A stretch of 64,000 nucleotides of DNA, from assembly GCA_965531145.1 (NCBI GenBank), contig CBESOE010000004.1, positions 24,912 to 88,911 of the forward strand. The letters are read 5' to 3'. The stretch's first letter is position 1. Every line of letters begins with the position of its first letter. A program made the position numbers and the translations under genes. The stretch comes from an uncultured bacterium. GTDB taxonomy: Bacteria; Acidobacteriota; JAQAZP01. The notes below the pieces were generated by a model. That model did no database searches and was not told where the DNA came from. It saw only the letters and a program-made list of their open reading frames with translations. This document shows, piece by piece, positions 1-64,000 of this stretch.

Positions 1-1456
1 CGAACTCGCCGTCCATGATCCGCACGCGCATCCGGGTGGCTCCCGGCGTGGCCCCGGCGGGAGGCGTGACGGTAACCGTGTAGGGTCCAACGCCGATCCA
101 GCTGGTGGTGATGGTCTCGCCGGCATCGTCAAAGTCCTCGTCCTGGTTCCAGTCGATCCACATTCCGCCGATGTCGGTGGCGTAGGTCGTGTTGAGGGTG
201 ATGGTGGTCAGATAGCCGCTGCCGATATTCATGTCGGTGGACTGGCCGGTGTAGTCACTGTAGCCGGAGGCGCCGCTGCTGTTATCGATGGTGCCCATTT
301 GCACCCGTTCGATGTACTCGTAGTCGGAGCTGTTGGAATTGGCCGAACAGTACCCGCCGCCGCCCCCGCCGCAGAGCGAATCACGGGCCGCCTCGAAGGC
401 CGAGAGGTCTATCCTGGTGGCGTAATTCTCGCAGGAGAAGGAACAGTGGGTGATGATGCCGATGATCTCGTCGTTCTTCAGCAGCGCCGAGCCGGAGTTG
501 CCGTAGGTCATGTCAAGGTCGAAGGCGTAATAGGTGCTGGTGCGGGAAAGGATGTCGCCGCTGTGGGTCTGCTGCACCTGGCTGCGGGTGGGGTCGCTGT
601 TGTCCACGCCGTAGCCCCAGTTGTCGCAGGGGTCGCCCGAGCCGGCCAGGGCGGTGGCGATGGGCCGCATTTCGCCATAGCGCTCATAGGGCGTCTGGCC
701 GAGATTGTTGGTGCCCACCGTCATCACCGCCCAGTCGGCGCCCACGCCGCCGTTGACGAACTGGTGCGCGGTGACCGGGAACTGGTCGGCCACCGGCGGG
801 TTGTAGGTGTAGCAGCTGGAAGACGAGGCGGGCACGTTGAACTGCAGCGTGTCGTCGTAGCTGCCGTCGGCGCAGTGGCCGGCGGAGACGACACAGCTGT
901 CGGTGGAAACGATGGATCCGGTACAGCCCACCGGCACGATCCGCGCGCACCACAACTCGCTGGAGAGCGTGCGGTTGTCGGCGCCGCAGATGCCGCAGTC
1001 GTCATCGGCGCAGGGACCGCGGGTCACATCGGGGATGTGCACCGACACCCGGTCGATCACCACCCGGTTGCGCGCGGTCCCGGGCCAGACGAGCAGCTCG
1101 AGATAGACCTGGTCGCCGTTGAAGTAGGCCGAGGTGTTGTTCCACATGGCCAGGGCGTCGGCGTCCAGTTCCTGCACCTCGCCGTCGAACAGCGAGGTCA
1201 TCCGGATCAGGCTGCCCTCTTCCAGCTTGACCTTGCCGAAGTAGATCCGCATCCAGGCAGCATCCTTCACCGTGACCAGTTCCTCGTAGGCGATCTCCGG
1301 CTGGAGGCCCCGGTTGGCCAGCACACCGCTGTCCAGTTCGGACGCGCGGAACTCGCCGGTGGGCCAGTCCAGGGTTGACTGGGCCGCGGCCAGAGCGGGG
1401 AAGCCGACACAGAGCAGACCGACCAGCAATAGCTTCACCAATACTCGGTGTTTCAT
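1..1456 (-). CDS. Secreted trypsin-like (S1 family) serine peptidase with a C-terminal extension; 3' end runs off the window. Not in the ORF track because no in-window stop.
   Basis: Reverse-strand frame is open from ATG (rc of cat at 1454-1456) to position 1. N-terminus MKHRVLVKLLLVGLLCVGFPALAAAQS is a signal peptide. His motif VVSAGHC, Asp region GADWAVM, Ser motif YGNSGSALL (GDSGG-like, as in glutamyl endopeptidases). A Gly-rich linker (GGGGGGY) precedes ~130 aa of unknown C-terminal domain. The + ORF 299..1378 is its antisense artefact. Confidence 0.7.
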   Translation of the reverse strand, partial: MKHRVLVKLLLVGLLCVGFPALAAAQSTLDWPTGEFRASELDSGVLANRGLQPEIAYEELVTVKDAAWMRIYFGKVKLEEGSLIRMTSLFDGEVQELDADALAMWNNTSAYFNGDQVYLELLVWPGTARNRVVIDRVSVHIPDVTRGPCADDDCGICGADNRTLSSELWCARIVPVGCTGSIVSTDSCVVSAGHCADGSYDDTLQFNVPASSSSCYTYNPPVADQFPVTAHQFVNGGVGADWAVMTVGTNNLGQTPYERYGEMRPIATALAGSGDPCDNWGYGVDNSDPTRSQVQQTHSGDILSRTSTYYAFDLDMTYGNSGSALLKNDEIIGIITHCSFSCENYATRIDLSAFEAARDSLCGGGGGGYCSANSNSSDYEYIERVQMGTIDNSSGASGYSDYTGQSTDMNIGSGYLTTITLNTTYATDIGGMWIDWNQDEDFDDAGETITTSWIGVGPYTVTVTPPAGATPGATRMRVRIMDGEF

Positions 1457-1829
1457 CAGGTCCATGGATCTCGAGACCTCCTAGAATTGTGATGATTAAA
1501 ACGTGCGATCGTGCAACGGGGCCCGCCGTCCCACTGTGTCCGGAAAGCGATGGCTTTGACGAGAAACAGGGATAGCTGGCAGCAAGCTGAGGGATATGGC
1601 CGGATTACCCGGAAACCATTCCCCCCTTACCTGACATAAATATAGGGATACCGGTGCCGTGCCGTCAAGAGGAGTGTTGTTTGGACAGGGGAAAAGGGTG
1701 ACCGTTGCAGTCCTGAGTATGAAGTGGTTTCAGAACCCCATCTGTGGTTCGAGAGCGAGGCGCCGGCTGACGAGGACACGCAAAATACTCCGCTGGTATG
1801 CGAGCATTCCGAGGAAGCCGGCAACGACG

Positions 1830-2945
1830 CTATCGGTCCTCAGATGAAGTTGTGGAACCGCTTCCCGGCATTTCCTTGAGATAGAGATCGAGCTTGCTGT
1901 AGGGGATTTCGATACCGGCCTCATTGAACGCCTTGTAGACCCGAGTGTTCAGCGCGTCAAGCACCCGGCCCCGAAACACCGGCTCCTCGATCCAGGCCAG
2001 CAACTCGAAACGCAGCCCGGAATCACCGAATTCACGGAAACGGACCCGGGGCTCGGGCTTCGCAACCAGGTGCTCCACATCGTTCACGCAGGAGAGCAGC
2101 ACCTCCCGCACCTGGTCGGTATCGCTGCCGTAGGCGACGCTGACGCTGACCCGCACCCGCATCTTCTGGTCCCGGCCGCCGGCCTCGTTGATGATCTGGG
2201 CGTTGGCGATCAAGGCGTTGGGTACCGTGACCTCGATGTCGTCACGGGTCAGCACCCGGGTGGAGCGCACCCCGATGTCAGTGACCCGGCCGCGGACCTG
2301 GTTGTCGAGGTTAACGAAATCACCAATTTTGTACGGCGTGTCGGCGAGGATGAACACCCCGGCAAAGAGGTTGGCCAGGGTGTCCTTGGCCGCAAAACCC
2401 ACCGCGATACCCACCACCCCGGCCGAAGCGACCCAGGAGGTGACGTCGATGTTCCAGGAGACGAGGAAGAGGTAGAACGCACTGCCGATGATGATGACCT
2501 TTGAGCTGATCTCGAACAGGGGCAGTGTTTTGGGCTGGATCCAGGAGAAGCGTTTCATCGATCGGCTCAATCCGCCGAGAACGATACTGACCACCCGCGA
2601 GGCACCGAAATACCAGATCAGCAGGGCCATGGTCTTGATCGCGCCGAGGATGAAGTATTCCGCGGTGGGTTCCAGATCGAGGTCGAGCACCACCAGGGCC
2701 AGGCCGGCAAGAATAAAGGAGTAAAAGACCGGCCCGCGAACCACCAGGGCTACCCGATCGTCAATATCGGTATTCGTCTTGCTGACCAGGGCCAGTACGA
2801 CACGCAGAAATACGTAACGGGAGAGCAGAGCCGCCAGCACCGCCCCGGCCATGATCAGCCCCGACTTCACCCCTGGCAGTTGCAGCACGGGCTGCAGATC
2901 GGCCACCAGCTGCTCCATGGTCCCCTCCCCCTTCAGCAACGCCAT
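1830..2945 (-). CDS. Small-conductance mechanosensitive channel (MscS family)
   Basis: 371 aa with N-terminal TM helices followed by the conserved MscS beta-domain (...AAKDTLANLFAGVFILADTPYKIGDFV...TRVLTRDDIEVTVPN...). Confidence 0.85.
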   Translation of the reverse strand: MALLKGEGTMEQLVADLQPVLQLPGVKSGLIMAGAVLAALLSRYVFLRVVLALVSKTNTDIDDRVALVVRGPVFYSFILAGLALVVLDLDLEPTAEYFILGAIKTMALLIWYFGASRVVSIVLGGLSRSMKRFSWIQPKTLPLFEISSKVIIIGSAFYLFLVSWNIDVTSWVASAGVVGIAVGFAAKDTLANLFAGVFILADTPYKIGDFVNLDNQVRGRVTDIGVRSTRVLTRDDIEVTVPNALIANAQIINEAGGRDQKMRVRVSVSVAYGSDTDQVREVLLSCVNDVEHLVAKPEPRVRFREFGDSGLRFELLAWIEEPVFRGRVLDALNTRVYKAFNEAGIEIPYSKLDLYLKEMPGSGSTTSSEDR

Positions 2946-2999
2946 TCGTTCCAGTGAACAACCATAGCGTAGAACTATACCGTAAAACCGGTATCCGAT

Positions 3000-3692
3000 T
3001 CAGGGTTTCCTGCCAAAGGTGTAGTTGACTCCCACCATCAGCCGCGGCACAAACTCCGGCTGGTTGATCGCCGCGTTGGCATCGGCATAGGTGTATCCCC
3101 CTCGGGGGTTCACATCGGACCCGTGGGGATTGTACGTGGTGTCGTGGCCGCTGAGCCCCGAAGGGAAGTAGTAGTCGAGCATGGCCGAGAGCACCAGGTC
3201 CACCTTCCGCTTGCTGGACAGGCGGTAGTGCCCCTCCAGCCCCGCCCCGATCCCCCACTGCCTGGAGGTAACGTCGAACTGCTCGTTGCCGCCCACATAG
3301 TGGAAACTGCCGGTGAACTTCGAGTAGCGGGGACCGAGAAAGACGTAAGTCTCGCTGTTCATGAAGAGTTCCAGATCATAGAGCAGGTCGCAGCGCAAAT
3401 CCCAGGCCTCGCCGTCCTCGGTGGGCGTCCCGTTGGTGCCGTCATTGATAAATATCCGGCGGGCCGCCAGCGGGTCTCCGGGATCCCGCTCGGTCCAGGA
3501 GAAGCCGAAGCGGACATCCAGCGGAAAACCTTTGGCAAAATCGGAGAGCGTGGTGTTGAGCATGAAGCCGAAACCCTGGCCATAACCCACCGAGCCGCCC
3601 ACGGCCTTCTCGGTGGCGAACAGGGAGGGGGAAATGAGCAATAAGCATACAATTGTGTAACAAAGCGGGTTCAGGATCGTAATTCTCTTCAT
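3000..3692 (-). CDS. Outer-membrane beta-barrel protein (hypothetical)
   Basis: Signal peptide MKRITILNPLCYTIVCLLLISPSLFA; alternating hydrophobic/aromatic beta-strand pattern with Gly/Tyr-rich segments; AT-rich divergent promoter region 3693-3875. Confidence 0.55.
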   Translation of the reverse strand: MKRITILNPLCYTIVCLLLISPSLFATEKAVGGSVGYGQGFGFMLNTTLSDFAKGFPLDVRFGFSWTERDPGDPLAARRIFINDGTNGTPTEDGEAWDLRCDLLYDLELFMNSETYVFLGPRYSKFTGSFHYVGGNEQFDVTSRQWGIGAGLEGHYRLSSKRKVDLVLSAMLDYYFPSGLSGHDTTYNPHGSDVNPRGGYTYADANAAINQPEFVPRLMVGVNYTFGRKP

Positions 3693-3875
3693 TGTTTTCC
3701 TCTGTAATTTTGGCGCATCAGCCTGATTTTGAATTAATTACAGTTCATAAAGAGCAAACTGGATGCCAGTCTGGTCAGTAACCGGGAACTTTCCCGGGAC
3801 CCGGGCGTTGTGTCAGGTGAATCGGGAATTGAATCGCGGCCCTGGAAGCCGACAGCAACTAACAGATGGAGGAAC

Positions 3876-4763
3876 ATGACGATGCGGATCAAGACACTGA
3901 CCACCCTCTTCTCCCTGACCCTGGTGGCCCTGCTCTCCTGGAGCGCCGGTGCGGCGGTGCTGGCCGACGACGAGGTTCTGGAGCCGGTGCAGGTAGAGCA
4001 GACGATCTGGGTCACCAGCGGTGACGCGGGTGACGAGGACGTGAAAACCTGGACCACCGACAACGGCGAAGTGATCGTGATCAAGGGTGACTGCAAGCTG
4101 GAAACCATCGGCGAAGATGGTGAAAACGTGATGGTCCAGGTCCACGGCTGTGGCGACGGGGACATCCACAAAGTGATCCATATGGGCGGCATGGGCGGCG
4201 AGCCTGTGCAGCGGACCTTTCTCGGCGTGGGGCTGAGCAGCCTGACCCCGGAGCTGCGGGTGCACTTCGGCTCCTCCGAAGGTACAGGCATCATGGTCTC
4301 CAGCGTGGTGGAGGGGAGCCCGGCCGAGGCGGCAGGCCTCCAGGTGGGTGACGTGATCACGGCCATCGGCGGCATCGAGGCCACTTCAGCCTCGGCGGTG
4401 CAGGAAGCGGTGCGCGAGTTGAGCGAAGGCGACACCGCCCTGGTGGAAGTGCTGCGCAACAGTTCACCGATGAGTTTCGAGGCGGTGCTGACCACCAAGG
4501 AACTCCCCGGGTTCGACTTCAACTTCGATTTCGACCATGTGCTGGAAGGTGTGGAAGGCGCGCACCAGTGCATCATCAAGATGAAGAACGGCGACAACGA
4601 GTTCTACTACGACACCGAAAACCTCGACGAGGCCCTGGAGAAGCTCAACGTCTATCTGGAGGGGCCGGAGTTTGAAGAGATGATCGAAAAGCACCAGGCC
4701 AGCGGTGAGGACATCGAAAAGCGCCTCGAGATTATCGAGAAGAAAGTTGAGGAGATCGAATAG
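3876..4763 (+). CDS. Secreted PDZ-domain protein (no protease domain) with an acidic coiled-coil C-terminus; paralog of 5920..6828
   Basis: Start chosen at MTMRIKTLTTLFSLTLVALLSWSAGAAVLA (signal peptide) inside track ORF 3810..4763. PDZ core FLGVGLSSLTPELRVHFGSSEGTGIMVSSVVEGSPAEAAGLQVGDVITAIGG. C-terminal E/K-rich helix. Confidence 0.7.
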   Translation: MTMRIKTLTTLFSLTLVALLSWSAGAAVLADDEVLEPVQVEQTIWVTSGDAGDEDVKTWTTDNGEVIVIKGDCKLETIGEDGENVMVQVHGCGDGDIHKVIHMGGMGGEPVQRTFLGVGLSSLTPELRVHFGSSEGTGIMVSSVVEGSPAEAAGLQVGDVITAIGGIEATSASAVQEAVRELSEGDTALVEVLRNSSPMSFEAVLTTKELPGFDFNFDFDHVLEGVEGAHQCIIKMKNGDNEFYYDTENLDEALEKLNVYLEGPEFEEMIEKHQASGEDIEKRLEIIEKKVEEIE

Positions 4764-4848
4764 AATAGGACCGGTGGATTCCGACCCGGGTCCCGTTGCG
4801 GGGCCCGGGTTCACCTGATCGACCCGGCGCCATAACCGGTGGAGTGAA

Positions 4849-5415
4849 ATGGTGGAGGCAAGTGAAGCAGAACTGATGGCCCGCACCAGGCAGGGGGACG
4901 AAGAGGCCTTTGCCTTGATCGTGGACCGCTTCAAGGACCGGGTGGTCAACTACCTCTGCCGGCTTACCGGGGACCGCGACCGCGCCGAGGACACGGCCCA
5001 GGAAACCTTCCTCCGCCTCTTCCGCACATCATCCGGCTACCGCGAGGAAGGACACCTGGCCGCTTTAATCTTCCGGATCGCCACCAACCTGGTGCGGTCG
5101 GAGGAGCGGCGTAACCGGCGCTGGCGGCTGTTCCGGGCCACGGTGCCCGCAGGGGGGAACGGCAACGGCGGACCGCCCAATCCCCAGACCCGGCTGCTGC
5201 AGCGGGAAGCCGCGGAGCAGCTCGGCGCCGCCATCGGCGAGCTGCCGCTGAAGTTCCGGGCGCCGCTGATGCTGCGGGAGATCGAGGGCCTGTCCTACCA
5301 GGCCATTGCCGAGGCCATCGGCTGCCGGGAGGGAACGGTGAAGTCGAGAATCAACAGGGGCCGGCAACAGCTGCGGGAGCGGCTGGAGCCATACTGGATC
5401 GGAGGGATGGGATGA
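4849..5415 (+). CDS. ECF (sigma-70 family, group IV) RNA polymerase sigma factor
   Basis: Region 2 (DEEAFALIVDRFKDRVVNYLCRLTGDRDRAEDTAQETFLRLFR) and region 4 HTH (REIEGLSYQAIAEAIGCREGTVKSRINRGRQQLRE); 188 aa. Confidence 0.9.
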   Translation: MVEASEAELMARTRQGDEEAFALIVDRFKDRVVNYLCRLTGDRDRAEDTAQETFLRLFRTSSGYREEGHLAALIFRIATNLVRSEERRNRRWRLFRATVPAGGNGNGGPPNPQTRLLQREAAEQLGAAIGELPLKFRAPLMLREIEGLSYQAIAEAIGCREGTVKSRINRGRQQLRERLEPYWIGGMG

Positions 5416-5828
5416 GCGACGAGCGTATCAGCAAAGAGCTCAAAGCGCTGCCCAGGGAGAAGGCGTCGGAGAAGTTCACCCGCCGCGTTCTCGCCAACCT
5501 CCCGCGCACCGAGAAGCGACGGATTCCGGCCTGGGGCTACCGCCTGGCGGCCGCGGCCACGGTGATCATCCTGCTGGTGATCCCGATGAGCCTGCGCCGC
5601 TGGTCCATGTCCATCGATACCGGAAACGAAGCGGTGCTTGCCGAAATCGAGGCGGTCCGCTCGGAAAAGGCGCTGATCGAGAGGGAATTGCGTGACCTGA
5701 GGGAGAAGGCAGCCGAAGAAAGCCCGGTGGTCTACCTCGGCGGCAACGAAGAGGTAAACCTGGTGCTCGACGTGGGCGCCCTGCTCAATCGGAGCACCGA
5801 GGCGAACGAGGGCACATCGGCCTTTTGA
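5412..5828 (+). CDS. Putative membrane-anchored anti-sigma factor
   Basis: ATGA start/stop overlap with the sigma gene; 138 aa; single TM (AAAATVIILLVIPM); cytoplasmic N-terminus, short coiled-coil C-terminus. No zinc-finger anti-sigma motif, so assigned by context only. Confidence 0.55.
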   Translation: MSDERISKELKALPREKASEKFTRRVLANLPRTEKRRIPAWGYRLAAAATVIILLVIPMSLRRWSMSIDTGNEAVLAEIEAVRSEKALIERELRDLREKAAEESPVVYLGGNEEVNLVLDVGALLNRSTEANEGTSAF

Positions 5829-5919
5829 GCGACAGTGAGACGAGAAACGAGAGCACCGGACAACGGTGCCGGAACAGCACGATGCACAACGATCCGAGGA
5901 TCGACGGAGGAACTGAACG

Positions 5920-6828
5920 ATGAAGTGGAACACGTGGAAACTGATCGTCACCGGCTGCACCCTGGCCGGTCTGGCCCTGTTTACGTCCGTGGCGCCGGCC
6001 GCGGTGCTCCCCGACGACGAGACAGGCACCGCCGGCGAGCAGGAGAAGGCGGTGGTCAAGGTGAAGGAGATCCGCGCTGACGGCGCGACCAAGATCAACG
6101 TCAAGGTCGTGGGGGACCATGATGGTGAGCATGTGGTCCACTGGGTGGGCTCGCCGGCCAATCGGGGTTTTCTCGGCGTGGCGTTGAACTCGCTGAGCCA
6201 TGATCTGCAGAAGCACTTCGGCGCGGCCGAAGGCAGCGGAGTGATGGTGGGCTCGGTGGTGGAGGGCAGCCCGGCCGAGGCCGCCGGCATCAGGGTGGGC
6301 GACGTGATCACCGCCATCGACGGCGCTGACGTGGCGTCGCCCTCCGACGTCCAGCGGATCATCCGCGAGAAGGAGGAGGGAGAGGCCGCCACCATCGCGC
6401 TGGTGCGGAGCGGCGCCCCGCTGACCGTCACGGCCACGGTGGGCGTGAAGGAGATGCAGGAATTCGACATCGGCATGCTGGGCGATATCGGGGACCTGAA
6501 AAAGAAGGCGTTCTTCATTTCCAGCGGCATGGAAGGCGGGAACATGGTCTTCGAAACCGTGGACGGCAATGTCACGGTGGACCTGACCGAGGAGATGGAT
6601 AAACTGGAGAATATTTTCATCGAAAAACTCGGCGATTCCGACGACCTGATCTACTTCGACACCGAGACCTTCAACGATTCGATGAAGGAAGTGCACGAAT
6701 ACCTGGCCAGCCCCGAGTTCCAGGAAAAGCTGAATGGTCTGCAGGAGCGTGAACTGGAGCTGCAGCAGCGGCTGGAGGCCCTGGAACTGAAACTGGAGAA
6801 ACTGGAAGAAGTGCACGAAGAGCAGTAG
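5920..6828 (+). CDS. Secreted PDZ-domain protein with coiled-coil C-terminus; paralog of 3876..4763
   Basis: Signal peptide MKWNTWKLIVTGCTLAGLALFTSVAPAAV. PDZ core FLGVALNSLSHDLQKHFGAAEGSGVMVGSVVEGSPAEAAGIRVGDVITAIDG, collinear with the first paralog. C-terminus ELELQQRLEALELKLEKLEE. Confidence 0.7.
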   Translation: MKWNTWKLIVTGCTLAGLALFTSVAPAAVLPDDETGTAGEQEKAVVKVKEIRADGATKINVKVVGDHDGEHVVHWVGSPANRGFLGVALNSLSHDLQKHFGAAEGSGVMVGSVVEGSPAEAAGIRVGDVITAIDGADVASPSDVQRIIREKEEGEAATIALVRSGAPLTVTATVGVKEMQEFDIGMLGDIGDLKKKAFFISSGMEGGNMVFETVDGNVTVDLTEEMDKLENIFIEKLGDSDDLIYFDTETFNDSMKEVHEYLASPEFQEKLNGLQERELELQQRLEALELKLEKLEEVHEEQ

Positions 6829-6980
6829 CTCCGCCACTCCGTCGATATGCTGAAAGCCTCCCGACCCCCACGGGCCGGGAGGCTTCTCTTTGTACGGCCG
6901 GTAATTGACAGTGCGGGAATATCCACTATGCTGATCCTTGGGAATCGAAGATTCGAAAAACATATTTCTCTGGTGGTGTA

Positions 6981-9266
6981 ATGATGAACTCCCGTCCTTT
7001 CATGTTGTTCCTGCTTCCGACCCTGCTCGTCCTGGCTGCGCTCCTCACTGCCGGTCCGGCCGTGGCCGAACCCTACGACGCCAGCGGGATCGAGCCCCTG
7101 CGCTGGACCGGCCCGGAGCCGCCCACTTCGTATACCGAGTGGTCAGCCGGCCAGATCAGGGAGCCGTTCAGCATCCACCCGCTGGAATGGATGACGGCGG
7201 AAAGCAACGGCAGCGACAACGGTGCCGGCAGCAACGTCCTGGTGATGGTCAACGAGGGACTGCGGCCGGCCATCGAAGCCAACCTCAACCGCTATGTGGG
7301 AGACATCGCCAGTGGCGGGTGGAGCCCGCAGGTCTACGAGACCGCCGGCGGCACGCCGGAGATCCTCAAGTCGTTCATCATCGACCACTCCGCAGACCTG
7401 GCGGCAGTGGTCTTCTTCGGCCGGATGCCCACACCGTGGTACGAGTCGGACGAGGAGTTCCCCTTCGACTATTTCTACATGGAACTGGACGGGGAATGGA
7501 TCGACGCCGACGAGGACGGCATCTACGACGGGCTGGAGGATGGCGCGGGCGACCAGGGGCCCGAGATCTTTGTCGCCCACATCGATTCATCGATGATGAC
7601 CTGGTGGGATGAGGCGGAGTCGGTGAACCGCTACCTGGACAAGGACCACGAATTCTGGAGCGGCGGGATCACTTGCACCGACTACGGCCTGACCTACACC
7701 GAGGACGACTGGGCCAGCGGGGACGACATCTGCACGGCCATGCGCTACGCCTACCCGTCATACCACGAGATCCGCGCGCCGGAAACCCACCGCGACGACT
7801 ACGTGCTGAACCGGCTCCCCGAACCGGCCTACGAGTTCATCCAACTGGCCTGTCACTCCTGGTCCGGCGGCCACGGGTTCACCCGCGGCGGTGACGCCAG
7901 CAGCTGGCGGGTGGCCAGCACCGAACCGGAGGCCCTGTTCTACAACCTTTTCTGCTGCAGCGCCCTGCGCTGGGTCGAGGAAAACCACCTGGGCGGGGCC
8001 TACATCTTCAATCCCGGCACCACCTGCCTGGCCACACTGGGAAGCACCAAGAGCGGCTCGATGCTCAACTTCAGCTGGTTCTACGAACCGTACGGCTCCG
8101 GCGCCTCCCTGGGTGAGTCGCTGCGGATCTGGTTCGACGAAGTGGCCCCGTTCGAGCAGTGGGAGATCGACTGGCACATGGGGATGTCGATCACCGGCGA
8201 CCCCTTTCTCAACCGGACCAACAGTTCGCCGGTGAAACCGCAGATCATCACCGGGCCCGGTCCGCTGGCCGGCCAGGACCCCTTTGTCCGGGGCTACGGC
8301 GTTGACGGCGTACCCCGCCCCTGCACCGAGTTCGACCCCTATGTCTGGCTCAACGGATACGGTACGCGGGTGGCTGTGGGCGACCTGGATGCCGACGGTC
8401 TGATCGACATCGTCACCGGCACCGGCCCCGGGCCCGAACTGGCGCCGGTGGTCCGGGCCTACGACCTGGGCGGGACCCATCATGCCGGTTCGAACTTCCG
8501 CCCCTACGGCACCAGCGGCTGGGGCGTGGAGGTGGCCTGCGGCGACCTTGACGGCGACGGCCGCGACGAGATCGTCACCGGGCCCGGGCCCGGGCCGGTG
8601 GCCGGGCCCCATGTCCGGGCGTTCACCTGGGACGGTGAAACCGTGGCGCCGCTGGCGGGAACGAACTTCCAGGCCTACGGCACACCGCGCTATGGTGTGG
8701 AGGTGGCCTGCGGCGACCTGGACGGTGACGGCTTCGACGAGATCGTCACCGGCGCCGGGGCCGGAGCGGTCTTCGGGCCCCACGTCAGGGGCTGGAACGT
8801 GGACGGCGGGCCGGCCACGGCCATCCCGGGAGTCAGCTTCTTTGCCTACAACACGCTCCGCTGGGGCGTCAACGTGGCCTGCGGCGACCTCGATGGGGAC
8901 GGCATCGATGAGATCGTCACCGGACCCGGCCCGGGGCAGATCTTCGGGGCCCACATCCGGGCCTGGCGAGTCAGCGGCGGCAGTTGCAGCCCCCTGCCCG
9001 GGGCCAGCCTGCTGGCCTACCCAGGGGGCATGCGCTACGGCGCACGGGTCGCCTGCGCCGACATCGACGGTGACGGCCGCGACGAAATCATCACCGCCCC
9101 GGGGCCCGGCCCGGAGAACAGCGCCCACATCCGCGGGTTCGAATATGCCGGCGGCACCCTGGCCCCCCTGACCACGCCGGACTTCATCGCCTGGTCAGCT
9201 GAGGAGTACCGCGGTGGTTCGCTGCTGGCAGCGGTGGACCTGGAGAGCGTGATCAGGCTTCGCTGA
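6981..9266 (+). CDS. Secreted protein: N-terminal caspase-fold (clan CD; C25/gingipain-like) cysteine-peptidase-like domain plus C-terminal seven-blade FG-GAP beta-propeller
   Basis: Signal peptide MMNSRPFMLFLLPTLLVLAALLTAGPAVA. Candidate His-Gly / Cys dyad spacing ...ACHSWSGGHGF...(26 aa)...NLFCCSAL. C-terminal 7 repeats of ~65 aa, e.g. YGVEVACGDLDGDGRDEIVTGPGPGPVAGPHVRAF. Protease assignment is by motif only. Confidence 0.7.
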   Translation: MMNSRPFMLFLLPTLLVLAALLTAGPAVAEPYDASGIEPLRWTGPEPPTSYTEWSAGQIREPFSIHPLEWMTAESNGSDNGAGSNVLVMVNEGLRPAIEANLNRYVGDIASGGWSPQVYETAGGTPEILKSFIIDHSADLAAVVFFGRMPTPWYESDEEFPFDYFYMELDGEWIDADEDGIYDGLEDGAGDQGPEIFVAHIDSSMMTWWDEAESVNRYLDKDHEFWSGGITCTDYGLTYTEDDWASGDDICTAMRYAYPSYHEIRAPETHRDDYVLNRLPEPAYEFIQLACHSWSGGHGFTRGGDASSWRVASTEPEALFYNLFCCSALRWVEENHLGGAYIFNPGTTCLATLGSTKSGSMLNFSWFYEPYGSGASLGESLRIWFDEVAPFEQWEIDWHMGMSITGDPFLNRTNSSPVKPQIITGPGPLAGQDPFVRGYGVDGVPRPCTEFDPYVWLNGYGTRVAVGDLDADGLIDIVTGTGPGPELAPVVRAYDLGGTHHAGSNFRPYGTSGWGVEVACGDLDGDGRDEIVTGPGPGPVAGPHVRAFTWDGETVAPLAGTNFQAYGTPRYGVEVACGDLDGDGFDEIVTGAGAGAVFGPHVRGWNVDGGPATAIPGVSFFAYNTLRWGVNVACGDLDGDGIDEIVTGPGPGQIFGAHIRAWRVSGGSCSPLPGASLLAYPGGMRYGARVACADIDGDGRDEIITAPGPGPENSAHIRGFEYAGGTLAPLTTPDFIAWSAEEYRGGSLLAAVDLESVIRLR
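8229..9266 (+). repeat. Coding tandem repeat: 7 x FG-GAP blades (C-terminal propeller module, copy 1 of 3 in the window)
   Basis: Repeating GDxDGDGxDEI[VI]TG[PA]GPG...GPHVR[AG][FW] units; homologous modules at 9941..~11030 (-) and 57161..~58230 (-). Confidence 0.75.
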
Positions 9267-9303
9267 CCATTCCTGACCGTAGCGGGCAATGCCGCTGGCG
9301 CGA

Positions 9304-9831
9304 CTAGAACCCCACCCCCACTCCCACACGGTAAACCCACGGTGAGTTGTAGGAACTGTAAGGATCACCACTGTCATAAAGGAAATCGTAGAGCACCGAG
9401 AAATTGATCGCCGCGTGATCGCCCAGGGGCTGGGAGAACCCGCCGCCGCCCAGCAGACCGTTGTGGTTGGTGCGCTCGGTGCTGCCGTTCAGGGTGTAGT
9501 ATTCGTAGTTCAGGTAGTCGTACTCACCCTGGACGAAGATGTGCGGTATCACGTGGTAGCGGAGAAAAAGCCCACCGCCGTAATCGCTGGTGGAGAGGCT
9601 TGGCGAATACCGGCTGTCCTTGCGGTAACGGTAGGTCAGCCGCAAACCGGTGGCCAGCTTATCCACCGGGTAAAATCCCACCGTGGGTGAAAACTCGACA
9701 AAATCCACCGTGCCGAAGCCGGCCCCGAACCAGCCGCCCCAGAACATGTTCTTGTCCCCCCGCTCCCCGGCACCGGCCACGGTACTCAGGGTGAGAACCA
9801 CGAGCACGATCAAAACAATTCTGCATTTCAT
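9304..9831 (-). CDS. Small outer-membrane beta-barrel protein (OmpW/opacity-like, hypothetical)
   Basis: Signal peptide MKCRIVLIVLVVLTLSTVAGA; Gly/Tyr/Phe-rich strand pattern; C-terminal ...RVGVGVGF (terminal Phe typical of OMPs). Confidence 0.6.
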   Translation of the reverse strand: MKCRIVLIVLVVLTLSTVAGAGERGDKNMFWGGWFGAGFGTVDFVEFSPTVGFYPVDKLATGLRLTYRYRKDSRYSPSLSTSDYGGGLFLRYHVIPHIFVQGEYDYLNYEYYTLNGSTERTNHNGLLGGGGFSQPLGDHAAINFSVLYDFLYDSGDPYSSYNSPWVYRVGVGVGF

Positions 9832-9940
9832 TTTTCGGGCCTCCTGATCTCATGACCGGTTCACGGGGCGAACCGTTGCCGGATTCGCATCTGCCCACAG
9901 GTTAGTGAATTGACCCATGGGCGTCAAGATGCGCCCCCGG

Positions 9941-11030
9941 TCAGAAGCGGCCAGCGGCCACGGTGGCCCCGTGACTCATACCGGAGAAGCTCTCCAGGGT
10001 GGCCCAGGAGGTAACCTGGCTGCCGTCATAGCTGAAGACCGACACCGTGCTGCCCACCAGCGGGTCGGGGCCCAGACCGGCCACGATCTCGTCCCGACCG
10101 TCGCCGTCCAGGTCGGCCCGGGCGCTGACGTTCGCACCGAAGCGGTTCTCCGGCCAGGAGAAGGCGAAGAAGCTGAGACCGGGCAAGGGACTGATCCCGC
10201 TGCCGTCGTGGTTCCAGCCGCGGACGTGGGCGCCGAACACCGCCCCCGGCCCGGGTCCGGTGACGATCTCGTCGATGCCGTCGCCGTCCACGTCACCGCA
10301 GGTCACGTTCACCCCGAACTGGTTGGTGGAGTATGCGAAGTAGCTCACGCCGGGGATCGACGCTGCTGCCCCACCATCCACGTTCCAGCCCCGCACGTGG
10401 GGGCCGTAGACCGTGCCCGGGCCGGCGCCGGTGACGATCTCGTCGTAGCCGTCGCCGTCGATATCGCCGGTGCAAACGTTGACTCCCCACTTGGGCGTGC
10501 CGTAGGCAAAGTAGTTCACCCCGGACAGTGCGGTCACCCCTGAAGTGCCGTCATAGTCCCAGGCGCGCACATGGGGCCCGAACACCGCGCCGGGGCCGGC
10601 GCCGGTGATGATCTCGTCGAACCCGTCACCGTCGATGTCGCCGGCAGCAGCGTTCACCCCGTATTTGTTGGTGCCGTAAGCGAGGAAGCTCAGGCCGGGA
10701 AGCGGCGTGCCGTCGATGTCGAAACCCCGCACGTGGGGCCCGTAGATCGCCCCCGGTCCGGCACCGGTGAGGATCTCGTCCAGGTCGTCGCCGTCCAGGT
10801 CGCCGGCGCCCACGTTCACCCCGAAGCCGTCAGCGCCATAGGCCGCAAACTCGTAGAGGTGCACCGCCCCGCTCTGCGGGGGAAAGACTCGCACGTCGGG
10901 CGGGTTGGTTTCGGACGGGCCGGGGCCGGTGATGATCCGCGGCGCACTGAGGTCGCCACCCGGCTCATAGAGCGGCCGCTCGAAAATGCCGTTGCCATGG
11001 GTCGCCGCGCGGAGCAGCCGGTCCGGGGCG
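9941..11030 (-). repeat. Coding tandem repeat: FG-GAP blades (C-terminal propeller module, copy 2 of 3)
   Basis: Same repeat family as 8229..9266, in opposite orientation on the other side of the small OMP gene. Confidence 0.75.
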
Positions 11031-13255
11031 TAGACCTTGAGGTCGTTGATCATGGCCGGACCCATCCCTTCCTGGAAGCTGTACCAGGTCTGGCCGCTGT
11101 CCGGCGAAAGATAGACCCCCAGATCGCCGCCCACATAGACCACCTGCGGGTGGAGCGGATCCACCATCACCGCCGAGGTGGGGACGTCGGGCAACCCCTG
11201 GCCGATGTCGGACCAGCTGTCACCGCCGTTGACACTGCGGAAGACGTGGCTGGTGCCGTAGCCCATGATGGTGGCGTAGACCACGCTGCTGTCGCTGGGA
11301 TCCACGGTGAGATCGGTGATGTAGCGGTCGGGCAGGCTGCCGGTGACTTCCTCGAAGGTGTCACCATTGGTGGTGCGGTAGACCCGCGCCCGGTCGGTGT
11401 TCGCGGCAGTGGCGACGTAAACCACATTTTCGTCGGTGGCCGAGATGGCCATGCACATGGCCGCGTTGATGCCGTTCAACGTGCTGCCGCCATGGATGGA
11501 GTCCCAGTCAAAGCCGCTATTGGTGCTTTTATAGACCCGGGAGCGGCCAGCGTAAACCACATCCGGGTTGGAGGGACTGAGCACGAAGGGCGCGATGAAG
11601 GCGGTGTTCTCGCCGCCGGTTTCCGGGGGGGCGATATAGTTCCAGTAGGCACCGTCGTTGGAGGTGCGTTGCAGGTAGAGGAACTGCGCCGAACCGTAGA
11701 GGATGTCGTCATCCTGAGGATTCACCGCGGTCCAGGATCCGTCGCCGCCGATCACCCGCTCCCAGGCCGGGCCGCCGCGGTAGATGGCGGTGGCGGTGTC
11801 CTGCATCCCGCCGATCAGCTTGTCCCGGCTGGTGGCCGACAGGCCCATGCCGTTGTAGAACTGGGTGGTGATATAGCCGCCGATCAGGCTGGCAAAGCTG
11901 TCGCCGCCGTCGGTGCTCTTGAACACCCCGCCGTCGGAGCAGAAGAAGATGGTGTTGGGGTCGGTGGGGTGCCAGAAGGCGTTGTGGTGGTCGGCGTGAG
12001 CGTAGTCGGAACCACCGATGGGGCCTTCCGGGGGTGGTGTACCGTAATACATGCTGGTCCAGTCCGACCGCCGGGAGAAGGAACTCCCGCCGTTGGTGGA
12101 GCGATGGATCTCGATGCCGGCCACGAAGACCAGGTTCACGTCAAAGGGGCTGGGCAGCACGTAGTGCGAGTAGAAGCCCTGGTATTGCTGGTAGTCGCCG
12201 CCGTAGGCCTGCACCCAGGTGTCGCCGGTGTCGGTGGAAAGGTAGAGCCCGCGGCCCGACTCGGTGTTGCCGATACTGGCGTAAATCCGGTTTGGCTGAG
12301 GGAGGGCAATGGCCAGCTGGGTCTTGCCGCTCCAGGAGGCGGGCAGGCCGTCGGTCAGTTTGGTCCAGCTGTCGCCGCCGTCGGTGGTGCGGTAGATCCC
12401 GTGGTTTTCCGAGCTGAAGTTGCCGTGGGCGCTGAACACGGTCTCCGGGGTGGTGGGGTGGATCCGGATGTCGGTGCCCATGATCACGTCGTGCACCAGG
12501 GTCCAGTCACCGCCGGCATTGGTCGACTTGTAAATCCCCTCGGTGGTGGCGGCATAGACGATATTGGAATCGGTGGGGTGGACGGCGATCATCCAGACCC
12601 CGCGGTTCTGGTCATAGCTCCAGTCGAGGCTCTGGGTCCAGCTGGCCCCACCGTCAGTGCTCTTGAGGATGCCGATGCCGTAGCTGCCGCGGGTCAGGCG
12701 GTTCAACTCGCCGCCGTCGGAAGCCTGGTAGCGGTAAACCTCGCCGGTGCCGATATAGATCACGCTGCTGTCGGCGGGATCGAGGGTGACAGTGCTCACC
12801 GCCAGGATGGGGTAGCCGGTCTCAACCCGGTCCCAGGCGTCGGCCCCCACCCCGCCCACGGTGGTCTTCCACAGCCCGCCGCTGGCGCTGCCGGCAAACA
12901 TGGTCTGAGGGTTGTCGGGATCGATGGCCAGGGTGAGGGTGCGGCCGCCGATGTTGTACGGCCCGAGCACGCTCCAGGAATCGGCACCCCGGTCGCCGGT
13001 GGCGGCGTCCTCCACCCGGGGGATCAGCTTCGACTGCTCCCACGCCCGGCCAAATCCGCCGGCCGGGATCAGGTTCCCGGGATAGGCCCGCTGAGCGGCC
13101 CAGAGATCGAGCGCCTGGAGGGCGCCGCTGTATTTCAGTTGCGGCTGATCCTGCTCCACGCCGGCCGGCGGCAGCAGGAAAACCAGGGCCACAACGGTCA
13201 ACACCGCCGTGGCCGTCCACAAACGCCCGTCACTGATACTGCGTATCATCGTCAC
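9941..13255 (-). CDS. Secreted BNR/Asp-box (sialidase/GH74/sortilin-like double beta-propeller) protein fused to a C-terminal FG-GAP beta-propeller
   Basis: N-terminal TM/signal region, then >10 Asp-box motifs (STDGGASW, STNAGGDW, TTDGGDSW, STDTGDTW, STNGGSSF, STDGGDSF, STNSGFDW, SVNGGDSW, SPDSGQTW). C-terminal FG-GAP blades (GVNVGAGDLDGDDLDEILTGAGPGAIYGPHVRGF...) ending ...HGATVAAGRF. Confidence 0.8.
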   Translation of the reverse strand: MTMIRSISDGRLWTATAVLTVVALVFLLPPAGVEQDQPQLKYSGALQALDLWAAQRAYPGNLIPAGGFGRAWEQSKLIPRVEDAATGDRGADSWSVLGPYNIGGRTLTLAIDPDNPQTMFAGSASGGLWKTTVGGVGADAWDRVETGYPILAVSTVTLDPADSSVIYIGTGEVYRYQASDGGELNRLTRGSYGIGILKSTDGGASWTQSLDWSYDQNRGVWMIAVHPTDSNIVYAATTEGIYKSTNAGGDWTLVHDVIMGTDIRIHPTTPETVFSAHGNFSSENHGIYRTTDGGDSWTKLTDGLPASWSGKTQLAIALPQPNRIYASIGNTESGRGLYLSTDTGDTWVQAYGGDYQQYQGFYSHYVLPSPFDVNLVFVAGIEIHRSTNGGSSFSRRSDWTSMYYGTPPPEGPIGGSDYAHADHHNAFWHPTDPNTIFFCSDGGVFKSTDGGDSFASLIGGYITTQFYNGMGLSATSRDKLIGGMQDTATAIYRGGPAWERVIGGDGSWTAVNPQDDDILYGSAQFLYLQRTSNDGAYWNYIAPPETGGENTAFIAPFVLSPSNPDVVYAGRSRVYKSTNSGFDWDSIHGGSTLNGINAAMCMAISATDENVVYVATAANTDRARVYRTTNGDTFEEVTGSLPDRYITDLTVDPSDSSVVYATIMGYGTSHVFRSVNGGDSWSDIGQGLPDVPTSAVMVDPLHPQVVYVGGDLGVYLSPDSGQTWYSFQEGMGPAMINDLKVYAPDRLLRAATHGNGIFERPLYEPGGDLSAPRIITGPGPSETNPPDVRVFPPQSGAVHLYEFAAYGADGFGVNVGAGDLDGDDLDEILTGAGPGAIYGPHVRGFDIDGTPLPGLSFLAYGTNKYGVNAAAGDIDGDGFDEIITGAGPGAVFGPHVRAWDYDGTSGVTALSGVNYFAYGTPKWGVNVCTGDIDGDGYDEIVTGAGPGTVYGPHVRGWNVDGGAAASIPGVSYFAYSTNQFGVNVTCGDVDGDGIDEIVTGPGPGAVFGAHVRGWNHDGSGISPLPGLSFFAFSWPENRFGANVSARADLDGDGRDEIVAGLGPDPLVGSTVSVFSYDGSQVTSWATLESFSGMSHGATVAAGRF

Positions 13256-13485
13256 CCCTCCGTTGGTGGTTTCAAAACAAGGCTGTTCCTATTGTAGCCC
13301 AAGATTGCCGGGCCGCACTTCCACTTGCTGAAAGCCGTCTGCACTATTACAACTGAGCGTGGAAATAGTTCGGTGGATTGCCGGACGGCGGTCAACATCT
13401 GCGGGATAGGCCACGTATATCATTGTGAGGCCCGATGGAAATCCCTTTGGCCGCGGTTTCAGCCCCGGCTTCGGGTGTGCACAAC

Positions 13486-14535
13486 ATGATCGCATACAGG
13501 ACCCTTGCCGTCCATATACTTGTTGCCCTTCTGTTCTTCCCGGGCATGGCCGCCCCGGTCGACGCCGGAGCGTCGCGGTGGTCGTTTGACGGGGTGAAAC
13601 TCTATGGAATCAACGACTTCAGCAGTCTCCACTTTCACGGCGAGAAGCTGGTGGCCTTCCTCGATGACGTGAAACACTTCGGCAACTGCACCCTCATCGT
13701 CCTGGAACGCTCGGAGCGGGCCTGTGTCGGTGGGTGGTGGGGTCAGGTGAGGGACGGGGGGTATGTGCCCCAGTTCGGCGGCTACCTCCGTTTCCCCGCG
13801 GAGGACGGTGGATTCAATCCGGAGGCGCTGGCCAAACTGGAGTGGTACTGGTCCGAGGCCCGGGTCCGCGGGCTGTGGGTGATCACCACCCTGTGGAACC
13901 CCTGGGACACGAAGAAGTTCGGTGTCTGGCCGGCAATGCACGGCGCGGAATGCGGCGAGGAGAAGCAGCTGTTCCGGATCCCGGGAAACGGGAAAGCGCT
14001 GCAGCGGCAACTGGCCTTCACCCGCCTGGTGGCCGCGGCGGCGGCGAAGCACCCCAACGTGATCCTCAGCGACAACTGGGAGGAGGGATCCCCGAGGGTG
14101 GGAGTGAACCTCGCCTGGAAACAGAAAATCTACGCATCCGTGCGAGCGGCCGGGTTCACCGGCCCGTATCTGGTCTACGTGGGTGACCGGCACGGCTTCG
14201 ACGACCGGGAGGCGACCCTGCGCTGGGTGAAGAGTGAATCGGGCATCAACGGCATCCAGGTACACTACGAATATCCGTCCCCCGGCTCCCTGGGCCTGCG
14301 GCAGGACCAGCGGGTGGTGAACACCGAAGACGTGCAGCTGCTCCTCGGCCCCACCAAGGACCAGCCGGAGAATCGCTGGATCCACCAGATCTACCGTCAC
14401 GCCCGTGAGAGGGGCGCGGAGTGCTGTTACTGTATCTGTGACTGGCGCGACTTCATGCGCACCGACAAAGGGCCAGATCCGCTGAGCGGGATGCGGGAGG
14501 AGGCCCGCCGGCGGCTGGAGAAAGCTCAGCCCTGA
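13486..14535 (+). CDS. Hypothetical secreted protein (possibly a TIM-barrel glycosidase-like fold)
   Basis: Start taken at MIAYRTLAVHILVALLFFPGMAAPVDA (signal peptide) within track ORF 13435..14535. No confident family motif; convergent 10-bp overlap with the next gene. Confidence 0.5.
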   Translation: MIAYRTLAVHILVALLFFPGMAAPVDAGASRWSFDGVKLYGINDFSSLHFHGEKLVAFLDDVKHFGNCTLIVLERSERACVGGWWGQVRDGGYVPQFGGYLRFPAEDGGFNPEALAKLEWYWSEARVRGLWVITTLWNPWDTKKFGVWPAMHGAECGEEKQLFRIPGNGKALQRQLAFTRLVAAAAAKHPNVILSDNWEEGSPRVGVNLAWKQKIYASVRAAGFTGPYLVYVGDRHGFDDREATLRWVKSESGINGIQVHYEYPSPGSLGLRQDQRVVNTEDVQLLLGPTKDQPENRWIHQIYRHARERGAECCYCICDWRDFMRTDKGPDPLSGMREEARRRLEKAQP

Positions 14536-15875
14536 TCTGCCGCGTCCCCGGCCGGCTCCAGAAGTTCCAACAGCCGATCCCGGGTCTCCACATATTCCGG
14601 GTGCTCGCCCTTGTCCAGCTCAACCGCTTTTTCGGCGTACCCCAGGTCCGCTTCGGTGGGCTTGCCGCTGGACAGGGCGTGAGACGCCAGGGCGTGGTGG
14701 GCCACCGCCGTGGGGCAGAGTTCAAGCAGCTTCTCGGCGATGACCAGGGCGTCGGTGGTCTTGCCCAGCCCGCGTGTGATCTCGTAGTCCTCGGCCACTC
14801 GCCGTATCGTCCGATCTTCCATTGAGGCGAGATGCGCGGCCTTTTCCTCCGCGCTCATCTTCCCATAGCGCTCCCTCGCCTTATCCTGGGCGCCCGCAGG
14901 GCGACCGTCGGAAACGCCGGCGGCCAGTTCGCACTGCCGGCGCAGCAGATCGATGCGATTGAGGGTACCGACCAGGCTCCACCGGCAAAGAGCGCTCAGC
15001 GCCTCGTAATCCCGCCGCTCCAGCAGGGCCTGCCGGCAGACCGTGCAGAACCCGGCGAGCACCTCAGCCGGGACATCGCCATCCTCCTTCAGCCGGTCGT
15101 AGAGCGCGAGTGTCTTCTCCTTCTGGTTCAGACCAAGATCGATGTCGATGATCTGCTCCAGGTCCTCGCGGTCGCCCTGACCGCTCTCCAGCCTTGCGGC
15201 CAGCTTCTCCCGCTCCACGGCCACCGCTTCCCGCGCCGGTGGGTAGTCCCCGGCCATGCCGCAAATGTCATTGACCAGCCGAGGCCTGTACCTCTGCGAC
15301 ATCAAATCGGTACCCAGACTGTCCAGCGCCTTCAGATACTCGGCCAGGGCTTCGTCCTTCTCGCCGGCCATCAAAAGGGCGGTGCCCAGCCTGTGCCGGG
15401 CCATGGCCTCGGGCCAGTAACCGGAGGCCAGTTCTTCCCGCGCCCGGGCCACGGCATCCTTCTCCGGGTGTTCCACCACTCTCCCGGCTGTTTTGAGGAA
15501 CTTGTCGCTGTCCTGGTAGCCCTGGACCCGCTCCAGCTCGGTCCCGTCGGCACGGAGAAAGACGAGGGTCGGCATGGCCTTGACCAGAAAGCGCTTGCTA
15601 ATGTCCTTCTGCTGATCCACATCGATCTTCAGCGACACAGCGTGTTTGTCGAGCCAAGCGATCACCTTTTCGTCGGCGAAGGTGGTGCTGTCCAGCTGCT
15701 TGCAGGGACCGCACCAGGTGGCGAAGAAATCGATGAAGACCACCTTCTCCTCAGCCCTGGCCCGGGCCAGTGCCTCGTCGATGGTCAGGTCGAGGAACGG
15801 GCCGCCGGCCGGGGCGGCAACCGTTACCAGCATGAACAGTGCCGGCAGAATCAGGTATGGACGCAGGTTGTTCAT
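14526..15875 (-). CDS. Secreted thioredoxin-fold protein (WCGPC active site) with a helical TPR-like C-terminal region
   Basis: Signal peptide MNNLRPYLILPALFMLVTVAAPAGG; thioredoxin motif VVFIDFFATWCGPCKQLD; ~300-aa helical repeat tail. Confidence 0.8.
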   Translation of the reverse strand: MNNLRPYLILPALFMLVTVAAPAGGPFLDLTIDEALARARAEEKVVFIDFFATWCGPCKQLDSTTFADEKVIAWLDKHAVSLKIDVDQQKDISKRFLVKAMPTLVFLRADGTELERVQGYQDSDKFLKTAGRVVEHPEKDAVARAREELASGYWPEAMARHRLGTALLMAGEKDEALAEYLKALDSLGTDLMSQRYRPRLVNDICGMAGDYPPAREAVAVEREKLAARLESGQGDREDLEQIIDIDLGLNQKEKTLALYDRLKEDGDVPAEVLAGFCTVCRQALLERRDYEALSALCRWSLVGTLNRIDLLRRQCELAAGVSDGRPAGAQDKARERYGKMSAEEKAAHLASMEDRTIRRVAEDYEITRGLGKTTDALVIAEKLLELCPTAVAHHALASHALSSGKPTEADLGYAEKAVELDKGEHPEYVETRDRLLELLEPAGDAADQG

Positions 15876-16007
15876 GGGACCTCCTCGGTTCAGACTACTT
15901 TACTCTGCCACATATTTACCAAAGAATAGAAAATCATTCCTCTCCGGTCAAGGTGAACGGGGAGAACCGCATTGACCGGTGATCGAATTGACGATAGGTT
16001 CGGTGGG

Positions 16008-16469
16008 ATGGACAACAAGCCGATCATTTTCACCGTGGGCCACTCGTCACTTGAGGAGGAGGCCCTGCTGCGTCTGCTCTCGGCCCACGGGGTGAAGGCC
16101 GTGGCCGACGTGCGCAGCGTCCCCGCATCCGGCCGGCACCCGCAGTTCAACCGGCGGGGGTTCGAGCCGTTTCTCGAGAAGGCCGGATTCCGCTACCTCT
16201 GGCTGGGGCGAGAACTGGGCGGGCTGCGAAAAGGGATGACCTACCAGGAGCACATGTCGACGGAACTCTTTTCCACCGGCCTCGAGGTCCTGGAATGCAT
16301 GGGCCGGGTGCGCCGCACCGCCATCCTCTGCGCCGAGCGGCACCACACCGACTGCCACCGCAAGCACATCGCCGACGCCCTGGTCCGCAGGGGGTGGCGG
16401 GTGGTGCACATCACCGAAGAAAATCGGGCGGAAGACCACCAGCTGCAGCAAACGCTGTTCGACAGCTAG
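16008..16469 (+). CDS. DUF488 family protein
   Basis: MDNKPIIFTVGHS... start motif and ...ILCAERHHTDCHRKHIAD motif typical of DUF488; track ORF begins at 15972, so start uncertain. Confidence 0.65.
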   Translation: MDNKPIIFTVGHSSLEEEALLRLLSAHGVKAVADVRSVPASGRHPQFNRRGFEPFLEKAGFRYLWLGRELGGLRKGMTYQEHMSTELFSTGLEVLECMGRVRRTAILCAERHHTDCHRKHIADALVRRGWRVVHITEENRAEDHQLQQTLFDS

Positions 16470-17806
16470 TCCGGATTCCCCACCACCACCAGGACGTAGC
16501 GGCCGGCGTCGAGGAAACGGCGACCTGTCTCCAGAGCCGCGGCGGCATCCACATCCTTCAGAGTCTCGATGTGGTCGAGGACGTATCGATCGCCCAGGCC
16601 GAGCATCCGTGCTGAAATCATCATCCCGGCCAGCCCGTCCGGTGTGGCCGAGGCCAGCTCGTAGCTGCCGATCAGGTATTCCCGTGCCTCGGCCAGTTCC
16701 TGCAGGGTGATCCCGTCTTTCAGCAGTCGTTCCAGCTCACGGAGGATCAGGGCGGTGGCGGCATCGGTGCCGGCGCTGGCCGTGGCGGTGGCGATGGTGA
16801 TCGGGCCGGCAGTGAGCCCGGCGCTGGCCGAGGAGTTGATCCCATAGGTCCGGCCCTCCTCCACCCGCACCGCCTGCATCAGCCGCGAGGAGAACCCGCC
16901 ACCACCCAGCACGTAATTGAAGACCTGGAAGCGCTCCCAGTCCGGATCGGTGCGCCGGATTCCGGGCCAGCCGAGAGTGATGCTCGACTGGGTCAGGCCC
17001 TTCATCGAGACTCGGACCACCCGCGGCTTTTCCAGCGTCACCCGTGGCGCCGGGACGGGCGGGAGGAGTTCTCCCGGTTCCCACTTCCCTGCCGTCTCAT
17101 TGACCGCGGCGATAAAACGATCGGACTTGATGTTTCCCACCACCACCAGCTGCGCTCCATCAGTACCGTAATAGCGGGCAAGTCGCTCCCCCGCATCCTT
17201 CAGGCCCGTGCGGCCCAGGGTGCGCCAGGTGGCGTTGCGACCCAGGGGGTGGTCTTCCCCGTACAGTTCGATCATCAACCGGCGACGGGCCACCGCACCG
17301 GGCCTGCTCTCATCCAGTTTCAGCTCCCCGCGCAGGCGATCCCGGGCGCGGGTAAGGTCAGCCTTGTCTATCCGTGGGTCGGCCACGGTCTGCACCAGCA
17401 GTTCCAGAAGCCGTTCGAAATCGGCGGCCAGTCCGCGGATCCAGAAGACCGTGTAATCGTTGGTGACGTAAGCGCCCGTCTGGCCACCCAATGCCTCCAC
17501 CTGGCCCGCACGAACGTCGCTGAGGGTACGGGCCAGCAGCTCGGCCATCCCCTCCTTACCCTGGGGGTCGTGCAGGCGGCCCACCGGCAGGCCCAACCGG
17601 AGGGTCACCAGGGGCAGTTCATCGTATCCGGCAAGTTGGCCGTGCAGCCCGTTCTCCAGATTCACCACGGCGATGATCCCTGACTCGACCATCAGGGCTG
17701 CCGCCGGCACGTCGCTGAACAGGGCCACGCAGACGGGGATGAGGCAGAGCAGCAGACTGCCCACCACCAACCGGCCAGCGTGACTGTTTGACAGGTGCCT
17801 CACCAC
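16466..17806 (-). CDS. M16 family (pitrilysin-like) peptidase, likely non-catalytic partner subunit
   Basis: 446 aa with M16 N/C domain architecture but no HxxEH motif; adjacent to the HxxEH-containing M16 gene; signal/TM at N-terminus. Confidence 0.75.
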   Translation of the reverse strand: MVRHLSNSHAGRLVVGSLLLCLIPVCVALFSDVPAAALMVESGIIAVVNLENGLHGQLAGYDELPLVTLRLGLPVGRLHDPQGKEGMAELLARTLSDVRAGQVEALGGQTGAYVTNDYTVFWIRGLAADFERLLELLVQTVADPRIDKADLTRARDRLRGELKLDESRPGAVARRRLMIELYGEDHPLGRNATWRTLGRTGLKDAGERLARYYGTDGAQLVVVGNIKSDRFIAAVNETAGKWEPGELLPPVPAPRVTLEKPRVVRVSMKGLTQSSITLGWPGIRRTDPDWERFQVFNYVLGGGGFSSRLMQAVRVEEGRTYGINSSASAGLTAGPITIATATASAGTDAATALILRELERLLKDGITLQELAEAREYLIGSYELASATPDGLAGMMISARMLGLGDRYVLDHIETLKDVDAAAALETGRRFLDAGRYVLVVVGNPD

Positions 17807-17807
17807 C

Positions 17808-19247
17808 CTACCTCCCCAGCAGGCTCTTCAGAATCCCGAAGATCCAGTAAGTGAACCGGAACTCATCTGGTTTGATCCAGCCCACCACCGCGTTCTCCTC
17901 CGCCAGGTAGATCGCGGCCACCCGCCGCACGTCCCCGGCGGTCACCGCCTCGATGCGGGCCACGTGGTCCGCGAACCGTTCCGCATCCCCCTCGATCACC
18001 GTTGCCCACCCCAGGGCGCTGGCCGCCCCCTCCGGGCCGGAGAGGCCGAAGAGCCGGCGGACCAGCAACCGGCGGCGGGCCTGCCCAAGCTCGTCTTCCG
18101 GAACATCCTCTTCGCGCAGCCGGCGGACCTCCTCCCACATGGCCCGCTCCACAGTCTTTGATCGCACCGAGGGGAGGAAGACGGCAAAGGCCACCAGGCC
18201 GGAGGGGTCGATGGTGCGCTCGAAAATGGTGTCGACGTAGACCGCCAACCGCTGCTCGCGGACCAGGCTGTTGGTCAGCCGCGCCCGGCTGCCACCGGTG
18301 AGCAGTTCGCGGACAACCTCCAGGGCGGGGTAGTCCGGGTGTGAGGCCTCGGGTGTATGAAAACCGAGGCCCACCACCGGTACCTCCACCGGCAGTTCCA
18401 GGGTGTGGCGGGCCAGTTCCTCACCATAGGGCTCCGGTGTTGGCGACGGGCGCTCCAGTGCCGCGCCCACCGGCACCGGCCCGAAGTGGCGGCGAACCAG
18501 TTGCTCGACTTCGAGCTTGTCCACACTCCCGGCCACCACCAGCACCGCATTGCCCGGCTGGTAGTAGCGGTGGTAGAAGTCGCGGCACTGCTCCACGGTG
18601 AAGCTGTTCAGCTGCTCGGCATCACCCAGCACATCGTGGCGGTAGGAGTGGACGGTGAAGAAGAGTTTCTTGTACCAGGAATAGGCAGCGCCCAGCTGGT
18701 CGTTCTCCATCCGCAGCCGCAGTTCCTCCAGCACCACTTGGCGCTCGGTATCCAGCATCCCGGCGTCCAGGGCCAAATTGGCCATGCGATCCGCTTCCAG
18801 CTCCAGGGCCAGTTCCAGGCGCTGCGCCGGCAGGGTCTCGTGGTAAACGGTGACGTCCTCGCTGGTCCAGGCGTTGCTCCGCCCCCCCACCGCCTGGATC
18901 CGGCGGATGAACTCCTCGGGGCCCACCGTGTCGGTCCCGCGAAACATCATGTGTTCGAAGAGGTGGGCCAGGCCGTGCTCACCCTCCCCCTCGTCCCGGC
19001 CGCCCACGCGGTACCAGACCTGCACCGCCACCGCCCCGGAAGATTCGTCGGGAAGCACGAGGACTTCGAGGCCGTTATCCAGAGTGAAGGTATGGAGGGG
19101 ATCGCAGAACGCTGGTGGGACAACAGCACAGGCAAGAAGGAGGGAGAGAAGAAGAAAAAATCGGGGACAGGCACCGCTGCCCTTCGGGAATCGTTGCCAG
19201 TCCCCATTTTTTCCAGTCCCCATTTTTGACAACGAAAAGGCCGTCAT
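17808..19247 (-). CDS. M16 family zinc metallopeptidase (insulinase-like), catalytic subunit
   Basis: Inverted zinc motif HLFEHMMFRG (HxxEH); signal peptide ...PRFFLLLSLLLACAVVPPAF; GAGG-type RBS before ATG at 19247. Confidence 0.85.
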   Translation of the reverse strand: MTAFSLSKMGTGKNGDWQRFPKGSGACPRFFLLLSLLLACAVVPPAFCDPLHTFTLDNGLEVLVLPDESSGAVAVQVWYRVGGRDEGEGEHGLAHLFEHMMFRGTDTVGPEEFIRRIQAVGGRSNAWTSEDVTVYHETLPAQRLELALELEADRMANLALDAGMLDTERQVVLEELRLRMENDQLGAAYSWYKKLFFTVHSYRHDVLGDAEQLNSFTVEQCRDFYHRYYQPGNAVLVVAGSVDKLEVEQLVRRHFGPVPVGAALERPSPTPEPYGEELARHTLELPVEVPVVGLGFHTPEASHPDYPALEVVRELLTGGSRARLTNSLVREQRLAVYVDTIFERTIDPSGLVAFAVFLPSVRSKTVERAMWEEVRRLREEDVPEDELGQARRRLLVRRLFGLSGPEGAASALGWATVIEGDAERFADHVARIEAVTAGDVRRVAAIYLAEENAVVGWIKPDEFRFTYWIFGILKSLLGR

Positions 19248-19275
19248 TGGGCCTCAGATCCAGGTTTAACCGCTT

Positions 19276-19719
19276 CTATGCGATCTCCACCAGCTCGATA
19301 TCGAAGGTCAGATCCTTGCCGGCCAGCGGGTGGTTGGCATCAAGGGTCACCTCGTCGTCGGTGATCCCGGTGATGGTGAAGTTCACCCGGTGCGCATCAC
19401 CCTCGCCCTCGGCTTCGGACCGGCCCTCCAGCTGGCGACCCAGTTTCAGCTCCAGGCCCTCGGGCATCTCCGAACGTTTGGCCTTGATCACCATCTCGTC
19501 ACGGTGCGGGCCGTAGGCCTGGTCCGAGGTGATTTCCACGGTGCGGGTGTCGCCCACGGCAAGGCCTTCCACCGCTTTCTCGAACCCGGGGATGACCTCG
19601 CTCTTGCCCAGGGTGAAGGAGAGCGGATCGCTCCCCTTGCTGGTATCGAACTCCTTGCCGTCGGCCATTCTCCCGGTATAGTGGATCTTGACCGCGTCGC
19701 CGCTCTTTGCTTTGCTCAT
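19276..19719 (-). CDS. FKBP-type peptidyl-prolyl cis-trans isomerase (SlyD/FkpB-like)
   Basis: Start at MSKAKSGDAVKIHYTGRMADGKEFDTSKGSDPLSFTLGKSEVIPGFEKAVEGLAVGD (FKBP signature) inside track ORF 19276..19839; C-terminal insert-in-flap-like region. Confidence 0.85.
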   Translation of the reverse strand: MSKAKSGDAVKIHYTGRMADGKEFDTSKGSDPLSFTLGKSEVIPGFEKAVEGLAVGDTRTVEITSDQAYGPHRDEMVIKAKRSEMPEGLELKLGRQLEGRSEAEGEGDAHRVNFTITGITDDEVTLDANHPLAGKDLTFDIELVEIA

Positions 19720-19828
19720 ACACTTGTTTTCCGGCCGGGTCCTTCGCCCGGCAGCGGAACACTCCTCATGGTTATGTGAGTACACCTTCAGATCTTGTCC
19801 GAGCCCCGAATCGGGCCCGTAACCGGTG

Positions 19829-20623
19829 TTACTTGACAAATATTTCGACTTTCTCCATCACGTCGCCCTGGCCCCGCTGGGTCCGGGGGTCGACGATCAT
19901 CAGGGTGTCCACCACGCTCAACCCGCGGACGATCACGCCGAAGGCAGTGTGCTTGCCGTTGAGCCCCTTGAACGCCTGTTTGCCGGTAACCAGGAAAAAC
20001 TGGCTGGTGTTGGTGTTGGGGCCGGCGTTGGCCATGGCGATCACGCCCCGCTCCACCTTCAGGGAGGGCAGCGAGTTGTCGAACTTGTAGCCCAGCGCGG
20101 TGTAGAACTCCTCCACCGAGCGGTCGCCAAAAGTCTGCAGCTGTTCCCGGTTGGGAGGCGGAATGATGAAATTGGCCTTCTTCACCGTAATCTTGTCCAG
20201 CCCCAGGGCGGTGGCGCTGATCTCGTTGGGATAGTGGTAGGGGCCGTTGCTGATCCCGGGCAGGATGCCACCCTGGGCCATGAAGCCCTCGATCACCCGG
20301 TGGAACTTGCTGCCGTCGTAAAGGCCGTTGCGCGCCAGGTTGATGAAGCTGGTCACGGTGTACGGCGCGGCCGCCACGTCAAACTTGATGGTGATCGGGC
20401 CCTTGGTGGTGGTGATCACCGCAAAGTATTCTTTGGCCGGATCCACTTCGGGGCCGGCGGGCTTGGAGATCATGCTCCCCGACTTGGCCAGTTTCTCCGC
20501 CCCCTCGGGCACACCCGGTGCCGGGCCTTCGCCTGCCGGCGCCGCGCAGCAGACCAGCAGGGCCAGGATGGCGGTCAGGGCGATACGATTGACATGACTG
20601 TTGGTATTCATCCTCTGGAACAT
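19829..20623 (-). CDS. Secreted cyclophilin-type peptidyl-prolyl cis-trans isomerase
   Basis: Signal peptide MFQRMNTNSHVNRIALTAILALLVCCAAPA; cyclophilin motifs ...FHRVIEGFMAQGG...GVIAMANAGPNTNTSQFFLV...HTAFGVIVRG. The + ORF 19826..22243 (805 aa) is antisense artefact. Confidence 0.85.
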   Translation of the reverse strand: MFQRMNTNSHVNRIALTAILALLVCCAAPAGEGPAPGVPEGAEKLAKSGSMISKPAGPEVDPAKEYFAVITTTKGPITIKFDVAAAPYTVTSFINLARNGLYDGSKFHRVIEGFMAQGGILPGISNGPYHYPNEISATALGLDKITVKKANFIIPPPNREQLQTFGDRSVEEFYTALGYKFDNSLPSLKVERGVIAMANAGPNTNTSQFFLVTGKQAFKGLNGKHTAFGVIVRGLSVVDTLMIVDPRTQRGQGDVMEKVEIFVK

Positions 20624-20695
20624 TCTTCGAAAACTCCTTTTGCTCGAATCACCGCACCCCCGGGTCGTCCGGGGATCGGGTTTGCAATAGCGAAA

Positions 20696-20715
20696 GACCG
20701 GCCCCGGGGCCGGTC
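20696..20715 (-). terminator. Candidate intrinsic terminator after the repeat/PEGA/VCBS gene
   Basis: Perfect 20-bp GC palindrome GACCGGCCCCGGGGCCGGTC; on the minus strand it is followed by TTTCGCTATT. A second hairpin CCCCGGgtcgtCCGGGG lies at 20656-20672. Confidence 0.45.
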
Positions 20716-20728
20716 CGGACTTTATGCC

Positions 20729-23548
20729 TCACTCCGCGCCCTGCTTTCCGGCGGGCGTCTCGGGTACCATACCCGGCACGAACCATACCTCACCATCGGC
20801 GTTGCCCGCCAGCAAATCCGGCAGGCCGTCATGGTTGAAATCCACCACGCAGGGCACCGGGTCCGGGCCCAGGTAGAGCGTGCCCCGCTCGTAGGTCACC
20901 GGCTCGGCGGCCCCGAAGTTGCCCTCACCGGACTGCTGCCCCCTCTGGTTGAGGAAGAGGTAGAGACTGCCCTGGGCCGTCCCCAGCATGATATCCGGCA
21001 GAGCGTCCCCGTTCCAGTCGGAAACGGCAAACGGCGCCGCGCCGCCGTCCACCCGGCCGGGGTCGGGAGAGGCGTCGAAAACCACCCGCGCCGGCTCCAG
21101 CACGGGGTTGCTGTCCTCGCCCCGGTTGCGGTAGAGCAGTACCTGGCCCGACGCGCTGCCGCAGAGCAGATCCTTGCGCCCGTCTCCGTCCCAGTCCACC
21201 ACCACCGGGCAGGCATCCTCGCCAAGATCGATCTCCCGCGACCCGCAAGAGAGGTAGTGTCCCTCGTCGTATGCCGGCACAGTGCCGGAGCCCAGGTTGC
21301 GGAACAGGGTGAGGTAGCCGATGCCGTCCCCCACCAGCAGGTCCTCCCGGCCGTCGTTGTCCCAGTCCACCGGGAAGGGCGAGGAGAAGCTCTCCACCGC
21401 GTTCTCCAGCCGAAGACCGGGCTCGAAGCGCTGCCCCTCCGCTGCCGGATCACGGCGGAAAAGGGTCAGAAAGCCGAAGCGGTCCCCGCAGATGATGTCG
21501 TAGAAACCGTCGCCGTCGTAGTCCACTACCCGGGGCACACAGGCCCGGTCCACCACCAGCGGCCGGCCGGTGGTGTCGGTGAGCAACTCGGGGATGCCGA
21601 GGGAGAACGGCTCAAAGGGTGTCAGGGAGACCGAAAGGCTGCCGATCGAGCCCTCGGGCACCACCACGGTCTGGATCCGCTCGGCATAGCCGGGCGCGAT
21701 CACCCGCAGGCGGTGCACCCCGGCAGGAAGATCCTCCAGCTCCAGGGGCGTGGCGCCAAGGTAGCGTCCGCGGTAGGTCAGGCTTCCGTCGATGTAGACG
21801 TGGGCCCCGTCCGGGTTGGTGGTCACCGAAAGCGACCCGCCGTTGAGGCCGAACCGCTCGGCGGTTTCCGCCGGAGACTCCTCCACCAGCGAGCCCACCC
21901 GGCCGCCCACAATGTTGGAGAGCATACGGTCCATGGCCGAGGCGGGCATGCTCACCCTGCCGCCGCCCACGGCCTGGCCTTCCAGGGTTTTCATCGGCTC
22001 ACCGGCATCGCCGGCAGCCGGCAGTTCGGGTTGCTCTGCGGGCGGTGGCTCCGGCGTGTCCGGAACCTGGCGGGACTCGATCTCGCAGCTGACACCCTGG
22101 ACTCCCCACCAGTAGCGGTTGGGCGGGTTGAAGGCCGCGGAGAATGTCAGTGTGTTCAGCCCCTGGTCCGCCACCACGGTGTCGTCCACCCGGAGCACCT
22201 GCTCGCGGCTCCACTCCTGGTCGCCGGTGAGCGGCCCGTATGACCGGAGCAGGGTGCCGTTGAGCAGCACCTCCAGTTCGCCGGCGGTATCGATATCCCA
22301 CAGTTGGAAACGGAGCACCGCGTCCCCGGGAGCGCCGGGGAAAGTGAAGGAGGCCCGCTGTTCGTGCTCCATGTCACCGCCGCCGTCCATCCGGCCCAGC
22401 GGCCCGGACCAGGGAAGCGGACGGGCGGGCAGCACGCTGCGCACGCCCCAGATGTAGCGGTGCGGAGGGTTGTAGGTGTTGCGGAAGACCAGCCGGTTGG
22501 GCTGGCCGGGCTGCAGCAGGCCACGGGGCAGGACAAGATGCTGGGTCCGGCTCCAGGCGTCGTCGGAAACGCCGGGCCCCAGCGTCCGCACCACAGAGCC
22601 GTTGAGGCTGATCTCCAGCTCGCCGGGGGAATCGATGTCATAGGCCTGAAAGGTGATCACCTGATCGGCGGAACCCTCGGGGGTGAACTGGTAGGCCACA
22701 CTGGAGACGTTGCCCGCGGGCAGGCCCCGGGCGTTGCCGTAGGCCCGGAGGCTGGGCAACGGGATGGCCTGGCCCACCGCCACCCGGTTCACCCCCCAGA
22801 GGAGGTTCTGCCGCGGTTCCTCGGGATTCCAGAAACAGACCGTATTGGGCCGCCCGGCCAGCAGCAATTCTGCCGGAATGGTCCGGGACCGCAGGGAACT
22901 CCAGTTGTTGTTTCCCGGCACGGGGTCGGCCTGGGCCATTCGCCTGCCGTTGACCAGGATTTCCACCTCGCCCCGATAGTCCACGTCGAAAAGCCGGTAG
23001 GTCAGCACCGTGTCGGTTAAACCGGGCTCGGGGGTGAAGCGGAAGACCGCGGCCGGGATCTCCGGCGCGCCCACCTCCAGGTCGCCGGCCACCATCTCGC
23101 CGGCGGGGAGCGGCAGGGCATCGGCGGCGAGGATATCCACACCCCAGGGGTAGCGCTGGCCCGGTGGAGCGTTGTTGCGAAACACCAGCACGCCCCGACG
23201 GCCGGCCAACCGCTCCGCCGAAATCGGCGCTGAAAGAACCTCACCCCACTGCTCGTTACCGGTGGGCGGGATGGTGATCAGTGGTTTTCCATCCAGCAGC
23301 AGATCCAGTTCACCGGGGTAGTCCACGTCCCAGACGCGGAAGGTGATCACCCGTTCACGCCCCGGCTCCGCCGGCCCCACCGGGAAAGCCAGCATGGGCG
23401 ACCAGGAGTCGAAAGCCCGGGTGAACCGTACCTGCAGCTGTTCGGGAAATCCCCGTTCCGGCGAGGCCGGCACGGCCATGGCTGAGGGGCAGGTATAGGC
23501 CAGGCAGAGCAGCGCGGCGATCACCGCCAAGCCGGGCAGCCGCTCCAT
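20729..23548 (-). CDS. Large secreted protein: 4 x ~115-aa novel N-terminal repeats, a PEGA domain, and C-terminal VCBS/FG-GAP-like repeats
   Basis: Start at MERLPGLAVIAALLCLAYTCPSAMA (signal peptide) inside track ORF 20729..23770. Repeats ITFRVWDVDYPGELDLLLDG / LTYRLFDVDYRGEVEILVNG / ITFQAYDIDSPGELEISLNG / LRFQLWDIDTAGELEVLLNG. PEGA-like segment VTTNPDGAHVYIDGSLTYRGRYLGATPLELEDLPAGVHRLRVIAPGY. VCBS-like VVDYDGDGFYDIICG, PVDWDNDGREDLLVGD, VVDWDGDGRKDLLCGS, VVDFNHDGLPDLLAGN. Confidence 0.75.
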   Translation of the reverse strand: MERLPGLAVIAALLCLAYTCPSAMAVPASPERGFPEQLQVRFTRAFDSWSPMLAFPVGPAEPGRERVITFRVWDVDYPGELDLLLDGKPLITIPPTGNEQWGEVLSAPISAERLAGRRGVLVFRNNAPPGQRYPWGVDILAADALPLPAGEMVAGDLEVGAPEIPAAVFRFTPEPGLTDTVLTYRLFDVDYRGEVEILVNGRRMAQADPVPGNNNWSSLRSRTIPAELLLAGRPNTVCFWNPEEPRQNLLWGVNRVAVGQAIPLPSLRAYGNARGLPAGNVSSVAYQFTPEGSADQVITFQAYDIDSPGELEISLNGSVVRTLGPGVSDDAWSRTQHLVLPRGLLQPGQPNRLVFRNTYNPPHRYIWGVRSVLPARPLPWSGPLGRMDGGGDMEHEQRASFTFPGAPGDAVLRFQLWDIDTAGELEVLLNGTLLRSYGPLTGDQEWSREQVLRVDDTVVADQGLNTLTFSAAFNPPNRYWWGVQGVSCEIESRQVPDTPEPPPAEQPELPAAGDAGEPMKTLEGQAVGGGRVSMPASAMDRMLSNIVGGRVGSLVEESPAETAERFGLNGGSLSVTTNPDGAHVYIDGSLTYRGRYLGATPLELEDLPAGVHRLRVIAPGYAERIQTVVVPEGSIGSLSVSLTPFEPFSLGIPELLTDTTGRPLVVDRACVPRVVDYDGDGFYDIICGDRFGFLTLFRRDPAAEGQRFEPGLRLENAVESFSSPFPVDWDNDGREDLLVGDGIGYLTLFRNLGSGTVPAYDEGHYLSCGSREIDLGEDACPVVVDWDGDGRKDLLCGSASGQVLLYRNRGEDSNPVLEPARVVFDASPDPGRVDGGAAPFAVSDWNGDALPDIMLGTAQGSLYLFLNQRGQQSGEGNFGAAEPVTYERGTLYLGPDPVPCVVDFNHDGLPDLLAGNADGEVWFVPGMVPETPAGKQGAE

Positions 23549-23911
23549 ACCGCGACCCCGCTTCACGCGCTGCGGGCGGTGCCTGTGGTACACGATTTTC
23601 ACGTCAGCCATGCTCTCATACTCGAACAGCGTTCCGACGCTGTCACCCGGTGAAACCACCAATTCTTCCTGACGATGAGTAAGTACAAAGTCAAGTTTGC
23701 CCCGATTCGGCATCCGGTGCAAGCCGCAGCGCCACCAGGACCGTGACAAAACCATGACAAAATCAGTCAATTATTCCTGGCGAACCGGCTACAATAAACC
23801 TATATATGAAAACAGCCGCACCAAATGCCTTGCCAGAAAACCGAGTACTGATTCACGCGGGGTGGTAAGCTTTTTATAAGCCTTGCCTGCCGCCCAGGAT
23901 GGGGGCCACCC

Positions 23912-26900
23912 ATGAACAGGCATCCTGCACCACCGACCGGAATTTCTCGCAACAGACTCATCATCGTCGCGGCAACGGTCTGCCTGCTGCTCACCGCACC
24001 GGCCCTTGCCGGCAGTGACATTCCACTGATGGAAGTCCCGGGCGGAATGGGCTCGGTGAGCCGATTGCTGGGTCATGCCACGGAAACAACGGACGGCTTT
24101 GCCCGCAGCGTCAACCGTATCCTCCTCGAGGTGGTCCGGCCGGACAACGACTGGCAGGAGCACGAGGAGCGTGCCCTGCTCTCCGCCTACATCACCACCG
24201 TCCGCGAACTGGAGGCGAGCTACGGGCCGCGTATCGAACTCTCACCCGCCACCGGCCAGGGCCGGCGCGAGTTCACCCGGCTGGCCGCCCTCTGCGGTTA
24301 TGCGGTACATCGCAAACGGGGCCGGCTGGTCTGTACCCAGCGCGGCGGCCCCAACCCGCTGCACCGTCGCCGCACCGCACTGGCCCTGGGCTGGGACCTG
24401 GCCGGCGAAGCGGAAAAACTGGACGCCGGCGAGACGGTGGTGCTGGAGTTTAAAAATGATCAGGCCAAAGCGCCTCTCGACTTCACCACCTGGGCCTCGA
24501 TCACCGGACGGCCGGTGGACAGCAGCACGGCGTTCCTGGAACTGGCCCGTGACCAGCGGCTGGGACTGGTGATCGAGGGGCTGCACCAGGTGACCGACGA
24601 GACCGGGGACTTCTTCCGCAACGGGCAGCTTACCTGGGTCTATGACGATGCCCCCGCCCCCTTCTACCGCTACTCCGCCCAGCTGGAGTTGCGGCAGGGG
24701 TCGCTGGTGGTGCCCGGCGGCAGCGGCGCCGAGTCAGGCTGGTCCGAACTGCTGGGGGTTCCGGTATCCGATACCGTCCCCTTCATCCGCGCCCTGCTCT
24801 GCACGGAAGACGCCCGGGGAGCCTACCTCTGGCAGCTGCTCTCCACGGTTCCCCCCGAGGTGCTGGACGAACTGGCCTCCACCGGTCTGGACCAGGCACC
24901 GTCCTGGACGGTGCGGCTGGAGAAGATGTACCAGCGGCTGGGTGAGGAATCGGACCGGTTGGCCTTTGCCCGGCCGCGGGCCCCCGGCTTTGGTATCGGC
25001 GACTGGGAGGTGCTGGGGCTGGTCTTCCCTGAAGGGCCCGGAGAGGAGTGGGACGGTGAGGAGCCCATCGCCAGGATCGTTCGCGCCTCGGGTTTTGCCG
25101 CCGGCTGCTCCGGCCAGGGGCTGCTCACCGACACCCGGGCTGATCTGCCGCTGCTGCTGCAGGCTGAAGACCGGACACCAATGGCCCTCCACACCCTGGA
25201 GAGCCTCTGCATCTCCGACCCGCTGCTGCTGCGCGATTACCTGGAGCTGGTGGACCAGATGGACCGCCGCACCTCGGCCCGCGGCAAGCCGTGGCCGGCG
25301 GAGAACTTCCAGGGCGGAGTGGTGCTGCTGCGGATCCTCGCCGAAGCCGGCTGGGTGGGACATGCCTTCATCGAAGACCGGTTGCGGGACTGGGTCGACA
25401 TCCACCGCCAGGCGGCACGGCCGGAGGAGGTCGGCTCGGCCCAGCTGCAGTGGCTGGCCGGTCTGCTCACCGATCTCCCTGCCATCAGCGACGATGCACC
25501 GGGCCGCGGTGAACGGGAACGGGCCTTCATCGCCTCGCTGATCAGACGTCGCGACCCCCAGGCCTTCCACTGGCGTGGCCTCGACTACCGGGGTGAGCGG
25601 GGCCGGGACCTGGCGGCTACCATGGCCCGCAGGATGGTGGACCAGCGGATTCCCTGCCCCGACCAGGTGGTGGAGATCGCCGCCCAGCTGTCCCGGTTGT
25701 CCGAGGCCTGCCGCACGGGAGATCTGGAGCGATCCCGGCGCATCGCCACGACCCTGGGCAGCCGCATCTCCGCCCTGCCCTACCCCCATTCTGAACCGCT
25801 GCCGGGACAGCCGAACACCGACGCCAGTCTGCTGCCCCTGGAGCGGAAAAAAATACTCAAACGGCTCACCGCCATCCGTGAAAACCGCGACCCCGGACGT
25901 CTGAGAGCCATGGCCCGGGCGGCGGAAGCGGCGGCGCGAATGATGGGCCCGGAGATCCGGCCGCTGTTCATCTGTCCGGCCTACCTCGAGGCCATGGGCG
26001 AGAAGGACCACTTCCTCTTTGCCGACCGGAACCTGATCCGGCGGCACGCGGTCAGTTCCGCCTGGGGGACCAAAGACCACCCGGTGACCCCGTGGCGCGC
26101 GGCCACGGTGATCCCGGCGGCGCACTCCGATCACGGAACCCACATTGCCGGCCACCTCACCGGCGTTCCGGCGGCCATGGCCGCGGTGCTCTCGGTGGGC
26201 AGCGATTCGGCGGCCGGGACCAGCAGGGCGTTCGCCCGTCTGGAACCGGCGTGGTACGAGAACGCGGTGACCACACCCTGGCACCGGATCACGCCCGAGC
26301 TGTCGCGCTTTGTCTCCGCGGCCCTGGTGGCCGGGGACCAGCTGATCAACAACGCCCTGGCCGATGGCGGGGCCAGCCAGGCGCTGAACCCGGTGCGCCT
26401 CTTCGTCCCCCCGGCCCGCCTGCAGCAGGAGGCCCGGCGGCTTCGCGAGGGCGACAACGGAACATCGCTGATCTCCACCAGCGAGCGCTTCATGGCCGGC
26501 CTGGCCGTGGCGGAGAACGGCCCGCTCACCGCGGCGGTCTGGGGCATCCCCACCGGCCTCTGCCAGGAACTGGAAACTTCACGCGTGCTGCTGGGCAGCG
26601 ACTGGCGGCGGCTGGTGGACGAGGCCGGCGCCCCCACCCCGGCGATCAACGGCCGGGGCCGGGCCTGGGTGGGCTACTGGCCGTCGTATGAATCCCTGGT
26701 GCGCAACGGCCCGGTGGAGCGGCTCCGGGAGCGACAGCTGATCGACCTTCGACTATTGGTGATCGACTACCTGGGCCGCAACCACCTGCCCGGCGAGGTG
26801 GGTGCCGACCTGTTCACCGATCTCCTCTTTGCCGTGCCGCGGGAACTGCTGATGGAAACGGCCCGTGACTGGGAAGGATTCCTCGCCTGGACCGCCATGC

Positions 26901-26971
26901 AGGATGAAAAGAGCTTCGACGAAAGGATGAGAAAATGTTTCGCCTCCGGACGTTATTTTGCGCAGCTCTAG
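23912..26971 (+). CDS. Hypothetical large secreted protein (1019 aa), no recognisable domain
   Basis: Signal peptide MNRHPAPPTGISRNRLIIVAATVCLLLTAPALAGS; uninterrupted protein-like ORF; 3' end overlaps the VWA gene by 37 bp. Confidence 0.55.
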   Translation: MNRHPAPPTGISRNRLIIVAATVCLLLTAPALAGSDIPLMEVPGGMGSVSRLLGHATETTDGFARSVNRILLEVVRPDNDWQEHEERALLSAYITTVRELEASYGPRIELSPATGQGRREFTRLAALCGYAVHRKRGRLVCTQRGGPNPLHRRRTALALGWDLAGEAEKLDAGETVVLEFKNDQAKAPLDFTTWASITGRPVDSSTAFLELARDQRLGLVIEGLHQVTDETGDFFRNGQLTWVYDDAPAPFYRYSAQLELRQGSLVVPGGSGAESGWSELLGVPVSDTVPFIRALLCTEDARGAYLWQLLSTVPPEVLDELASTGLDQAPSWTVRLEKMYQRLGEESDRLAFARPRAPGFGIGDWEVLGLVFPEGPGEEWDGEEPIARIVRASGFAAGCSGQGLLTDTRADLPLLLQAEDRTPMALHTLESLCISDPLLLRDYLELVDQMDRRTSARGKPWPAENFQGGVVLLRILAEAGWVGHAFIEDRLRDWVDIHRQAARPEEVGSAQLQWLAGLLTDLPAISDDAPGRGERERAFIASLIRRRDPQAFHWRGLDYRGERGRDLAATMARRMVDQRIPCPDQVVEIAAQLSRLSEACRTGDLERSRRIATTLGSRISALPYPHSEPLPGQPNTDASLLPLERKKILKRLTAIRENRDPGRLRAMARAAEAAARMMGPEIRPLFICPAYLEAMGEKDHFLFADRNLIRRHAVSSAWGTKDHPVTPWRAATVIPAAHSDHGTHIAGHLTGVPAAMAAVLSVGSDSAAGTSRAFARLEPAWYENAVTTPWHRITPELSRFVSAALVAGDQLINNALADGGASQALNPVRLFVPPARLQQEARRLREGDNGTSLISTSERFMAGLAVAENGPLTAAVWGIPTGLCQELETSRVLLGSDWRRLVDEAGAPTPAINGRGRAWVGYWPSYESLVRNGPVERLRERQLIDLRLLVIDYLGRNHLPGEVGADLFTDLLFAVPRELLMETARDWEGFLAWTAMQDEKSFDERMRKCFASGRYFAQL

Positions 26972-28071
26972 CCATCGCCGCCCTGTCCATTCCGGTCGGT
27001 GCCGGCAACCTGGTGCAGTTCATCTCACCGCAACCCGGTGATCTGGTCACCGGAATGACCCAGATCCAGCTGGCGGTGATCAACGGCACTCGGCACATCG
27101 AACGGGTGGACCTCTATGTACGGGGCCGGCTGATCGGCACCGCCTTCCCCCCCGAGTGGTCCCTGACCTGGGATGCACCCACCAACGTTTCGGCCGACGG
27201 CATCGACGCCGTTGTCTACGAGGACGGGTCGATGGTGGGCAAGGTGCGTCTGGACACCCGCGAGTTCTACTTCGGCGAGTCGATCAACATCTCGGCGGTG
27301 CAACTCTACCCGGTGGTGGTGGATCGCCGGGGCCGCTACATCAAAAACCTCTCGGCCGACGACTTTCGCATCTACGACCAGGGGCAGCCGGTGGAGATAG
27401 AACATTTCGCCACCGAGGCCACCAGCCTGAGCATCGCCGTGGTGCTGGACAAGAGCAACAGCATGTCAAAGAAAATCGGCGTGGTGCAGAACGCCTCCTG
27501 CGGCTTCGTGGACAAGCTGGGCGAGGAGGACGAAGTGTCGGTCTACGCCTTCAACCAGCAGCTGGAGCGGATCATCTCCCCCACCCGGCTCCGCGGTCCG
27601 GTGAAACGCGGGATCCGCACCCTGGAGGCCGGCGGGGGCACCGCTCTCTTCGATGCCCTGATCCGGGTGCTGGACGATATGGAGGGGGTTACCGGCCGCA
27701 AGGCGATCTTCCTCTTCTCCGACGGCCTGGACGAATTGAGCCTGGCCGGCCTGGAGATGGTGATCGACGCCGCCCGTGACCACCGGGCGATCATCTACAC
27801 CGTGGGCGCGGGACAGGACGAGCGCAGCGCGCGGGCGCGCATGGACCTGCGCATGCTGGCCGAGGAGACCGGCGGCGAAGTCCACTTCATCGAGCGTTTC
27901 GAGGAACTGCCCACCGTCTTTGACGCCATCCTCGACCACCTGCGCTCGCAGTATGTGCTCAGCTACCGGCCCAGCCCGGGCCCTCCCGGGACCCGCTCGC
28001 TGGAGATCCGCTGCGACAAGCGCTCCTATCGCGTGCGCTGCCGCAAAAGCTACTACCACCAGGGGTCGTGA
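26935..28071 (+). CDS. Secreted von Willebrand factor type A (VWA) domain protein (VWFA-related Acidobacterial-domain-like architecture)
   Basis: Signal peptide MFRLRTLFCAALAIAALSIPVGAG; N-terminal beta domain; MIDAS-type VWA motifs VVLDKSNSM ... GGGTALFDAL ... IFLFSDG. Confidence 0.8.
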   Translation: MFRLRTLFCAALAIAALSIPVGAGNLVQFISPQPGDLVTGMTQIQLAVINGTRHIERVDLYVRGRLIGTAFPPEWSLTWDAPTNVSADGIDAVVYEDGSMVGKVRLDTREFYFGESINISAVQLYPVVVDRRGRYIKNLSADDFRIYDQGQPVEIEHFATEATSLSIAVVLDKSNSMSKKIGVVQNASCGFVDKLGEEDEVSVYAFNQQLERIISPTRLRGPVKRGIRTLEAGGGTALFDALIRVLDDMEGVTGRKAIFLFSDGLDELSLAGLEMVIDAARDHRAIIYTVGAGQDERSARARMDLRMLAEETGGEVHFIERFEELPTVFDAILDHLRSQYVLSYRPSPGPPGTRSLEIRCDKRSYRVRCRKSYYHQGS

Positions 28072-28074
28072 GGC

Positions 28075-30489
28075 TCAAAATTCCCAGTTCACGCCGAACG
28101 AGGGGATGATGCCCAGCCAGTTTTCTGTCTCGAACACCACATCCACCGTGCCGTCGGCCTGCTCGATGTACTCCGGGTCGGTGATGTTGATCCCGCGGGG
28201 GTTCTCCCGGTTGTAAATGTTCATGATATCGATGAAGAAGATCAACCGGCCGATGCGGATCGGGGTGGCCCGGCTGATCCGGACATCCAGCCGGTGGTAA
28301 TCGTCCAGGCGTTCCCCGTAGAAGGGGCCCACGGTGTAGGCCAACTCCCCGGAACCATCGAGAGTGTCCACCAGCTCAGCCGACACCACGGTGGTGGGCC
28401 AGCCACTGTGCCAGGTCCAGAGCCCGGTGAGGGTCCACTTCTCGTTGGGCCGCCAGCTGCCGCTGACGGTGAAGGCGTGGGGCTGGTCGATGTATCGCGG
28501 CACGAACTCGCCGTCCAGCTCGTCCTCGATGGAGGAAATGGTGTAACTCAGCCACCAGCTGAACGGCCCGGCCCCGCGGCTGCCCAGGAAGAGTTCAACG
28601 CCCCGGGCCTTGACGCTTTCCGGCTCCAGACGCACCAGGCCGGTGGCCACCTCGGGCGCCGGGTGAAATGGGTCGAAGATGGTTTCGTAGCGGGGGCGGG
28701 GATCGGCCACCTGGCGCCAGTAGGCGTCGATCCGCAGATGTATCTTGTGCAGGAGGTCGGCGTCATATCCCGCGGTCCACTGCTCGGCCAGCTGCGAGCG
28801 GTAGAATTCGAAATCGCCAAAAGGCACGTTCAGTTCGTGGGGCCGCATGGTCTGGTAGTAGTGGCCATAGCCGGCGCGCACCAGGCCCCCGGCGCCCAGA
28901 TCGTAGACCAGGTTGACCCGCGGGCTGAGATCGCTGTCCTCGGTGAGGGACTGGGCATCGTAGCGCACCCCCAGTTCGGCGGTGAAGCTGCGGCCCAGAC
29001 GGAAACGGTCGGCCAGGTAGACAGCGTATTGTTCGGCGGTGTAGTCCTCGTTGAATGACGTGACCCCGGTCCCGGGCTCGAATCGGGGGTCGTCGATGGG
29101 ATCCTGCACCTGGAAGGTGTTGAGGTAGTCGTAAGTCGCATCATAGCGCCTGGCCTCGAAACCCCAGCGGAGATACTGCCGCCCGGACAGTTCGAACTGC
29201 CAGCCCTGGCGCAGGCTGAGCAGGTTCAGGTCCCGGTCGTCGTTGAGGTCGATCCCCTCTTCCGGGTCGACATAGAGGATGTAGCGGTCGGTGGTTACCT
29301 GGCCCAGGGAGAGCGTGGTGTCGACAAAGGTCCGAGCCCCGACGATCCACTGGTGGTCCAGCCAGACATAGCGGCTACCGTACCCGGTCTCCGCCTCGCT
29401 GTATTCCTCAGCGCTGTCCTCCTCCTCGAAGACTAGGCTGTCATCCGCAGCCAGCACGTTCAGCGCCAGCCGGTGCTCCTGGTTGAGGTTGTAGGCCAGC
29501 TTGAAGAACCCGTCCCAGTATTTCGGGTCGGGTGGATCGTCGTCATCGCCGTCCGAGGCCATACCGAGAATCACATCGAGATACCCGCGGCGCAGCGAGC
29601 CGAGCCAGCTCCCCTTTCCCTCGCCCCAGGTCCCGGAGGTGAACCCCCAGGCATTGGTGAAGCTGATGCCGATGCTGTGCAGGTTCTCCACCGGTTCCGT
29701 CGAATTCATCTCCAGCAGCGCGGTCATCCGGTCGCCGAAATCGGCCGGGAATCCGCCGGGGGTGAGGTCCACGCCGCCGATCACCTGGGGGTCGAGGATG
29801 CTGAACACCCCCTGGAAGTCCTTGAGGTGGAACGGCTCGAAGAGTTCCTGCCCGTCCAGCAGGACCAGGATCTCGTCGTGCAGGCCACCGCGCACGCTGA
29901 AGCGGGAGGAGATGTCCCCGGAAGCGGCACCGGGCAGTGCCGTGATCGCCCGGTAGAGATCGTCACCGAAGTGGGGCATGGTCATGATCTCCTCCCGGTC
30001 CAATGACACCGCCGAGACCGGGTCCTCACGGAGGATGGAGGCGGTGGAGGTGACCACGATCTCCTTCAGCGGCACCTCCACCCGGCCCAACTGGATGGTA
30101 ATCTCCGCCGTGCTTCCAACGGTCACGATCACGCCTTCCGCAACACCCACCGAAAACCCCGAGAGGTGGGCTTCCACCCGCCACTCACCCGCCGGCACGT
30201 CGCTTATCTCAAAGCGCCCGTCCCGGCCGGTGACGGATTCGTGCCCCGACTGGGGTATGTGAACCCGCACACCGCCCACCGGCTGGCCGTCTTCGTCGAT
30301 GACCGATCCGCCGATGGTGCCGGTGAAGGATGGAGGGGGAGGGTCGTCCGCGGCCAGCGCATCGCTGCCCGGGGCAAAACAGAGCCCGGTGAGCAGGAGA
30401 AGCAGGACAGGAAGAAATCGCAATGACGTGAGCCGGAGGCCGAAGAGTTGTATGCCTGAGCGGGACCTGTTCCTCTCATGCTGCAGCAT
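28075..30489 (-). CDS. TonB-dependent outer-membrane receptor with N-terminal carboxypeptidase-regulatory-like domain
   Basis: Signal peptide; CarboxypepD_reg-like segment GSVIDEDGQPVGGVRVHIPQSGHESVTGRDGRFEISDVPAGEWRVEA; plug then 22-strand-type barrel; C-terminal ...FGVNWEF. Confidence 0.85.
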   Translation of the reverse strand: MLQHERNRSRSGIQLFGLRLTSLRFLPVLLLLLTGLCFAPGSDALAADDPPPPSFTGTIGGSVIDEDGQPVGGVRVHIPQSGHESVTGRDGRFEISDVPAGEWRVEAHLSGFSVGVAEGVIVTVGSTAEITIQLGRVEVPLKEIVVTSTASILREDPVSAVSLDREEIMTMPHFGDDLYRAITALPGAASGDISSRFSVRGGLHDEILVLLDGQELFEPFHLKDFQGVFSILDPQVIGGVDLTPGGFPADFGDRMTALLEMNSTEPVENLHSIGISFTNAWGFTSGTWGEGKGSWLGSLRRGYLDVILGMASDGDDDDPPDPKYWDGFFKLAYNLNQEHRLALNVLAADDSLVFEEEDSAEEYSEAETGYGSRYVWLDHQWIVGARTFVDTTLSLGQVTTDRYILYVDPEEGIDLNDDRDLNLLSLRQGWQFELSGRQYLRWGFEARRYDATYDYLNTFQVQDPIDDPRFEPGTGVTSFNEDYTAEQYAVYLADRFRLGRSFTAELGVRYDAQSLTEDSDLSPRVNLVYDLGAGGLVRAGYGHYYQTMRPHELNVPFGDFEFYRSQLAEQWTAGYDADLLHKIHLRIDAYWRQVADPRPRYETIFDPFHPAPEVATGLVRLEPESVKARGVELFLGSRGAGPFSWWLSYTISSIEDELDGEFVPRYIDQPHAFTVSGSWRPNEKWTLTGLWTWHSGWPTTVVSAELVDTLDGSGELAYTVGPFYGERLDDYHRLDVRISRATPIRIGRLIFFIDIMNIYNRENPRGINITDPEYIEQADGTVDVVFETENWLGIIPSFGVNWEF

Positions 30490-30661
30490 CGGTCGGCTCC
30501 TTTTTCCTGAAAAGGGCTTGGACGGTATATGACCCTATTCGCTGTACAAGGAGAATTCAGTTGCGTATTTGAATACTACATTACTTGACATTCATTGATT
30601 ATAGAAACGGATGTAGAAACAGATTCGTTCGAATATGAATTGTCATTCTGATCGACTGCGC

Positions 30662-30699
30662 AAAAAATCGGCCCCGCCATCCTGGTGGATGACGGGGCC
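30662..30699 (-). terminator. Rho-independent terminator downstream of the FadL-family gene
   Basis: On the minus strand: GGCCCCGTCATC-cacca-GATGGCGGGGCC followed by GATTTTTTG; sits between the fadL stop (30727) and the TBDR promoter region. Confidence 0.6.
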
Positions 30700-30726
30700 T
30701 CAAAGCTCTTCAGCACTCGAACCTGG

Positions 30727-32091
30727 CTAGAAGGTCCAGCTCAGCTGGACACTGAGAATATCGACATAGGCCTTATATTCGCCGTGAATAGCCCCGCGGG
30801 TCACTTCCTCGGGCACAGTGCCTTCCTTGTGGATCCCCGCATTGGAGACAAAGATGTGGGCGTAGCCGCCACTCAGGGCAAAGGCATCGTTGATGGTGTA
30901 GGTCGTGCCGAGGGTCAGCCACCAGCGGTCGTTGCCCGGCACCCGCACCGTGCGCAGGGCCGCGTTGGGGATGGGTGACTGGTCATAGGCGCCGCCGAAA
31001 CGGAAGAGCCACTTTTCGCTGGGGTCGTAGTTGAACCCCATGGCCATGCGCCAGGCGTCGTTCCAGTCGAGGGTGGTCACGTTGTCGCTGGCCCCACTCT
31101 CGAACTGGATGCGCAGTTCCTCGACACAGCTCCAGCCGGTCCAGGTCGCATCCGCCATAATCGCCCATTCGTCGGTGAGTTCGTGGAAGATGCTGGCCGA
31201 GGCATTCTGGGGCACCGTGATCTCAGCCGCGGCCGGACCGTCCACCAGGCCGGCCAGACCGGCGAGGATGTCGGTATAGGCATTGGGAGAGCTGAAGTCG
31301 GCGTCCCCCTCCAGGTCGTAGTCGATCTCCGAACGATAGGAAAGACCGTAGCGGGTCCCCTCGGTCTGCTCGAAGAGGAAACCGAGGTTCCAACCGTACC
31401 CGTAGTCATCGGCCTCAATTGTGACAAACCCGTCATCACCCTGGGGGGTCAGCGGCAGGCCGGCGCCCAGGATGGCGTTGATCGTGCCGTAGTCGATGGC
31501 GTTGCTGAAGGTCCCATCCATACTCTGGACGTTTATGCCCAGCCCCATGGAAAACTTGTCGGTGAACTTCCAGGCCACGGTGGGATTGATGTTGAGCGTC
31601 ATCACCTCGGAGTCCACACCGTGGTAGCGACCCTTCCAGTCTTCCTCGTACTTGGTGGCCAGACCGAAGGGCACGCTCACACCGAGACCGAGAAAGAGCT
31701 TCTCGTTTATCTGCCCGGCCCACCAGATATTGGGAACGAGCGTGAGGTCGCCGGCATTTCCCCCGTCACTGCCGGTGAGCGGGATCTCCGCACCCAGCAG
31801 GGGGGTGAGGGTGGAGCCGTGATCCTCGAATTTTGTTGACGGAATGATGGCGTGGAGGCCCACCTCAATGTTCTGCCCCTTGAGCCGGGTCAGGCCCGCC
31901 GGGTTGAAGAAGATGGTGGTGGCGTCCTCGGCCACCGCCGCACCGCCGGCAAAGGCGTTGCCCAACCCCCTCACGCCCTGCTCGATCAGCGCGAAACCGG
32001 AAGCGCGGGCATCCAGCGCGCTGCCCCCCGCCATCAGGGCCGTAATGGTGACGATCAGAGCCAATTTGCAGGTAAACGTTCCTCTCGACAT
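30727..32091 (-). CDS. FadL/OmpP1/TodX family outer-membrane transporter of hydrophobic compounds
   Basis: Start at MSRGTFTCKLALIVTITALMAGGSALDA (signal peptide) inside track ORF 30727..32178. FadL N-terminal hatch motif ...FALIEQGVRGLGNAFAGGAAVAEDATTIFFNPAGL; ends ...QLSWTF. Confidence 0.85.
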   Translation of the reverse strand: MSRGTFTCKLALIVTITALMAGGSALDARASGFALIEQGVRGLGNAFAGGAAVAEDATTIFFNPAGLTRLKGQNIEVGLHAIIPSTKFEDHGSTLTPLLGAEIPLTGSDGGNAGDLTLVPNIWWAGQINEKLFLGLGVSVPFGLATKYEEDWKGRYHGVDSEVMTLNINPTVAWKFTDKFSMGLGINVQSMDGTFSNAIDYGTINAILGAGLPLTPQGDDGFVTIEADDYGYGWNLGFLFEQTEGTRYGLSYRSEIDYDLEGDADFSSPNAYTDILAGLAGLVDGPAAAEITVPQNASASIFHELTDEWAIMADATWTGWSCVEELRIQFESGASDNVTTLDWNDAWRMAMGFNYDPSEKWLFRFGGAYDQSPIPNAALRTVRVPGNDRWWLTLGTTYTINDAFALSGGYAHIFVSNAGIHKEGTVPEEVTRGAIHGEYKAYVDILSVQLSWTF

Positions 32092-32340
32092 TGTTCCCCC
32101 CTTAATTGTTAAGTTATTAATGATTACCTCACAATACCACCGCATCGTGCATTCTTCTGTAATCGCACGATACGGCATTCCGGGTCGCCGTCGATAAAAA
32201 TAGACTGAAAACTGGGACTACTTAAACCAGAATTGCTCTGAAATTTAGATGAAACGGGCATTTATGTCAAGCGGGCGGGCCTCCCCGGCGGCACGGATTA
32301 CCGTGGCGACACCGGGGAACGTGGGATACCGTCTCCGGGG

Positions 32341-33000
32341 CTACTTCTGCTTCCACTCCCCGTTGGGCATCTGGATCCAGTCGCCGGGCCTGGCATCCCC
32401 CCGCAGAGTGACGGCGTAGGTCTCCTTGATTCGCGGCACTTGGGAAAGATCCACGTTTTTCGCGGCGGCGATCTCCTTGAACAGCTGCTCCCGGTCCCGG
32501 TTCTCGTCCTTGATCAACCGCTGGACCTCGGCCCGCTGCTTGAGATCATTGATCGACTGCAAATTGCGGGGGACCAGCAGTGCGTCCTTGCCCTCGCCGA
32601 TCACACCCATGCCCTTGAACTTCCTCAGATCGGGCAGGCGGGCAGCGCGGGAGTCGATGATCCGCCGGATCGCCGGGTTGGTGATCTCGGGCCGCGACAC
32701 CTCGTCGGCATAGGCCGGGGTCACACCCAACAGGAGGTCGAAGAGACCGGCGGAGCTGGGGGCGGCCTCGCCTTCCCCGGCCGCCGGCACCGCGTCCGGC
32801 TCGCCCTCGCCCTGCTCCGCCGTGGCCGCCTCGGCGGCCTTCAGTGCCACCTCCTCCTCGATCTGCTCCGAGATGTCCTTGATCGCCGCTTCCGGAAAGT
32901 ACACGTTGATGGTGACACAGGCGATGACGAACAGAGCGGCCAGGCCGGTGAACGTCATGAGGGTCATTCTGGTTCTCATGGGATGTCTCCTTCTCATCAA
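32341..33000 (-). CDS. YnbE-like lipoprotein segment fused to a DUF1318 (YdbL-like) domain
   Basis: N-terminal lipobox-like LFVIAC followed by VTINVYFPEAAIKDISEQIEEEV (resembles the YnbE INMNVKIEHE core); C-terminal ...NPAIRRIIDSRAARLPDLRKFKGMGVIGEGKDALLVPR...KDENRDREQLFKEIA matches the DUF1318 pattern. Assigned from memory of family motifs. Confidence 0.6.
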   Translation of the reverse strand: MMRRRHPMRTRMTLMTFTGLAALFVIACVTINVYFPEAAIKDISEQIEEEVALKAAEAATAEQGEGEPDAVPAAGEGEAAPSSAGLFDLLLGVTPAYADEVSRPEITNPAIRRIIDSRAARLPDLRKFKGMGVIGEGKDALLVPRNLQSINDLKQRAEVQRLIKDENRDREQLFKEIAAAKNVDLSQVPRIKETYAVTLRGDARPGDWIQMPNGEWKQK

Positions 33001-33043
33001 GTGGAATATGGTGAGTATACCCGATTCTTCTGCAAATGGTGTC

Positions 33044-36000
33044 TCAGCGTTCCCTGCCGTCCCCGCCGGTGCTGGTCACCGATTCCGAGAAATCGATGGA
33101 CTGGAACCGGGCCAGCATGGTGCTGAAGGAGACCGTCTTGCCCGGCTCGGCATTGACCACGTCGATACGGAACGGCAGCCGGCCTTTGAGGAACAGTTCC
33201 TTGTCGCCACGGCTCTCGGTGCCGCGGAGATAGAACATGTCCTTTTCCAGACGCATCTTCACACCCAGTTGCTCGTAAGTGTAGCGGTCGAGCAGGGAGT
33301 GGAGCCCGCGGTCAAAGACCGTGATCCGGCCGCCGGTGCCGACGATGGCGATATTGTTTATCGCCTTGACATTTATGGTCTGGGCCACTCCCTTGCGCGG
33401 CACGGTGCGCATCTCCGCCCGGAACCCCACCGGCGTGCCGGCAAAGAGCCGGCAGTTGCTGACCCGCCCCTCGAGAATACCGCTGATCGCCCCGAAGTCG
33501 AATGTCCGGGTGACCTGGACCAGGTCGATCTCGCTGAACTCGGCGGAAAAGGAGAGGCGGGGATAGCGGGAGAGCACCTCCTCGCCGGAGATATCGCTGA
33601 TGATCACCTTCCCGCCAAACAGTGCCATCTCACCGCCACCGTCCACCCGCAAACGGGTGGGCGAAAGCTCCACCCGAGGCAGGTGCCCGTCCAGTTCGCC
33701 CTCGAACAGGGGCCAGTCCATCGCCCGGCTCAGTTCTCCCAGCTGCAGCCCGTCGATGGTCAACCCGGTCTCCAGGTAGCGGCTGTGGCCCAGCAGCCCG
33801 GCCAGGGTCAGCCGCTGGAAGGTGACCGTGCCGCCCAGCAGCGGCAAACTCTGCGAGGCCTCGAGGCTCACCGTGTCCCCCTGGACCACCAGGTCGGAGT
33901 CGGTCCGCTGAACGGTGACGGCGTCGAGCTTCAGCTCGTCAAAACCCATCCGCCCGTGCCGGGCAGCGCCGTCCACCGGCCTCACCCCGTCTTCCCCGGG
34001 CGGCCCCCAGACCAGGTCCAGCGGCAACTCCAGGTCCAGACCCCGCACCGCCATGGTCCGTTCCTCGCCGGTGAGGTCCAGGCCGTCCAGACGCACCCGG
34101 CCCTGGAGCGCGGCGCCCTCACCGTCCAGGTGTCCCTCGGCAAACACGTTGATGCGGCCGCCGGCGTCCAGACGCACCAGCAGCGGCAGCGAATCCCCCA
34201 GCGGCCGCCGGACGCAGCTCTCATAGGCCGAGGCCAGGTCATCCACCCCCAGGCTGGCCGAGAACCGGCGGTCAGGCTCTTCGCTGCCGGAGAAGGATGC
34301 CCGGAGGCGAAGTCCGGGGACCGGCTGCAGGTCGCCCTCGGCCCACCAGTGGCCGGCGCGATCCCCCTCTCCTTCCAGACCGGCGGCCAGACTGACCTGC
34401 GGCTCCAGCTCCCCGAAGTCGCCAAAGAGTGAGTCCCAGAGCAGCTGGAAGCCGCCGGCGGTAGTGGAAGCCTCCACCCGCAGGGAGCTGTCGGCACCGG
34501 CTTCCGCCTGCACCTGCCAGCTGGAGGCCAGGCCCTGAACCGCCCGGGCACCATCTTCCGAGGCGAACCAGGCCTGACCCATCTCCATGGTCCCGGCAGC
34601 TGTCCAGCCGTCCTTCTCGGAGTAGGCGGCATCTCCCCTGCCGCTGAGGGTGGCCTCCAGTTCGTATCCCGGCAGCAGTTCCCCGGTGAGGGGCACCAGT
34701 GCCCGGCGGATGGCCGGCAGATCAGCCTGGTCGAGACGCAGCGCCGCAGTGACCTGGGGCTCCTCGTCCGGGTTCCAGCGGCCATCGCCGGAGATCGTGA
34801 CCAGATCGCCCCATGTTGCCGTCCCGATTTCGAACCGGCCCTGGAGCGATACGGGATCGATCCAGCCCGAACCTGACAGGATCAGGGGCAACACTGACAA
34901 TGGCTTCGGTTGGAGATCGCCGCCGAGGCGCACACCGGGGAAGCGCAGGTTGTTCCGTTCTTCGAAGCGGAAGTCCGCAGCCAGCGTCCCCCCGTTCAAC
35001 GTCAGCGGGCAGGCCTGCCCACGGGCCGATTCGAGGCAGAAGTCCACGCCGTCCACATCCACCGTCCCCTCCACCAGCGGCTCGTCCAGGGTTCCGCTGA
35101 TCCGGCCGGCCGCCCGTGGCAGGCCGTCAAGCCGATACCGTTTCGATATGTTGAAACCAAAACCGGTTGCCGCCAGCCGGCGGAGGTCCGGGATGGACGG
35201 CCCGGTCCAGTTCCACTCCGCTGCCAGCCGGTTCTCCGAGGCACCGCCCAGCATCAACGATCCATCGGCGTGCAGGTCACCGGCCGATGCCGAGGTGAGC
35301 AGGGCCCGACCGGCGGTGAGCCAGTCGCCCGATTCCGTAACCTGCTCCAGAGTGCCCTGGTAGGTCAGGTCCAGCGGGCAGAGGCTGTCCAGTTGCCATT
35401 TGTCTCCGTCCGGCCTGTTCTGGCCACCCCGGAGCAGCGTCAGTGCTTCGGCCCGTGCCTCAAGACGGCAGAGCGGAGCCCCTCCGGTCGGCGCCCGCTC
35501 GAGGGTCAGCTCGGCCCGGCCCCCGCCCGTCACCCCTTCGGGCGCCAGGCCCAGGGCGAACAACAGCCGGACCGGGTCGCCGGTTTCCACGGTAGCGTTT
35601 TCAATCCGCATGTCCCTGCCGTCAGCCGCCATGCCCCCTTCGATGACCAGAGAGGCCAGTCCGGGCGCATCCGCATCAACGGTGTAGAGCCACGCCCCGT
35701 CCGAACCCTCCAGAAGGCGCAGGCTGAAGCCGGGAAATGCCAGCGGCTGGCGGTCCGGGTCACGGAATCCGATTTCGCCCCCGGCCCTGGCCTGGAGCGT
35801 GGCCGCAGCATCCGGAGGGTCGAACCGCACATCGATCTCCACGTCCGCCACCGGGCGGTGGAGATCGAGGGGCGTGTCTTCGACAAACCCGGCCACGTCC
35901 TCGGCCCCGGCCAGAAAGGAGAGCAGCGGGACCAGGGCCAGCTGCCCAGCCCGCAGTCGCACCTCACCACCAAGCCCCTGCCCCAGACCGGTGACCTCGC

Positions 36001-36454
36001 CGCTCACCTCGAACCGGCTCTCGCCCTCCCCGCCCAGCACAACGAGACGGCCGCCGGAGATCCCCAGCCGCCCCACCTCCACACTGGCCGGTTCCTCTCG
36101 GTCCGGCGGCGGCTCTTCACTCCCCCGCACCACGGCCACGACACCCTCCAGGACAAGCTCCTCGAAGCGGTTGTCGAGAATATCCCCAAGGCTGCCGGTG
36201 ACGATGAGCCGCTCCACTTCCAGCGATTCGAGCCAGGTGTATGAGTGTGCCCGACGCAGGTGGAGATCGTGGAGGATAAAGGTCCGCCGGTCATGCAGTT
36301 CCAGCCGGCCCAGATCGACATTGGCGTCCAGGGCCCGGGCCAGTGCCGACCGGACCTGGCGGCGGGGCCAGTCGCGGGCCAGCCAGACGGTGAGGGCCGC
36401 CGCCAGCACCATGGCCAGGACGATCCAGATCAGGATGCGGTACCGCTTTTTCAT
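33044..36454 (-). CDS. AsmA-family, YdbH-like large inner-membrane-anchored protein (candidate intermembrane lipid-transfer protein)
   Basis: 1136 aa; N-terminal TM anchor MKKRYRILIWIVLAMVLAAALTVWLA; long beta-rich periplasmic region; located immediately upstream of the YnbE/YdbL-like gene (ydbH-ynbE-ydbL synteny). Confidence 0.6.
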   Translation of the reverse strand: MKKRYRILIWIVLAMVLAAALTVWLARDWPRRQVRSALARALDANVDLGRLELHDRRTFILHDLHLRRAHSYTWLESLEVERLIVTGSLGDILDNRFEELVLEGVVAVVRGSEEPPPDREEPASVEVGRLGISGGRLVVLGGEGESRFEVSGEVTGLGQGLGGEVRLRAGQLALVPLLSFLAGAEDVAGFVEDTPLDLHRPVADVEIDVRFDPPDAAATLQARAGGEIGFRDPDRQPLAFPGFSLRLLEGSDGAWLYTVDADAPGLASLVIEGGMAADGRDMRIENATVETGDPVRLLFALGLAPEGVTGGGRAELTLERAPTGGAPLCRLEARAEALTLLRGGQNRPDGDKWQLDSLCPLDLTYQGTLEQVTESGDWLTAGRALLTSASAGDLHADGSLMLGGASENRLAAEWNWTGPSIPDLRRLAATGFGFNISKRYRLDGLPRAAGRISGTLDEPLVEGTVDVDGVDFCLESARGQACPLTLNGGTLAADFRFEERNNLRFPGVRLGGDLQPKPLSVLPLILSGSGWIDPVSLQGRFEIGTATWGDLVTISGDGRWNPDEEPQVTAALRLDQADLPAIRRALVPLTGELLPGYELEATLSGRGDAAYSEKDGWTAAGTMEMGQAWFASEDGARAVQGLASSWQVQAEAGADSSLRVEASTTAGGFQLLWDSLFGDFGELEPQVSLAAGLEGEGDRAGHWWAEGDLQPVPGLRLRASFSGSEEPDRRFSASLGVDDLASAYESCVRRPLGDSLPLLVRLDAGGRINVFAEGHLDGEGAALQGRVRLDGLDLTGEERTMAVRGLDLELPLDLVWGPPGEDGVRPVDGAARHGRMGFDELKLDAVTVQRTDSDLVVQGDTVSLEASQSLPLLGGTVTFQRLTLAGLLGHSRYLETGLTIDGLQLGELSRAMDWPLFEGELDGHLPRVELSPTRLRVDGGGEMALFGGKVIISDISGEEVLSRYPRLSFSAEFSEIDLVQVTRTFDFGAISGILEGRVSNCRLFAGTPVGFRAEMRTVPRKGVAQTINVKAINNIAIVGTGGRITVFDRGLHSLLDRYTYEQLGVKMRLEKDMFYLRGTESRGDKELFLKGRLPFRIDVVNAEPGKTVSFSTMLARFQSIDFSESVTSTGGDGRER

Positions 36455-36473
36455 CGGACGATTCCGATTGGTG

Positions 36474-36563
36474 GTGAAAAAAATGGGGTCAGGTACTTTT
36501 CATTTTCATTGCCGCGCTATCCTGAAGAGATGAAAATGAAAAGTACCTGACCCCATTTTTTTC
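36474..36563. terminator. Perfect 35-bp inverted repeat, 20-bp spacer, AT-rich, flanked by A7/T7: bidirectional intrinsic terminator or MITE/REP-like element
   Basis: TGAAAAAAATGGGGTCAGGTACTTTTCATTTTCAT (36474-36508) ... ATGAAAATGAAAAGTACCTGACCCCATTTTTTTCA (36529-36563); GC-rich core stem GGGGTCAGGTAC/GTACCTGACCCC. Lies between the nth stop and the ydbH-like start. Confidence 0.6.
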
Positions 36564-36564
36564 A

Positions 36565-37236
36565 TCATTGCTCCGCCGAGGGGCAGATATCGGCAAGAGT
36601 ACACTGGCCGCATTTCGGTTTGCGTGAGGGGCAGACAGCGCGGCCATGGTCGATGAGCAGGTGGCTGAGCAGGGTCCAGTCCTTGCGGGGAAACAGGGGC
36701 ATCAGGTCCTGTTCGATCTTCTCCGGGCTGCTCTGGCTGCTGAACCCCAGGCGGCCGCTGAGCCGCTTGACGTGGGTGTCCACCACCACACCAATGTTCT
36801 TGCCGAAGGCGTTGCCCAGCACCACGTTGGCGGTCTTTCTCGCCACCCCCCGGAAAGCGGTGAGTTCCTCCATGGTCCGGGGTACCTCGCCACCGTGCTG
36901 CTCGACGATGGCCCGGCTGCAGGCGATCAGCGAAGCCGCCTTGTTGCGGTAGAAACCGGTGGGACGGATCAGTGCCTCCAGTTTTTCCTGATCGGCCCGG
37001 GCCATGGCCGGCGCGTCGGGGTAGGCCGCAAAGAGGGCCGGGGTCACCTTGTTCACCATCACGTCGGTGCACTGGGCGGAGAGGATGGTGGCCGCCAGCA
37101 GACGGAAGGGGCCGTCGTGGACCAGACCGCAGGCGGAATCGGGATAGGCCTTTTTCAACCGCCGCAGGGCCAGGCTGGCGCGGCGGTCTGCCGGGGAACC
37201 GCTGTGGGTCTTCGGTTTACGTGCGGCCATGCTCAC
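36565..37236 (-). CDS. nth: Endonuclease III (DNA glycosylase/AP lyase)
   Basis: HhH-GPD motif ...LVHDGPFRLLAATILSAQCTDVMVNKVTPALF... and C-terminal [4Fe-4S] cluster CPSRKPKCGQCTLADIC. Confidence 0.9.
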   Translation of the reverse strand: MSMAARKPKTHSGSPADRRASLALRRLKKAYPDSACGLVHDGPFRLLAATILSAQCTDVMVNKVTPALFAAYPDAPAMARADQEKLEALIRPTGFYRNKAASLIACSRAIVEQHGGEVPRTMEELTAFRGVARKTANVVLGNAFGKNIGVVVDTHVKRLSGRLGFSSQSSPEKIEQDLMPLFPRKDWTLLSHLLIDHGRAVCPSRKPKCGQCTLADICPSAEQ

Positions 37237-38057
37237 CCGAGGATCGAATAGCCGCCGTCCACGATAATGGTCTGGCCCACGATCTGGTCGGTGCAGCGGT
37301 TGCAGAGAAAGAGGATCACGTCGGCCACGTCATCGGGGGTGGTGAGCCGGCCGGACGGAGTTCGCTCCTTGGCACTCCCGATCAGCTCGTCCCGGTTGGG
37401 GAAATGCTTCAGCGCATCGGTGTCCACCACACCGGCGGAGACGCAGTTGACCCGCACGCCCCTGGGGGCCAGTTCCACGGCCAGGTGGCGGACCAGCGAC
37501 TCCAGTGCGGCCTTGGAAGCACCCACCGCCGTGTAGTTGGGCAGGGCGCGGATGGCACCGAGGGAGGAGACGGCAATGATGTGGCCCCGGCGGCCTTCCA
37601 TCAGCGGCACGGCATGACGGGCCAGGGGGATCATGGTGCCGGCGTTGATATCCATGGTCCAGTGCCAGTGGCGCTCGGTGAGTTCCAGGGCCGGTTTGAG
37701 CACCCCCGAAGCGGCGTTGGAGACCAGGATGTCCAGCTGGCCGAACTCCTCCCTGATCTGCCGGAACATGTCGGCCACGGCCTTCTCGTTGGCCACGTTG
37801 GCCTTGACGATCAGGGCCTTCATCCCGGCCGCCCTGACTTCCTCGGCCACTTCCTCGGCGGCCTTGCGCTGACGAAAGTAATTGACCACGATATGGCAAT
37901 TGGCCTTGGCCAACCGCACGGCGATGGCGCGGCCGATCCCCCGGCTGCCGCCGGTGATCAGGGCCACCCGGCCGTGCTGGTGCAGCCCGCACCCCCCGCT
38001 TTCGCAATCCCTGGATACTGATTTCACCTGCCACCCCCTTGAGATCACCCGGACCAC
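37233..38057 (-). CDS. SDR family NAD(P)-dependent oxidoreductase (FabG/FabL-like)
   Basis: Cofactor motif ALITGGSRGIGRAIA; NAASG; catalytic YTAVGASKAAL (YxxxK). 4-bp overlap with nth. True start may lie downstream of the track ATG. Confidence 0.8.
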   Translation of the reverse strand: MVRVISRGWQVKSVSRDCESGGCGLHQHGRVALITGGSRGIGRAIAVRLAKANCHIVVNYFRQRKAAEEVAEEVRAAGMKALIVKANVANEKAVADMFRQIREEFGQLDILVSNAASGVLKPALELTERHWHWTMDINAGTMIPLARHAVPLMEGRRGHIIAVSSLGAIRALPNYTAVGASKAALESLVRHLAVELAPRGVRVNCVSAGVVDTDALKHFPNRDELIGSAKERTPSGRLTTPDDVADVILFLCNRCTDQIVGQTIIVDGGYSILG

Positions 38058-38183
38058 CGCTGCCGATATCCGTCCGGTATTCTGTTCTATATGTAACGTA
38101 CGTATGGATTGGCACCCCTATTGTAGCCGATTTACCGCTGGATGCCAGCCTGCCGGAGGGAAGAAACCAGGGCTCAAAATCTC

Positions 38184-38224
38184 TTGACAGGGGCAGGACC
38201 CTTCAGTATTCTTAGCCGTCTAAA
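38184..38224 (+). promoter_or_regulatory. feoA promoter (TTGACA...TATTCT) with an overlapping TTAG-N5-CTAA iron-box-like operator
   Basis: TTGACA at 38184-38189, -10-like TATTCT ~17 bp downstream, then TTCTTAGCCGTCTAAAATAATG (38210-38231). Near-identical motif context at the dtxR-family promoter (42222-42243). Confidence 0.4.
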
Positions 38225-38306
38225 ATAATGTTTGGGGGGTCTAAGTCGGGGACAATCCGGCCGATAAGTAAAGAGAGTCGGATATGTCACCAACGGAGGA
38301 GCCGGG

Positions 38307-38597
38307 ATGAAAGGGCGTCGTCAAAAGCACCAGCGCGGCGGCTGCGGCAAGGGGCTGAAAGGTCCCGATATCCCGCTCGATACGATCCGGGTTTCCCAGG
38401 AAGCGGTGATCACCTCTTTCGACGCCCTCAACGGCGAGGCCGCACGGCTTCGCGACCTGGGGATTCGGGAGGGAAGCCGGGTGCGCATCATCCTCAGCAG
38501 CCCTAACCAGATGATCGTGGCCGTTGACCAGGCGCGTGTCGGGCTGCCCAAGAAGGTGGCCAGCCTGGTGCTGGTGCGCCAGGTCACACCGGCCTGA
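38307..38597 (+). CDS. feoA: Ferrous iron transport protein A (FeoA family)
   Basis: SH3-like FeoA pattern ...LDALNGEAARLRDLGIREGSRVRIILSSPNQMIVAVDQARVGL...; GGAGGAG RBS; directly upstream of feoB. Confidence 0.75.
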   Translation: MKGRRQKHQRGGCGKGLKGPDIPLDTIRVSQEAVITSFDALNGEAARLRDLGIREGSRVRIILSSPNQMIVAVDQARVGLPKKVASLVLVRQVTPA

Positions 38598-38642
38598 TCC
38601 CCCGCCCGCCTGTATAGACCGGTTTCACCACGAAACAGGAAG

Positions 38643-40922
38643 ATGTTCGACAAACCCAACCGGCCCAGGGACCAGCACACCGGCAGCGACGTGCCGCCCG
38701 GTACCGATACCGCCCGGGAGGGGGGCGCCTTTCTGGTGGCCATCGCCGGGAACCCCAACGTGGGCAAGACCACGGTCTTCAACCAGCTCACCGGTATGCG
38801 GCAGAAGGTGGGCAATTACCCTGGAATTACCGTCGAACGAAAGACCGGTTACCTCACCGCCCCGGACGGCCGGCGGATCGAGGTGGTTGACGTGCCCGGC
38901 ACGTACAACCTCCACCCCAAGGCGCTGGACGAAGAGGTGGCCTACCGGGTGCTCATCGGGGCCATCGAAGGGGGCCGGGCGCCCGATCTGGCGGTCTGTG
39001 TCGTGGACGCGGCCAACCTGGAGCGAAACCTCTACCTCGTCTGCCAGATCCTCGACCTCGGGTTGCCCACCGTGGTGGCGCTGAACATGATGGACGCGGC
39101 CGAAGGGGCCGGGCTGAAGATCAACGTGGAGCGGTTGAGCCGTGAACTGCGGGTTCCGGTGATTCCCATGGTGGCCTCCAGGGGAACCGGTATTGCCGAG
39201 TTGAAAGATGCGGTGACCGGGTCGCCGCCGGCCTGCCCGCCACGGCGGTGGCACCTGGAACCGCAGGTGCAGCAGGAGGTCGATGCCCTGGCCGACCGCC
39301 TGGGCCGCGAGCTGCCCGATCTGACCGAACCCCAGCGTTTTGTCGACGCGTTGCGCGCGGTGGCCCACGAGGGGGCCGCCTTCTTCGAGACCCACCACGA
39401 CCAGGCCTTCTGGGAAGAGGTGAAGCGGGCCCGCGCCCGGCTGGAACAGGCCGGGGTGGCCTTTGAGCAGGCCGGGGTCAGCGGCCGCTACGCCTGGCTG
39501 TCACCGCTGGTCAGCAAGGTGGTCCGTCACCGCCGCGCCCCACGGCTCACCGGCAGCGACCGGGTGGACGCGGTGGTGACCCACCCGGTGGCGGGGCCGC
39601 TGATCTTCCTCCTGCTGCTGATGCTGATCTTCCAGTCGGTGTTCACCGCCGCCGTGCCGTTGATGGACGGCATCGATTTCGGGGTGAGCGCCATCAGCGA
39701 GTGGCTGGAACGGGTCCTCCCCGCCGGCATGCTGACCAGTCTGCTGGTGGACGGGGTGGTGGCCGGATTCGGAGCGGTGGTGATCTTCCTGCCCCAGATT
39801 CTGATCCTCTTCTTCTTCCTCGGACTGATGGAGGACAGCGGCTACATGGCCCGGGCCGCCTTTATCATGGATCGGCTGATGCGGCGGTTCGGGATGAGCG
39901 GCCGCTCGGTGGTCCCCCTGGTCAGCTCCTTTGCCTGCGCCGTGCCGGGGATCATGGCCACCCGGAACATCGAAAACCACCGCGACCGGCTGGTGACCAT
40001 CCTGGTGGCGCCGCTGCTCACCTGCTCGGCTCGCCTGCCGGTCTACACGCTGCTCATCGGCGCCTTTGTCCCCCAGGCCTACTTCCTCGGCATCTTCGGC
40101 TACCAGGGCTCGGTACTGCTGAGCCTCTACCTGATGGGGATATTCTTCGCCGTGCTGGCCGGCGCCATCCTGCGCCGCTTCGTGCTCCGCGGCGAGCACA
40201 CGCCCTTCATCATCGAGTTGCCCCCCTACCGGGCGCCCCGGCTCCGCGACGTCCTGTTCCAGATGATGGAACGGGCCTGGCTCTTTGTCACCCGCGCCGG
40301 TGCCATCATCGTCTCCATCAGTATCGTCCTCTGGTTCCTGGCCAGCTTCCCCGACCCGGGGAGCAAGCCGGGCCTGGAAGCGGCACGGGAGCAGTTGCTC
40401 TCGGCCCGCCAGGCGCAGAACGGGCCGGTCACCGATGCTGAAGCGACGGAGCTGGCGGCAGCGCTGGCCGGCCTTGACGGTGAGGAAGCTCGCTACCGGG
40501 TGGCCCACAGTTACATCGGCCGCATGGGGCGGCTGATCGAACCGGTGATCGCACCGCTGGGATTCGACTGGAAAATCGGCGTGGCCCTGATCTCCAGCTT
40601 CGCCGCCCGGGAGGTGGCGGTGAGCGCCCTGGGCACCATCTACAGCATCCAGGACGCGGACGAGGGGAGCGAGAGCCTGCGCGAACGGATCCGCAACGAC
40701 GTCAACCCGCGCACCGGCAAACCGGTGTTCACCCCGCTGGTGGCCTTCAGCCTGATGATCTTCTACGTTCTGGCCTGCCTCTGCATGAGCACCCTGGCCA
40801 TCGTCAAACGCGAGACCAACAGCTGGCGCTGGCCGCTGTTCATGCTCGGCTACATGACCGTGCTGGCCTACGTCGCCTCACTGGTCACCTTCCAGGGCGG
40901 CCGGCTGCTGGGATGGGGATAG
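38643..40922 (+). CDS. feoB: Ferrous iron transporter FeoB (G-protein domain plus polytopic membrane domain)
   Basis: G1 motif VAIAGNPNVGKTTVFNQLTG; G2/G3 ...DVPGTYNL...; gate motifs and 8+ TM helices in the C-terminal region; 759 aa. Confidence 0.95.
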   Translation: MFDKPNRPRDQHTGSDVPPGTDTAREGGAFLVAIAGNPNVGKTTVFNQLTGMRQKVGNYPGITVERKTGYLTAPDGRRIEVVDVPGTYNLHPKALDEEVAYRVLIGAIEGGRAPDLAVCVVDAANLERNLYLVCQILDLGLPTVVALNMMDAAEGAGLKINVERLSRELRVPVIPMVASRGTGIAELKDAVTGSPPACPPRRWHLEPQVQQEVDALADRLGRELPDLTEPQRFVDALRAVAHEGAAFFETHHDQAFWEEVKRARARLEQAGVAFEQAGVSGRYAWLSPLVSKVVRHRRAPRLTGSDRVDAVVTHPVAGPLIFLLLLMLIFQSVFTAAVPLMDGIDFGVSAISEWLERVLPAGMLTSLLVDGVVAGFGAVVIFLPQILILFFFLGLMEDSGYMARAAFIMDRLMRRFGMSGRSVVPLVSSFACAVPGIMATRNIENHRDRLVTILVAPLLTCSARLPVYTLLIGAFVPQAYFLGIFGYQGSVLLSLYLMGIFFAVLAGAILRRFVLRGEHTPFIIELPPYRAPRLRDVLFQMMERAWLFVTRAGAIIVSISIVLWFLASFPDPGSKPGLEAAREQLLSARQAQNGPVTDAEATELAAALAGLDGEEARYRVAHSYIGRMGRLIEPVIAPLGFDWKIGVALISSFAAREVAVSALGTIYSIQDADEGSESLRERIRNDVNPRTGKPVFTPLVAFSLMIFYVLACLCMSTLAIVKRETNSWRWPLFMLGYMTVLAYVASLVTFQGGRLLGWG

Positions 40923-41143
40923 GTGTAACAATGGACCTGCAGTTTCTTGCCGTGCTGGTCATCGTGGCCCTGGCCGCTCTCTACGCCGGCTGGCGTTTCC
41001 TGCGGCAGTTCTTCCGGGCGGACGACGAAGCGGCGGCCTGCGCCAAATGCCCTGCAGCCCAGCCCGATTTCTTCAGCGCTACCGGCGGTGAAGCACCAGC
41101 ACCGTCGAGTGACGAGCCACCGTCAGACGAGCCCCGGCCGTGA
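40913..41143 (+). CDS. FeoB-associated Cys-rich small membrane protein
   Basis: Overlaps the feoB stop; single TM LAVLVIVALAALYAGW followed by the Cys motif CAKCPAA; the likely true start is MDLQF at 40931. Confidence 0.55.
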   Translation: MGIGVTMDLQFLAVLVIVALAALYAGWRFLRQFFRADDEAAACAKCPAAQPDFFSATGGEAPAPSSDEPPSDEPRP

Positions 41144-42096
41144 ATCCCGCATCGCCCAGCCAGCCGAGCACCTCTTCCTCACTGTAGGACCGGCCATCTT
41201 CGGTGCCCACCAGCATGTTGATGCTGAACACCGCCGGCCAGAGCGGGCCGGTGCGGTCCTTCTCCACGAAAAAGTCCTTGAGGATCAGCCGCCCCTCCGG
41301 CTCCAGCGACCGGTGGATCCGGCCAAACAGGCCCTTGTTCTCTTCCGGCCCCAGAGAGTGGATGATGTTGGAGAGCAGCGCCAGCTGGTTGCCGCCCGGC
41401 AGCTCGTCGCCCAGGTAATCCCCACCCACGGCACTGACCCGCTCCCCGAGGCCGCGGGCCGCAATCTGTTCCCCGGCGATGGGCACCACCTCGGGCAGGT
41501 CGAAGACCACGGCGTGGAGTTCCGGATTGTACTCGGCGAACTGCAGGGCATAGGTACCCGGACCGCCACCCACATCGAGCATGGTCATGGGTCCCCGGGG
41601 GTCGAGGGCCCGCACCAGTTCCCGGGCACCCTGGGCGCCGATGTTGGCCATACCGAGGATGAAGTCCCGCCGCGCCCCCTCATCCTCACGGGCACCGGGC
41701 ACGTCCACCCGTGGCACCGGCCGGCCGCTGATCACCACGTCGGTGAGCTTTGACCAGCGGTGCCACAGCCGCTCGTGGTGGCCGAGGATATCCCCCACAT
41801 AGTAAGGGCCGCCGGGAACCAGGTAGTCTTCACGGCCGGGTGAGACACGGTAGCGCCCCCCCTCCTTGGCCACGAACCCCATGGCGCAGAGGGCATCGAG
41901 CAGCATGGCACAGGCCCGCGGGTCGGCACCCGCCGCCCCGGCCACTTCTCCGGCCTCCACCGGTCCCTGCTCTCCGAGAATGCCGAACAGGCCGAGACGG
42001 ATCGCGGTGAGCAGAATACGGGATTCCATATACTTCGAGCCGACGGAGGTGATGGCCTCGATGTCGAGACGTGCTTTGTGACTGGTCATATCCATC
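41079..42096 (-). CDS. Class I SAM-dependent O-methyltransferase (COMT/CrtF-like)
   Basis: Start at MDMTSHK inside track ORF 41079..42233. SAM motif MLDVGGGPGTYALQFAEYNPELHAVVFDLPEV; dimerisation-type N-terminal winged helix. Confidence 0.8.
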
Positions 42097-42195
42097 TCCC
42101 ATCCTGAATGTCGTTTTGAACGAGACAACTGACAGTACCCGCTCCGGATTTCAAAGGCAATACCAGCCGGCCATCCTCCCCCGGACCTTCCGTTC

Positions 42196-42240
42196 TTGAC
42201 AATTATCGTGATGGATGTATATTTCTTAGGCAAGCCTTAA
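42196..42240 (+). promoter_or_regulatory. DtxR-family gene promoter (TTGACA-N16-TATATT) with an overlapping imperfect palindrome TTAGGCAAGCCTTAA (candidate autoregulatory iron-box)
   Basis: TTGACA 42196-42201; TATATT 42218-42223; TTAGGC/GCCTTAA inverted repeat 42226-42240, resembling the TTAGGTTAGCCTAACCTAA DtxR/IdeR box. Confidence 0.45.
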
Positions 42241-42270
42241 AATGTTGGGGAGATTTGCCGGAGGATCGCC

Positions 42271-42774
42271 ATGGCCAGGGAAGAATCACTCAGTGCCAGC
42301 CTCGAAGACTACCTGGAGGCCATCTTCCTCATCATTGCCGAAAAAAAGGTGGCCCGGTCCAAGGACATCACCAAAAAACTGGGGGTGAGCGGGGCCTCGG
42401 TCACCGGTGCTCTGCGGGCCCTGGGCGAACGCGGCCTGATCAACTACGCCCCCTACGACGTGATCACCCTCACCGACCACGGCGAGGAACTGGCCCGGAA
42501 CATCGTCCTGCGCCACGATACGTTGAAGAACTTCTTCCACAAGATCCTCTTCATCGACGAGGCCGAAGCGGAACGCTCCGCCTGCGAAATGGAGCACTCC
42601 CTCTCCCGCCCCATCCTGCACCGCATGGTTTCCTTCATCGAGTTCATGGAGAACTGCCCGCTGGCCGGCGTGGAGTGGGCCGAGGGCATCGGCTTCCGCT
42701 GCTCCCACGGCGAGAGGATCGAAAACTGCCAGCGCTGTCAGGAAGAGTGGAAGGAAAAGGAACCGGACGCCTGA
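42271..42774 (+). CDS. DtxR/IdeR/MntR family metal-dependent transcriptional repressor
   Basis: N-terminal HTH (LEDYLEAIFLIIAEKKVARSKDITKKLGVSGASVTGALRALGERGLI); metal-binding and dimerisation region (...DEAEAERSACEMEHSL...); 167 aa; divergent from the OMT gene, next to feoAB. Confidence 0.85.
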   Translation: MAREESLSASLEDYLEAIFLIIAEKKVARSKDITKKLGVSGASVTGALRALGERGLINYAPYDVITLTDHGEELARNIVLRHDTLKNFFHKILFIDEAEAERSACEMEHSLSRPILHRMVSFIEFMENCPLAGVEWAEGIGFRCSHGERIENCQRCQEEWKEKEPDA

Positions 42775-43158
42775 GTGTACTGCCCCCTCCCTGACCTGCT
42801 CAATCCATCACAGTTTGCTATGGATCAGTGCCCGATTCCGCGTGGACGATGCAGTTCCCGATTGCCGTGCTGCCGGTGATGGTGAATCCCCGAACCAGGA
42901 CCCCGCCGGTGGTCCAGTAAATTCCCGGCTGGCTGCCGCCCTGGCAGTCGATGGTGCAGGCGGACGGGCCATCCTTCAACCGGAGGGTGATGCGGCGGAG
43001 AGCAACAGGCAGAGGGCGGACAAGAAAATCACGAACCGGATCATGGTGGCTGTCTCCTCTGATGAATACGGATGAGAGCACACCGGTAGAGCACGGCGTA
43101 TCGATATCATTGACTTCAATATAGGTGGATTTTCAGGATTCGGCAACCAGAGCCCGGC

Positions 43159-46056
43159 TCACGTCTCCCACCGCCAGCTGCCCAGGGCCAGCCCCGCCAC
43201 GATGTACGCCATGAGGTTCAGCGAGAACCAGTAGAGCCCGTCGAAGAGCAGCATGCTCAGCGAGAGGCCGGCCAGGCCGTAGATCATCGCCGTGGCCAGC
43301 TGGCGCCCCTCCTCGTCGGGGCAGGAGGACCGGCGGGTGAGGAGCGAGCGGAAAAGGAACCAGAGGAAGAGCAGGAAGAGGAGCGCCCCGGTGACCCCGG
43401 TCTCGGCGGCGATGCGGATCATCATGTTGTCCGGGGTGTTGTATTGCTCGTGGAGGAACTCCTTGCCCTTGTGGCCGCCAAAGTTCAACGCCTCCCGGGA
43501 GTAGTTGCCCGGCCCCACACCCAGCAGGGGGTTGGCGGCAGTCATGGCCAGACCGCTCTGCCAGCCGGCCAGCCGCTGGACCACCGCCGCCGACCGTGAG
43601 ATGGAGCCGAGGTCGACAAAGCGGTCCCGCAACTGGTCGCGGGCCGTGCCGGAAACCAGGGCCAGCCCGCCCAGGGACAGGACCAGGAGGACGGCACCCG
43701 CGACCAGCAGCAGCAGCTTGCGCCGGCCGAGGAAAACAGCGGCAAAGAGGGCGAGGATGACCAGCGCCCCGCGGGAGAAGGTGAGCACCAGGGCCGCCAG
43801 GATCACCAGCGACCAGGCGCTCCAGAAAATGCGGGACAGATAACAGGCGCCCTTGCGCCAGCCGAGCCACACCCCCAGGGGCAGAACCAGCAGAAGAAAG
43901 GTGGCCAGGGCGATGGGCACCACAAAGGTGGAGGCCGCGCGGAAGATCGGCACCTCGAAGTAGAACGGGGCATAGACCTTGAGAATGTTGTGCAGCAGCG
44001 GGTTGTAGCCCAGGGCATACTCGGCGACGGCCAGCAGCGAAACGGCCGTGGCCGAGAGGACCAGCGCCCGCAGCAGCAGCCCTGTTCCACGCCATGTTCC
44101 CGAGGAGGCGAGAATCAGCAGCAGGACCAGTGCGGGGAGGACAAAGAAGAGAATCGTCTGCAGGCTGGGCAGGGACCAGGCGGAGAAGAGGCTGCCGGCA
44201 AGGGCCACGAGGAGAAAAAGACCGAAAGAGATCAGGGCCCGCCGGGCCTGGACACCACCGGGCTCTTCTTCCGCGGGGAACCAGAGCCGGCGGCCCAGGA
44301 GCAGACGGAAAGGCACCAGCAGAAGCAGCAGCAGGTGCAGCGGGGTGAAGCTGATCCCGCCAACCCAGGTGCGCATGCCGCTGTAGTGTTCGAAGGGGAA
44401 GCAGGCGGCCAGGGCCACGAGCAGGATCAGCAGCAGCCGGTACGGGGTAACGGTCAGGGCGGAACCGGGAACGGTGCCTCCCTGACGGCGCAACCTGCCG
44501 ATGAGCGGCAGGATCAGCAACAGGGCCACGGCCGTCTGGAGCCACTGGCCCCAGTCCAGGCCCAGGGGCCGGGCGCGGCAGAGCTGCAGCACCGGTGCCT
44601 TGACCAGCCGGACCCGCTGAACACCGGTCCGCACAGGGTGGTTGGCCGGTTCCAGGCGCAGCCGGGTGATCTCCCCCTCCCACAGCGGGTGGGATCCGAC
44701 ATCGAGGTAGTAGATCTCGTCTCCGCCGTAACGGTTGAGGCGGAACTGGATGGAGCGGCGGCGGCTGAACCTCGGGTCGCTGCCGGTGGCCCAGTAGAAG
44801 CGCCCCTCCCCCACCCCGCTGTTCACCCGGCCCATGACTTCGATCAAGTCCACATCCCCGGCCCGGATCTTCTGCTGCTTCGCGGTGATCAGTCCGTCTC
44901 CGGGCAAGGCCAGGTCAAGCAGGGCAAATCCGCTCTCCAGCACCGGCGGCGGCTGGTTCTTCCGCGGCTGCCAGCCCTGCCAGCCCCGCTCCTCGGTGAA
45001 CACCCATTCCGCGGCAAAGGGGCCGATGAACTCCTCGTCGCCGGCCCGCGCCCTGGCAGCGTTCCTCTTGGTCTCCAGTACCCAGTCGGTCTGCAGGGCC
45101 ATGGCGTCGAGGTGCAGGCTGAGCCTCCCCTGGTTGACCGGCAACTCCAGTAACTCCACCCGCACGGCCCGCGGTGCGACGACCTCCGGCAGCCGGCGGC
45201 GGCTGTAGAAAGAACGACCGAGGCAAATGATGCCGGGGATCGTCTTCCACAATCCGGGGAGGGAGATATCGGCACAATCGAGGCCGTTGACCAGTTGGAT
45301 CTCGGTCTCCCCGCCCTCGGCATCCTCGATCACCAGCCGGGCCACGGCCTGACCGAACTCGATGCCAAAGGTATCGTTGAGCGATGACGAGATCTCGATG
45401 GCCCGGCAGGGGGGGAACCCGGGGGTGGGGATCCTGGTGGCCGGCTGCCCGGCGGTCAGGGTGATCAGCTGGTTCTGGGGCACCGGCTTGAAGTGCATGA
45501 ACGCTTCCCGCCGGTCGTCCGACTCCTCCGCACCGGTGACCCGGATCGACTCCAGGGCCAGGGTTCCCTGCTCCATAATTGGATCGAAACGGAGCTGGTC
45601 GATGGTCCCCCGCCACCAGGGCGAGCGGCCCACCTCGACGCGGCAGGTCTGCTGGACACCATCCAGCACCACCCGGAAGTAAGCACTTTTCCTGCTGCTC
45701 CAGCCCTGGTCACCCGGGTTCATCCAGAAGAGCTGGCCCACGGTGGCATCCCGCCCCAGCCGGCCCCTGGCGGCCAGTCGCATCAGTACCAGCGAGGCCT
45801 GGTCGGCGTCGAGGGCGAGGCCGGGCCGGGTGATCAGGTAGGGATCTTCCCCGGGCACTGTGTAGACCGGCATTCCCCCGATCTCACCCGCTGCGGAGGG
45901 TTCCAGTTGCTGGACATACTCGAACCGGCTGAAAGAGGGATCCTCCGCGGCTGACCAGGACCAGAATGGTGCCGGCCCGGGTTCATTCTGCGCCAGAGCG
46001 GGAATGGAGAGAGAGGTCAATACGGCGCACAGGGCCATGAGCAGCAGTCTTCTCAT
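43159..46056 (-). CDS. O-antigen ligase/Wzy-like polytopic membrane protein with a ~500-aa N-terminal extracytoplasmic domain
   Basis: Signal peptide MRRLLLMALCAVLTSLSIPALA; a 500-aa soluble domain; then ~12 TM helices with a Wzy_C/O-antigen-ligase-like periplasmic loop (...LTFSRGALVILALFAAVFLG...). 4-bp overlap with the downstream GT2 gene. Confidence 0.7.
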   Translation of the reverse strand: MRRLLLMALCAVLTSLSIPALAQNEPGPAPFWSWSAAEDPSFSRFEYVQQLEPSAAGEIGGMPVYTVPGEDPYLITRPGLALDADQASLVLMRLAARGRLGRDATVGQLFWMNPGDQGWSSRKSAYFRVVLDGVQQTCRVEVGRSPWWRGTIDQLRFDPIMEQGTLALESIRVTGAEESDDRREAFMHFKPVPQNQLITLTAGQPATRIPTPGFPPCRAIEISSSLNDTFGIEFGQAVARLVIEDAEGGETEIQLVNGLDCADISLPGLWKTIPGIICLGRSFYSRRRLPEVVAPRAVRVELLELPVNQGRLSLHLDAMALQTDWVLETKRNAARARAGDEEFIGPFAAEWVFTEERGWQGWQPRKNQPPPVLESGFALLDLALPGDGLITAKQQKIRAGDVDLIEVMGRVNSGVGEGRFYWATGSDPRFSRRRSIQFRLNRYGGDEIYYLDVGSHPLWEGEITRLRLEPANHPVRTGVQRVRLVKAPVLQLCRARPLGLDWGQWLQTAVALLLILPLIGRLRRQGGTVPGSALTVTPYRLLLILLVALAACFPFEHYSGMRTWVGGISFTPLHLLLLLLVPFRLLLGRRLWFPAEEEPGGVQARRALISFGLFLLVALAGSLFSAWSLPSLQTILFFVLPALVLLLILASSGTWRGTGLLLRALVLSATAVSLLAVAEYALGYNPLLHNILKVYAPFYFEVPIFRAASTFVVPIALATFLLLVLPLGVWLGWRKGACYLSRIFWSAWSLVILAALVLTFSRGALVILALFAAVFLGRRKLLLLVAGAVLLVLSLGGLALVSGTARDQLRDRFVDLGSISRSAAVVQRLAGWQSGLAMTAANPLLGVGPGNYSREALNFGGHKGKEFLHEQYNTPDNMMIRIAAETGVTGALLFLLFLWFLFRSLLTRRSSCPDEEGRQLATAMIYGLAGLSLSMLLFDGLYWFSLNLMAYIVAGLALGSWRWET

Positions 46057-47090
46057 CGACCACCTCCACCAAGGAAAGGCCGGAAGCGAAAGAACCCGGC
46101 AGCCATGCCGGCCAGCAGCGCCAGGGCGCGCAGTCCCAGCAGGAACGGCGAGGCCAGGGCCAGCAGCGGGTCCCGGCGCAGCGTGGCCGCGGCAAAGGGG
46201 ACCGTGGCCGCTATAAAAATCACCAGGAAGAGCAGTGACAGCAAAGCTGCCGGCGGGTAGACCAGGGCGGCGGCCAGCGTGGCCAGAGCCCCGGCCGCGG
46301 CGGCCAGCTGGGCCTTCAATGTCCGCGGGGTGTAGCTGTCCCCGGCAGCCTTGCCCGGGTAACGGCGGTAGACCTTCATCCGCCAGTAGCCACGGCTCAC
46401 CTTCAACCTGACATACCCGGCCAGCGAGGCCCGGTGCCGGTGCTCCACCACCGCCGCCGGGGCAAAGACCATCCGGTGACCGGCAGCGGCAATGCGGTAG
46501 GAGAGATCAACGTCCTCGTTGTTGGGCACCGGGAAGCTGGTGTCGAACCCGCCCACCTCTTCCAGCACCAGCCGGCGAAACGCCGCGGCATAGGTGTCGA
46601 CAAAGTCGATGGAGTCGAGGCGGGCCATCAGGCGATACCGTTCCTCGAATTCAGCCTGGGCAAACCTGGCGGCCAGCGAGCGCTGGGCCGTACGGTAGGT
46701 GCCTTTCACCCCGCCCACCTCCGGGTCCTCCAGCAGGGGGCGGCAGATCTCGGCCACCCAGCGCTGGTCGGGAATGCAGTCGGCATCGGTGAAGAGCACC
46801 AGATCTCCCCGGGCCGCCTCGATACCGGCGTTGCGGGCCACGGCCGGACCACCCCGGGTGCCCAGGCCGATTACCCGCAGCGCCTCGCCCCCGGCCTCCC
46901 GGGCCGCACGGGCCGTGCCGTCGGTGGAGCCATCGTCCACCACCAGCAGTTCCACCCGGCCGGGCAGATCCTGCTGGCCGGCCAGGGCGCGGACACAGAG
47001 CGGCAGCCGGTCCGCGGCATTGAACACCGGCACCACCACCGAGATCAGCGGTGCGGAAGTATCCTGCTGTTCGGCTGTGCTGGTCATCAT
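46053..47090 (-). CDS. Family 2 glycosyltransferase with C-terminal TM helices
   Basis: Start at MMTSTAEQ (47090) inside track ORF 46053..47228. GT2 motifs ISVVVPVFNAADRL ... VDDGSTDGT ... FTDADC. 4-bp overlap with the radical SAM gene. Confidence 0.85.
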   Translation of the reverse strand: MMTSTAEQQDTSAPLISVVVPVFNAADRLPLCVRALAGQQDLPGRVELLVVDDGSTDGTARAAREAGGEALRVIGLGTRGGPAVARNAGIEAARGDLVLFTDADCIPDQRWVAEICRPLLEDPEVGGVKGTYRTAQRSLAARFAQAEFEERYRLMARLDSIDFVDTYAAAFRRLVLEEVGGFDTSFPVPNNEDVDLSYRIAAAGHRMVFAPAAVVEHRHRASLAGYVRLKVSRGYWRMKVYRRYPGKAAGDSYTPRTLKAQLAAAAGALATLAAALVYPPAALLSLLFLVIFIAATVPFAAATLRRDPLLALASPFLLGLRALALLAGMAAGFFRFRPFLGGGGR

Positions 47091-48532
47091 CCCCTGAACA
47101 GGTATTTGATAAATGTCTTCAGCGCCTTGACATTGCGCACCGCTTCCCCGGGATCGGTCACCGTCTGCCAGGCCTTGTAGAGCAGGTACCGCGGCCGGAG
47201 GTAGAACCGCCTCCGGGCGCGGTTGCAAAAGGCCACCAGTTGGGCGCCGTCAACGCTGCCGGTGGAAATCACGCAATTGTGCTGGCCGGTCTCATCCAGC
47301 CATTGGGTGTAGTCCTCGGTCTCCAGCAGCCCTTCCGAGCGGTAGAACTCGTAGGCCGTGGTGCCGGGGTAGACCATCACCGGGTAGAACTGAGCCGTGT
47401 CGGGCCGCAGGGCGGCGGCCAGCCGGTAGGTCCGCTCCAGGTCGTCGGCGGTCTCCCCCGGGAACCCGACGATGAAGCAGCCGTGGACCAGGATGCCGGC
47501 CTGGCGGGCGTCCCGGACAAACTGGTGCATCCGCATGGTGTCCAGCTTCTTCTCGATAAAGGCCAGCGAGGCCGGGGCGCCGCTTTCGAAGCCGACGCAC
47601 ACCTGCCGGCAGCCGGCCCGTTTCATCAGCTGCAGCAGCTCCACCGGGACATCGGCCCGGGCATTGGCCGTCCAGGGGATATCGATGCCGGCGGCGAGGA
47701 TCGCCTCGCAGAGCGCCGCCACCCGCTTCGACCCCAGGGTAAAAGTGTCGTCCTCGAAAAAGAGCCCGCGGACCTCGGGGAAATGTTGCTTGATGTAGTG
47801 CAGTTCCTCAACCACGTTCTCCGGCGAGCGGGTGCGCAGCCGCCGGCCCATGGTGGTCTGGGGGTAGAGACAGAAGCTGCAGCTGTGGGGGCAACCGCGG
47901 CTGGTGACCAGGGTCAGCATGGGGTAGAGCGAATTGGGGTTGAAGTAGTGAGCCGGCACCAGGTGGCGGCGGTAGAAGGCGGAGACAAAGGGCAGCTGGT
48001 CAAGGTCGGCGATGGGTTGACGGGGCGCGGTGACCACCGTCCCGTCCCCCTCGCCGCGCAGCACCAGGCCCGGAACTCCGGACAGCTCCAGGCCCTGCTC
48101 CAGGGCCGCGGCGAGATCACGAACGGTTTCGTCGTATTCACCCACCACCACCGCGTCCAGCGCCGGGCACTGGTCCAGTGCCTCTTCCGGCAGGGAGGTT
48201 ACATGGGTCCCGGTGGCCACCGTAAAGCAGTTGGGCAACCGCTCCCTGATCCGCTCCGTAAAGCGGAGGTCATTGTTGATGCTCGGGGTAGAGGTGTCGA
48301 TCACCGCCAGTGCCGGGTCACCGGCAACGGCCTCGTCCAGGGCGGCCGTTTCGTCCAGGCCCCGGGCCGGTGCATCCACCATGGTCACCAGGAACCCCGA
48401 CGCCTCCAGCAGCGCGCCGGCGTGGGCCAGCCAGAGGGGATAGTAGAGCGTCCCGCTGCGGGTCACCGCCGGGCTCCGCTGAGCCCTGGAATAGAGCGGC
48501 AGGTAGGGCGGGTTGATCAGGCTGACCTTCAC
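47087..48532 (-). CDS. B12-binding domain radical SAM protein (class B radical SAM)
   Basis: Likely GTG start at 48532 (VKVSLINPPY...) preceded by GGAAGGAG RBS and overlapping the GT9 TGA stop (GTGA). N-terminal B12-binding Rossmann-like region, then radical SAM core SRGCPHSCSFCLYP (CxxxCxxC). Confidence 0.85.
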   Translation of the reverse strand: MKVSLINPPYLPLYSRAQRSPAVTRSGTLYYPLWLAHAGALLEASGFLVTMVDAPARGLDETAALDEAVAGDPALAVIDTSTPSINNDLRFTERIRERLPNCFTVATGTHVTSLPEEALDQCPALDAVVVGEYDETVRDLAAALEQGLELSGVPGLVLRGEGDGTVVTAPRQPIADLDQLPFVSAFYRRHLVPAHYFNPNSLYPMLTLVTSRGCPHSCSFCLYPQTTMGRRLRTRSPENVVEELHYIKQHFPEVRGLFFEDDTFTLGSKRVAALCEAILAAGIDIPWTANARADVPVELLQLMKRAGCRQVCVGFESGAPASLAFIEKKLDTMRMHQFVRDARQAGILVHGCFIVGFPGETADDLERTYRLAAALRPDTAQFYPVMVYPGTTAYEFYRSEGLLETEDYTQWLDETGQHNCVISTGSVDGAQLVAFCNRARRRFYLRPRYLLYKAWQTVTDPGEAVRNVKALKTFIKYLFRG

Positions 48533-49752
48533 CGGGTCTCTCCTTCCACTGTGGGTCCGGCGGACAGGATCTCCATACAGCAATTATAAACCGCTTCGAG
48601 GTCGATCTGCTCCATGCAGGGGGTCGATCGTGTGCAGCCGGGAAAGGGCTCGTTGTTGTAACAGGGGCTGCAGTCCTGCCGGGCCTCGATCACCCGCACC
48701 CCCGGCTGGTCCAGGGGCAGGAGCGCCGCCGCCCTGGTGGGGCCGAAAAGGCCCACCAGGGGAACACCGAGGGCCAGGGCCATGTGCATCGGCGCCGAGT
48801 CCACCGTGACCAGCAGGGCCACCCGGCGAATCAGTCCGGCCAGCGATCTGAGGCTGGTGGACCCGGAAAAATCGACGGCCGGGCGGTTCATTCTTCCGGC
48901 CACCTCCCGGACCAGCTCCGCTTCCCCAGGTGAGCCGAAAAGCCAGACCGGCCGCCCGGTCTGCTCGTTGATCCGGTCGGCCAGGGCGGCAAACCGATCG
49001 GCCGGCCACCGTTTCTCCGGCACGCGATCACGCGGATTGACCCCGCCGCCCGGGACCAGGCCCACCGGCCCGCCGTTGCCGGCATCGGCACCCAACGCCT
49101 TGATCAGCCGCTCCGCCTCCCGGTCCGCCTCCTCCCCCGGATGGAACTCCAGCGACCGGCCGCCCGGGCCAGACTCCGGCACACCGCCGCCGCAGGCCGC
49201 CGCGGCCAGCCGGAGATAGTCGTCCAGCACGTAGTGCAGGTCATTGGGCCCGCGCCAGGGCACAGACGAGGTGAGGGAGAACCCCGATCCGCCGGCATCG
49301 AAACCGATGCGGTTGGGCACACCGGCCAGGCGGGCCAGCAGGTGAACCGGCCAGGCCGGGTGGAAGATCACCGCCGTCTCGCATCCCAGCCGGCCGATCA
49401 ATCGCACCGTCTCCCGCACCGCAGCGGGACGGCGGGCCAGCAACCGCTGCTCGGGTACAGCCACCACCCGGTGAAGATGGGGATTCCCCTCGAGGAGCGG
49501 CAGGGCGCTGTCTCCGGTGAGAAAGATCAGCTCCGCCTCGGGAAGCTGCCGGCGGAGCAGGCGGATCGCCGGCGTGACCATCAGGATGTCGCCGAGGGCG
49601 TGGGTCTTGACCAGCAGCACCCGGCCCGGTCGGGTCCGGTCGGGCCGGCGGTCCAGGCCCCGGGAAAGGGCCCGGCCCAGACCCTGGACGGTCTGCCTCC
49701 AGAACTGGCTGCCGCTGACGGTCATCCCGTCACCCTGGTCCTGCGGCTGCAC
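48529..49752 (-). CDS. Family 9 glycosyltransferase (LPS heptosyltransferase-like)
   Basis: GT9 pattern VLLVKTHALGDILMVTPAIRLLRRQLPEAELIFLTG ... GSPGEAE ... VTVDSAPMHMALALGVPLVGLFGPT. Start may be M at 49725. Confidence 0.8.
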   Translation of the reverse strand: MQPQDQGDGMTVSGSQFWRQTVQGLGRALSRGLDRRPDRTRPGRVLLVKTHALGDILMVTPAIRLLRRQLPEAELIFLTGDSALPLLEGNPHLHRVVAVPEQRLLARRPAAVRETVRLIGRLGCETAVIFHPAWPVHLLARLAGVPNRIGFDAGGSGFSLTSSVPWRGPNDLHYVLDDYLRLAAAACGGGVPESGPGGRSLEFHPGEEADREAERLIKALGADAGNGGPVGLVPGGGVNPRDRVPEKRWPADRFAALADRINEQTGRPVWLFGSPGEAELVREVAGRMNRPAVDFSGSTSLRSLAGLIRRVALLVTVDSAPMHMALALGVPLVGLFGPTRAAALLPLDQPGVRVIEARQDCSPCYNNEPFPGCTRSTPCMEQIDLEAVYNCCMEILSAGPTVEGETR

Positions 49753-49753
49753 C

Positions 49754-51193
49754 TCAGGTGAGCCGGAATTCCTCCCGCTGGCCCGCGGGCCAGATCACCC
49801 CGGCGTGCTCGTGCTGGGGGCAGAGGGCTGACGGTCCGGGCCCGGCCAGGGCTTCGGCCAGGTCCAGGCCGGCCTCGATGGAGTCGTCCATGTTGTTGTA
49901 CCAGAAGGTCCCGCAACGCCCGAGACAGAGGAGGTTGGCAAAGGGTGACAGCTGGTGGACGAAGCTGGCCAGCTGCTGCGGGTATTCCATGCGGTAGACC
50001 GGGTACGCTCCCCTGACCACTTCGCTGTGCACCCGCTCCACCCGGCTGCGCTCCACCAGCCTCACCGCTTCCAACTCGCCCACCACCTGCTCCTGGATCC
50101 GGGCCAGTTCCTCTGCCGCCGGCGGCTCGCCGGGCCAGGTCACTTCAACGCAGAGCCCGTCCTTGCCTGCGGGCACCAGGCCGGGGTGGAAGTTGCGCGG
50201 GAAGGAGATCCGCGAGATGGCCAGGTCGCTGTCCGAAAAGTATGTCCACTGATTCGGCGTCTCCACCTGCCCCGACACCTCCACATTGAAGATCAGCAGG
50301 CTGAGAAAGTCCAGACGGGGCAGGTCCACCCCCAGGCCGGCGGCCAGGTCGGCCGGAGGCGCGGTCCAGACCATCCAGGACGGCTCCACCCGCTGGCCCT
50401 GGAAACGAACCGCGGTGACCCGTTCCCCGTCACTCTCCAGGGCCAGGTCCTCCACGCCGGTGACCAGGCGGCCGCCGTCCCCGAGAAAGGCGTCGCGCAC
50501 CCGCTCCGCATAGAGGTCGATTCCCCCTTCGGGGTAGATGAACTTGGTCACCTTGGGCTTGGGCAGCAGAGCGATCCGCAGCACGTCGAACAGCGACCCC
50601 TGCTGGTAGCGGCGGTCGATGGTGGCCCGGTGGATCGACTGGCTGGCCCAGCTGTAATGCAACCGGTCGGGTGTGCAGTGGGCAAACTTGGTGGTGTAGC
50701 CCTTGAAGAAAACATCGTAGAGCGTCGGTCCGTAGCGGCTGACGATGTACTCTTCGAAACTCTGGTCGCCGCCGGCATCGTCATCCCTGTCCCCGCCCCG
50801 GCGCCCGGTCAGCAGGTCCCGCAGGCAGCGCAGAAGGACCGATGGCGGGAGGCGGAAGATGGAGGAGGTCCCCAGGGGCCAGGTGTGGTAGCGGCGGAAG
50901 AGGTAGACGCTGCTGCAGCGGTCGATGAGTACATACTGCTCCCCCAACGCTTCCCGGATCAGCGCCAGCGCCCGTTCGCTGTATGTATGGAAGCGGTGCG
51001 GCCCGATGTCGAAGGTGAAATCACCGTAGCGAAAACAGCGGGCCAGGCCGCCCACTTCGGGCAGACGCTCGATGAGCAGCACCGGCAGGCCGCGGCGGGT
51101 GAGCTCCCGCGCGGCGGTGAGACCGGCGATGCCGGCACCCACCACCACCACCGGCCGGCTGGTGTCGATCTGCCCGTTGTTGGTGCTCTCCAT
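49754..51193 (-). CDS. FAD-dependent oxidoreductase, UDP-galactopyranose-mutase-like / amine-oxidase superfamily
   Basis: Start at MESTNNGQIDTSRPVVVVGAGIAGLTAAREL (GxGxxG dinucleotide motif) inside track ORF 49754..51349; UGM-like ...GGLARCFRYGDFTFDIGPHRFHT. Confidence 0.7.
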   Translation of the reverse strand: MESTNNGQIDTSRPVVVVGAGIAGLTAARELTRRGLPVLLIERLPEVGGLARCFRYGDFTFDIGPHRFHTYSERALALIREALGEQYVLIDRCSSVYLFRRYHTWPLGTSSIFRLPPSVLLRCLRDLLTGRRGGDRDDDAGGDQSFEEYIVSRYGPTLYDVFFKGYTTKFAHCTPDRLHYSWASQSIHRATIDRRYQQGSLFDVLRIALLPKPKVTKFIYPEGGIDLYAERVRDAFLGDGGRLVTGVEDLALESDGERVTAVRFQGQRVEPSWMVWTAPPADLAAGLGVDLPRLDFLSLLIFNVEVSGQVETPNQWTYFSDSDLAISRISFPRNFHPGLVPAGKDGLCVEVTWPGEPPAAEELARIQEQVVGELEAVRLVERSRVERVHSEVVRGAYPVYRMEYPQQLASFVHQLSPFANLLCLGRCGTFWYNNMDDSIEAGLDLAEALAGPGPSALCPQHEHAGVIWPAGQREEFRLT

Positions 51194-51460
51194 CGTCCTC
51201 GCCTCTGCCCCGCACATCAACCCCGGCGGGCCTGCATTCATCTCTGACGGGAATTGGTTCTGGATCAGGGATGTGTCCTTCGACGAACAGCCAGTGTATC
51301 GGGCATTTCCGGCCCGCGTCAACCCGGGAGGAGCAAGCTGTCCCGGCAATTGGACTTGCCCGCTGATCTGATCCTAAGTAGAGTAACCACAGGTTATAAA
51401 CCATCACCCCCGGAAAGCCGATGAGAGAGAAGTGACTTCGGGGGAGCAGGGACCAGCAGC

Positions 51461-52603
51461 ATGCAGCGAGCAGCATTTTCCAGAACGGCAGCAGCGCAGA
51501 GATACGGGATACTCATCCTTCTGGTCGTTTTCTATCTCATTACCGGAGCGGTGGCAACAACGGCATCTGCCGATGAGACCACCTGCTCTGCCTGTGGCAA
51601 GACCATCCGCGGGGAGTACCTGGTTCTCGATGGTCACCCCTATTGCAGCCAGAACTGTATCGACGCGGTGCTCCCGGCCTGTGCGGTCTGTGGCGAGGCG
51701 ATCAGGGGCCCCTACCTGACCTTTGACGGCAGGCGGTACTGCAGCCAGGCCTGCCTGGACCGGAATCTGCCGGCCTGCGACATGTGCGGGCGTCCGGTGC
51801 AGGGTCAGTATTTTGAGAGCAAGGGGAAAACATACTGCAGCGATGACTGCTACCAGCTCTCGCTTCCCCGCTGCGAGGCCTGCGGCGAAGGGATGAAGGA
51901 GTGGCTGGAAATCGAGGGTCGGCTCTACTGCCACCCCTGCGCGGCCAGACAGCGTTGTGACGTCTGCGGCCACCCCGGGCAGACGTACGGCCTGGGCGAC
52001 GGACGGCGGATCTGCTCCCTCTGCCGGGAGACGGCGGTGATGGATCAGGCCGACGCCGAACAGCTCTTCCAGATGGTGCGCAAACGGATGGACCGCTCGC
52101 TTGACCTCGCCACCGACCACGAGATCGAGTTCCACCTGGTGAGCCGCGACGACCTGGACCGGATCAGCAACGGCTCTTCCAGCGGCCGGGAACTGGGCTA
52201 CTACCAGTACCAGGCCGAAACCACCACCACCTACCTCACCACCCGCGACCGCTACGGTCGGGAAGACAAACGGGTGGCCGGCGAGAAGACCGACAAGAAG
52301 TTCCGCATCTATGTTCTCTACGGGCTGCCGGAAAAACGACTGATGGAGGTGACGGCCCACGAACTGGCCCACGACTGGATGTATGCCAACCTGCCGCGGA
52401 TCAAGGCCCCGATCTTTGAAGAGGGATTTGCCGAATACGTGGCCTGGCTGGTCAATGACCGCTTTGGCCACGAAAAGCTGAAGATACGGATCGAAGAGAA
52501 CAGTGACCCGATCTATGGCGACGGCTTCCAGATGATGAAGGGCCTGGCTGACCGGTATGGCGGCCTCGACGGTCTGATCGGGTATCTCGACGAACTTCCC
52601 TGA
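51461..52603 (+). CDS. Membrane-anchored DA1-like protein: five tandem LIM-type single zinc fingers plus a C-terminal HExxH metallopeptidase domain
   Basis: TM anchor ILILLVVFYLITGAVATTASA. Five C-x2-C-x(13-15)-[HC]-x2-C units (CSACGKTIRGEYLVLDGHPYCSQNC; CAVCGEAIRGPYLTFDGRRYCSQAC; CDMCGRPVQGQYFESKGKTYCSDDC; CEACGEGMKEWLEIEGRLYCHPC; CDVCGHPGQTYGLGDGRRICSLC). HELAHDWMY close to the DA1-family HEMMHAW motif. Confidence 0.7.
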   Translation: MQRAAFSRTAAAQRYGILILLVVFYLITGAVATTASADETTCSACGKTIRGEYLVLDGHPYCSQNCIDAVLPACAVCGEAIRGPYLTFDGRRYCSQACLDRNLPACDMCGRPVQGQYFESKGKTYCSDDCYQLSLPRCEACGEGMKEWLEIEGRLYCHPCAARQRCDVCGHPGQTYGLGDGRRICSLCRETAVMDQADAEQLFQMVRKRMDRSLDLATDHEIEFHLVSRDDLDRISNGSSSGRELGYYQYQAETTTTYLTTRDRYGREDKRVAGEKTDKKFRIYVLYGLPEKRLMEVTAHELAHDWMYANLPRIKAPIFEEGFAEYVAWLVNDRFGHEKLKIRIEENSDPIYGDGFQMMKGLADRYGGLDGLIGYLDELP

Positions 52604-52841
52604 ACACCACCACTCGCCGGCAAAACCTCCGCGCGGCCATCATCACGGCACACCCTCGAATTTCCAGTAGTCCACTTTTTTTATCCTCCATACACGAAAA
52701 ACTCAACGACGAATTCGTCATCGAATTTCAATTTCGAAAGTGATCCTGAACCACATGCCAACAGAATGACATTTCACTCGCTAACAAAATGAAATCAATA
52801 AGCTTAACTCGTTAATAGACCGTCACTTACTTGGAACGGTT

Positions 52842-52879
52842 CCGTGCCGGAGCCTTCACCGGCAATGGCACGGTTTTTG
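52842..52879 (+). terminator. Candidate intrinsic terminator / leader hairpin between the DA1-like gene and the cytochrome promoter
   Basis: CCGTGCCGG...CCGGCAATGGCACGG imperfect hairpin followed by TTTTTGT; ~240 nt downstream of the stop at 52603 and just upstream of TTGATAG / TATATG promoter-like hexamers. Confidence 0.35.
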
Positions 52880-52946
52880 TATCCTATTTGATAGATATTC
52901 ACTGTGGTATATGTAGGCATTAATTAGTATTCAATGATGTGAACCA

Positions 52947-55502
52947 GTGAAGGAGGATATCTTGTCATTCTATCCCGGCCGCAGCCTTCCGGAGAACGAC
53001 CCTCAACGGCCGTCCAGGACAGCCGGACGGGATAGTACGCTGCTTGATAATCCGTGGCTCCGATCAGCCCTGTTCCTGATCCTCTTCGCCGCCCTCTTCT
53101 TCTTCACCACCGGGATGAACGGCGAGGACGATTATCCCCACGGCGAGTTCGACGAAGACTGCACACTCTGTCACGGTGATGAAGATTGGCTGCCGGTGGT
53201 GATTTCGCCGGAGTTCGACCACGACGAGGTATCCGGCTTCACCCGGCGCGGAGCGCACCTCGACCTGGGCTGCCCCGCCTGTCACAAGAGCCTCAACTTC
53301 GCCGAGGCGCCCCGGGAGTGCGCCGGCTGCCACCTCGACGTGCACATGGGCGAGCTGGGCTCGGACTGCGGACGCTGCCATGAGATTTACAGTTTCATCG
53401 ACAACGCAAGCTGGCTGCGCCGGCACAGTTCCACCCGGTTTCCGCTCACCGGCAGGCACCTCACCGCCGACTGCGAGGAGTGCCACCCGCCCCAGCCCCA
53501 GGGCCGGCTGATCTGGGTCAACCGGCCGGTGGACTGTTTCGCCTGCCATAGGGAAGAATATGAAGGGACGGGCAATCCCGACCACCGCGCTGCCGGATTC
53601 CCCACTGGTTGCGAGCAGTGCCACTCCACCAGCAGTTGGACCACGGGCAGTAGCAGCAGCGGTCACAGCGGGTTCCCGCTCACCGGCGGGCACACCGGTC
53701 TCGATTGCGACCTCTGCCACATCGACGGTGTGTACGAAGGCACACCCACCCACTGCTTCGGTTGCCACCAGGACGACTACAACCGGGAGCACGCCGGCAG
53801 CGGCTTTCCCACCGACTGCACCCAGTGCCACTCCACCAGCGACTGGGACGCAGAGGAGACGGGGCACACCAGCTTCCCGCTCACCGGGGCCCACGCCCCG
53901 CTGGACTGTGACGCCTGCCACGCCAACGGGGTCTACGAAGGGACACCCAGCGACTGCTACGCCTGCCACCAGGACGACTACGACCAGACCGACGACCCGG
54001 ACCACCAGGCCGCCGGCTATCCCACCGACTGCGACCAGTGCCACTCCACCAGCAACTGGGATGCCGAGGACGCGCACACCAGCTTCCCGCTCACCGGCGG
54101 GCACGGCGGTCTCGACTGCAACGACTGCCACGCCAACGGTATCTACCAGGGAACGCCCACGAACTGCGTGGCCTGCCACCAGGACGACTACAACCGAGAG
54201 CACACCGGCAGCGGCTTTCCCACCGACTGCACCCAGTGCCACACAACGGCAACCTGGGAGGGAGCCACCGATCACTCGTCGTTCCCGCTCACCGGGGCCC
54301 ACGGCACACTGGACTGCGACGCCTGCCACGGCAATGGGGTCTATGAGGGGACACCCACCGACTGCTACGACTGCCACCGCAGCGACTACGACCAGGAGCA
54401 CGCCGGCAGTGGCTTCTCCACTGACTGCACCGAGTGCCACACCACCAGCAACTGGGATGCCGACATCGATCACACCGGCTGGCCGCTCACCGGCGCCCAC
54501 GCTGCTGTGGACTGCAGCCTCTGCCACATCAACGGGGTCTACGAGGGGACACCCACCGACTGCTGGTCCTGTCACAGCAGCGAGTACAACGAGGAGCACA
54601 GCGGCAGCGGCTTCCCCCATGACTGCACTGAATGCCACACCACATCCAGCTGGGACTCGGAGGATGCGCACACCGACTTCCCGCTCACCGGCGGGCATGG
54701 CGGCCTGGACTGCAACCTCTGCCATCCCGGCGGGTCCTACCAGGGGACACCCACCGACTGCTGGTCCTGTCACCAGGAGGACTACGAAGACGAGCATGCC
54801 GGCAGCGGCTTCCCCCACGACTGCACCGAGTGCCACACGATCAACGACTGGGACGCCGATTTCGCCCACACCACCTGGGCCCTCAATGGCGCCCATGCTT
54901 CGGTGGCCTGCAACGACTGTCATGAAAACGGCGTCTACGAAGGAACGCCCACCGACTGTTTCGATTGCCACCAGCAGGACTTCAGCGGTGAACATGGCGG
55001 GGAGGGATACCCCCACGACTGCCTGCTCTGTCACGACGAGAACAACTGGGACTCCGATTACGACCACGACTCGGTCTGGCCGCTCACCGGCGAGCACCGC
55101 TTTGCCAACTGCACCGAGTGCCATATCAACGATGTGTACCAGGGGACACCCACACTCTGCTACGACTGTCACCGGGAAGATTACGAGGACGAGCACTCCA
55201 GCAGCACGCCCCACCAGTGCGAGGAGTGTCACAACACCAGTGACTGGGATGATGCCAACAGCCGGGCCGCCATGCCGAACCACGACGCGCTGTTCCCCAT
55301 CCACTCCGGCCGGCACCGCAACCTCTGGTTCTCCTGCAAGGACTGTCATCCGAACAAGAAGAACCCGTCCGTGTTCACCTGCGCCGGCTGTCACTCCCCC
55401 GGTGACCACCCGGCCTCCGGCCTGAAAAAAGCGGGCCCGGCCCCCTCTGTTTTCAGAAGCGTGGACCGGGACTGCCTGGTCTGCCATCCGAGGGGGGACT
55501 GA
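52947..55502 (+). CDS. Multihaem c-type cytochrome with 34 CxxCH motifs, N-terminal membrane/signal anchor
   Basis: 34 CxxCH motifs counted in 851 aa (CTLCH, CPACH, CAGCH, CGRCH ... CAGCH, CLVCH), many as paired CXXCH ~10 aa apart with abundant extra His for bis-His ligation. Hydrophobic N-terminal segment SALFLILFAALFFFTTG. Likely real start is TTG at 52962, 5 nt after a strong GAAGGAGGA SD; the track used GTG at 52947. Confidence 0.8.
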   Translation: MKEDILSFYPGRSLPENDPQRPSRTAGRDSTLLDNPWLRSALFLILFAALFFFTTGMNGEDDYPHGEFDEDCTLCHGDEDWLPVVISPEFDHDEVSGFTRRGAHLDLGCPACHKSLNFAEAPRECAGCHLDVHMGELGSDCGRCHEIYSFIDNASWLRRHSSTRFPLTGRHLTADCEECHPPQPQGRLIWVNRPVDCFACHREEYEGTGNPDHRAAGFPTGCEQCHSTSSWTTGSSSSGHSGFPLTGGHTGLDCDLCHIDGVYEGTPTHCFGCHQDDYNREHAGSGFPTDCTQCHSTSDWDAEETGHTSFPLTGAHAPLDCDACHANGVYEGTPSDCYACHQDDYDQTDDPDHQAAGYPTDCDQCHSTSNWDAEDAHTSFPLTGGHGGLDCNDCHANGIYQGTPTNCVACHQDDYNREHTGSGFPTDCTQCHTTATWEGATDHSSFPLTGAHGTLDCDACHGNGVYEGTPTDCYDCHRSDYDQEHAGSGFSTDCTECHTTSNWDADIDHTGWPLTGAHAAVDCSLCHINGVYEGTPTDCWSCHSSEYNEEHSGSGFPHDCTECHTTSSWDSEDAHTDFPLTGGHGGLDCNLCHPGGSYQGTPTDCWSCHQEDYEDEHAGSGFPHDCTECHTINDWDADFAHTTWALNGAHASVACNDCHENGVYEGTPTDCFDCHQQDFSGEHGGEGYPHDCLLCHDENNWDSDYDHDSVWPLTGEHRFANCTECHINDVYQGTPTLCYDCHREDYEDEHSSSTPHQCEECHNTSDWDDANSRAAMPNHDALFPIHSGRHRNLWFSCKDCHPNKKNPSVFTCAGCHSPGDHPASGLKKAGPAPSVFRSVDRDCLVCHPRGD
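53547..55227 (+). repeat. Coding tandem repeat: ~9 copies of a ~60-aa three-haem module
   Basis: Recurring unit GFPTDCTQCHSTSDWDAEETGHTSFPLTGAHAPLDCDACHANGVYEGTPSDCYACHQDDY with conserved F-P-L-T-G-[GA]-H and G-T-P-[TS]-D-C spacing. Confidence 0.75.
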
Positions 55503-57154
55503 TGATGAACAGCAGAACCCTCTTCACCGTGGCAATACTCCTGGCCCTCACTACCCTGATCACAGCTCGGCCACTGGCCGCCGCGGAAGCCGAACAGGCC
55601 ACCTGCCAGGTGACCTATCTCACCGGCAGTTCGGTCTACATCGACGCCGGCAGCGAGGACGGCCTGCGTCCCGGCGACCTGGTGGAACTGCTCAGCGGTG
55701 AGCAGGTGGTCATGGTGCTCCGGGTGCGCGACGTCTCCAGCCGCAAGGCGGCCTGCGTCCCCCAGGACCAGGAACTGGCCCTGGCCGGCCTGGTCAATGC
55801 CGGCGATACCGTGCGCTATGTCAAACACACCGCCGAGGCCTCAGCAGACCCGGCCGCTGCCGCGGGAGCGGTGGCCGGACAATCGGCCGGCGGCGCGGAG
55901 ACCGAAGAGCACAACGTGCCGGCGGATTCATCCGACGCCACCATCTTCGGCGGCCTGCGCGGGCGGGTGGGCCTGGCCTACCTGATGGTCAACGACAATG
56001 AGAACGACAGCGGCGGGTTCAGCCGGCCGGCGGTCACCCTGCGTCTCGACGGTGAGCACCTGGGTGACTCACCGTTCAGCATCCACATCGACACCCGGAT
56101 GCGGCGCACCACCAGCAACGTCGACGACGAAGCGGTGAACCGCGCCCGGGTCTACCGCTTCTCCGCCGAATACCAGCGACAGGGGTCGCCATACCGCTTC
56201 TCCCTGGGCCGGCAGTACTCGCCGGGGCTCTCCGGACTGACCCTCTTTGACGGCCTGCTGGCCGAGCGGCGCACCGACAAATGGGCCTTCGGCCTTTTCG
56301 GCGGCACCCAGCCCGACTACGAGGACTACACCTTTTCCTCGGACACTACCCAGTACGGCCTCTACGCCCAGCGGACCAGTCTTCCCGGCGCGGAGAAGCA
56401 GTGGGATCTGACCGCCGGTCTGGCCGCCACCTACGGCAAGGGCGAGGACTTCCGCGAGTTTCTCTTTCTCCAGGCCAACTACTTCACCCGGCGGCTGACC
56501 CTCTCCTTCAACCAGGAGGTGGACTTCAACCGCGACTGGAAATCGGACGCCGGGGAGAGCACGGTCCAGCCCACCAGCACCTTTGCCATCGCACGCTACC
56601 GGGTGGGCGACAACGTGACGCTGAACATCGGCTATGACGACCGGCGCCAGGTGATGCTCTACCGCGAGTTCGAGAACCCGGAGACCGAGTTCGACGACGA
56701 CAACCGGCAGGGGCTGTGGGGCGGGGTCGACGTGAGCTTCCTCAGGCGCTACCGCGCCGGGGTGCAGTATCGCGGTAACAGCGGTGGCGATGCCGGCAGT
56801 TCCAACTCCTACACCCTGACCCTGGGGGCGGCGGACCTCTTCCCCTTCCACCTCGACATCGGGGCACGTTCCACCCGTTTCGAGAACGACCGCTCGGAGG
56901 GCTGGCTCAACTCGCTGAACCTCTACCTGCCGGTGGGCCGGCGCACCCAGTTCTCGCTCTACGGGGGGCTGCGCCAGGATGAATACCCCAACGCGCTCAG
57001 CTCGGACCTGACCAGCCAGGACCTGGTCTGGTATGGCGCGGAGATGAACCTCCGCCTGGGCCGGTCGTGGTTCTTCCTCATCTCACTGGAACGGAATTCC
57101 GGAGACACCGAGGACTTCGACCAGCTCTACACCATGATCAGCTACCGGTTTTGA
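55502..57154 (+). CDS. Outer-membrane beta-barrel protein co-transcribed with the multihaem cytochrome (candidate porin partner)
   Basis: ATG overlaps the cytochrome TGA (ATGATGA). Signal peptide MMNSRTLFTVAILLALTTLITARPLAAAEA; ~120-aa N-terminal soluble segment; then alternating-pattern strands rich in Y/G/R/D; C-terminal ...YTMISYRF. Confidence 0.7.
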   Translation: MMNSRTLFTVAILLALTTLITARPLAAAEAEQATCQVTYLTGSSVYIDAGSEDGLRPGDLVELLSGEQVVMVLRVRDVSSRKAACVPQDQELALAGLVNAGDTVRYVKHTAEASADPAAAAGAVAGQSAGGAETEEHNVPADSSDATIFGGLRGRVGLAYLMVNDNENDSGGFSRPAVTLRLDGEHLGDSPFSIHIDTRMRRTTSNVDDEAVNRARVYRFSAEYQRQGSPYRFSLGRQYSPGLSGLTLFDGLLAERRTDKWAFGLFGGTQPDYEDYTFSSDTTQYGLYAQRTSLPGAEKQWDLTAGLAATYGKGEDFREFLFLQANYFTRRLTLSFNQEVDFNRDWKSDAGESTVQPTSTFAIARYRVGDNVTLNIGYDDRRQVMLYREFENPETEFDDDNRQGLWGGVDVSFLRRYRAGVQYRGNSGGDAGSSNSYTLTLGAADLFPFHLDIGARSTRFENDRSEGWLNSLNLYLPVGRRTQFSLYGGLRQDEYPNALSSDLTSQDLVWYGAEMNLRLGRSWFFLISLERNSGDTEDFDQLYTMISYRF

Positions 57155-57160
57155 GGCTGG

Positions 57161-58230
57161 TTAAAATCCACCGGCAGCCACAGTCGCTCCATATTTCCAA
57201 TCGGCGGGAAAGGCCTGCAATGAAAACTGCAGGTGCATCCGGGACCCGTCATAACTGTACACATTGACCGGTGATCCGGTTGACGGGTCCGGCCCGGGGC
57301 CCACCACCACTTCATTCCGCCAGTCACCGTCCAGATCGGCGGTGGCACAGACCTTCGCCCCGTACCGCACCTGGCTCGGCAACCAGGCAAAGAAGTTGAA
57401 CCCCGGCAGTTCGGTCACCGCTGTCCCGTCGTAGTTCCAGCCCCGGACATGGGCCCCGAAGGCCGCACCCGGGCCCGCACCGGTGACCAGCTCGTCCAGC
57501 CCGTCACCGTCCACGTCACCACAGGTGACATTCACGCCGTATTCGTTGGTCCCGTATGCGAAGAAACTCACCGCCGGAATGGCCTCGGCCGGACCGCCGT
57601 CCACATTCCACCCCCTGACGTGGGGACCGAATATCGTACCGGGCCCGGCGCCGGTGACGATCTCGTCATACCCGTCGCCGTCGATGTCCCCGGCGGCCAC
57701 GTTCACCCCCCACTGGATGGTACCGTAGGCAAAAAAGTTGACCCACGGGGATGGGGCCGCACTGCCGCCGCCGCCGTACTGGACCAGGTCGAACGCGCGG
57801 ACGTGCGGGCCAAAAACCCGCCCCGGTCCGGCGCCGGTGATCACCTCCCACGCCTCGTCATCGTCGATATCACCGGCACAGACGTTCACCCCGTATCGGG
57901 GTGTGCCGTAGGCAAAGAAGTTGAGCCCGGGCACCGGCACCCCATCCACCGTGAATCCCCGAACGTGGGGGCCGTAGATCTCACCAGGCCCGGCGCCGGT
58001 GAGCACTTCATCCACCTGGTTGCCGTCCACATCGCCGCAGCTCACATTTACTCCGTGGCTGGGGGCGCCATAAGCGGTGAACTCGCTGGTGTGGGTTGCG
58101 TCCTGCTGTGGCGGGAAGGTGCGCACCAGGGGCGGATTGGTGAGGCCCGGGCCAGGGCCGGCGACCAGGCCGGGGGTGGTGATCGGCGATGATTCACCCT
58201 TGTACAGCGCACTGTAATGCCGGGTCAGGT
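57161..58230 (-). repeat. Coding tandem repeat: FG-GAP blades (C-terminal propeller module, copy 3 of 3)
   Basis: Same family as 8229..9266 and 9941..11030; produces the antisense ORF 57449..58192 (+) in the track. Confidence 0.75.
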
Positions 58231-59549
58231 TGATGAACTGGTCGTTGTACTCGGCGGAGTCGCAGACATCAGTCCCCTCGTAGAACTCGTTCCAAGTCTC
58301 GATGGCGATCATCGGTACCCCCGAGGCGATGGCCGCTTCCCAGCTCTGCCGGTAATAGCGTCCGCCCTCCCGGTCGCGGTAAGAAGGCGGGTAGCGCACC
58401 GATGAATCATCGTACCCCGGACCCACGGCAGCGGTCTCCAGCAGTCGGGGCCCGTTCAGCGCCGCCCCCCACTGGTAACGGCTGTCGGTATCCACATTCC
58501 AACTGGCCTCCCGTACGATATACGGGGCCACACCGAATTGAAGCTGGAACTGCTCCTCCAGCTGATCGATGGACCACTGGTTGTAGTTGCCGGCAAAGTG
58601 GCTGGCGTACAACTGGATCAGCGGGCGGCCGTCCACCGTGGCCCGCAGCTCGTCCGGCACCATGTCGAAAAAGTCTCGTACCGTCCGCCAGAAAAATCCG
58701 TGCGGTTCCGCGGCGGTGATGTCCAGACCGGGGTTGAGGCTGGCCTCGTACGATTCATCGACGAACTGCAGCATTGCGTCTCGCGAGCCGCCCCCGGTGA
58801 GAAAGTCGAGCCAGTAGAGATATCCCGTGCTGTCCGGTTCCCGGCCGAGGATCAGCTCGAAGGTGTCGTTGACGAATTCGGTGTCGCTGACGATCAGTGC
58901 GCCGTAAGCCGGGGAGTCGAGAATGCCGCCGATGAACTCCCGTCTGGTAATCCCCCCCCAGCCCAGGGCCAGCACCCCCTCCTCCAGTTCGAACAGATCG
59001 GGCGTGCGGTTGAGCAGCACCGTGTAGCAGCGGATAACAAAGTGGCTGTCCGACAGGAACTGCACCGCCCGGTAGCTGCAGCGCACGTAACGGTGCTGGT
59101 CGTAGTCGTAGGTCACCGGGTTCATGGTCAGGGTGACCGTGTCGTAAAACATGCCGATCTTCGGCGGAGTCTCCCCCGCGGCCGCCATCTGCTGCGCGGC
59201 CTGCACCAGCAGTTCCAGGCCTTCATTGCTCCAGTAGTTGTAGCGGGCGGCGCTGTGCGGAAAGCCCCAGTAGACCGGCAGCACCACGTCAATGCCGGCC
59301 TCGCTCATCCGGCGGAGATTGAAGGTGTACCAGGGCAGGGATCTCCACCAGAGGGGGGTCCCGGCAGGGAGCCAGGGGTGGTCGGACATCTCCCCCGGAT
59401 TCTCGTGATACCAGTAGAAGAAGTAGGTGGTGACCAGCTTCTCGTCCACCGGCACCGTGTCCGGCTCCGCCGAGAGAGGCACCGTAACCAGGACAAAACA
59501 GACCAGACAGAAACCTGCAATGTGCAACGATCTGGTCAGGCCGGCCATG
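57161..59549 (-). CDS. Secreted protein: N-terminal glycosidase-like domain with a DUF4214 insert plus C-terminal FG-GAP beta-propeller
   Basis: Start at MAGLTRSLHIAGFCLVCFVLVTVPLSA (signal peptide) inside track ORF 57161..59719. DUF4214-like LGREPDSTGYLYWLDFLTGGGSRDAMLQFVDESYEA. C-terminal blades GVNVSCGDVDGNQVDEVLTGAGPGEIYGPHVRGF ... ending KYGATVAAGGF. Confidence 0.75.
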
Positions 59550-59559
59550 TCGACATTCT

Positions 59560-60441
59560 TCAAGGGACGCTCCCCGTCACAGTGCAGCTGTCCGTATCGG
59601 TAACTCCCGACGGGAGGTAGGGTGGCTGGTTGTAAGGGGCGGGTGTGACGTCTTCGGCAACCAGGGTGAACACGTTTGGGCCCTTCAGTGGCCCGAGCAG
59701 AGGAAGATACTGATTCCATTCCTCGGTGAACTGCCGTCCGGCGTGCAGGTTCATAAACCCCGAGCGCCAGTTGGAGAACACGTATCCACCGGCCAGCTCC
59801 ACATCGATCCGTGCGGAGTATCGCCTGACCTGACCGCCGTAAAGGTTCTTCAGGTTGGCGTTCATGTGGACGTTCAGGGGCAGCGATCCCACGGGCGGGT
59901 CACATTGGAGAGTGGCCTGCAGAAACTCGTCGCAGGAGACCCAGGTGTGAAAGTTGAAATCACCGGCGTAATAATTGCCATCCCGGTAGCCGTGACCCGC
60001 CCCATAGCAGCCGCTGGAGACGGCCGTCCAGGCAAGATTGTGTGTCTCGGAGATGACCTCGATCACATATGTGCTCCCCGGTGTGAGGGGGATGGGCAAA
60101 TTGAAAGCACAGGGAACCCACTCGGTGTACACACCGGACCGCGGAATGAAGGTGACCGAACTGCCAGCCACAATAGGCCCGTCGATTACATTTTCATGGA
60201 GCAAAACGGTCACGGGGAGGTGATTACCAGGATTCGAGGAAGACAGCCGCAGATCGAGGCCAACATGCTCGGATTCGCTGGGCACGAAAGATTGTCCCAT
60301 GGGCATGGAGTTGACGATGGGCCATGCGGAATTCCATGGATCCGTGCACTCCTGATCCACGCAGCCGGCGAAGAGCGGCGAACATGAAAGAAGGGCGAGT
60401 GAGAGAATGAGAACCATGCGAATTGACGACTTCAATTTCAT
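59560..60441 (-). CDS. Hypothetical secreted lipoprotein-like protein
   Basis: Signal peptide MKLKSSIRMVLILSLALLSCSPLFAGC (lipobox-like LFAGC); 293 aa; no family motif recognised. Confidence 0.5.
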   Translation of the reverse strand: MKLKSSIRMVLILSLALLSCSPLFAGCVDQECTDPWNSAWPIVNSMPMGQSFVPSESEHVGLDLRLSSSNPGNHLPVTVLLHENVIDGPIVAGSSVTFIPRSGVYTEWVPCAFNLPIPLTPGSTYVIEVISETHNLAWTAVSSGCYGAGHGYRDGNYYAGDFNFHTWVSCDEFLQATLQCDPPVGSLPLNVHMNANLKNLYGGQVRRYSARIDVELAGGYVFSNWRSGFMNLHAGRQFTEEWNQYLPLLGPLKGPNVFTLVAEDVTPAPYNQPPYLPSGVTDTDSCTVTGSVP

Positions 60442-60728
60442 CCTCCTTTGTCACACCCCTGCCGTGGTGCGCCTTGTGGAAGTGACTGTAAAACAGATCC
60501 CATGATCGGTTTCTGTTTTTCAAGACCGTACACATCATCTCAGTTGCCTGGTACTAGCCTGAGAAACCCGGAATAGGCCAACAGACATCGGCTTGATCTA
60601 AAAGTAAATATAGGTTTCGTGTGCGTGAAGGGCAAGGAAGTAAGTGCAATATCAAAAAGATACAAACGTGAGAATGGGATTGAACCGCCGGAACCAGCCA
60701 AATATTCCCTAAAGTTCTAGACACTTTG

Positions 60729-60741
60729 CACCGATTCGGTG
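60729..60741 (+). promoter_or_regulatory. Candidate GntR/YtrA-type operator (6-1-6 palindrome CACCGA-T-TCGGTG) with adjacent ACAGT-N3-ACAGT direct repeat
   Basis: Located ~65 bp upstream of the GntR start in a 360-bp AT-rich intergenic region. Confidence 0.3.
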
Positions 60742-60804
60742 TATTACTACAGTGATACAGTAAATCGAAGTCGGCGGACTGAGCGAAAGAAGAGGGGCCA
60801 GGAG

Positions 60805-61215
60805 ATGAGACGGTTACTGCATGTCAATCCCGGTGATGCTGTTCCCATCTGGCGACAGATCGAGGAAGGAATGAGACAACTGGTGGCGGCCAAAACCTTG
60901 AAGCCGGGCGACCCGGTGCCTTCGGTTCGCGAGCTGGCCCGACAGCTTCAGGTCAATCCGGCCACCGTGGCCAAGGGCTACCAGCGGCTGACCGCTGACG
61001 GGCTGCTGATGATCCGCCGGGGGGAAGGCACTTTTGTCGCTGAACGGCCACCGGCACTGGCGAAGGGCAAACAGCGCGAACTTCTCCAGCAGGGGGCCCG
61101 GCGCTATGCCAGCCTGGCCATTACCAGCGGGACGGCAAAGAAGACGGCCTTCACTGTGCTGGATACCGCCTGGGATGAACTGGAAACAGCAGCGGAGGGA
61201 ACGGAAGATGAGTGA
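60805..61215 (+). CDS. GntR family transcriptional regulator, short YtrA-like subfamily
   Basis: Start at MRRLLHVNPGDAVPIWRQIEEGMRQLV inside track ORF 60739..61215. wHTH ...PSVRELARQLQVNPATVAKGYQRLTADGLLMIRRGEGTFVA. Stop overlaps the ABC ATPase start (ATGAGTGA). Confidence 0.75.
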   Translation: MRRLLHVNPGDAVPIWRQIEEGMRQLVAAKTLKPGDPVPSVRELARQLQVNPATVAKGYQRLTADGLLMIRRGEGTFVAERPPALAKGKQRELLQQGARRYASLAITSGTAKKTAFTVLDTAWDELETAAEGTEDE

Positions 61216-62137
61216 ACAGAAATCAAACACCGCCCCCGTGATCCAGGTTGGTGATCTCACCGTCCGCTATGGACGGCAGACAGCTCTCGATGCCGTCTCC
61301 CTCGATGTGGAGCAGGGAGAGGTCTACGCGTTGCTGGGACGCAACGGGGCCGGAAAGACATCACTGGTCAGTTGCCTGCTCGGCCACCGCAAAGGGCAGG
61401 CCAGCAGGATCGCACTGTTCGGGGATGAGATCTGGCGCCACCACCGGAAATTACTTCGGCGGGTGGGCGTGGTACCCGAGGAGCCGGATGCTCCGCCTGA
61501 TTGGACCGCGGCGGAACTCAGCCGCTTCTACTCCACCCTCTACCCCCGCTGGGATGAGAGTGTGACCACCGAACGGCTGAAGAGGTTCCGCATTTCGCCG
61601 GATCAGCGCTTCGGTCACCTCTCCAAGGGCCAGAAAGGCCAGTTGATGCTCACCCTGGCCCTGGCCGGACAGCCGGACCTGCTGGTGCTGGACGATCCGA
61701 CCCTGGGTCTCGACGCGGTGGCCCGCAGCCAGCTCTTTGATGAACTGATCGGTGAGCTGGCGGATCGGGGAACCAGCGTGCTGATCTCCACCCACGACCT
61801 GGCCGGCGTGGAGGGGATCGCCGACCGAGTGGGGATCCTCCGTGAAGGAAAGCTCGTTCTCGACGAATCCCTGGAGTCGGTCAAGAGCCGGCACCGCCGC
61901 ATTCGCGCCATGGCTGACCCGGATCAAACCGCGGTGCCGGCACTGCTCGAGCCGCTGGGTGTGATCAGCTTTACGGCCCATGAGCTGGGCCGGGAGTGGG
62001 TGGTGGACCGCTACCGGAATGACGCTTTCACTGCACATCAAGACTCCGGCAAGGCGATGTCACTGTCCGCCGATCCCATGTCGCTGGAGGAGATCTTCAT
62101 CACCCTCACCGGGGAAGCCGTGGAGGAAAGACGATGA
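61209..62137 (+). CDS. ABC transporter ATP-binding protein
   Basis: Start at MSEQKSNTAPVIQVGDLTVRYG inside track ORF 61034..62137. Walker A GRNGAGKTSL; signature LSKGQKGQ; Walker B LLVLDDPT; 4-bp overlap with the downstream permease gene. Confidence 0.85.
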
Positions 62138-64000
62138 AAGGCCTGACCCAACTGATCCTCAGGGAGGTGGGCACCCGCCGCCGGGTGTTTCTCCTGGCCG
62201 CCCTGATCGCCCTCCTGCCCTTCCTGCTCCCCTACTTGCCGGGGATGAAACCCTATGATCCGGCAACCCTCCGACCCACCTCGGCCCTCGCGCTGGCCGC
62301 CGGATTCTCGGTGGCCCTCTCCCTGATTCTCGGGGGTACGGTGATCGGCCGCGATTTGTCAGAGAGGCGGTTCGGGTTCTACTTTTCCCGGCCGCTGTCC
62401 GGTCTGACGGTGTGGGCCGGCAAGATGACCGGCACCCTGATTCTGATTATAGCGGTGGCGTTGATCGTGCTCATTCCGGCCTTCCTCGTCACCCTGCTGC
62501 CCGGGGCTGATGCCGTCCGCGGCCGAACGGTTTTCATGGAAGTGTTCAAGATGCCTTCCGTGGGCTTATTCCTGTTCTCTGTTTTCCTGCTCCTCGGGCT
62601 GGCACATGCCGTGAGCATTCTGGCCCGGGCCCAGTCAGCCTGGATCATGGCGCCCATCGCCGCGGGTGTGGCCGCGGCGTCGGTGGTCTGGCATTCCGCC
62701 ATCCCCCTGATCACGCTGGGCGGCGCATACGTCATCTCATCCCTGCTGCTGATGAGCGGCCTGCTGGTATCGCTCTTCCTGGCCGGCCTGCTCCAGGTGC
62801 TGCTGGGACGAGCTGATTTGAAACGGGGGGCCCGGGTGCTGGCCCTGGTGCTCACCGGAGGCCTGCTGATCAGCAGTTCGATTCATGCCGGGTATTCCTC
62901 GTGGATCATGGCCACGGAACCGCAGGACCTGGCGTATATCAATGGAGCCATGGCCGGTGGTGAGGGGAGCTGGGTCTATCTCACTGGCCCCGTGGAACGC
63001 GGGGGTACGAAATACCACCAGTCCTTCCTGTTTGAAACAACCAGCGGGCGCTGGCTGCGCACAGGAAAGCCGTGGCACGGATCGTCCAGTGTCGACTTCA
63101 CTCCCGATGGCCGACGCGCAATCTGGATTCTGCATGAATCTGACCCGCTTGGCGGAAACCTGACAAACCAGATCTGGACCGTCGATCTGGAAGAGCCGGA
63201 CAGCCAGCCGGAACAGGTGTTGGAACTCGACGAATGGATTCGGACGGTGGCGCTGTCAGCAACCGGCAACCGCCTCGCCCTGGTCACCGGCAACGACTTG
63301 CAGGTATACGATCTGGATTCGGGGCGGCTGCTAGCCGCCGCCCGCACCTGCCAGGAGTTGAGATACCACCGGATCATCTTCTCCAACCCGGACCTGGTCC
63401 GGTTCTACCGCACCGCAACCCGTGGAGAAGTGGCAAAGCTCGATCCCGGCTTGCCCGAGGAGCAGACGGCTCATGGTGCCCTGGTGATTGCTGAACTGGA
63501 CGTGGCACAGGGAGAGTTCCATCACCTGGGGATCATCCCGAGCGGAGCCTACGGGCTGTACGGAGTCTCCTGGTCACGGGATGCGGAGCGGATGACGATT
63601 CAGGTGAGGGATGGGGACACCAGTTCGATTTACCTGCACAACGGCAGGACCGGCGAACGCATTATGCAACTGGGGCAGAGAGACCGGTCTCGCTCGGATT
63701 CGGCACACCTGCTCTTCGATGGAAGGATTGTCACCCTGCAAGAGTTGGAAGACTCGACCAATCTAATTCTTTATTCCTCCGAAGGCACCGAAATACGCAC
63801 GATCAGGATTGCTGATGGCTTGAGGGAGATTGAGGGGGAAGTTGCACCCGGCCTGCTGGCGCTGCGGATAATCTCGTTCCTGCGGGAATCGGGCATCCGA
63901 GTACAGTCCGAATGCTATCTTGTTGACCTCGATACCGGTCTCTGCCGGCAACTCGGCCGGGATATCCTTCCGGTGATGGGCAGCTTGCGAGGTGTCGCCG
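62134..64000 (+). CDS. ABC-2-type membrane permease with a large C-terminal extracytoplasmic beta-propeller/TolB-like domain; 3' end runs off the window
   Basis: Open frame from ATG 62134 with no stop to position 64000 (read manually; absent from the track because no in-window stop). ~6 TM helices (aa 15-290), then a soluble region with repeated beta-rich segments (...IWILHESDPLGGNLTNQIWTVDLEEP...RLALVTGNDLQVYDLDSGRLL...). Confidence 0.6.
   Translation, partial: MKGLTQLILREVGTRRRVFLLAALIALLPFLLPYLPGMKPYDPATLRPTSALALAAGFSVALSLILGGTVIGRDLSERRFGFYFSRPLSGLTVWAGKMTGTLILIIAVALIVLIPAFLVTLLPGADAVRGRTVFMEVFKMPSVGLFLFSVFLLLGLAHAVSILARAQSAWIMAPIAAGVAAASVVWHSAIPLITLGGAYVISSLLLMSGLLVSLFLAGLLQVLLGRADLKRGARVLALVLTGGLLISSSIHAGYSSWIMATEPQDLAYINGAMAGGEGSWVYLTGPVERGGTKYHQSFLFETTSGRWLRTGKPWHGSSSVDFTPDGRRAIWILHESDPLGGNLTNQIWTVDLEEPDSQPEQVLELDEWIRTVALSATGNRLALVTGNDLQVYDLDSGRLLAAARTCQELRYHRIIFSNPDLVRFYRTATRGEVAKLDPGLPEEQTAHGALVIAELDVAQGEFHHLGIIPSGAYGLYGVSWSRDAERMTIQVRDGDTSSIYLHNGRTGERIMQLGQRDRSRSDSAHLLFDGRIVTLQELEDSTNLILYSSEGTEIRTIRIADGLREIEGEVAPGLLALRIISFLRESGIRVQSECYLVDLDTGLCRQLGRDILPVMGSLRGVA

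Follow-up and report, generated by a model that had tools for sequence, protein, structure and literature searches.

What would a radical SAM enzyme with a B12-binding domain do in a gene cluster for a bacterial envelope glycan? We know of no radical SAM enzyme in the canonical core or O-antigen pathways. The 64-kb stretch of DNA analyzed here (the window), from an uncultured Acidobacteriota bacterium, encodes such an enzyme among glycosyltransferase genes, and a first-pass annotation had reasoned from its class B architecture to methylation. We propose, with a probability of about one half, that the operon makes an LPS-type envelope glycoconjugate and that the radical SAM enzyme catalyzes a rearrangement, not a methylation, of a lipid-linked sugar that the adjacent GT2 glycosyltransferase has attached.

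Operon Organization

Five open reading frames lie co-directionally on the minus strand between positions 43159 and 51193. In 5' to 3' order they encode a UDP-galactopyranose mutase (UGM)-like FAD enzyme, a GT9 glycosyltransferase, the B12-domain radical SAM enzyme, a membrane GT2 and a Wzy_C protein. These identities, and a layout of mostly 4-bp overlaps, had been proposed in the first-pass annotation and are borne out by the domain matches and gene junctions. Three start/stop overlaps measure 4 bp: GTGA between the GT9 and radical SAM genes, with GAAGGAG ahead of it; ATGA between the radical SAM and GT2 genes; and ATGA between the GT2 and Wzy_C genes, with GGAGG ahead of it. The stop codon of the FAD enzyme and the earliest possible GT9 start are 1 nt apart. 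One promoter-like site ahead of the run, a sigma-70-like consensus match (TTGACG, 18-nt spacer, TACACT; 51293..51322, minus strand), is located approximately 100 nt 5' of the first gene. Because the identical five genes recur in identical order in related Acidobacteriota MAGs (L001, L004 and L005), the arrangement is not a product of chance, and the genes form one real operon.

A Sister Family of HpnJ

The radical SAM gene (47087..48532, minus strand) begins with GTG, yielding a 481-aa protein that equals its homologues in length (481 aa). It matches the B12-binding and Radical_SAM domains with 48 and 86 bits, respectively, and its C214-x3-C218-x2-C221 motif is invariant throughout its family. 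The nearest named family is HpnJ (TIGR03471), with 358 bits against an equivalog cutoff of 577.6, followed by BchE with 180 bits. Named methylase models in NCBIfam score 77–123 bits, including 123 and 113 bits for the PhpK and Sden_1168 P-methylases, and the HpnR, KedN5 and RiPP C-methylase models are also measurably matched. The AprD4 model reaches 92 bits, so that the HpnJ score is about four times that of AprD4 and about twice that of BchE; among solved structures, AprD4 is the best sequence match (6fd2, E 6.6e-23). HpnJ and BchE are both non-methylating, and AprD4 is a non-methylating diol dehydratase. HpnJ was the top NCBIfam match, end-to-end, for all 15 family members tested, none of which attained its cutoff. 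Members from different phyla share 50–65% identity with one another and 33–38% with HpnJ, and the enzyme studied here shows 37% identity across 434 aa with a protein annotated as HpnJ from an hpnI–hpnJ–hpnK cluster. Judged by these scores and identities, it belongs to a tight, uncharacterized sister family of HpnJ rather than to the typical class B methylases.

The step from class B architecture to methylation is weakened by the non-methylating nature of the two nearest families and by the gap between the HpnJ and methylase scores. A cobalamin-dependent C- (or P-) methyltransferase that gives LPS or polysaccharide a sugar with a C-methyl branch, or a decoration of the methylphosphonate type, is a possible though rather unlikely reading. 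Its predicted B12-binding and Radical_SAM domains are those of an enzyme class whose characterized members are mostly methylases, and the PhpK and Sden_1168 scores, the further C-methylase matches, and the Phosphodiest-family and Lawsonia neighborhoods described below are in keeping with it. The far higher scores for two non-methylating families argue against it, as does the sequence match to the solved structure of AprD4, and cobalamin binding is not demonstrable from sequence. The first-pass annotation had also set a non-methylating, BchE-type identity against a role in glycan modification. The enzyme does sit in the BchE/HpnJ branch, but the glycan link survives because HpnJ presumably acts on a lipid-linked sugar: deletion of hpnJ abolishes the cyclitol ether of BHT, and the accepted hypothesis for HpnJ is ring contraction of lipid-linked glucosamine (PMC13459092, PMC9092360).

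Identity with HpnJ itself, in a cluster for BHT cyclitol ether, was considered separately and is effectively refuted by the membership tests (358 versus 577.6 bits). HpnJ is the best NCBIfam match, and hopanoid production has been reported for some Acidobacteria (PMC5462960). Against this stand the uniform shortfall of the family at the cutoff and the identity of 37% to an authentic HpnJ. In addition, the window contains no HpnK-type deacetylase, the single match to HpnI in it is weak and falls on the GT2 of the cluster itself, and the conserved partners of the family are GT9, LpxL-like and Wzy_C genes rather than hpn genes.

Distribution and Conserved Neighborhoods

Relatives of the radical SAM enzyme occur in 471 species genomes, from Nitrospirota, Desulfobacterota (including cable bacteria), anammox Planctomycetota, Verrucomicrobiota and others, mostly anaerobic lineages. 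Synteny was counted in the 80 best loci, with denominators (75, 70 or 55) limited by the available flanks. In 52 of 75 loci, the gene immediately 3' of the radical SAM gene, on its strand, encodes a GT2. Upstream genes include a GT9 in 40 of 70 loci and an LpxL-like acyltransferase in 26 of 55, about half of those with enough flank. Synteny with GT2 and GT9 is therefore strongly conserved, which supports assignment to an envelope polysaccharide or LPS-type cluster; the earlier view of such enzymes as a rarity in clusters of the LPS-core type does not hold for this family.

Individual loci add context. In Ca. Electrothrix, the module is located between an LpxL-like gene and fabZ–lpxA–lpxI, that is, in a lipid A operon. 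Loci in Kuenenia and Thermodesulfovibrionales contain, in this order, Wzy_C, Wzz-like, LpxL-like, second radical SAM, GT9 and radical SAM genes, and one Verrucomicrobiota locus encodes a fusion of the GT2 with a Bac_transf polyprenyl-phosphate sugar-1-phosphate transferase. Phosphodiest-family genes occur with the module in 17 loci, and the Lawsonia homologue sits amid methyltransferase genes.

A DUF362/4Fe-4S protein is encoded immediately upstream of the radical SAM gene in 38 of 70 loci. This partner of most other family members is absent from the operon described here, and because it is missing, the Acidobacteriota version may work differently. Its frequency, and the mostly anaerobic lineages of the carriers, also bear on a redox or elimination reaction on the sugar, either AprD4-like 1,2-diol dehydration leading to a deoxy sugar or BchE-like anaerobic oxygen insertion. 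A dedicated electron-transfer partner would then be needed, a role that would fall to the DUF362/4Fe-4S protein in the majority of phyla and to the flavoenzyme in this operon. Such chemistry would provide an O2-independent stand-in for oxygenase-dependent LPS modifications, and the AprD4 matches in PDB sequences and family models, together with BchE as second-best family, are compatible with it. We consider it quite improbable, given that the HpnJ score exceeds both, that the flavoenzyme resembles a pyranose/furanose mutase rather than a reductase, and that no AprD3-type reductase is encoded.

Partner Enzymes

The flavoenzyme (479 aa; 49754..51193, minus strand) contains NAD_binding_8 and Amino_oxidase matches and groups with uncharacterized PRK07208-like flavoproteins. 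It scores 195 bits against NF005547 (cutoff 380) and fails the Glf equivalog model (35.7 bits; cutoff 303.75). Every top match in the PDB is nonetheless a UDP-galactopyranose mutase, the best being the T. cruzi enzyme, aligned over the full length (4dsg, E 1.6e-13), and the label UGM-like is a fair one. Its GPH aligns with the His loop (GGH) of UGMs, FFKGYTTKF corresponds to FxxYTxK, and it keeps the Arg and Tyr residues with which UGMs bind the nucleotide sugar, whereas a Lys replaces Arg at one diphosphate-binding position.

The GT9 gene (48529..49752, minus strand; PF01075, Glyco_transf_9, 101 bits) has a longest open reading frame of 407 aa, and the real start may lie a few codons further in. 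Its product matches 3tov and 1psw in the PDB and is 25% identical to E. coli WaaF (E 1e-15), but it falls below all heptosyltransferase equivalog cutoffs, WaaF included (108 bits; cutoff 134.6). GT9 enzymes act overwhelmingly in the LPS inner core.

The GT2 (345 aa; 46053..47090, minus strand; Glycos_transf_2, 98 bits) has a DAD motif and two C-terminal hydrophobic, transmembrane helices, and aligns along its entire length with 6yv7, a membrane GT2. Its gene is translationally coupled to that of the radical SAM enzyme. Although its likeness to HpnI is weak, this coupling and the frequent GT2–radical SAM adjacency in relatives mirror the hpnI–hpnJ pair.

A WaaL-Fold Protein with Two CBM-Like Modules

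The last gene (43159..46056, minus strand) encodes a 965-aa fusion protein. Residues 1–23 (MRRLLLMALCAVLTSLSIPALAQ; 45988..46056, minus strand) resemble a cleavable signal peptide (ALA|Q), as judged from a hydrophobic stretch at residues 3–23 and an AxA-type end. Residues ~24–500 are free of hydrophobic segments and are followed by about 12–13 transmembrane segments, which agrees with the large, atypical extracytoplasmic N-domain noted before. Structure prediction resolves this domain into two homologous (internal repeat, E 2e-10), CBM-like beta-jelly-roll modules: module 1 (residues ~58–175, ending in LRFDP; 45532..45885, minus strand; pLDDT about 80) and module 2 (residues ~345–488, ending in LRLEP; 44593..45024, minus strand), within two AlphaFold models of medium confidence (mean pLDDT about 66 in both). 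The predicted modules resemble CBM22, CBM28, CBM4 and CBM6 but share only 5–15% sequence identity with solved CBMs, and they match no Pfam family even at E<=10. A total of 656 representative proteins contain this module, among them secreted proteins with GH5, CBM_4_9, M23, SLH, fn3 or beta-helix domains; of the 150 best representatives, those with the module fused to a Wzy_C membrane enzyme came from just two lineages.

The polytopic domain (residues 501–965; 43159..44556, minus strand) contains the Wzy_C match (PF04932, 61 bits, residues 750–895), and its modeled transmembrane part has the WaaL fold (Foldseek, WaaL 7tpg, E 2e-7, TM 0.54/0.60). Arg762 and Arg828 are conserved and equivalent to R215 and R288 of E. 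coli WaaL. Unlike WaaL, the protein adds ~480 periplasmic residues and one more transmembrane helix, and Asp876 replaces the catalytic His of the H[NSQ]x9Gxx[GTY] motif, a residue conserved in more distant Wzy_C homologues and aligned with the His of the HN motif in the E. coli ligase.

This substitution is one of several observations that would suit a product other than LPS. Candidates are an exopolysaccharide, a glycolipid in free form and an O-glycan on protein, and the Wzy_C protein would then serve as a Wzy polymerase or as an oligosaccharyltransferase of the PglL type. Genes for lipid A or the core are absent from the window, the CBM-like modules fit polymer binding, the Wzz-like genes beside Wzy_C in related loci suggest polymerization, and Lip_A_acyltrans-family enzymes also acylate non-LPS glycolipids, as does mycobacterial PatA. 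While compatible with any chemistry proposed for the radical SAM enzyme, such a product appears unlikely in light of the inner-core bias of GT9 enzymes, the placement of the module within a lipid A operon in cable bacteria and the recurrent LpxL-like genes.

Discussion

The link to lipid A and LPS stems from the GT9 and LpxL-like neighbors and from the Ca. Electrothrix, Kuenenia and Thermodesulfovibrionales loci; it rests on the loci of relatives, since genes for lipid A, Wzx, Wzz and a priming transferase are all missing from the window. On this basis we favor the following model for an LPS-type glycoconjugate. On the cytoplasmic side, GT2 would add a hexose to a lipid-anchored acceptor. The GT2–Bac_transf fusion and the match to 6yv7 suggest the lipid link of this acceptor, which could be a sugar on polyprenyl-(di)phosphate or a glycolipid resembling lipid A-core. 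By analogy with HpnJ, the radical SAM enzyme would abstract a hydrogen from the lipid-linked sugar and rearrange it, our favored guess being that the ring contracts to give a carbocyclic, cyclitol-like unit; at 37% identity, its chemistry may differ from that of HpnJ. An unusual sugar modification, as first suggested, is a reasonable reading. GT9 would add a heptose-type sugar, and the UGM-like flavoenzyme would provide a furanose nucleotide sugar. After export, the Wzy_C protein could polymerize or ligate the glycan, with its two periplasmic CBM-like modules holding the chain or acceptor. The glycoconjugate could be core-like or O-chain-like.

How closely does this model follow the HpnI/HpnK/HpnJ system? 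Both radical SAM enzymes have the same domain architecture and align end-to-end, both genes adjoin that of a membrane GT2, and the presumed substrate in both cases is a sugar already on a membrane lipid. In contrast, this operon lacks deacetylase and hopanoid genes, its GT2 is no orthologue of HpnI, the radical SAM gene is accompanied by GT9, LpxL-like and Wzy_C genes, the score lies under the equivalog cutoff, and carriers of the family include cable bacteria and Magnetobacterium. A similar logic, glycosylation of a lipid or aglycone followed by radical carbocycle formation from the hexose, has been proposed for PtmC in pactamycin biosynthesis and for the archaeal radical SAM enzyme Cds, which would ring-contract a sugar on glycosylated GDGT (PMC13459092, PMC9092360). 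The likeness is one of proposed logic, and both organisms and final products differ from those of the operon.

GT9, an HpnJ-like radical SAM enzyme and a membrane GT2 constitute a widespread, uncharacterized three-gene core, of which the radical SAM–GT2 pair has been kept in many anaerobic bacterial phyla yet is unstudied.

The Operon and Its Surroundings

Five consecutive ORFs on the minus strand (window 43159–51193) encode a flavoenzyme resembling UDP-galactopyranose mutase (UGM), a family 9 glycosyltransferase (GT9), a 481-residue radical SAM enzyme with a B12-binding domain (47087–48532, minus strand; hereafter rSAM), a family 2 glycosyltransferase (GT2), and a membrane protein with a Wzy_C domain. 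The GT9 stop and the rSAM start share GTGA and the GT2 stop and the Wzy_C start share ATGA, each overlap preceded by a Shine–Dalgarno-like purine run; the rSAM stop and the GT2 start likewise share ATGA, and the first possible GT9 start lies 1 nt from the flavoenzyme stop. A sigma-70-like site is predicted at 51322–51293, about 100 nt upstream of the operon's first ATG, and the flanking genes are functionally unrelated (FeoB, an O-methyltransferase on the same strand further downstream, a divergent LIM/DA1-like protein, and a multiheme cytochrome). The overlapping junctions, the shared promoter-like site, and the unrelated flanks thus define a compact, translationally coupled operon. The first-pass annotation had described the five genes accurately, as judged by the Pfam and NCBIfam assignments, PDB structure matches, and alignments.

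The nearest relatives are uncultured Acidobacteriota MAGs in which the five genes and their order recur, at 75–90% protein identity. An indel separates close relatives at the operon boundary (window 42255–43158 versus 15451–21229 in the related Acidobacteriota locus L001): in the window, the O-methyltransferase gene follows the Wzy_C gene almost directly, whereas L001 has about 6 kb of additional genes there (FG-GAP_2, Reg_prop, Crp-like, and Fe-dependent repressor). A recent horizontal-transfer island is unsupported, the GC content of the cluster being 0.67–0.70 versus 0.59–0.70 elsewhere in the window, and Rfam and tRNA scans of the whole window returned no matches.

Several neighboring genes deserve mention in their own right. 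The divergent gene at 51461–52603 (plus strand) encodes 380 residues with a hydrophobic segment at the N terminus, then repeated Cys-rich zinc fingers of LIM-like type and a DA1-like peptidase domain, a combination best known from plants and eukaryotes; L001 has the same neighbor beside its cluster, called as two genes. It is followed by an 851-residue multiheme cytochrome with cytochrome c7/c3 repeats and an MtrC/MtrF-like domain (52947–55502, plus strand) and by a 550-residue ORF lacking a Pfam match (55502–57154, plus strand). In L001, too, the cluster is flanked by such cytochromes, a hint that this Acidobacteriota lineage may carry out extracellular electron transfer. Four large FG-GAP-repeat proteins (6981–9266, plus strand; 9941–13255, 20729–23770, and 57161–59719, minus strand) represent an unusual density for 64 kb; one also has a Sortilin/Vps10-like domain, one a PEGA domain, and one has DUF4214, DUF5010, and GH99-like domains. 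Two further putative ORFs, of 1019 residues (23912–26971, plus strand) and 1136 residues (33044–36454, minus strand), have no Pfam match at E≤1e-4.

A Radical SAM Family Next to HpnJ

The rSAM protein has class B architecture, with an N-terminal B12-binding domain (PF02310, 47.9 bits), a radical SAM domain (PF04055, 86.2 bits), and a C214-x3-C218-x2-C221 motif that is invariant in the family alignment. Cobalamin binding and catalytic use are predicted from the domain, which is no proof of either since AprD4, the closest solved relative by sequence, is not known to need cobalamin.

Among NCBIfam models, HpnJ (TIGR03471) ranks first, with an end-to-end match of 358.3 bits that lies under the cutoff of 577.6, followed by BchE at 180 bits and by methylase models (PhpK-type, HpnR, KedN5, RiPP C-methylases, and Mmp10-type) at 77–123 bits. 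All 15 diverse homologs tested gave the same ranking with HpnJ on top, the best E-value being 4e-127, again below the HpnJ cutoff. These scores bear on the earlier proposal of a class B methylase that carries out an unusual sugar or lipid modification: methylation is still a live rival, but the methylase models fall far behind HpnJ, and with HpnJ and BchE as the nearest families we favor a rearrangement. A true HpnJ in a hopanoid cluster is rejected by the sub-cutoff score, by 37% identity over 434 residues to the annotated HpnJ encoded between hpnI and hpnK on a Mycetohabitans plasmid, and by gene context, as the window has no HpnK homolog, its sole HpnI match is the GT2 of the cluster itself, with a weak score, and the family's conserved neighbors are GT9, DUF362, GT2, and LpxL-like genes.

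When 5.8 billion proteins were searched, a few Acidobacteriota homologs came up at 83–90% identity, followed by a large block at 50–56% made up of sequences from Nitrospirota (Thermodesulfovibrionia, Magnetobacterium, and relatives), cable bacteria, and other Desulfobacterota. Across six phyla, family members are 50–65% identical to each other, compared with 45–49% to a homolog on a Lawsonia plasmid, 33–38% to HpnJ, and 20–25% to a second B12-binding radical SAM protein present in some loci. This high identity within the family, set against 33–38% to HpnJ, marks it by sequence as a separate sister family of HpnJ, tightly conserved and lacking a curated model. Our literature search found no paper on this family, and for B12-binding radical SAM enzymes and lipid A it returned only papers on archaeal GDGTs.

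A Conserved Neighborhood

We scanned one genome per species, found a relative of rSAM in 471 genomes, and fetched the best 80 loci; neighbors were counted by ORF clustering and Pfam in loci with enough flanking sequence. The synteny is conserved. In 52 of 75 loci, the next gene downstream of rSAM, in the same orientation, is a GT2 ortholog. The 3.5 kb upstream of rSAM contain a GT9 gene in 40 of 70 loci and a gene for a DUF362/4Fe-4S protein in 38 of 70; an LpxL-family acyltransferase is encoded upstream in 26 of 55. The Ca. Electrothrix module has an LpxL-like gene on one side and fabZ-lpxA-lpxI on the other. Kuenenia and a Thermodesulfovibrionales MAG share the order Wzy_C, Wzz-like, LpxL-like, second radical SAM, GT9, and rSAM, followed by GT2 in the Thermodesulfovibrionales locus only. 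From these counts and individual loci, the rSAM–GT2 pair is the invariant core, echoing hpnI–hpnJ, and the wider setting of the module is the assembly of lipid A, core, or O-chain. The Acidobacteriota version is without DUF362 and has the UGM-like flavoenzyme in front and the fused Wzy_C protein at the end; the window contains no second radical SAM, LpxL-like, DUF362, or Wzz gene.

In most non-Acidobacteriota loci, the DUF362 protein, with its 4Fe-4S ferredoxin-type domain, is encoded between GT9 and rSAM (e.g., L002 8754–9998 and L003 8602–9849). It may be an electron donor for rSAM; our literature search turned up no publication that connects DUF362 with radical SAM enzymes. Dehydration or oxygenation by rSAM together with an Fe-S or flavin partner is a further live alternative to rearrangement.

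The second B12-binding radical SAM gene lies just upstream of GT9 in Kuenenia (L045 7353–8795) and Thermodesulfovibrionales (L084 7345–8796), and the two copies are 53% identical. The Lawsonia intracellularis homolog (45% identity; L086 9001–10464) is encoded on the 27-kb plasmid 1 (NC_008012.1) of this obligate intracellular pig pathogen, surrounded by genes for SIS-domain, GHMP-kinase, and HAD-IIIA (heptose-nucleotide-type) proteins, a second radical SAM protein, five class I methyltransferases, and three GT2 enzymes.

Glycosyltransferases and Flavoenzyme

The GT9 protein matches PF01075 at 101.4 bits (gathering cutoff 22) and falls under every heptosyltransferase equivalog cutoff (WaaC/WaaF/WaaQ), the best being heptosyltransferase II with 108 versus 134.6 bits; it is 25% identical to E. 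coli WaaF. The GT2 protein contains a DAD motif, ends in two transmembrane helices, and aligns along its entire length with its best solved relative, the integral-membrane GT2 6yv7. In a Verrucomicrobiota MAG (L085 5942–8380), its ortholog is fused to CoA_binding_3 and Bac_transf, a polyprenyl-phosphate sugar-1-phosphate transferase, a Rosetta-stone fusion that points to GT2 acting on a polyprenyl-linked glycan. The same locus has a type I phosphodiesterase-family gene directly upstream of rSAM, and this family recurs in 17 of the 80 loci.

By Pfam and NCBIfam, the flavoenzyme is of the amine-oxidase/PRK07208 type, and its best solved relatives are all UGMs. The UGM equivalog TIGR00031 scores 35.7 bits, short of its cutoff of 303.75, and covers the N-terminal FAD-binding part only, while phmmer aligns the full length with Trypanosoma cruzi UGM 4dsg (E 1.6e-13), with the His loop, the FxxYTxK motif, and the Arg and Tyr positions kept and one Arg replaced by Lys. 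These residues may have the active-site roles of their UGM counterparts. In Acidobacteriota the flavoenzyme gene precedes the module, and weak homologs also occur in three other loci (L026, L068, and L081).

A CBM-Fused WaaL-Fold Protein

The Wzy_C protein (965 residues) begins with a predicted cleavable signal peptide (residues 1–23), followed by an N-domain without hydrophobic segments (residues ~24–500), about 13 membrane helices, and, within the membrane part, the Wzy_C domain (residues 750–895; PF04932, 61.3 bits versus a cutoff of 31.7). A sequence search of the PDB with this domain gave no match at E≤1. With a model of the membrane part (mean pLDDT 66.6, pTM 0.69), Foldseek returned the O-antigen ligase WaaL (7TPG; E 2.1e-7, TM 0.54/0.60) as the top match, then the SEDS proteins RodA and FtsW. 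Two functionally important Arg residues of the periplasmic face are invariant in an alignment with distant Wzy_C proteins and match R215 and R288 of E. coli WaaL by hhalign. At the H[NSQ]x9Gxx[GTY] motif, the window protein reads D876-N877-x9-G-x-x-G; the first position is Asp in P0121 and Glu in P0248, two representative proteins with similar N-domain modules, and His in seven distant Wzy_C proteins. Wzy_C genes near the module in anammox Planctomycetota (L045 2770–4212, L042, and L059) encode D-N at this catalytic motif, as in the window, versus H-N or H-S in Nitrospirota (L018, L023, L048, and L082); Asp at this position may thus be the hallmark of a functional subclass among Wzy_C enzymes.

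Two homologous modules make up much of the N-domain (residues ~58–175 and ~345–488; 28% identity, E 2e-10), and both adopt a beta-sandwich jelly-roll fold like that of solved carbohydrate-binding modules (CBMs). The N-domain has no Pfam match at E≤10 and belongs to no described CBM family; glycan binding is putative, from the modeled CBM-like fold. In exhaustive HMMER searches, the complete N-domain came up in a single further 50%-identity cluster, that of the ortholog P0121, and the ~120-residue module alone in 656 representatives, usually in at least two copies. Domains found together with the module are GH5, cohesin, fn3, CBM_4_9, M23, SLH, and pectate-lyase-like beta-helix domains. P0248 represents one further lineage that joins a single copy to a Wzy_C domain. 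A word-index search returned no match for the N-domain and seven distant ones for the Wzy_C domain, missing 78–86% identical orthologs (L001, P0121) owing to a limit of the index.

Discussion

The best-supported reading of the operon is an envelope glycan or LPS-type pathway, for which we propose the following model. The membrane-bound GT2 would place a sugar on a lipid-linked acceptor, and the coupled, HpnJ-like rSAM would then modify this sugar by radical chemistry. GT9 and a mutase supplying furanose could lengthen the glycan, and the WaaL-fold enzyme, with its two candidate glycan-binding modules, would polymerize or ligate the product in the periplasm. Because the window contains no lipid A gene, the nature of the acceptor, whether LPS core, O-chain, exopolysaccharide, or protein glycan, has to be judged from the loci of relatives.

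What reaction might rSAM catalyze? We favor a non-methylating rearrangement, because the family adjoins HpnJ and BchE and the GT2–rSAM pairing mirrors hpnI–hpnJ; this is an argument by homology, across 37% identity to an HpnJ that is itself biochemically uncharacterized. Deletion of hpnJ abolishes the BHT cyclitol ether and leaves BHT-glucosamine; HpnJ is known only genetically, and ring contraction of a lipid-bound sugar is the standing hypothesis for both HpnJ and the archaeal calditol synthase (PMC13459092, PMC9092360). By extension, GT2 and rSAM might make a carbocyclic sugar, similar to a cyclitol or to calditol, out of a lipid-linked hexose, for the LPS or envelope glycolipid of many anaerobes, namely Nitrospirota, cable bacteria, anammox bacteria, and these Acidobacteriota, with the product handled in the window's lineage by a new CBM-fused, Asp-for-His subclass of WaaL-fold enzymes. 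We give this full proposal a chance of roughly one in five.

The operon is not a new kind of system, being a polysaccharide or LPS operon assembled from known superfamilies. It does include a widely conserved, uncharacterized rSAM–GT2(–GT9) module, which neither textbook LPS pathways nor the papers searched describe, and a rare CBM-fused, Asp-for-His variant of the WaaL/Wzy family, whose features suggest a mechanistic variant. To our knowledge, textbook accounts of how LPS or O-antigen is made include no radical SAM enzymes; here, an HpnJ-like family is tied to GT2, and usually to GT9 and an LpxL-like enzyme, in at least six phyla, and its carriers include environmentally important cable bacteria, anammox bacteria, and magnetotactic Nitrospirota. 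If rSAM is an ordinary C-methylase, the operon is one more decorated polysaccharide cluster. A rearrangement, if true, would imply an undescribed outer-membrane glycolipid component, a possible biomarker and determinant of envelope stability, and would offer a new, widely distributed test case for HpnJ/Cds/PtmC-type chemistry. The origin of the LPS carbasugar caryose is stated to be unknown (PMC9092360), and the carbocyclic proposal, should it hold, would for the first time assign enzymes to the formation of carbocyclic sugars in the surface glycans of bacteria.

Follow-up and report, generated by a model that had tools for sequence, protein, structure and literature searches.

Introduction

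The DA1-like type includes the plant DA1/DAR proteins (DA1 being a protease that controls growth), intracellular enzymes that carry UIMs, are activated by ubiquitin, and combine one canonical LIM domain and one LIM-like domain with a peptidase. The active site of plant DA1 has been defined as HEMMH-x15-EE, of the clan MA type (Dong et al. 2017, PMC5322733), and DA1 is filed in MEROPS as family M102 (PMC8643629). Bacterial counterparts are also on record: part of PMC5322733 aligns DA1 with a "Roseiflexus LIM-peptidase", crediting Burroughs, Iyer & Aravind 2011, and NCBI names Chloroflexota members, one from an Anaerolineae bacterium among them, either "protein DA1" or "LIM domain-containing protein". 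The novelty of a bacterial DA1 that was implied in the original prediction for the DNA considered here is therefore to be corrected.

The present report deals with one gene in a 64,000-nucleotide stretch of bacterial DNA (the window), whose product belongs to this known family and, within it, to an exported clade that is apparently undescribed; no published account of such a clade was found, which is weak evidence of absence because the literature coverage was incomplete. We consider it fairly probable that the product is a Sec-exported, DA1-like zinc metalloendopeptidase in which an array of zinc fingers binds and presents the targets.

The gene and its product

The open reading frame from which the original prediction started is present in the ORF list as a complete coding sequence of 380 amino acids plus stop (Table 1), and the gene calls of a public 89-kb ENA metagenome contig, which encodes an identical protein, give it the same start and stop. 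The GC content by codon position (0.62/0.45/0.79 for 51461–52603) agrees with coding in that frame; an ORF on the minus strand overlaps the same interval, as is typical for high-GC DNA.

Table 1. Features of the DA1-like gene and its surroundings, in positions of the window
Feature	Positions	Strand	Basis
Exported DA1-like LIM-peptidase CDS	51461–52603	+	ORF list, public gene call, Pfam DA1-like and LIM
Predicted Sec signal peptide, residues 1–37	51461–51571	+	Rule-based, kept in close relatives
Finger 1: C42, C45, C62, C66 (C-x2-C-x16-C-x3-C)	51584–51658	+	Motif, model
Finger 2: C74, C77, C94, C98	51680–51754	+	Motif
Finger 3: C106, C109, C126, C130	51776–51850	+	Motif, model
Fingers 4 and 5, LIM-like pair: C138/141/157/160 and C166/169/185/188	51872–52024	+	Conservation, hhalign
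Linker helix and gluzincin-type peptidase domain, residues 196–380	52046–52600	+	
HELAH (H300, E301, H304), predicted zinc ligands and catalytic base	52358–52372	+	Conservation, spacing
EEGFAEY, residues 320–326; E321 is the predicted third zinc ligand	52418–52438	+	Conservation
Y352 in the YGDG motif, candidate transition-state stabiliser	52514–52516	+	Invariant; role by M1 analogy
Terminator-like hairpin 52842–52873, then UUUUU	52842–52878	+	Fold energy

The peptidase domain

The predicted fold is that of LIM-like fingers joined to a gluzincin peptidase. The Pfam model DA1-like (PF12315) matches residues 219–328 with 32.7 bits against a gathering cutoff of 25 (E 6.2e-8), and it also matches 58 of 68 aligned relatives; the Pfam LIM model (PF00412) scores 26.4 bits against a cutoff of 22.9, with its best stretch at residues 74–132, and is matched by 15 of the same 68, with a best E of 1.2e-23. 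Both models exceed their gathering cutoffs, and the DA1-like identity proposed from the bare letters is thereby confirmed by HMM search. The nonapeptide HELAHDWMY, which had been pointed out in the C-terminal domain, lies there at residues 300–308 and opens an HExxH-x15-EE motif formed by H300-E-L-A-H304, 15 residues, and E320-E321. Across the 68-sequence alignment, which spans relatives down to ~25–30% identity, H300, E301, H304, E321, G322, and Y352 are invariant, and E325 is conserved at 90% or more. The assignment was to have been abandoned if a DA1-like match were lacking and the HExxH...E triad were lost among relatives; the match is there, and so is the triad in all 68.

Directly N-terminal to the peptidase stand four CxxC pairs (C138/141, C157/160, C166/169, C185/188), the arrangement of a LIM-like module, and these pairs, together with the Pfam match above cutoff, make up the likeness to plant DA1/DAR. 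Kinship with the plant enzyme is thus suggested through the Pfam model and the published motif. A profile search with the cytoplasmic bacterial clade described below returned only bacterial proteins among its best 120 matches, with no plant DA1 among the matches listed. The differences from the plant proteins are several: the bacterial protein has neither UIMs nor a ubiquitin system that could activate it, its N-terminus bears an export signal, five single fingers at even distances (spacers of 7 or 5 residues) stand in place of one canonical LIM and one LIM-like domain, all its finger ligands are Cys, and it reads HELAHD where plant DA1 has HEMMHAW. Regarding the region N-terminal to the fingers, a Pfam search found neither a UIM nor any other domain; UIMs are a plant-specific accessory feature and do not define the Pfam family PF12315. 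NCBIfam had no model for the 380-residue protein and gave nothing informative.

Membership among the M1 aminopeptidases was considered and rejected, as the Pfam model Peptidase_M1 (PF01433) reaches 17.3 bits, below its cutoff of 27.7, and the exopeptidase motif G-x-M-E-N is absent. The weak match falls on the active-site segment, where the M1 segment and the family profile agree at E 4.7e-6, and we take EEGFAEY to resemble the NEGFA motif of M1; the kinship with M1 is at the level of fold and clan only. The lack of GxMEN and of the N- and C-terminal domains that flank the M1 catalytic domain, which also sets the protein apart from enzymes of the M1 aminopeptidase/thermolysin type, makes an endopeptidase more likely.

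Export signal and topology

The N-terminus has the layout of a signal peptide, with a positive n-region (R3, R8, R14), a hydrophobic h-region at about residues 15–29, and a c-region, AVATTASA, that ends in A35-S36-A37 and is followed by D38-E39. Residues 15–37 are uncharged (23 residues), hydrophobicity peaks at residue 17, and small residues occupy positions −3 and −1, so that by rule-based analysis the segment has the properties of a Sec type I signal. A rule-based scan of the 380-residue protein found neither a twin-arginine motif nor a lipobox ([LVI][ASTVI][GAS]C), and of the relatives just one has a stretch that resembles a lipobox. The segment is probably a cleavable Sec signal peptide, predicted to be cut between A37 and D38. 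The call for export draws on this rule-based analysis and on the conservation of an N-terminal signal throughout the clade.

The segment had been described as a transmembrane anchor, and of this description the hydrophobic stretch stands while the reading as an anchor is the less likely one, because the n/h/c layout and the A-S-A/D junction are typical of a cleavable signal. An uncleaved signal anchor, which would hold the protein at the inner membrane and leave its fingers and peptidase in the periplasm, is the likeliest of the alternatives, although we judge it unlikely. The uncharged stretch is long enough to span a membrane, several relatives have uncharged stretches of 20–25 residues, and the predicted model, whose N-terminal segment is of low pLDDT, places a helix at residues 13–27. 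Against these points, the segment splits into an h-region of about 15 residues and a polar AVATTASA ending in a canonical A-x-A; close relatives keep A-L-A/D-D 3–4 residues ahead of finger 1 and vary in the remainder of the segment; and in most relatives the segment is short and signal-like, with FAA, ASA, or ALA at its end. A signal peptide and an N-in anchor would in either case put the body of the protein outside the cytoplasm, and the further idea that a type II anchor could leave the body in the cytoplasm therefore contradicts itself.

Two bacterial clades

A word-indexed search recovered 139 relatives, and 1,675 representative clusters came out of an exhaustive search at E ≤1e-3, with 132 at E ≤1e-30. 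The relatives fall into two groups. Nearly every protein with HELAHD[WY]M starts with a short run of positive charge, then a hydrophobic core and a site of small residues, and has its first CxxC a few residues further on; those with HEW[AG]HAWQ are of the plant-like type, come mainly from Chloroflexota, and begin directly with the fingers. In a tree built by neighbour joining from the core common to both groups (165 sequences), all 98 HExxH-D proteins, plus two others, form one side of a single bipartition, which 16 of 20 bootstrap replicates reproduced and a safer distance cap left as it was. A signal-like N-terminus is found in 91 of the 100 proteins on the HExxH-D side versus 4 of the 65 on the other, and most of the D-side proteins without one look like truncated or over-extended gene calls.

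From finger 4 onwards, as far as the C-terminus, the homology of the two clades is clear (hhalign 100%, E 3.9e-51, 230 columns). The cytoplasmic LIM-peptidases of Roseiflexus and other Chloroflexota accordingly share the core and the order of fingers followed by peptidase, but they carry HEW[AG]HAWQ and lack a signal peptide in 61 of 65 cases, whereas the HExxH-D clade has signal peptides and a regular array of 32-residue fingers.

The main phyla of the exported HExxH-D clade are Lentisphaerota, Acidobacteriota, Delongbacteria, and TA06. A genome scan with an 18-sequence alignment places most members in Lentisphaerota/Victivallales, with the cultured species Victivallis vadensis (DSM 14823) as well as strains WC36 and zth2 among them, and others in Candidatus Delongbacteria, UBP2/UBP11, Verrucomicrobia, Bacteroidia, and Ignavibacteriales; TA06 and Desulfocucumaceae also have members. 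Rumen, gut, sediment, and groundwater are the origin of many of the carrier samples. The closest genomic relatives of the present protein, at 75–76% identity, belong to Acidobacteriota MAGs, and the window therefore probably stems from this phylum.

The array of Cys4 fingers

The 20 cysteines of the protein form five units of four. Units 1–3 follow C-x2-C-x16-C-x3-C with a strict period of 32 residues, and units 4 and 5 follow C-x2-C-x15-C-x2-C; two or more such units arose in just 2 of 20,000 composition-preserving shuffles, and the pattern is thus no product of chance. The five units counted in the original prediction are therefore present, while the formula given for them, C-x2-C-x13-15-[HC]-x2-C, fits units 1, 4, and 5 only.

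A canonical LIM domain is a double finger with a 2-residue spacer between its halves and a ligand set of C2HC followed by C4, C2HC, or C3D. This layout is not that of the present protein, in which the inter-finger spacers are 7, 7, 7, and 5 residues and all 20 candidate ligands are Cys, so that the array is best described as a series of single LIM-type treble-clef fingers: uniform Cys4 beads, predicted to lie outside the cytoplasm, as opposed to paired fingers with a C2HC/C4-type set. In the predicted structure each finger consists of two beta-hairpins and a short helix, with pLDDT above 90, and the fingers form a tandem treble-clef fold whose top Foldseek matches are all tandem-LIM structures. 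The eukaryotic tandem-LIM adaptors (PINCH, Lhx3/4, paxillin, FHL2) share this predicted finger fold and serial array, with Foldseek values of 1e-5 to 1e-4 and a profile match of 1.5e-8; the match in fold supports a role in binding peptides or proteins.

The array has a constant part and an expandable one. In the 68 sequences C157, C166, C169, C185, and C188 are invariant, and C138, C141, and C160 are conserved at 90% or more, which identifies fingers 4 and 5 as the constant part, fingers 1–3 being expandable. Units 1 and 2 are identical at 19 of 32 residues, and in four-finger relatives just one 32-residue period is missing, at the junction of units 1 and 2, which is what unequal crossing-over would produce. 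Four fingers are the commonest number in the exported clade (111 proteins), followed by five (31), three (16), two (2), and six (1), and the modal spacing is 32 residues.

Expanded arrays occur elsewhere as well. Among relatives of the HExxH-A type (P0091, P0099, P0119, P0319), some are expanded in fingers, with 16 CxxC motifs in each of the first three, some match RING-type models (zf-C3HC4_3 in 4 of the 68 aligned members), and a few have N-terminal signals as well; export and finger expansion are thus not wholly confined to the D-type clade. In other proteins of 590–800 residues that have no signal peptide (P0236, P0271, P0280, P0283, P0301, P0333), the 32-residue unit (CxxCGK...[FY]CSxxC...LPxC) forms N-terminal arrays of 8–10 copies, fused to an uncharacterised central domain and a Gly/Ala-rich hydrophobic C-terminus, and Pfam finds no informative domain in them. 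Its presence in unrelated, signal-less proteins marks the unit as a portable module and not as one specific to export.

Zinc fingers of the Cys4 type count as modules of the cytoplasm or nucleus, it is unusual to find Cys4 zinc sites beyond the cytoplasm, and Cys-rich repeats that are exported to an oxidising periplasm are usually disulfide-bonded. The 20 cysteines might hence form disulfides, two per unit, and yield knots of the same shape without zinc, a reading to which the even number of cysteines in every unit and the common bonding of exported Cys-rich repeats under oxidising conditions lend themselves. We regard it as improbable, because the spacing and the flanking residues match zinc treble-clef/LIM fingers, because the same 32-residue repeat occurs in signal-less proteins in which disulfides are unlikely, and because most carriers come from the habitats listed above and include the strict anaerobe Victivallis, so that their periplasm need not be oxidising.

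Less probable still is that the array is a zinc-sensing or zinc-buffering module of the TRASH/FCS type, which would tune the protease or the handling of zinc. Units 1–3 do carry [FY]CS-x2-C, which we take to be the signature typical of FCS/TRASH-type fingers, and in the TA06 genome GCA_016235665.1 the homologue P0024 starts 27 nt after an operon of HTH_3, ABC_tran, and ABC-3 (a Zn/Mn-type permease) genes. In that genome (L004 5313–8095, L005 1705–4544) P0024 occupies the usual slot of the periplasmic metal-binding protein. The zf-FCS model, however, stays at 6.7 bits where its cutoff asks for 22.4 (E 8.8), the Pfam search of the 380-residue protein gave no match to the TRASH and YHS models, and FCS-type models fall below E 1e-3 in only 1–2 of the 68 relatives. 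A TRASH/zf-FCS identity of fingers 1–3 was therefore set aside for want of significant Pfam support, and the metal-transport context likewise, as the TA06 case is single and no metal-transport neighbour recurs over 58 other loci. LIM-type zinc fingers remain the preferred reading of the array.

Genomic context

The gene is followed, 343 bp downstream and with the direction unchanged, by a gene for a cytochrome of 851 residues with 34 CxxCH motifs. The next gene, whose start overlaps the stop of the cytochrome gene (the two occupy 52947–57154 on the plus strand), encodes a 550-residue protein with a signal peptide and the C-terminus ...MISYRF, for which Pfam gave no match. An aromatic C-terminus is typical of outer-membrane beta-barrels, and the pair, which is also present in the relative L001, may be a porin-cytochrome electron conduit. 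Upstream, on the minus strand, a divergent cluster of the glycan/LPS type (43159–51349) encodes a 964-residue Wzy_C protein (O-antigen ligase-like), a GT2, a B12-binding radical SAM protein, a GT9 heptosyltransferase, and an FAD amine-oxidase-like protein; it is syntenic in L001, L002, and L090.

The peptidase gene had been placed next to a cytochrome operon, and as a statement of position this is correct. A functional link does not follow from it, since a terminator-like hairpin lies between the two genes and the adjacency is not kept outside the immediate lineage. The hairpin stands in an AT-rich spacer, where a 71-nt segment folds at −28.6 kcal/mol (z = −3.5); a simple terminator scan did not call it, because of an interior loop, and it argues for a transcript separate from that of the cytochrome gene. 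Relatives at 66–76% identity keep the upstream cluster and have other genes between peptidase and cytochromes (L001, L002), and those at 30–45% identity have unrelated neighbours and no cytochromes, namely PTS genes, MatE, an ATP-grasp gene with a tandem paralogue, and a Zn/Mn-type ABC operon. Clustering of the neighbours at 58 loci, three genes on each side, gave no conserved operon partner and only synteny at the level of lineages, with a divergent PTS HPr/EI pair in 15–16 Victivallales loci. At L006 (6061–8981), and also at L007 and L008, tandem DA1-like paralogues of 272 and 339 residues are followed by a 313-residue protein with no Pfam match, an arrangement seen on several independent contigs.

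That the protease is tied to the multihaem cytochrome and outer-membrane system, for example in processing or quality control of periplasmic cytochromes, is highly doubtful: the short spacing, the shared direction, the like arrangement in the identical public contig and in relatives at 66–76% identity, and the periplasmic location expected of both products speak for it, but the strong hairpin, the intervening genes in L001 and L002, and the cytochrome-free neighbourhoods of the more distant relatives weigh against it, and the adjacency is best treated as incidental.

Proposed mechanism

On the favoured reading, the protein would be exported by Sec and freed of its signal at the predicted site, to give a mature form with five single treble-clef LIM-type Cys4 fingers and, after them, a gluzincin catalytic domain. 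H300, H304, and E321 would hold the catalytic zinc, E301 would act as the general base, and Y352 would probably stabilise the transition state, by analogy with M1 enzymes. Fingers 4 and 5 would be coupled to the peptidase as an obligatory LIM-like module, because they are conserved in every relative and because the plant DA1 mutation C274Y, in the LIM-like domain, abolishes both ubiquitylation and peptidase activity. Fingers 1–3 would be a clade-specific array that arose by tandem duplication of the 32-residue unit.

If the parallel with LIM domains holds, the array would bind extended segments of a target and hand them to the active site; recruitment of substrates is most likely its role, although none of the neighbouring genes hints at what the substrate might be. 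The reading as a whole builds on the homology, the conserved motifs, the predicted fold, the N-terminal signal found across the clade, and the variable number of fingers. The periplasmic proteases of the BepA/YfgC type (M48 with TPR) offer an analogy in the way of working but not in family, as their peptidase belongs to another family and their binding module is made of TPRs, and there is no evidence of a role in OMP assembly for the bacterial DA1-like protein. Nothing in the evidence suggests a new mechanism.

Significance

A bolder proposal is that the HExxH-D clade represents the first LIM-type zinc-finger system outside the cytoplasm, a periplasmic or extracellular protease typical of anaerobes whose finger array both clamps extended chains of the target and acts as a redox- or zinc-sensitive switch; we put it forward as speculation and with little confidence. 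Should the fingers prove to be knots held by disulfides, or the protease a housekeeping enzyme of a generic kind, no more than a useful annotation would be left. If the proposal is true, oxidation or loss of zinc would unfold the fingers and alter the activity, and a widespread family with exported finger arrays raises the questions of how zinc is acquired and retained in the cell envelope and which partners are bound there.

We know of no solved structure for the DA1-like family. The exported clade consists of compact proteins of 300–380 residues with high-confidence models, one of them from the cultured Victivallis vadensis DSM 14823, and such compact members could be used as models for the structure and mechanism of the LIM-peptidase unit. 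That unit, if the proposal holds, would be a general proteolytic device of bacteria that existed before plants coupled it to ubiquitin.

Follow-up and report, generated by a model that had tools for sequence, protein, structure and literature searches.

What does a bacterium do with a 34-haem cytochrome whose gene runs directly into that of an outer-membrane beta-barrel? The question is raised by two genes in a 64-kb stretch of DNA from an uncultured bacterium, referred to here as the window. The initial annotation took them for a candidate porin-cytochrome conduit. We hold with moderate confidence that the pair forms the outer-membrane terminus of such an electron conduit, made of parts not described before; our literature search found no paper describing this barrel-cytochrome family.

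The features of the locus are collected in Table 1. The cytochrome gene, cytB, had been presented as an 851-aa reading frame with 34 CxxCH motifs and a strong Shine-Dalgarno sequence. Both the frame and the Shine-Dalgarno sequence are present and our count of the motifs is the same, but the start is slightly misplaced: the product likely has 846 aa, because the Shine-Dalgarno sequence (AAGGAGG) sits inside the GTG-initiated frame, 5 nt before the TTG codon, and 846 aa is also the length in the public gene call. No other ORF in the 64 kb has more than a single CxxCH. From about position 52680 the upstream region aligns at 67-69% to the intergenic DNA that separates the 20-haem from the 37-haem cytochrome gene in two relatives (L001 and L077); therefore the cytochrome-barrel pair retains its own upstream region, in which no sigma-70 consensus was found. 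The proposed overlap of the cytochrome TGA with the barrel ATG was confirmed, with an SD-like sequence ahead of it. The six loci with gene calls all show the pair either separated by 2 nt or overlapping, the overlap in relatives being 4 nt. A motif scan of the window found no WWD motif of the CcmF/CcsA type, in agreement with the earlier remark that cytochrome c maturation genes are missing from it. FeoAB and a DtxR-type repressor are encoded 10-17 kb upstream, a local synteny common to close relatives.

Table 1. Features of the cytochrome-barrel locus (positions in the window)
Feature	Position	Strand	Basis or remarks
Cytochrome ORF, mechanical call	52947..55502	+	GTG start, 851 aa, 34 CxxCH
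cytB, 846-aa c-type cytochrome, 34 CxxCH	52962..55502	+	Likely start TTG 52962; Pfam matches
AT-rich region 5' of cytB, presumed promoter and leader	52604..52961	+	Alignment to relatives; SD at 52950-52956
Hydrophobic segment of cytB, residues ~34-50, RSALFLILFAALFFFTT	53061..53111	+	Hydropathy peak
N-terminal module of cytB, haems 1-7, from PHGEFDEDCTLCH	53136..53639	+	Aligns with N-terminal part of minimal 13-haem members
Eight tandem ~66-aa units, three haems each, haems 8-31	53640..55268	+	Internal alignment A3
C-terminal three-haem module of cytB, FPIHSGRHRNLW..CKDCH..CAGCH..CLVCHPRGD	55269..55499	+	Kept family-wide, 13-haem minimal forms included
Translational coupling site	55490..55504	+	SD-like GAGGGGGG, then TGA 55500-55502 sharing one base with barrel ATG 55502-55504
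550-aa outer-membrane protein, unnamed family	55502..57154	+	No Pfam/NCBIfam match; homologues found
Signal peptide of barrel protein, ~residues 1-28, ...RPLAAA/EAEQ	55502..55585	+	Sequence; cleavage site inferred
Small all-beta periplasmic domain, residues 32-107	55595..55822	+	Model pLDDT ~85; holds C85
Ala/Gly/Glu-rich linker, predicted disordered	55823..55954	+	pLDDT <50 for residues 112-145
22-strand beta-barrel, residues 152-550, ending ..SYRF	55955..57151	+	DSSP of model

All 68 cysteines of cytB fall in the 34 CxxCH motifs, 40 further histidines are available as distal ligands, enough for all-bis-His ligation, and the methionine count is 4. Pfam Cytochrome_C7 is matched in five stretches (3.3e-34; 116.9 bits, cutoff 24.8) and Cytochrom_c3_2 at 1.2e-25, and the curated thresholds of PF14522, PF14537 and PF02085 are all exceeded (116.9, 90.2 and 48.4 bits against 24.8, 25 and 22.9). 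The HMM search proposed in the initial annotation thus places the CxxCH repeats in electron-transfer families of the c7/c3 type and not in a reductase subunit family. No match was obtained to NCBIfam nanowire_3heme (TIGR04257, cutoff 40 bits) at E<=0.01 or to the DmsE/MtrA decahaem family (TIGR03508, cutoff 192 bits), and neither the whole protein nor the repeat profile has a significant sequence match among solved chains. About nine repeated trihaem modules had been suggested; such repeats are present, but the clear 66-aa units number eight and are flanked by distinct N- and C-terminal modules. The mean column identity of the aligned units is 59%, with three CxxCH motifs and three further histidines invariant in each, and these invariant residues, together with the 34 motifs and 40 additional histidines, point to bis-His ligation of the haems. 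Structure prediction of cytB gave no usable model (pLDDT 43), and for a rod shape and for the spacing of the haems we rely on the analogy of c7-type polymers. The hydrophobic N-terminal segment had been read as an anchor. At the same place the homologues have short, canonical, cleavable-looking Sec signal peptides followed by a conserved (N/Y)PHGxFxxxCxxCH, which argues that a Sec signal peptide, with this segment as its hydrophobic core, is more probable than a permanent anchor; judged from these homologues, a secretion route for the cytochrome is present. In the window's clade, the hydrophilic N-terminal region ahead of the hydrophobic stretch of cytB is unusually long. There is no lipobox in cytB and no surface-display route is evident.

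The signal peptide, strand pattern and C-terminal YRF noted previously for the 550-aa protein are borne out by its sequence and by its AlphaFold model (pLDDT 83.2). In the model a signal-like helix (residues 5-20) precedes an Ala-rich cleavage region, and DSSP assigns 22 strands, mostly with pLDDT >90, which compares with the minimum of about 16 that the initial annotation had set for a conduit barrel. The protein thus combines the generic features of Gram-negative outer-membrane proteins, namely a signal peptide, an even number of antiparallel strands and a C-terminal aromatic residue, and R549 and F550 are conserved in the family. The C-alpha diameter computed from 22 strands by the standard barrel formula is ~40 A. 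The connectors have 3-14 aa, with the exception of one 24-aa loop carrying a conserved PETEFDDxxRxG; from the loop lengths the lumen would be open, though it might be blocked by this loop or by the N-terminal domain. Family-invariant residues of the periplasmic domain are Y46, A49, G50, G54, C85 (the single invariant cysteine) and G101, and the linker is variable in length and sequence. Some family members have a second copy of the periplasmic domain or an AMIN domain, and one (P0156) reaches the Pfam FlgT_C threshold. Neither Pfam at E<=0.01, MtrB_PioB (PF11854) included, nor NCBIfam provided a family for the protein, and no specific solved structure was matched by the barrel. Assignment to the MtrB/PioB family was considered and rejected, as there is no PF11854 match and MtrB is not the closest fold match, its similarity being generic.

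The pairing of barrel and cytochrome is not confined to the window. A word search found 35 barrel homologues, and a full HMM search 2932, 1781 and 865 clusters at E<=1e-3, 1e-10 and 1e-30, respectively. The family's 72 species-level loci belong to at least four phyla (Gemmatimonadota, Eisenbacteria, Acidobacteriota, Krumholzibacteriota), and the hosts of the pair are dozens of uncultured bacteria from soil and sediment. In 65 of the 67 informative loci the barrel gene directly follows an ORF that contains 8 or more CxxCH and stops where the barrel gene starts; among these is a remote member with 23% identity and a 52-haem ORF. In one genome (L017) the barrel is without neighbouring cytochromes. 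The intact cytochromes upstream of the barrel mostly have 3n+1 CxxCH motifs, from 13 to 64 (46 of 53), and four more arrive at this number through one CxxxCH or CxxxxCH variant. Each is built up modularly from c7-like trihaem units, at ~24.4 aa per haem throughout. The genetic hallmark of porin-cytochrome systems, a secreted multihaem cytochrome adjoining a barrel, is kept across at least four phyla, and comparative genomics lends the porin-cytochrome reading good support. Given the recurrence of the pair in dozens of uncultured bacteria, we consider a new type of trans-outer-membrane electron conduit probable.

Most relatives carry the pair within a module of five genes. The first encodes an Fe-S flavoprotein anchored in the membrane; the genes for a membrane protein bearing a di-haem-b motif and for a cytochrome of 20 or 23 haems come next, ahead of those for the variable cytochrome and the barrel. 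Of the five, only the last two are present in the window; what had been described as an architecture of its own, a single giant cytochrome plus a barrel, is rather the reduced two-gene form of this module, for which no electron input genes were found within the window. Where enough upstream DNA is available, the membrane protein is encoded on the same strand in 43 and the flavoprotein in 42 of 46 loci. The membrane protein has five helices with two His pairs 14 residues apart (H92/H106 and H262/H276, invariant in 45 sequences) and gives weak, sub-threshold Pfam hints of DUF4405 and cytochrome b561. The flavoprotein, which contains a ferredoxin-like domain, is nearest to NADPH enzymes of the YpdA/TrxR type (5e-31) and scores 173 bits with TIGR04018, below the cutoff. 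The relatives' upstream cytochrome has a fixed 20 or 23 haems, whereas the cytB-type partner varies from 13 to 64; the 20-haem form scores a sub-threshold 49.9 bits with TIGR03508 (DmsE/MtrA, cutoff 192) and the upstream cytochromes 17-19 bits with TIGR04257 (cutoff 40). Going by these sequences, either the upstream cytochrome or cytB may enter the barrel in relatives.

The earlier statement that the unit does not resemble MtrAB, OmaB/OmbB/OmcB or Cyc2 is supported by the unfamilied barrel, its 22 strands and the pairing across phyla. The MtrCAB, MtoAB and PioAB systems (Shewanella, Sideroxydans, Rhodopseudomonas) are similar in that a multihaem cytochrome gene lies directly upstream of, and tightly linked to, the gene of a barrel in principle wide enough for a haem chain, with presumed electron transfer across the outer membrane. 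In contrast to them, the window barrel matches neither MtrB_PioB nor any other model, has 22 modelled strands instead of the 26 of MtrB and bears an extra periplasmic domain; a lipoprotein surface cytochrome is missing, and cytB has 34 haems (13-64 in the family) against 10 in MtrA, arranged in trihaem c7-like repeats and not in the MtrA fold. The porin-cytochrome clusters of Geobacter use 8-13-haem cytochromes and have a lipoprotein outer cytochrome. Those clusters (OmaB-OmbB-OmcB, ExtABCD) and the ones from peat likewise combine cytochromes with a sequence-divergent barrel, in synteny and in uncultured or non-model phyla, but with 8-13 haems per cytochrome against 34 in cytB, the Geobacter porins being compared by description only. 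Four porin-cytochrome clusters were reported recently from peat Acidobacteriota and Verrucomicrobiota, such divergent clusters having been found repeatedly; their cytochromes stay within the 8-13-haem range, and the preprint makes no mention of Gemmatimonadota, Eisenbacteria or Polarisedimenticolia (10.64898/2026.05.27.727921). The tandem trihaem c7-type domains of cytB on one polypeptide, and its strong Cytochrome_C7 match, recall the Geobacter poly-c7 nanowire cytochromes (GSU1996, GSU0592, GSU2210). These are soluble periplasmic proteins of 12-27 haems, some of them His-Met ligated, whereas cytB has few methionines, histidines for complete bis-His ligation, a gene coupled to a barrel gene and no significant match to solved chains or to nanowire_3heme. 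Also, the relatives' path from an NADPH-type flavoprotein through a membrane protein that carries its two His pairs on two helices to the outside resembles NADPH oxidases and ferric reductases (NOX/FRE); however, its components are separate polypeptides with an inserted ferredoxin-like domain, the Pfam hints of the membrane protein are sub-threshold, and these inner-membrane genes are absent from the window.

We propose that cytB is exported by the Sec system and matured in the periplasm, and that its bis-His, c7-like trihaem units, packed at ~23 residues per haem, would be expected to form a continuous haem wire. The overlapping downstream gene would ensure that the barrel is made in fixed proportion to cytB. 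With 22 strands, very short loops and no plug domain, the wide lumen would most simply serve to sheathe one end of cytB, so that electrons would cross the outer membrane through the haems of the sheathed cytochrome, while the small periplasmic domain on its flexible linker could tether or dock periplasmic partners. In most relatives the pair would be the distal link in a chain of five genes; the window's lineage appears to have retained the last two genes and their own upstream region, and its wire would therefore have to take electrons from other periplasmic carriers. Both the insertion of cytB into the barrel with haem-to-haem transfer and an outward electron flow, disposing of reducing power to extracellular acceptors, are what we infer from these features. 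A tentative extension, which we put forward with low confidence, is that the family, which belongs to abundant yet scarcely studied phyla of soil and sediment, provides a complete path of its own, independent of quinones, by which electrons from cytoplasmic NADPH reach the exterior. It would comprise the flavoprotein, the di-haem-b protein, the fixed-length periplasmic cytochrome and a single-polypeptide haem cable, its length set by trihaem modules (3n+1, 13 to 64), running through and partly beyond the 22-strand barrel; the window would then hold a detachable distal unit of cable plus barrel.

Other roles of the barrel have to be weighed. The length of cytB, 13 to 64 haems next to an upstream cytochrome fixed at 20 or 23, could also mean that the barrel is an export pore and anchor, similar to a pilus usher or to two-partner secretion. 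The folded rod-like cytochrome would be threaded through it and the wire would lie mostly outside as a single-polypeptide nanowire, with the constant 20/23-haem cytochrome, where present, spanning the periplasm. By a rule of thumb from the GSU1996 structure, c7 polymers extend ~1 nm per haem, which would make the longest cytB forms far longer than the periplasm is wide, and the gene order tracks the proposed path from inside to outside. However, usher structures match the barrel weakly (TM ~0.4, 10-13% identity), the plug and chaperone-binding domains of ushers are lacking, we know of no precedent for a haem-loaded cytochrome passing through a single barrel, and the 34-haem protein of the window's clade has no periplasmic partner encoded alongside. 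We therefore regard export as unlikely.

It is quite improbable that the barrel is a wide diffusion channel through which a redox substrate, dissolved or colloidal (chelated Fe(III)/Fe(II), Mn or humic material), reaches the periplasm to be reduced or oxidised by the cytochromes there, none of them entering the barrel. The nearby FeoAB and DtxR-type genes would suit reductive iron acquisition, but this linkage is the local synteny of close relatives; with 22 strands, loops of 3-14 aa and no plug, the barrel would leave an opening of unusual size for a porin, and strict one-to-one coupling to a cytochrome across phyla is typical of structural partners. Finally, the cytochrome might store electrons in the periplasm as a capacitor or act as scaffold of redox enzymes there, with the barrel merely anchoring it in the outer membrane and no electrons crossing. 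Related long poly-haem proteins number more than 6000 across numerous phyla, the majority probably lacking such a barrel partner, and Geobacter poly-c7 cytochromes have been discussed as periplasmic electron stores (PMC10138318). Yet a mere anchor would not need 22 strands, and the conserved five-gene order from cytoplasmic flavoprotein to outer-membrane protein suggests through-transport; such a role thus appears very improbable.

Soils, sediments and wastewater commonly harbour Gemmatimonadota, Acidobacteriota and Eisenbacteria, and to our knowledge little is known of how they exchange electrons with minerals or organic matter. Neither Pfam nor NCBIfam detects the barrel family, and surveys using models of Mtr, Pcc or Cyc2 components would probably miss it too. 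Being compact, the window's two-gene unit lends itself to heterologous expression. Should the pair act as a conduit, it would add a widespread and previously uncounted route of extracellular electron transfer, and nature would have supplied a series of haem wires graded in length from 13 to 64 haems for the study of long-range electron transfer. In that case the five-gene form would suggest a direct pathway from NADPH to the outside of the cell that bypasses the quinone pool.

Both reading frames proposed by the initial annotation, one for a multihaem cytochrome (cytB) and one for an outer-membrane beta-barrel, were recovered at the same positions, with all 34 CxxCH motifs in the first. The A of the cytB stop codon indeed serves as the first base of the barrel ATG, and GAGGGGGG stands ahead of this overlap. 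The strong Shine-Dalgarno sequence was also found, but the 851-aa start assigned with it is probably not the true one: AAGGAGG lies inside the GTG frame, 5 nt before a TTG codon, therefore the product is likely 846 aa long, which is also the public gene call on the source contig (NCBI GCA_964623175.1, CAZUSZ010000005.1). All 68 cysteines of the product are inside CxxCH motifs, 40 additional histidines are free as sixth ligands, and all other ORFs of the 64-kb window, whatever their frame, contain at most one CxxCH. In view of the motif content and of homologues down to 23% identity, the idea that the ORF arose by chance from GC-rich sequence was rejected.

Pfam assigns cytB to the c7/c3 class (Cytochrome_C7, 3.3e-34, five stretches; Cytochrom_c3_2, 1.2e-25); MtrC/F domains appear only as a weak hint. 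NCBIfam returned QrcA and HmcA only, both far below threshold. The PDB sequence search gave nothing significant with either the whole protein or its repeat profile. The repeat unit has the consensus ..H.sFPLTGaH..lDCxxCH.nGvYeGTPtdCxxCH..DY..EH.gsGFP.DCxxCH. Since there are four methionines in all of cytB, bis-His ligation of every haem would be the simplest reading. The homologues begin with a typical Sec signal peptide, and (N/Y)PHG...CxxCH comes immediately after it; the hydrophilic N-terminal region is longer in the window clade, and no lipobox was seen. The AlphaFold model of the 846-aa protein (15-sequence alignment) was too poor (pLDDT 43, pTM 0.20) and was therefore left out of the fold search.

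Features of the cytochrome-barrel locus, its surroundings and a related locus (window nucleotides unless stated)
Feature	Position	Strand	Remarks
1136-aa ORF	33044-36454	-	public gene call, without Pfam family on record
FeoA/FeoB ferrous-iron transporter genes and DtxR-type iron-dependent repressor	38307-40922, 42271-42774	+	10-17 kb 5' of cytB
380-aa protein	51461-52603	+	N-terminal hydrophobic segment, Cys-rich LIM-like zinc-finger repeats, DA1-like peptidase domain
cytB, frame of the initial annotation	52947-55502	+	851 aa, GTG start
Shine-Dalgarno sequence	52950-52956	+	AAGGAGG
cytB, likely start	52962	+	TTG
cytB part 1			hydrophobic export segment
cytB part 2			N-terminal module, seven haems, starts PHGEFDEDCTLCH
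cytB part 3			eight tandem units of 66 aa; per unit, three CxxCH and three further invariant His
cytB part 4			C-terminal module, three haems
cytB TGA	55500-55502	+	
Barrel gene	55502-57154	+	550 aa
Barrel signal helix			AlphaFold model
Barrel small all-beta domain	residues 32-107		AlphaFold model
Barrel Cys85	55754-55756	+	
Barrel disordered linker	residues 112-145		AlphaFold model
Barrel 22 beta strands	residues 152-549		AlphaFold model
852-aa protein	57161-59719	-	convergent with barrel; DUF4214, DUF5010/GH99-like domain, FG-GAP repeats
Flavoprotein and di-haem-b-motif protein, related locus L077	3077-4378 and 4383-5249 (L077)		also in L001, L002, L004, L083, L085

The barrel belongs to a large family. 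A word-indexed search gave 35 homologues, all unnamed, and their alignment contains no conserved stretch of 7-10 columns; the barrel HMM matched 2932, 1781 and 865 of 1.84 billion cluster representatives at E<=1e-3, 1e-10 and 1e-30, respectively. A scan with a 7-sequence barrel alignment, taking one genome per species, yielded 72 loci, all from metagenome-assembled genomes: 39 from Gemmatimonadota, 16 from Acidobacteriota (including Polarisedimenticolia), 13 from Eisenbacteria, one from Krumholzibacteriota and three others (phyla as in the records). In a set of 75 distinct loci, the window counted in, 64 have a same-strand ORF with at least eight CxxCH directly 5' of the barrel. Eight of the other 11 begin at a contig edge and three remain: one appears frameshifted, the barrel of locus L017 is truly without cytochrome neighbours, and a 52-haem ORF takes the upstream position in the most remote member (23% identity). 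With the contig-edge loci set aside and the remote one included, the pairing is found in 65 of 67 informative loci, and in all six gene-called loci the two genes overlap or are 2 nt apart.

The partner cytochromes are modular. Of 53 intact upstream cytochromes, 46 carry 3n+1 CxxCH motifs (13, 16, 19, 22, 25, 28, 34, 37, 40, 43, 52, 58, 61 or 64), and a further four do so if a single CxxxCH or CxxxxCH site is counted; residues per haem are about 24.4 in all of them. The smallest form, with 13 haems in 316 aa, has a single repeat between the N-module and the C-module. The cytB of the window aligns with it at both ends and also through the repeats in shifted registers, thus cytochrome length varies by whole trihaem units. 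Long poly-haem proteins with the cytB-type repeat are very common and give more than 6000 matches at E<1e-20 from many phyla, almost all annotated as hypothetical. In three loci with 58-64-haem cytochromes (L029, L032, L054) the long cytochrome ORF ends about 820-870 nt before the barrel match begins, a stretch that an additional small gene may occupy.

Neither Pfam nor NCBIfam has a family that matches the barrel protein, and the PDB sequence search with the barrel family profile found nothing significant. The structure prediction that the initial annotation had proposed, with a floor of about 16 strands, gave 22 strands (35-sequence alignment, mean pLDDT 83.2). By the standard barrel formula the C-alpha diameter would be about 40 A, compared with 31-33 A for 16-18 strands and 47 A for 26. 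The strand connectors are of 3-14 residues except one 24-residue loop, which carries PETEFDDxxRxG, the family's best-conserved motif, and judging from strand parity this loop probably faces outside. The N-terminal domain resembles FlgT_C, with one family member passing the Pfam threshold; in some members (P0189, P0195, P0172, P0156) it is duplicated or an AMIN domain is added, with long Pro/Ala-rich linkers. The AMIN domain type is linked to peptidoglycan association, and a role of the N-terminal domain as a putative periplasmic tether fits this composition. Cys85 in this domain is the sole cysteine invariant across the family and its equivalent is the only one in many mature members; the partner cytochromes have no spare cysteine.

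Fold searches with the barrel model returned generic barrels only. AlgE, Wzi, BcsC and PgaA were among the matches and glycosyltransferase genes lie nearby, so polysaccharide export was considered; it was rejected because the cytochrome is the only linkage conserved across phyla. The top Foldseek matches were the PapC/FimD ushers (TM about 0.4). A barrel acting as an usher-like exporter or anchor, with the wire mostly extracellular, is conceivable though rather unlikely. Somewhat less probable still is a wide substrate porin that serves periplasmic cytochromes. We consider it very improbable that the cytochrome is a periplasmic electron store.

The reading that we favour, and hold to be probable, is a porin-cytochrome module in which a haem chain has one end in the barrel and carries electrons across the outer membrane. 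The chain would be exported by Sec and matured in the periplasm, the predicted plug-less 22-strand barrel would sheathe one of its ends, and electrons would cross through the sheathed haems. What we infer here is the insertion itself, the way in which electrons flow and the identity of the cytochrome that goes into the barrel.

In the relatives the pair is part of a larger module. Among 46 loci whose upstream DNA exceeds 7 kb, same-strand genes ahead of the cytochromes encode a membrane protein in 43 and a flavoprotein in 42. The membrane protein (about 290 aa, five hydrophobic segments) has invariant histidine pairs H92/H106 and H262/H276, 14 residues apart on two hydrophobic segments, a spacing that is the classic pattern of a putative di-haem-b protein; Pfam gave weak hints only (DUF4405, cytochrome b561). 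The flavoprotein (about 434 aa) comprises an N-terminal membrane anchor, a positive-charge cluster, a ferredoxin-like domain whose motifs CIGTSAC..CP and CIGHGAC..CP are both without the usual second Cys, and a FAD/NAD(P)H domain nearest to YpdA/TrxR-type reductases. Its homologues number at least 8000 at E<1e-60, from KSB1, Calditrichota, Deferribacteres, Krumholzibacteria and other groups, and their annotation goes no further than NAD(P)-binding or YpdA-like protein. In the loci examined the flavoprotein usually lies beside the di-haem-b-motif protein, at least once (L085) without adjacent cytochromes, and the two may form a general, unrecognised transmembrane electron module. The position between this gene pair and the variable cytochrome is taken by a second, constant-size cytochrome (23 haems in 28 loci, 20 in 12), which carries a signal peptide of its own and an SPGPLxxxH motif; a faint DmsE/MtrA resemblance belongs to it and not to cytB.

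All five genes, within the same flanking genes, are present in the lineages nearest to the window (75-79% barrel identity), whereas the window and one other lineage (72% barrel identity) have the last two only. Neither the flavoprotein, nor the di-haem-b-motif protein, nor the 20-haem cytochrome is encoded within the 64-kb window, and two NCBI-sourced flavoprotein homologues belong to two other genomes. The spacer upstream of cytB is homologous to that 5' of the variable cytochrome in the five-gene relatives, therefore the cytB-barrel pair is a unit with its own upstream region.

The 380-aa protein (Pfam: DA1-like 6e-08, LIM 8e-06), with domain types most familiar from eukaryotic proteins, is encoded immediately 5' of the cytochrome locus in every close relative. 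The gene of the 852-aa DUF4214 protein 3' of the barrel is kept only in the closest relatives. Of the Feo and DtxR genes, at least the repressor recurs upstream in the nearest relative, and the cytB locus may have a link to reductive iron uptake.

As a kind of system, porin-cytochrome conduits are already established, and fresh sequence-divergent examples keep being reported. The nearest published ones, four clusters with 8-13-haem cytochromes from Terriglobia and Verrucomicrobiota in a 2026 peat preprint (10.64898/2026.05.27.727921), do not belong to the barrel/cytochrome family of the window. In the literature we found no description of the barrel family, of its coupled 3n+1 modular cytochrome or of the five-gene module. 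The barrel-cytochrome family is clearly relevant to the field of extracellular electron transfer. Gene order and domain content suggest that in the five-gene form electrons would pass from cytoplasmic NAD(P)H through flavin, iron-sulfur, haem b and the two cytochromes to the outside. If this path is true, reducing power would be disposed of without the quinone pool.
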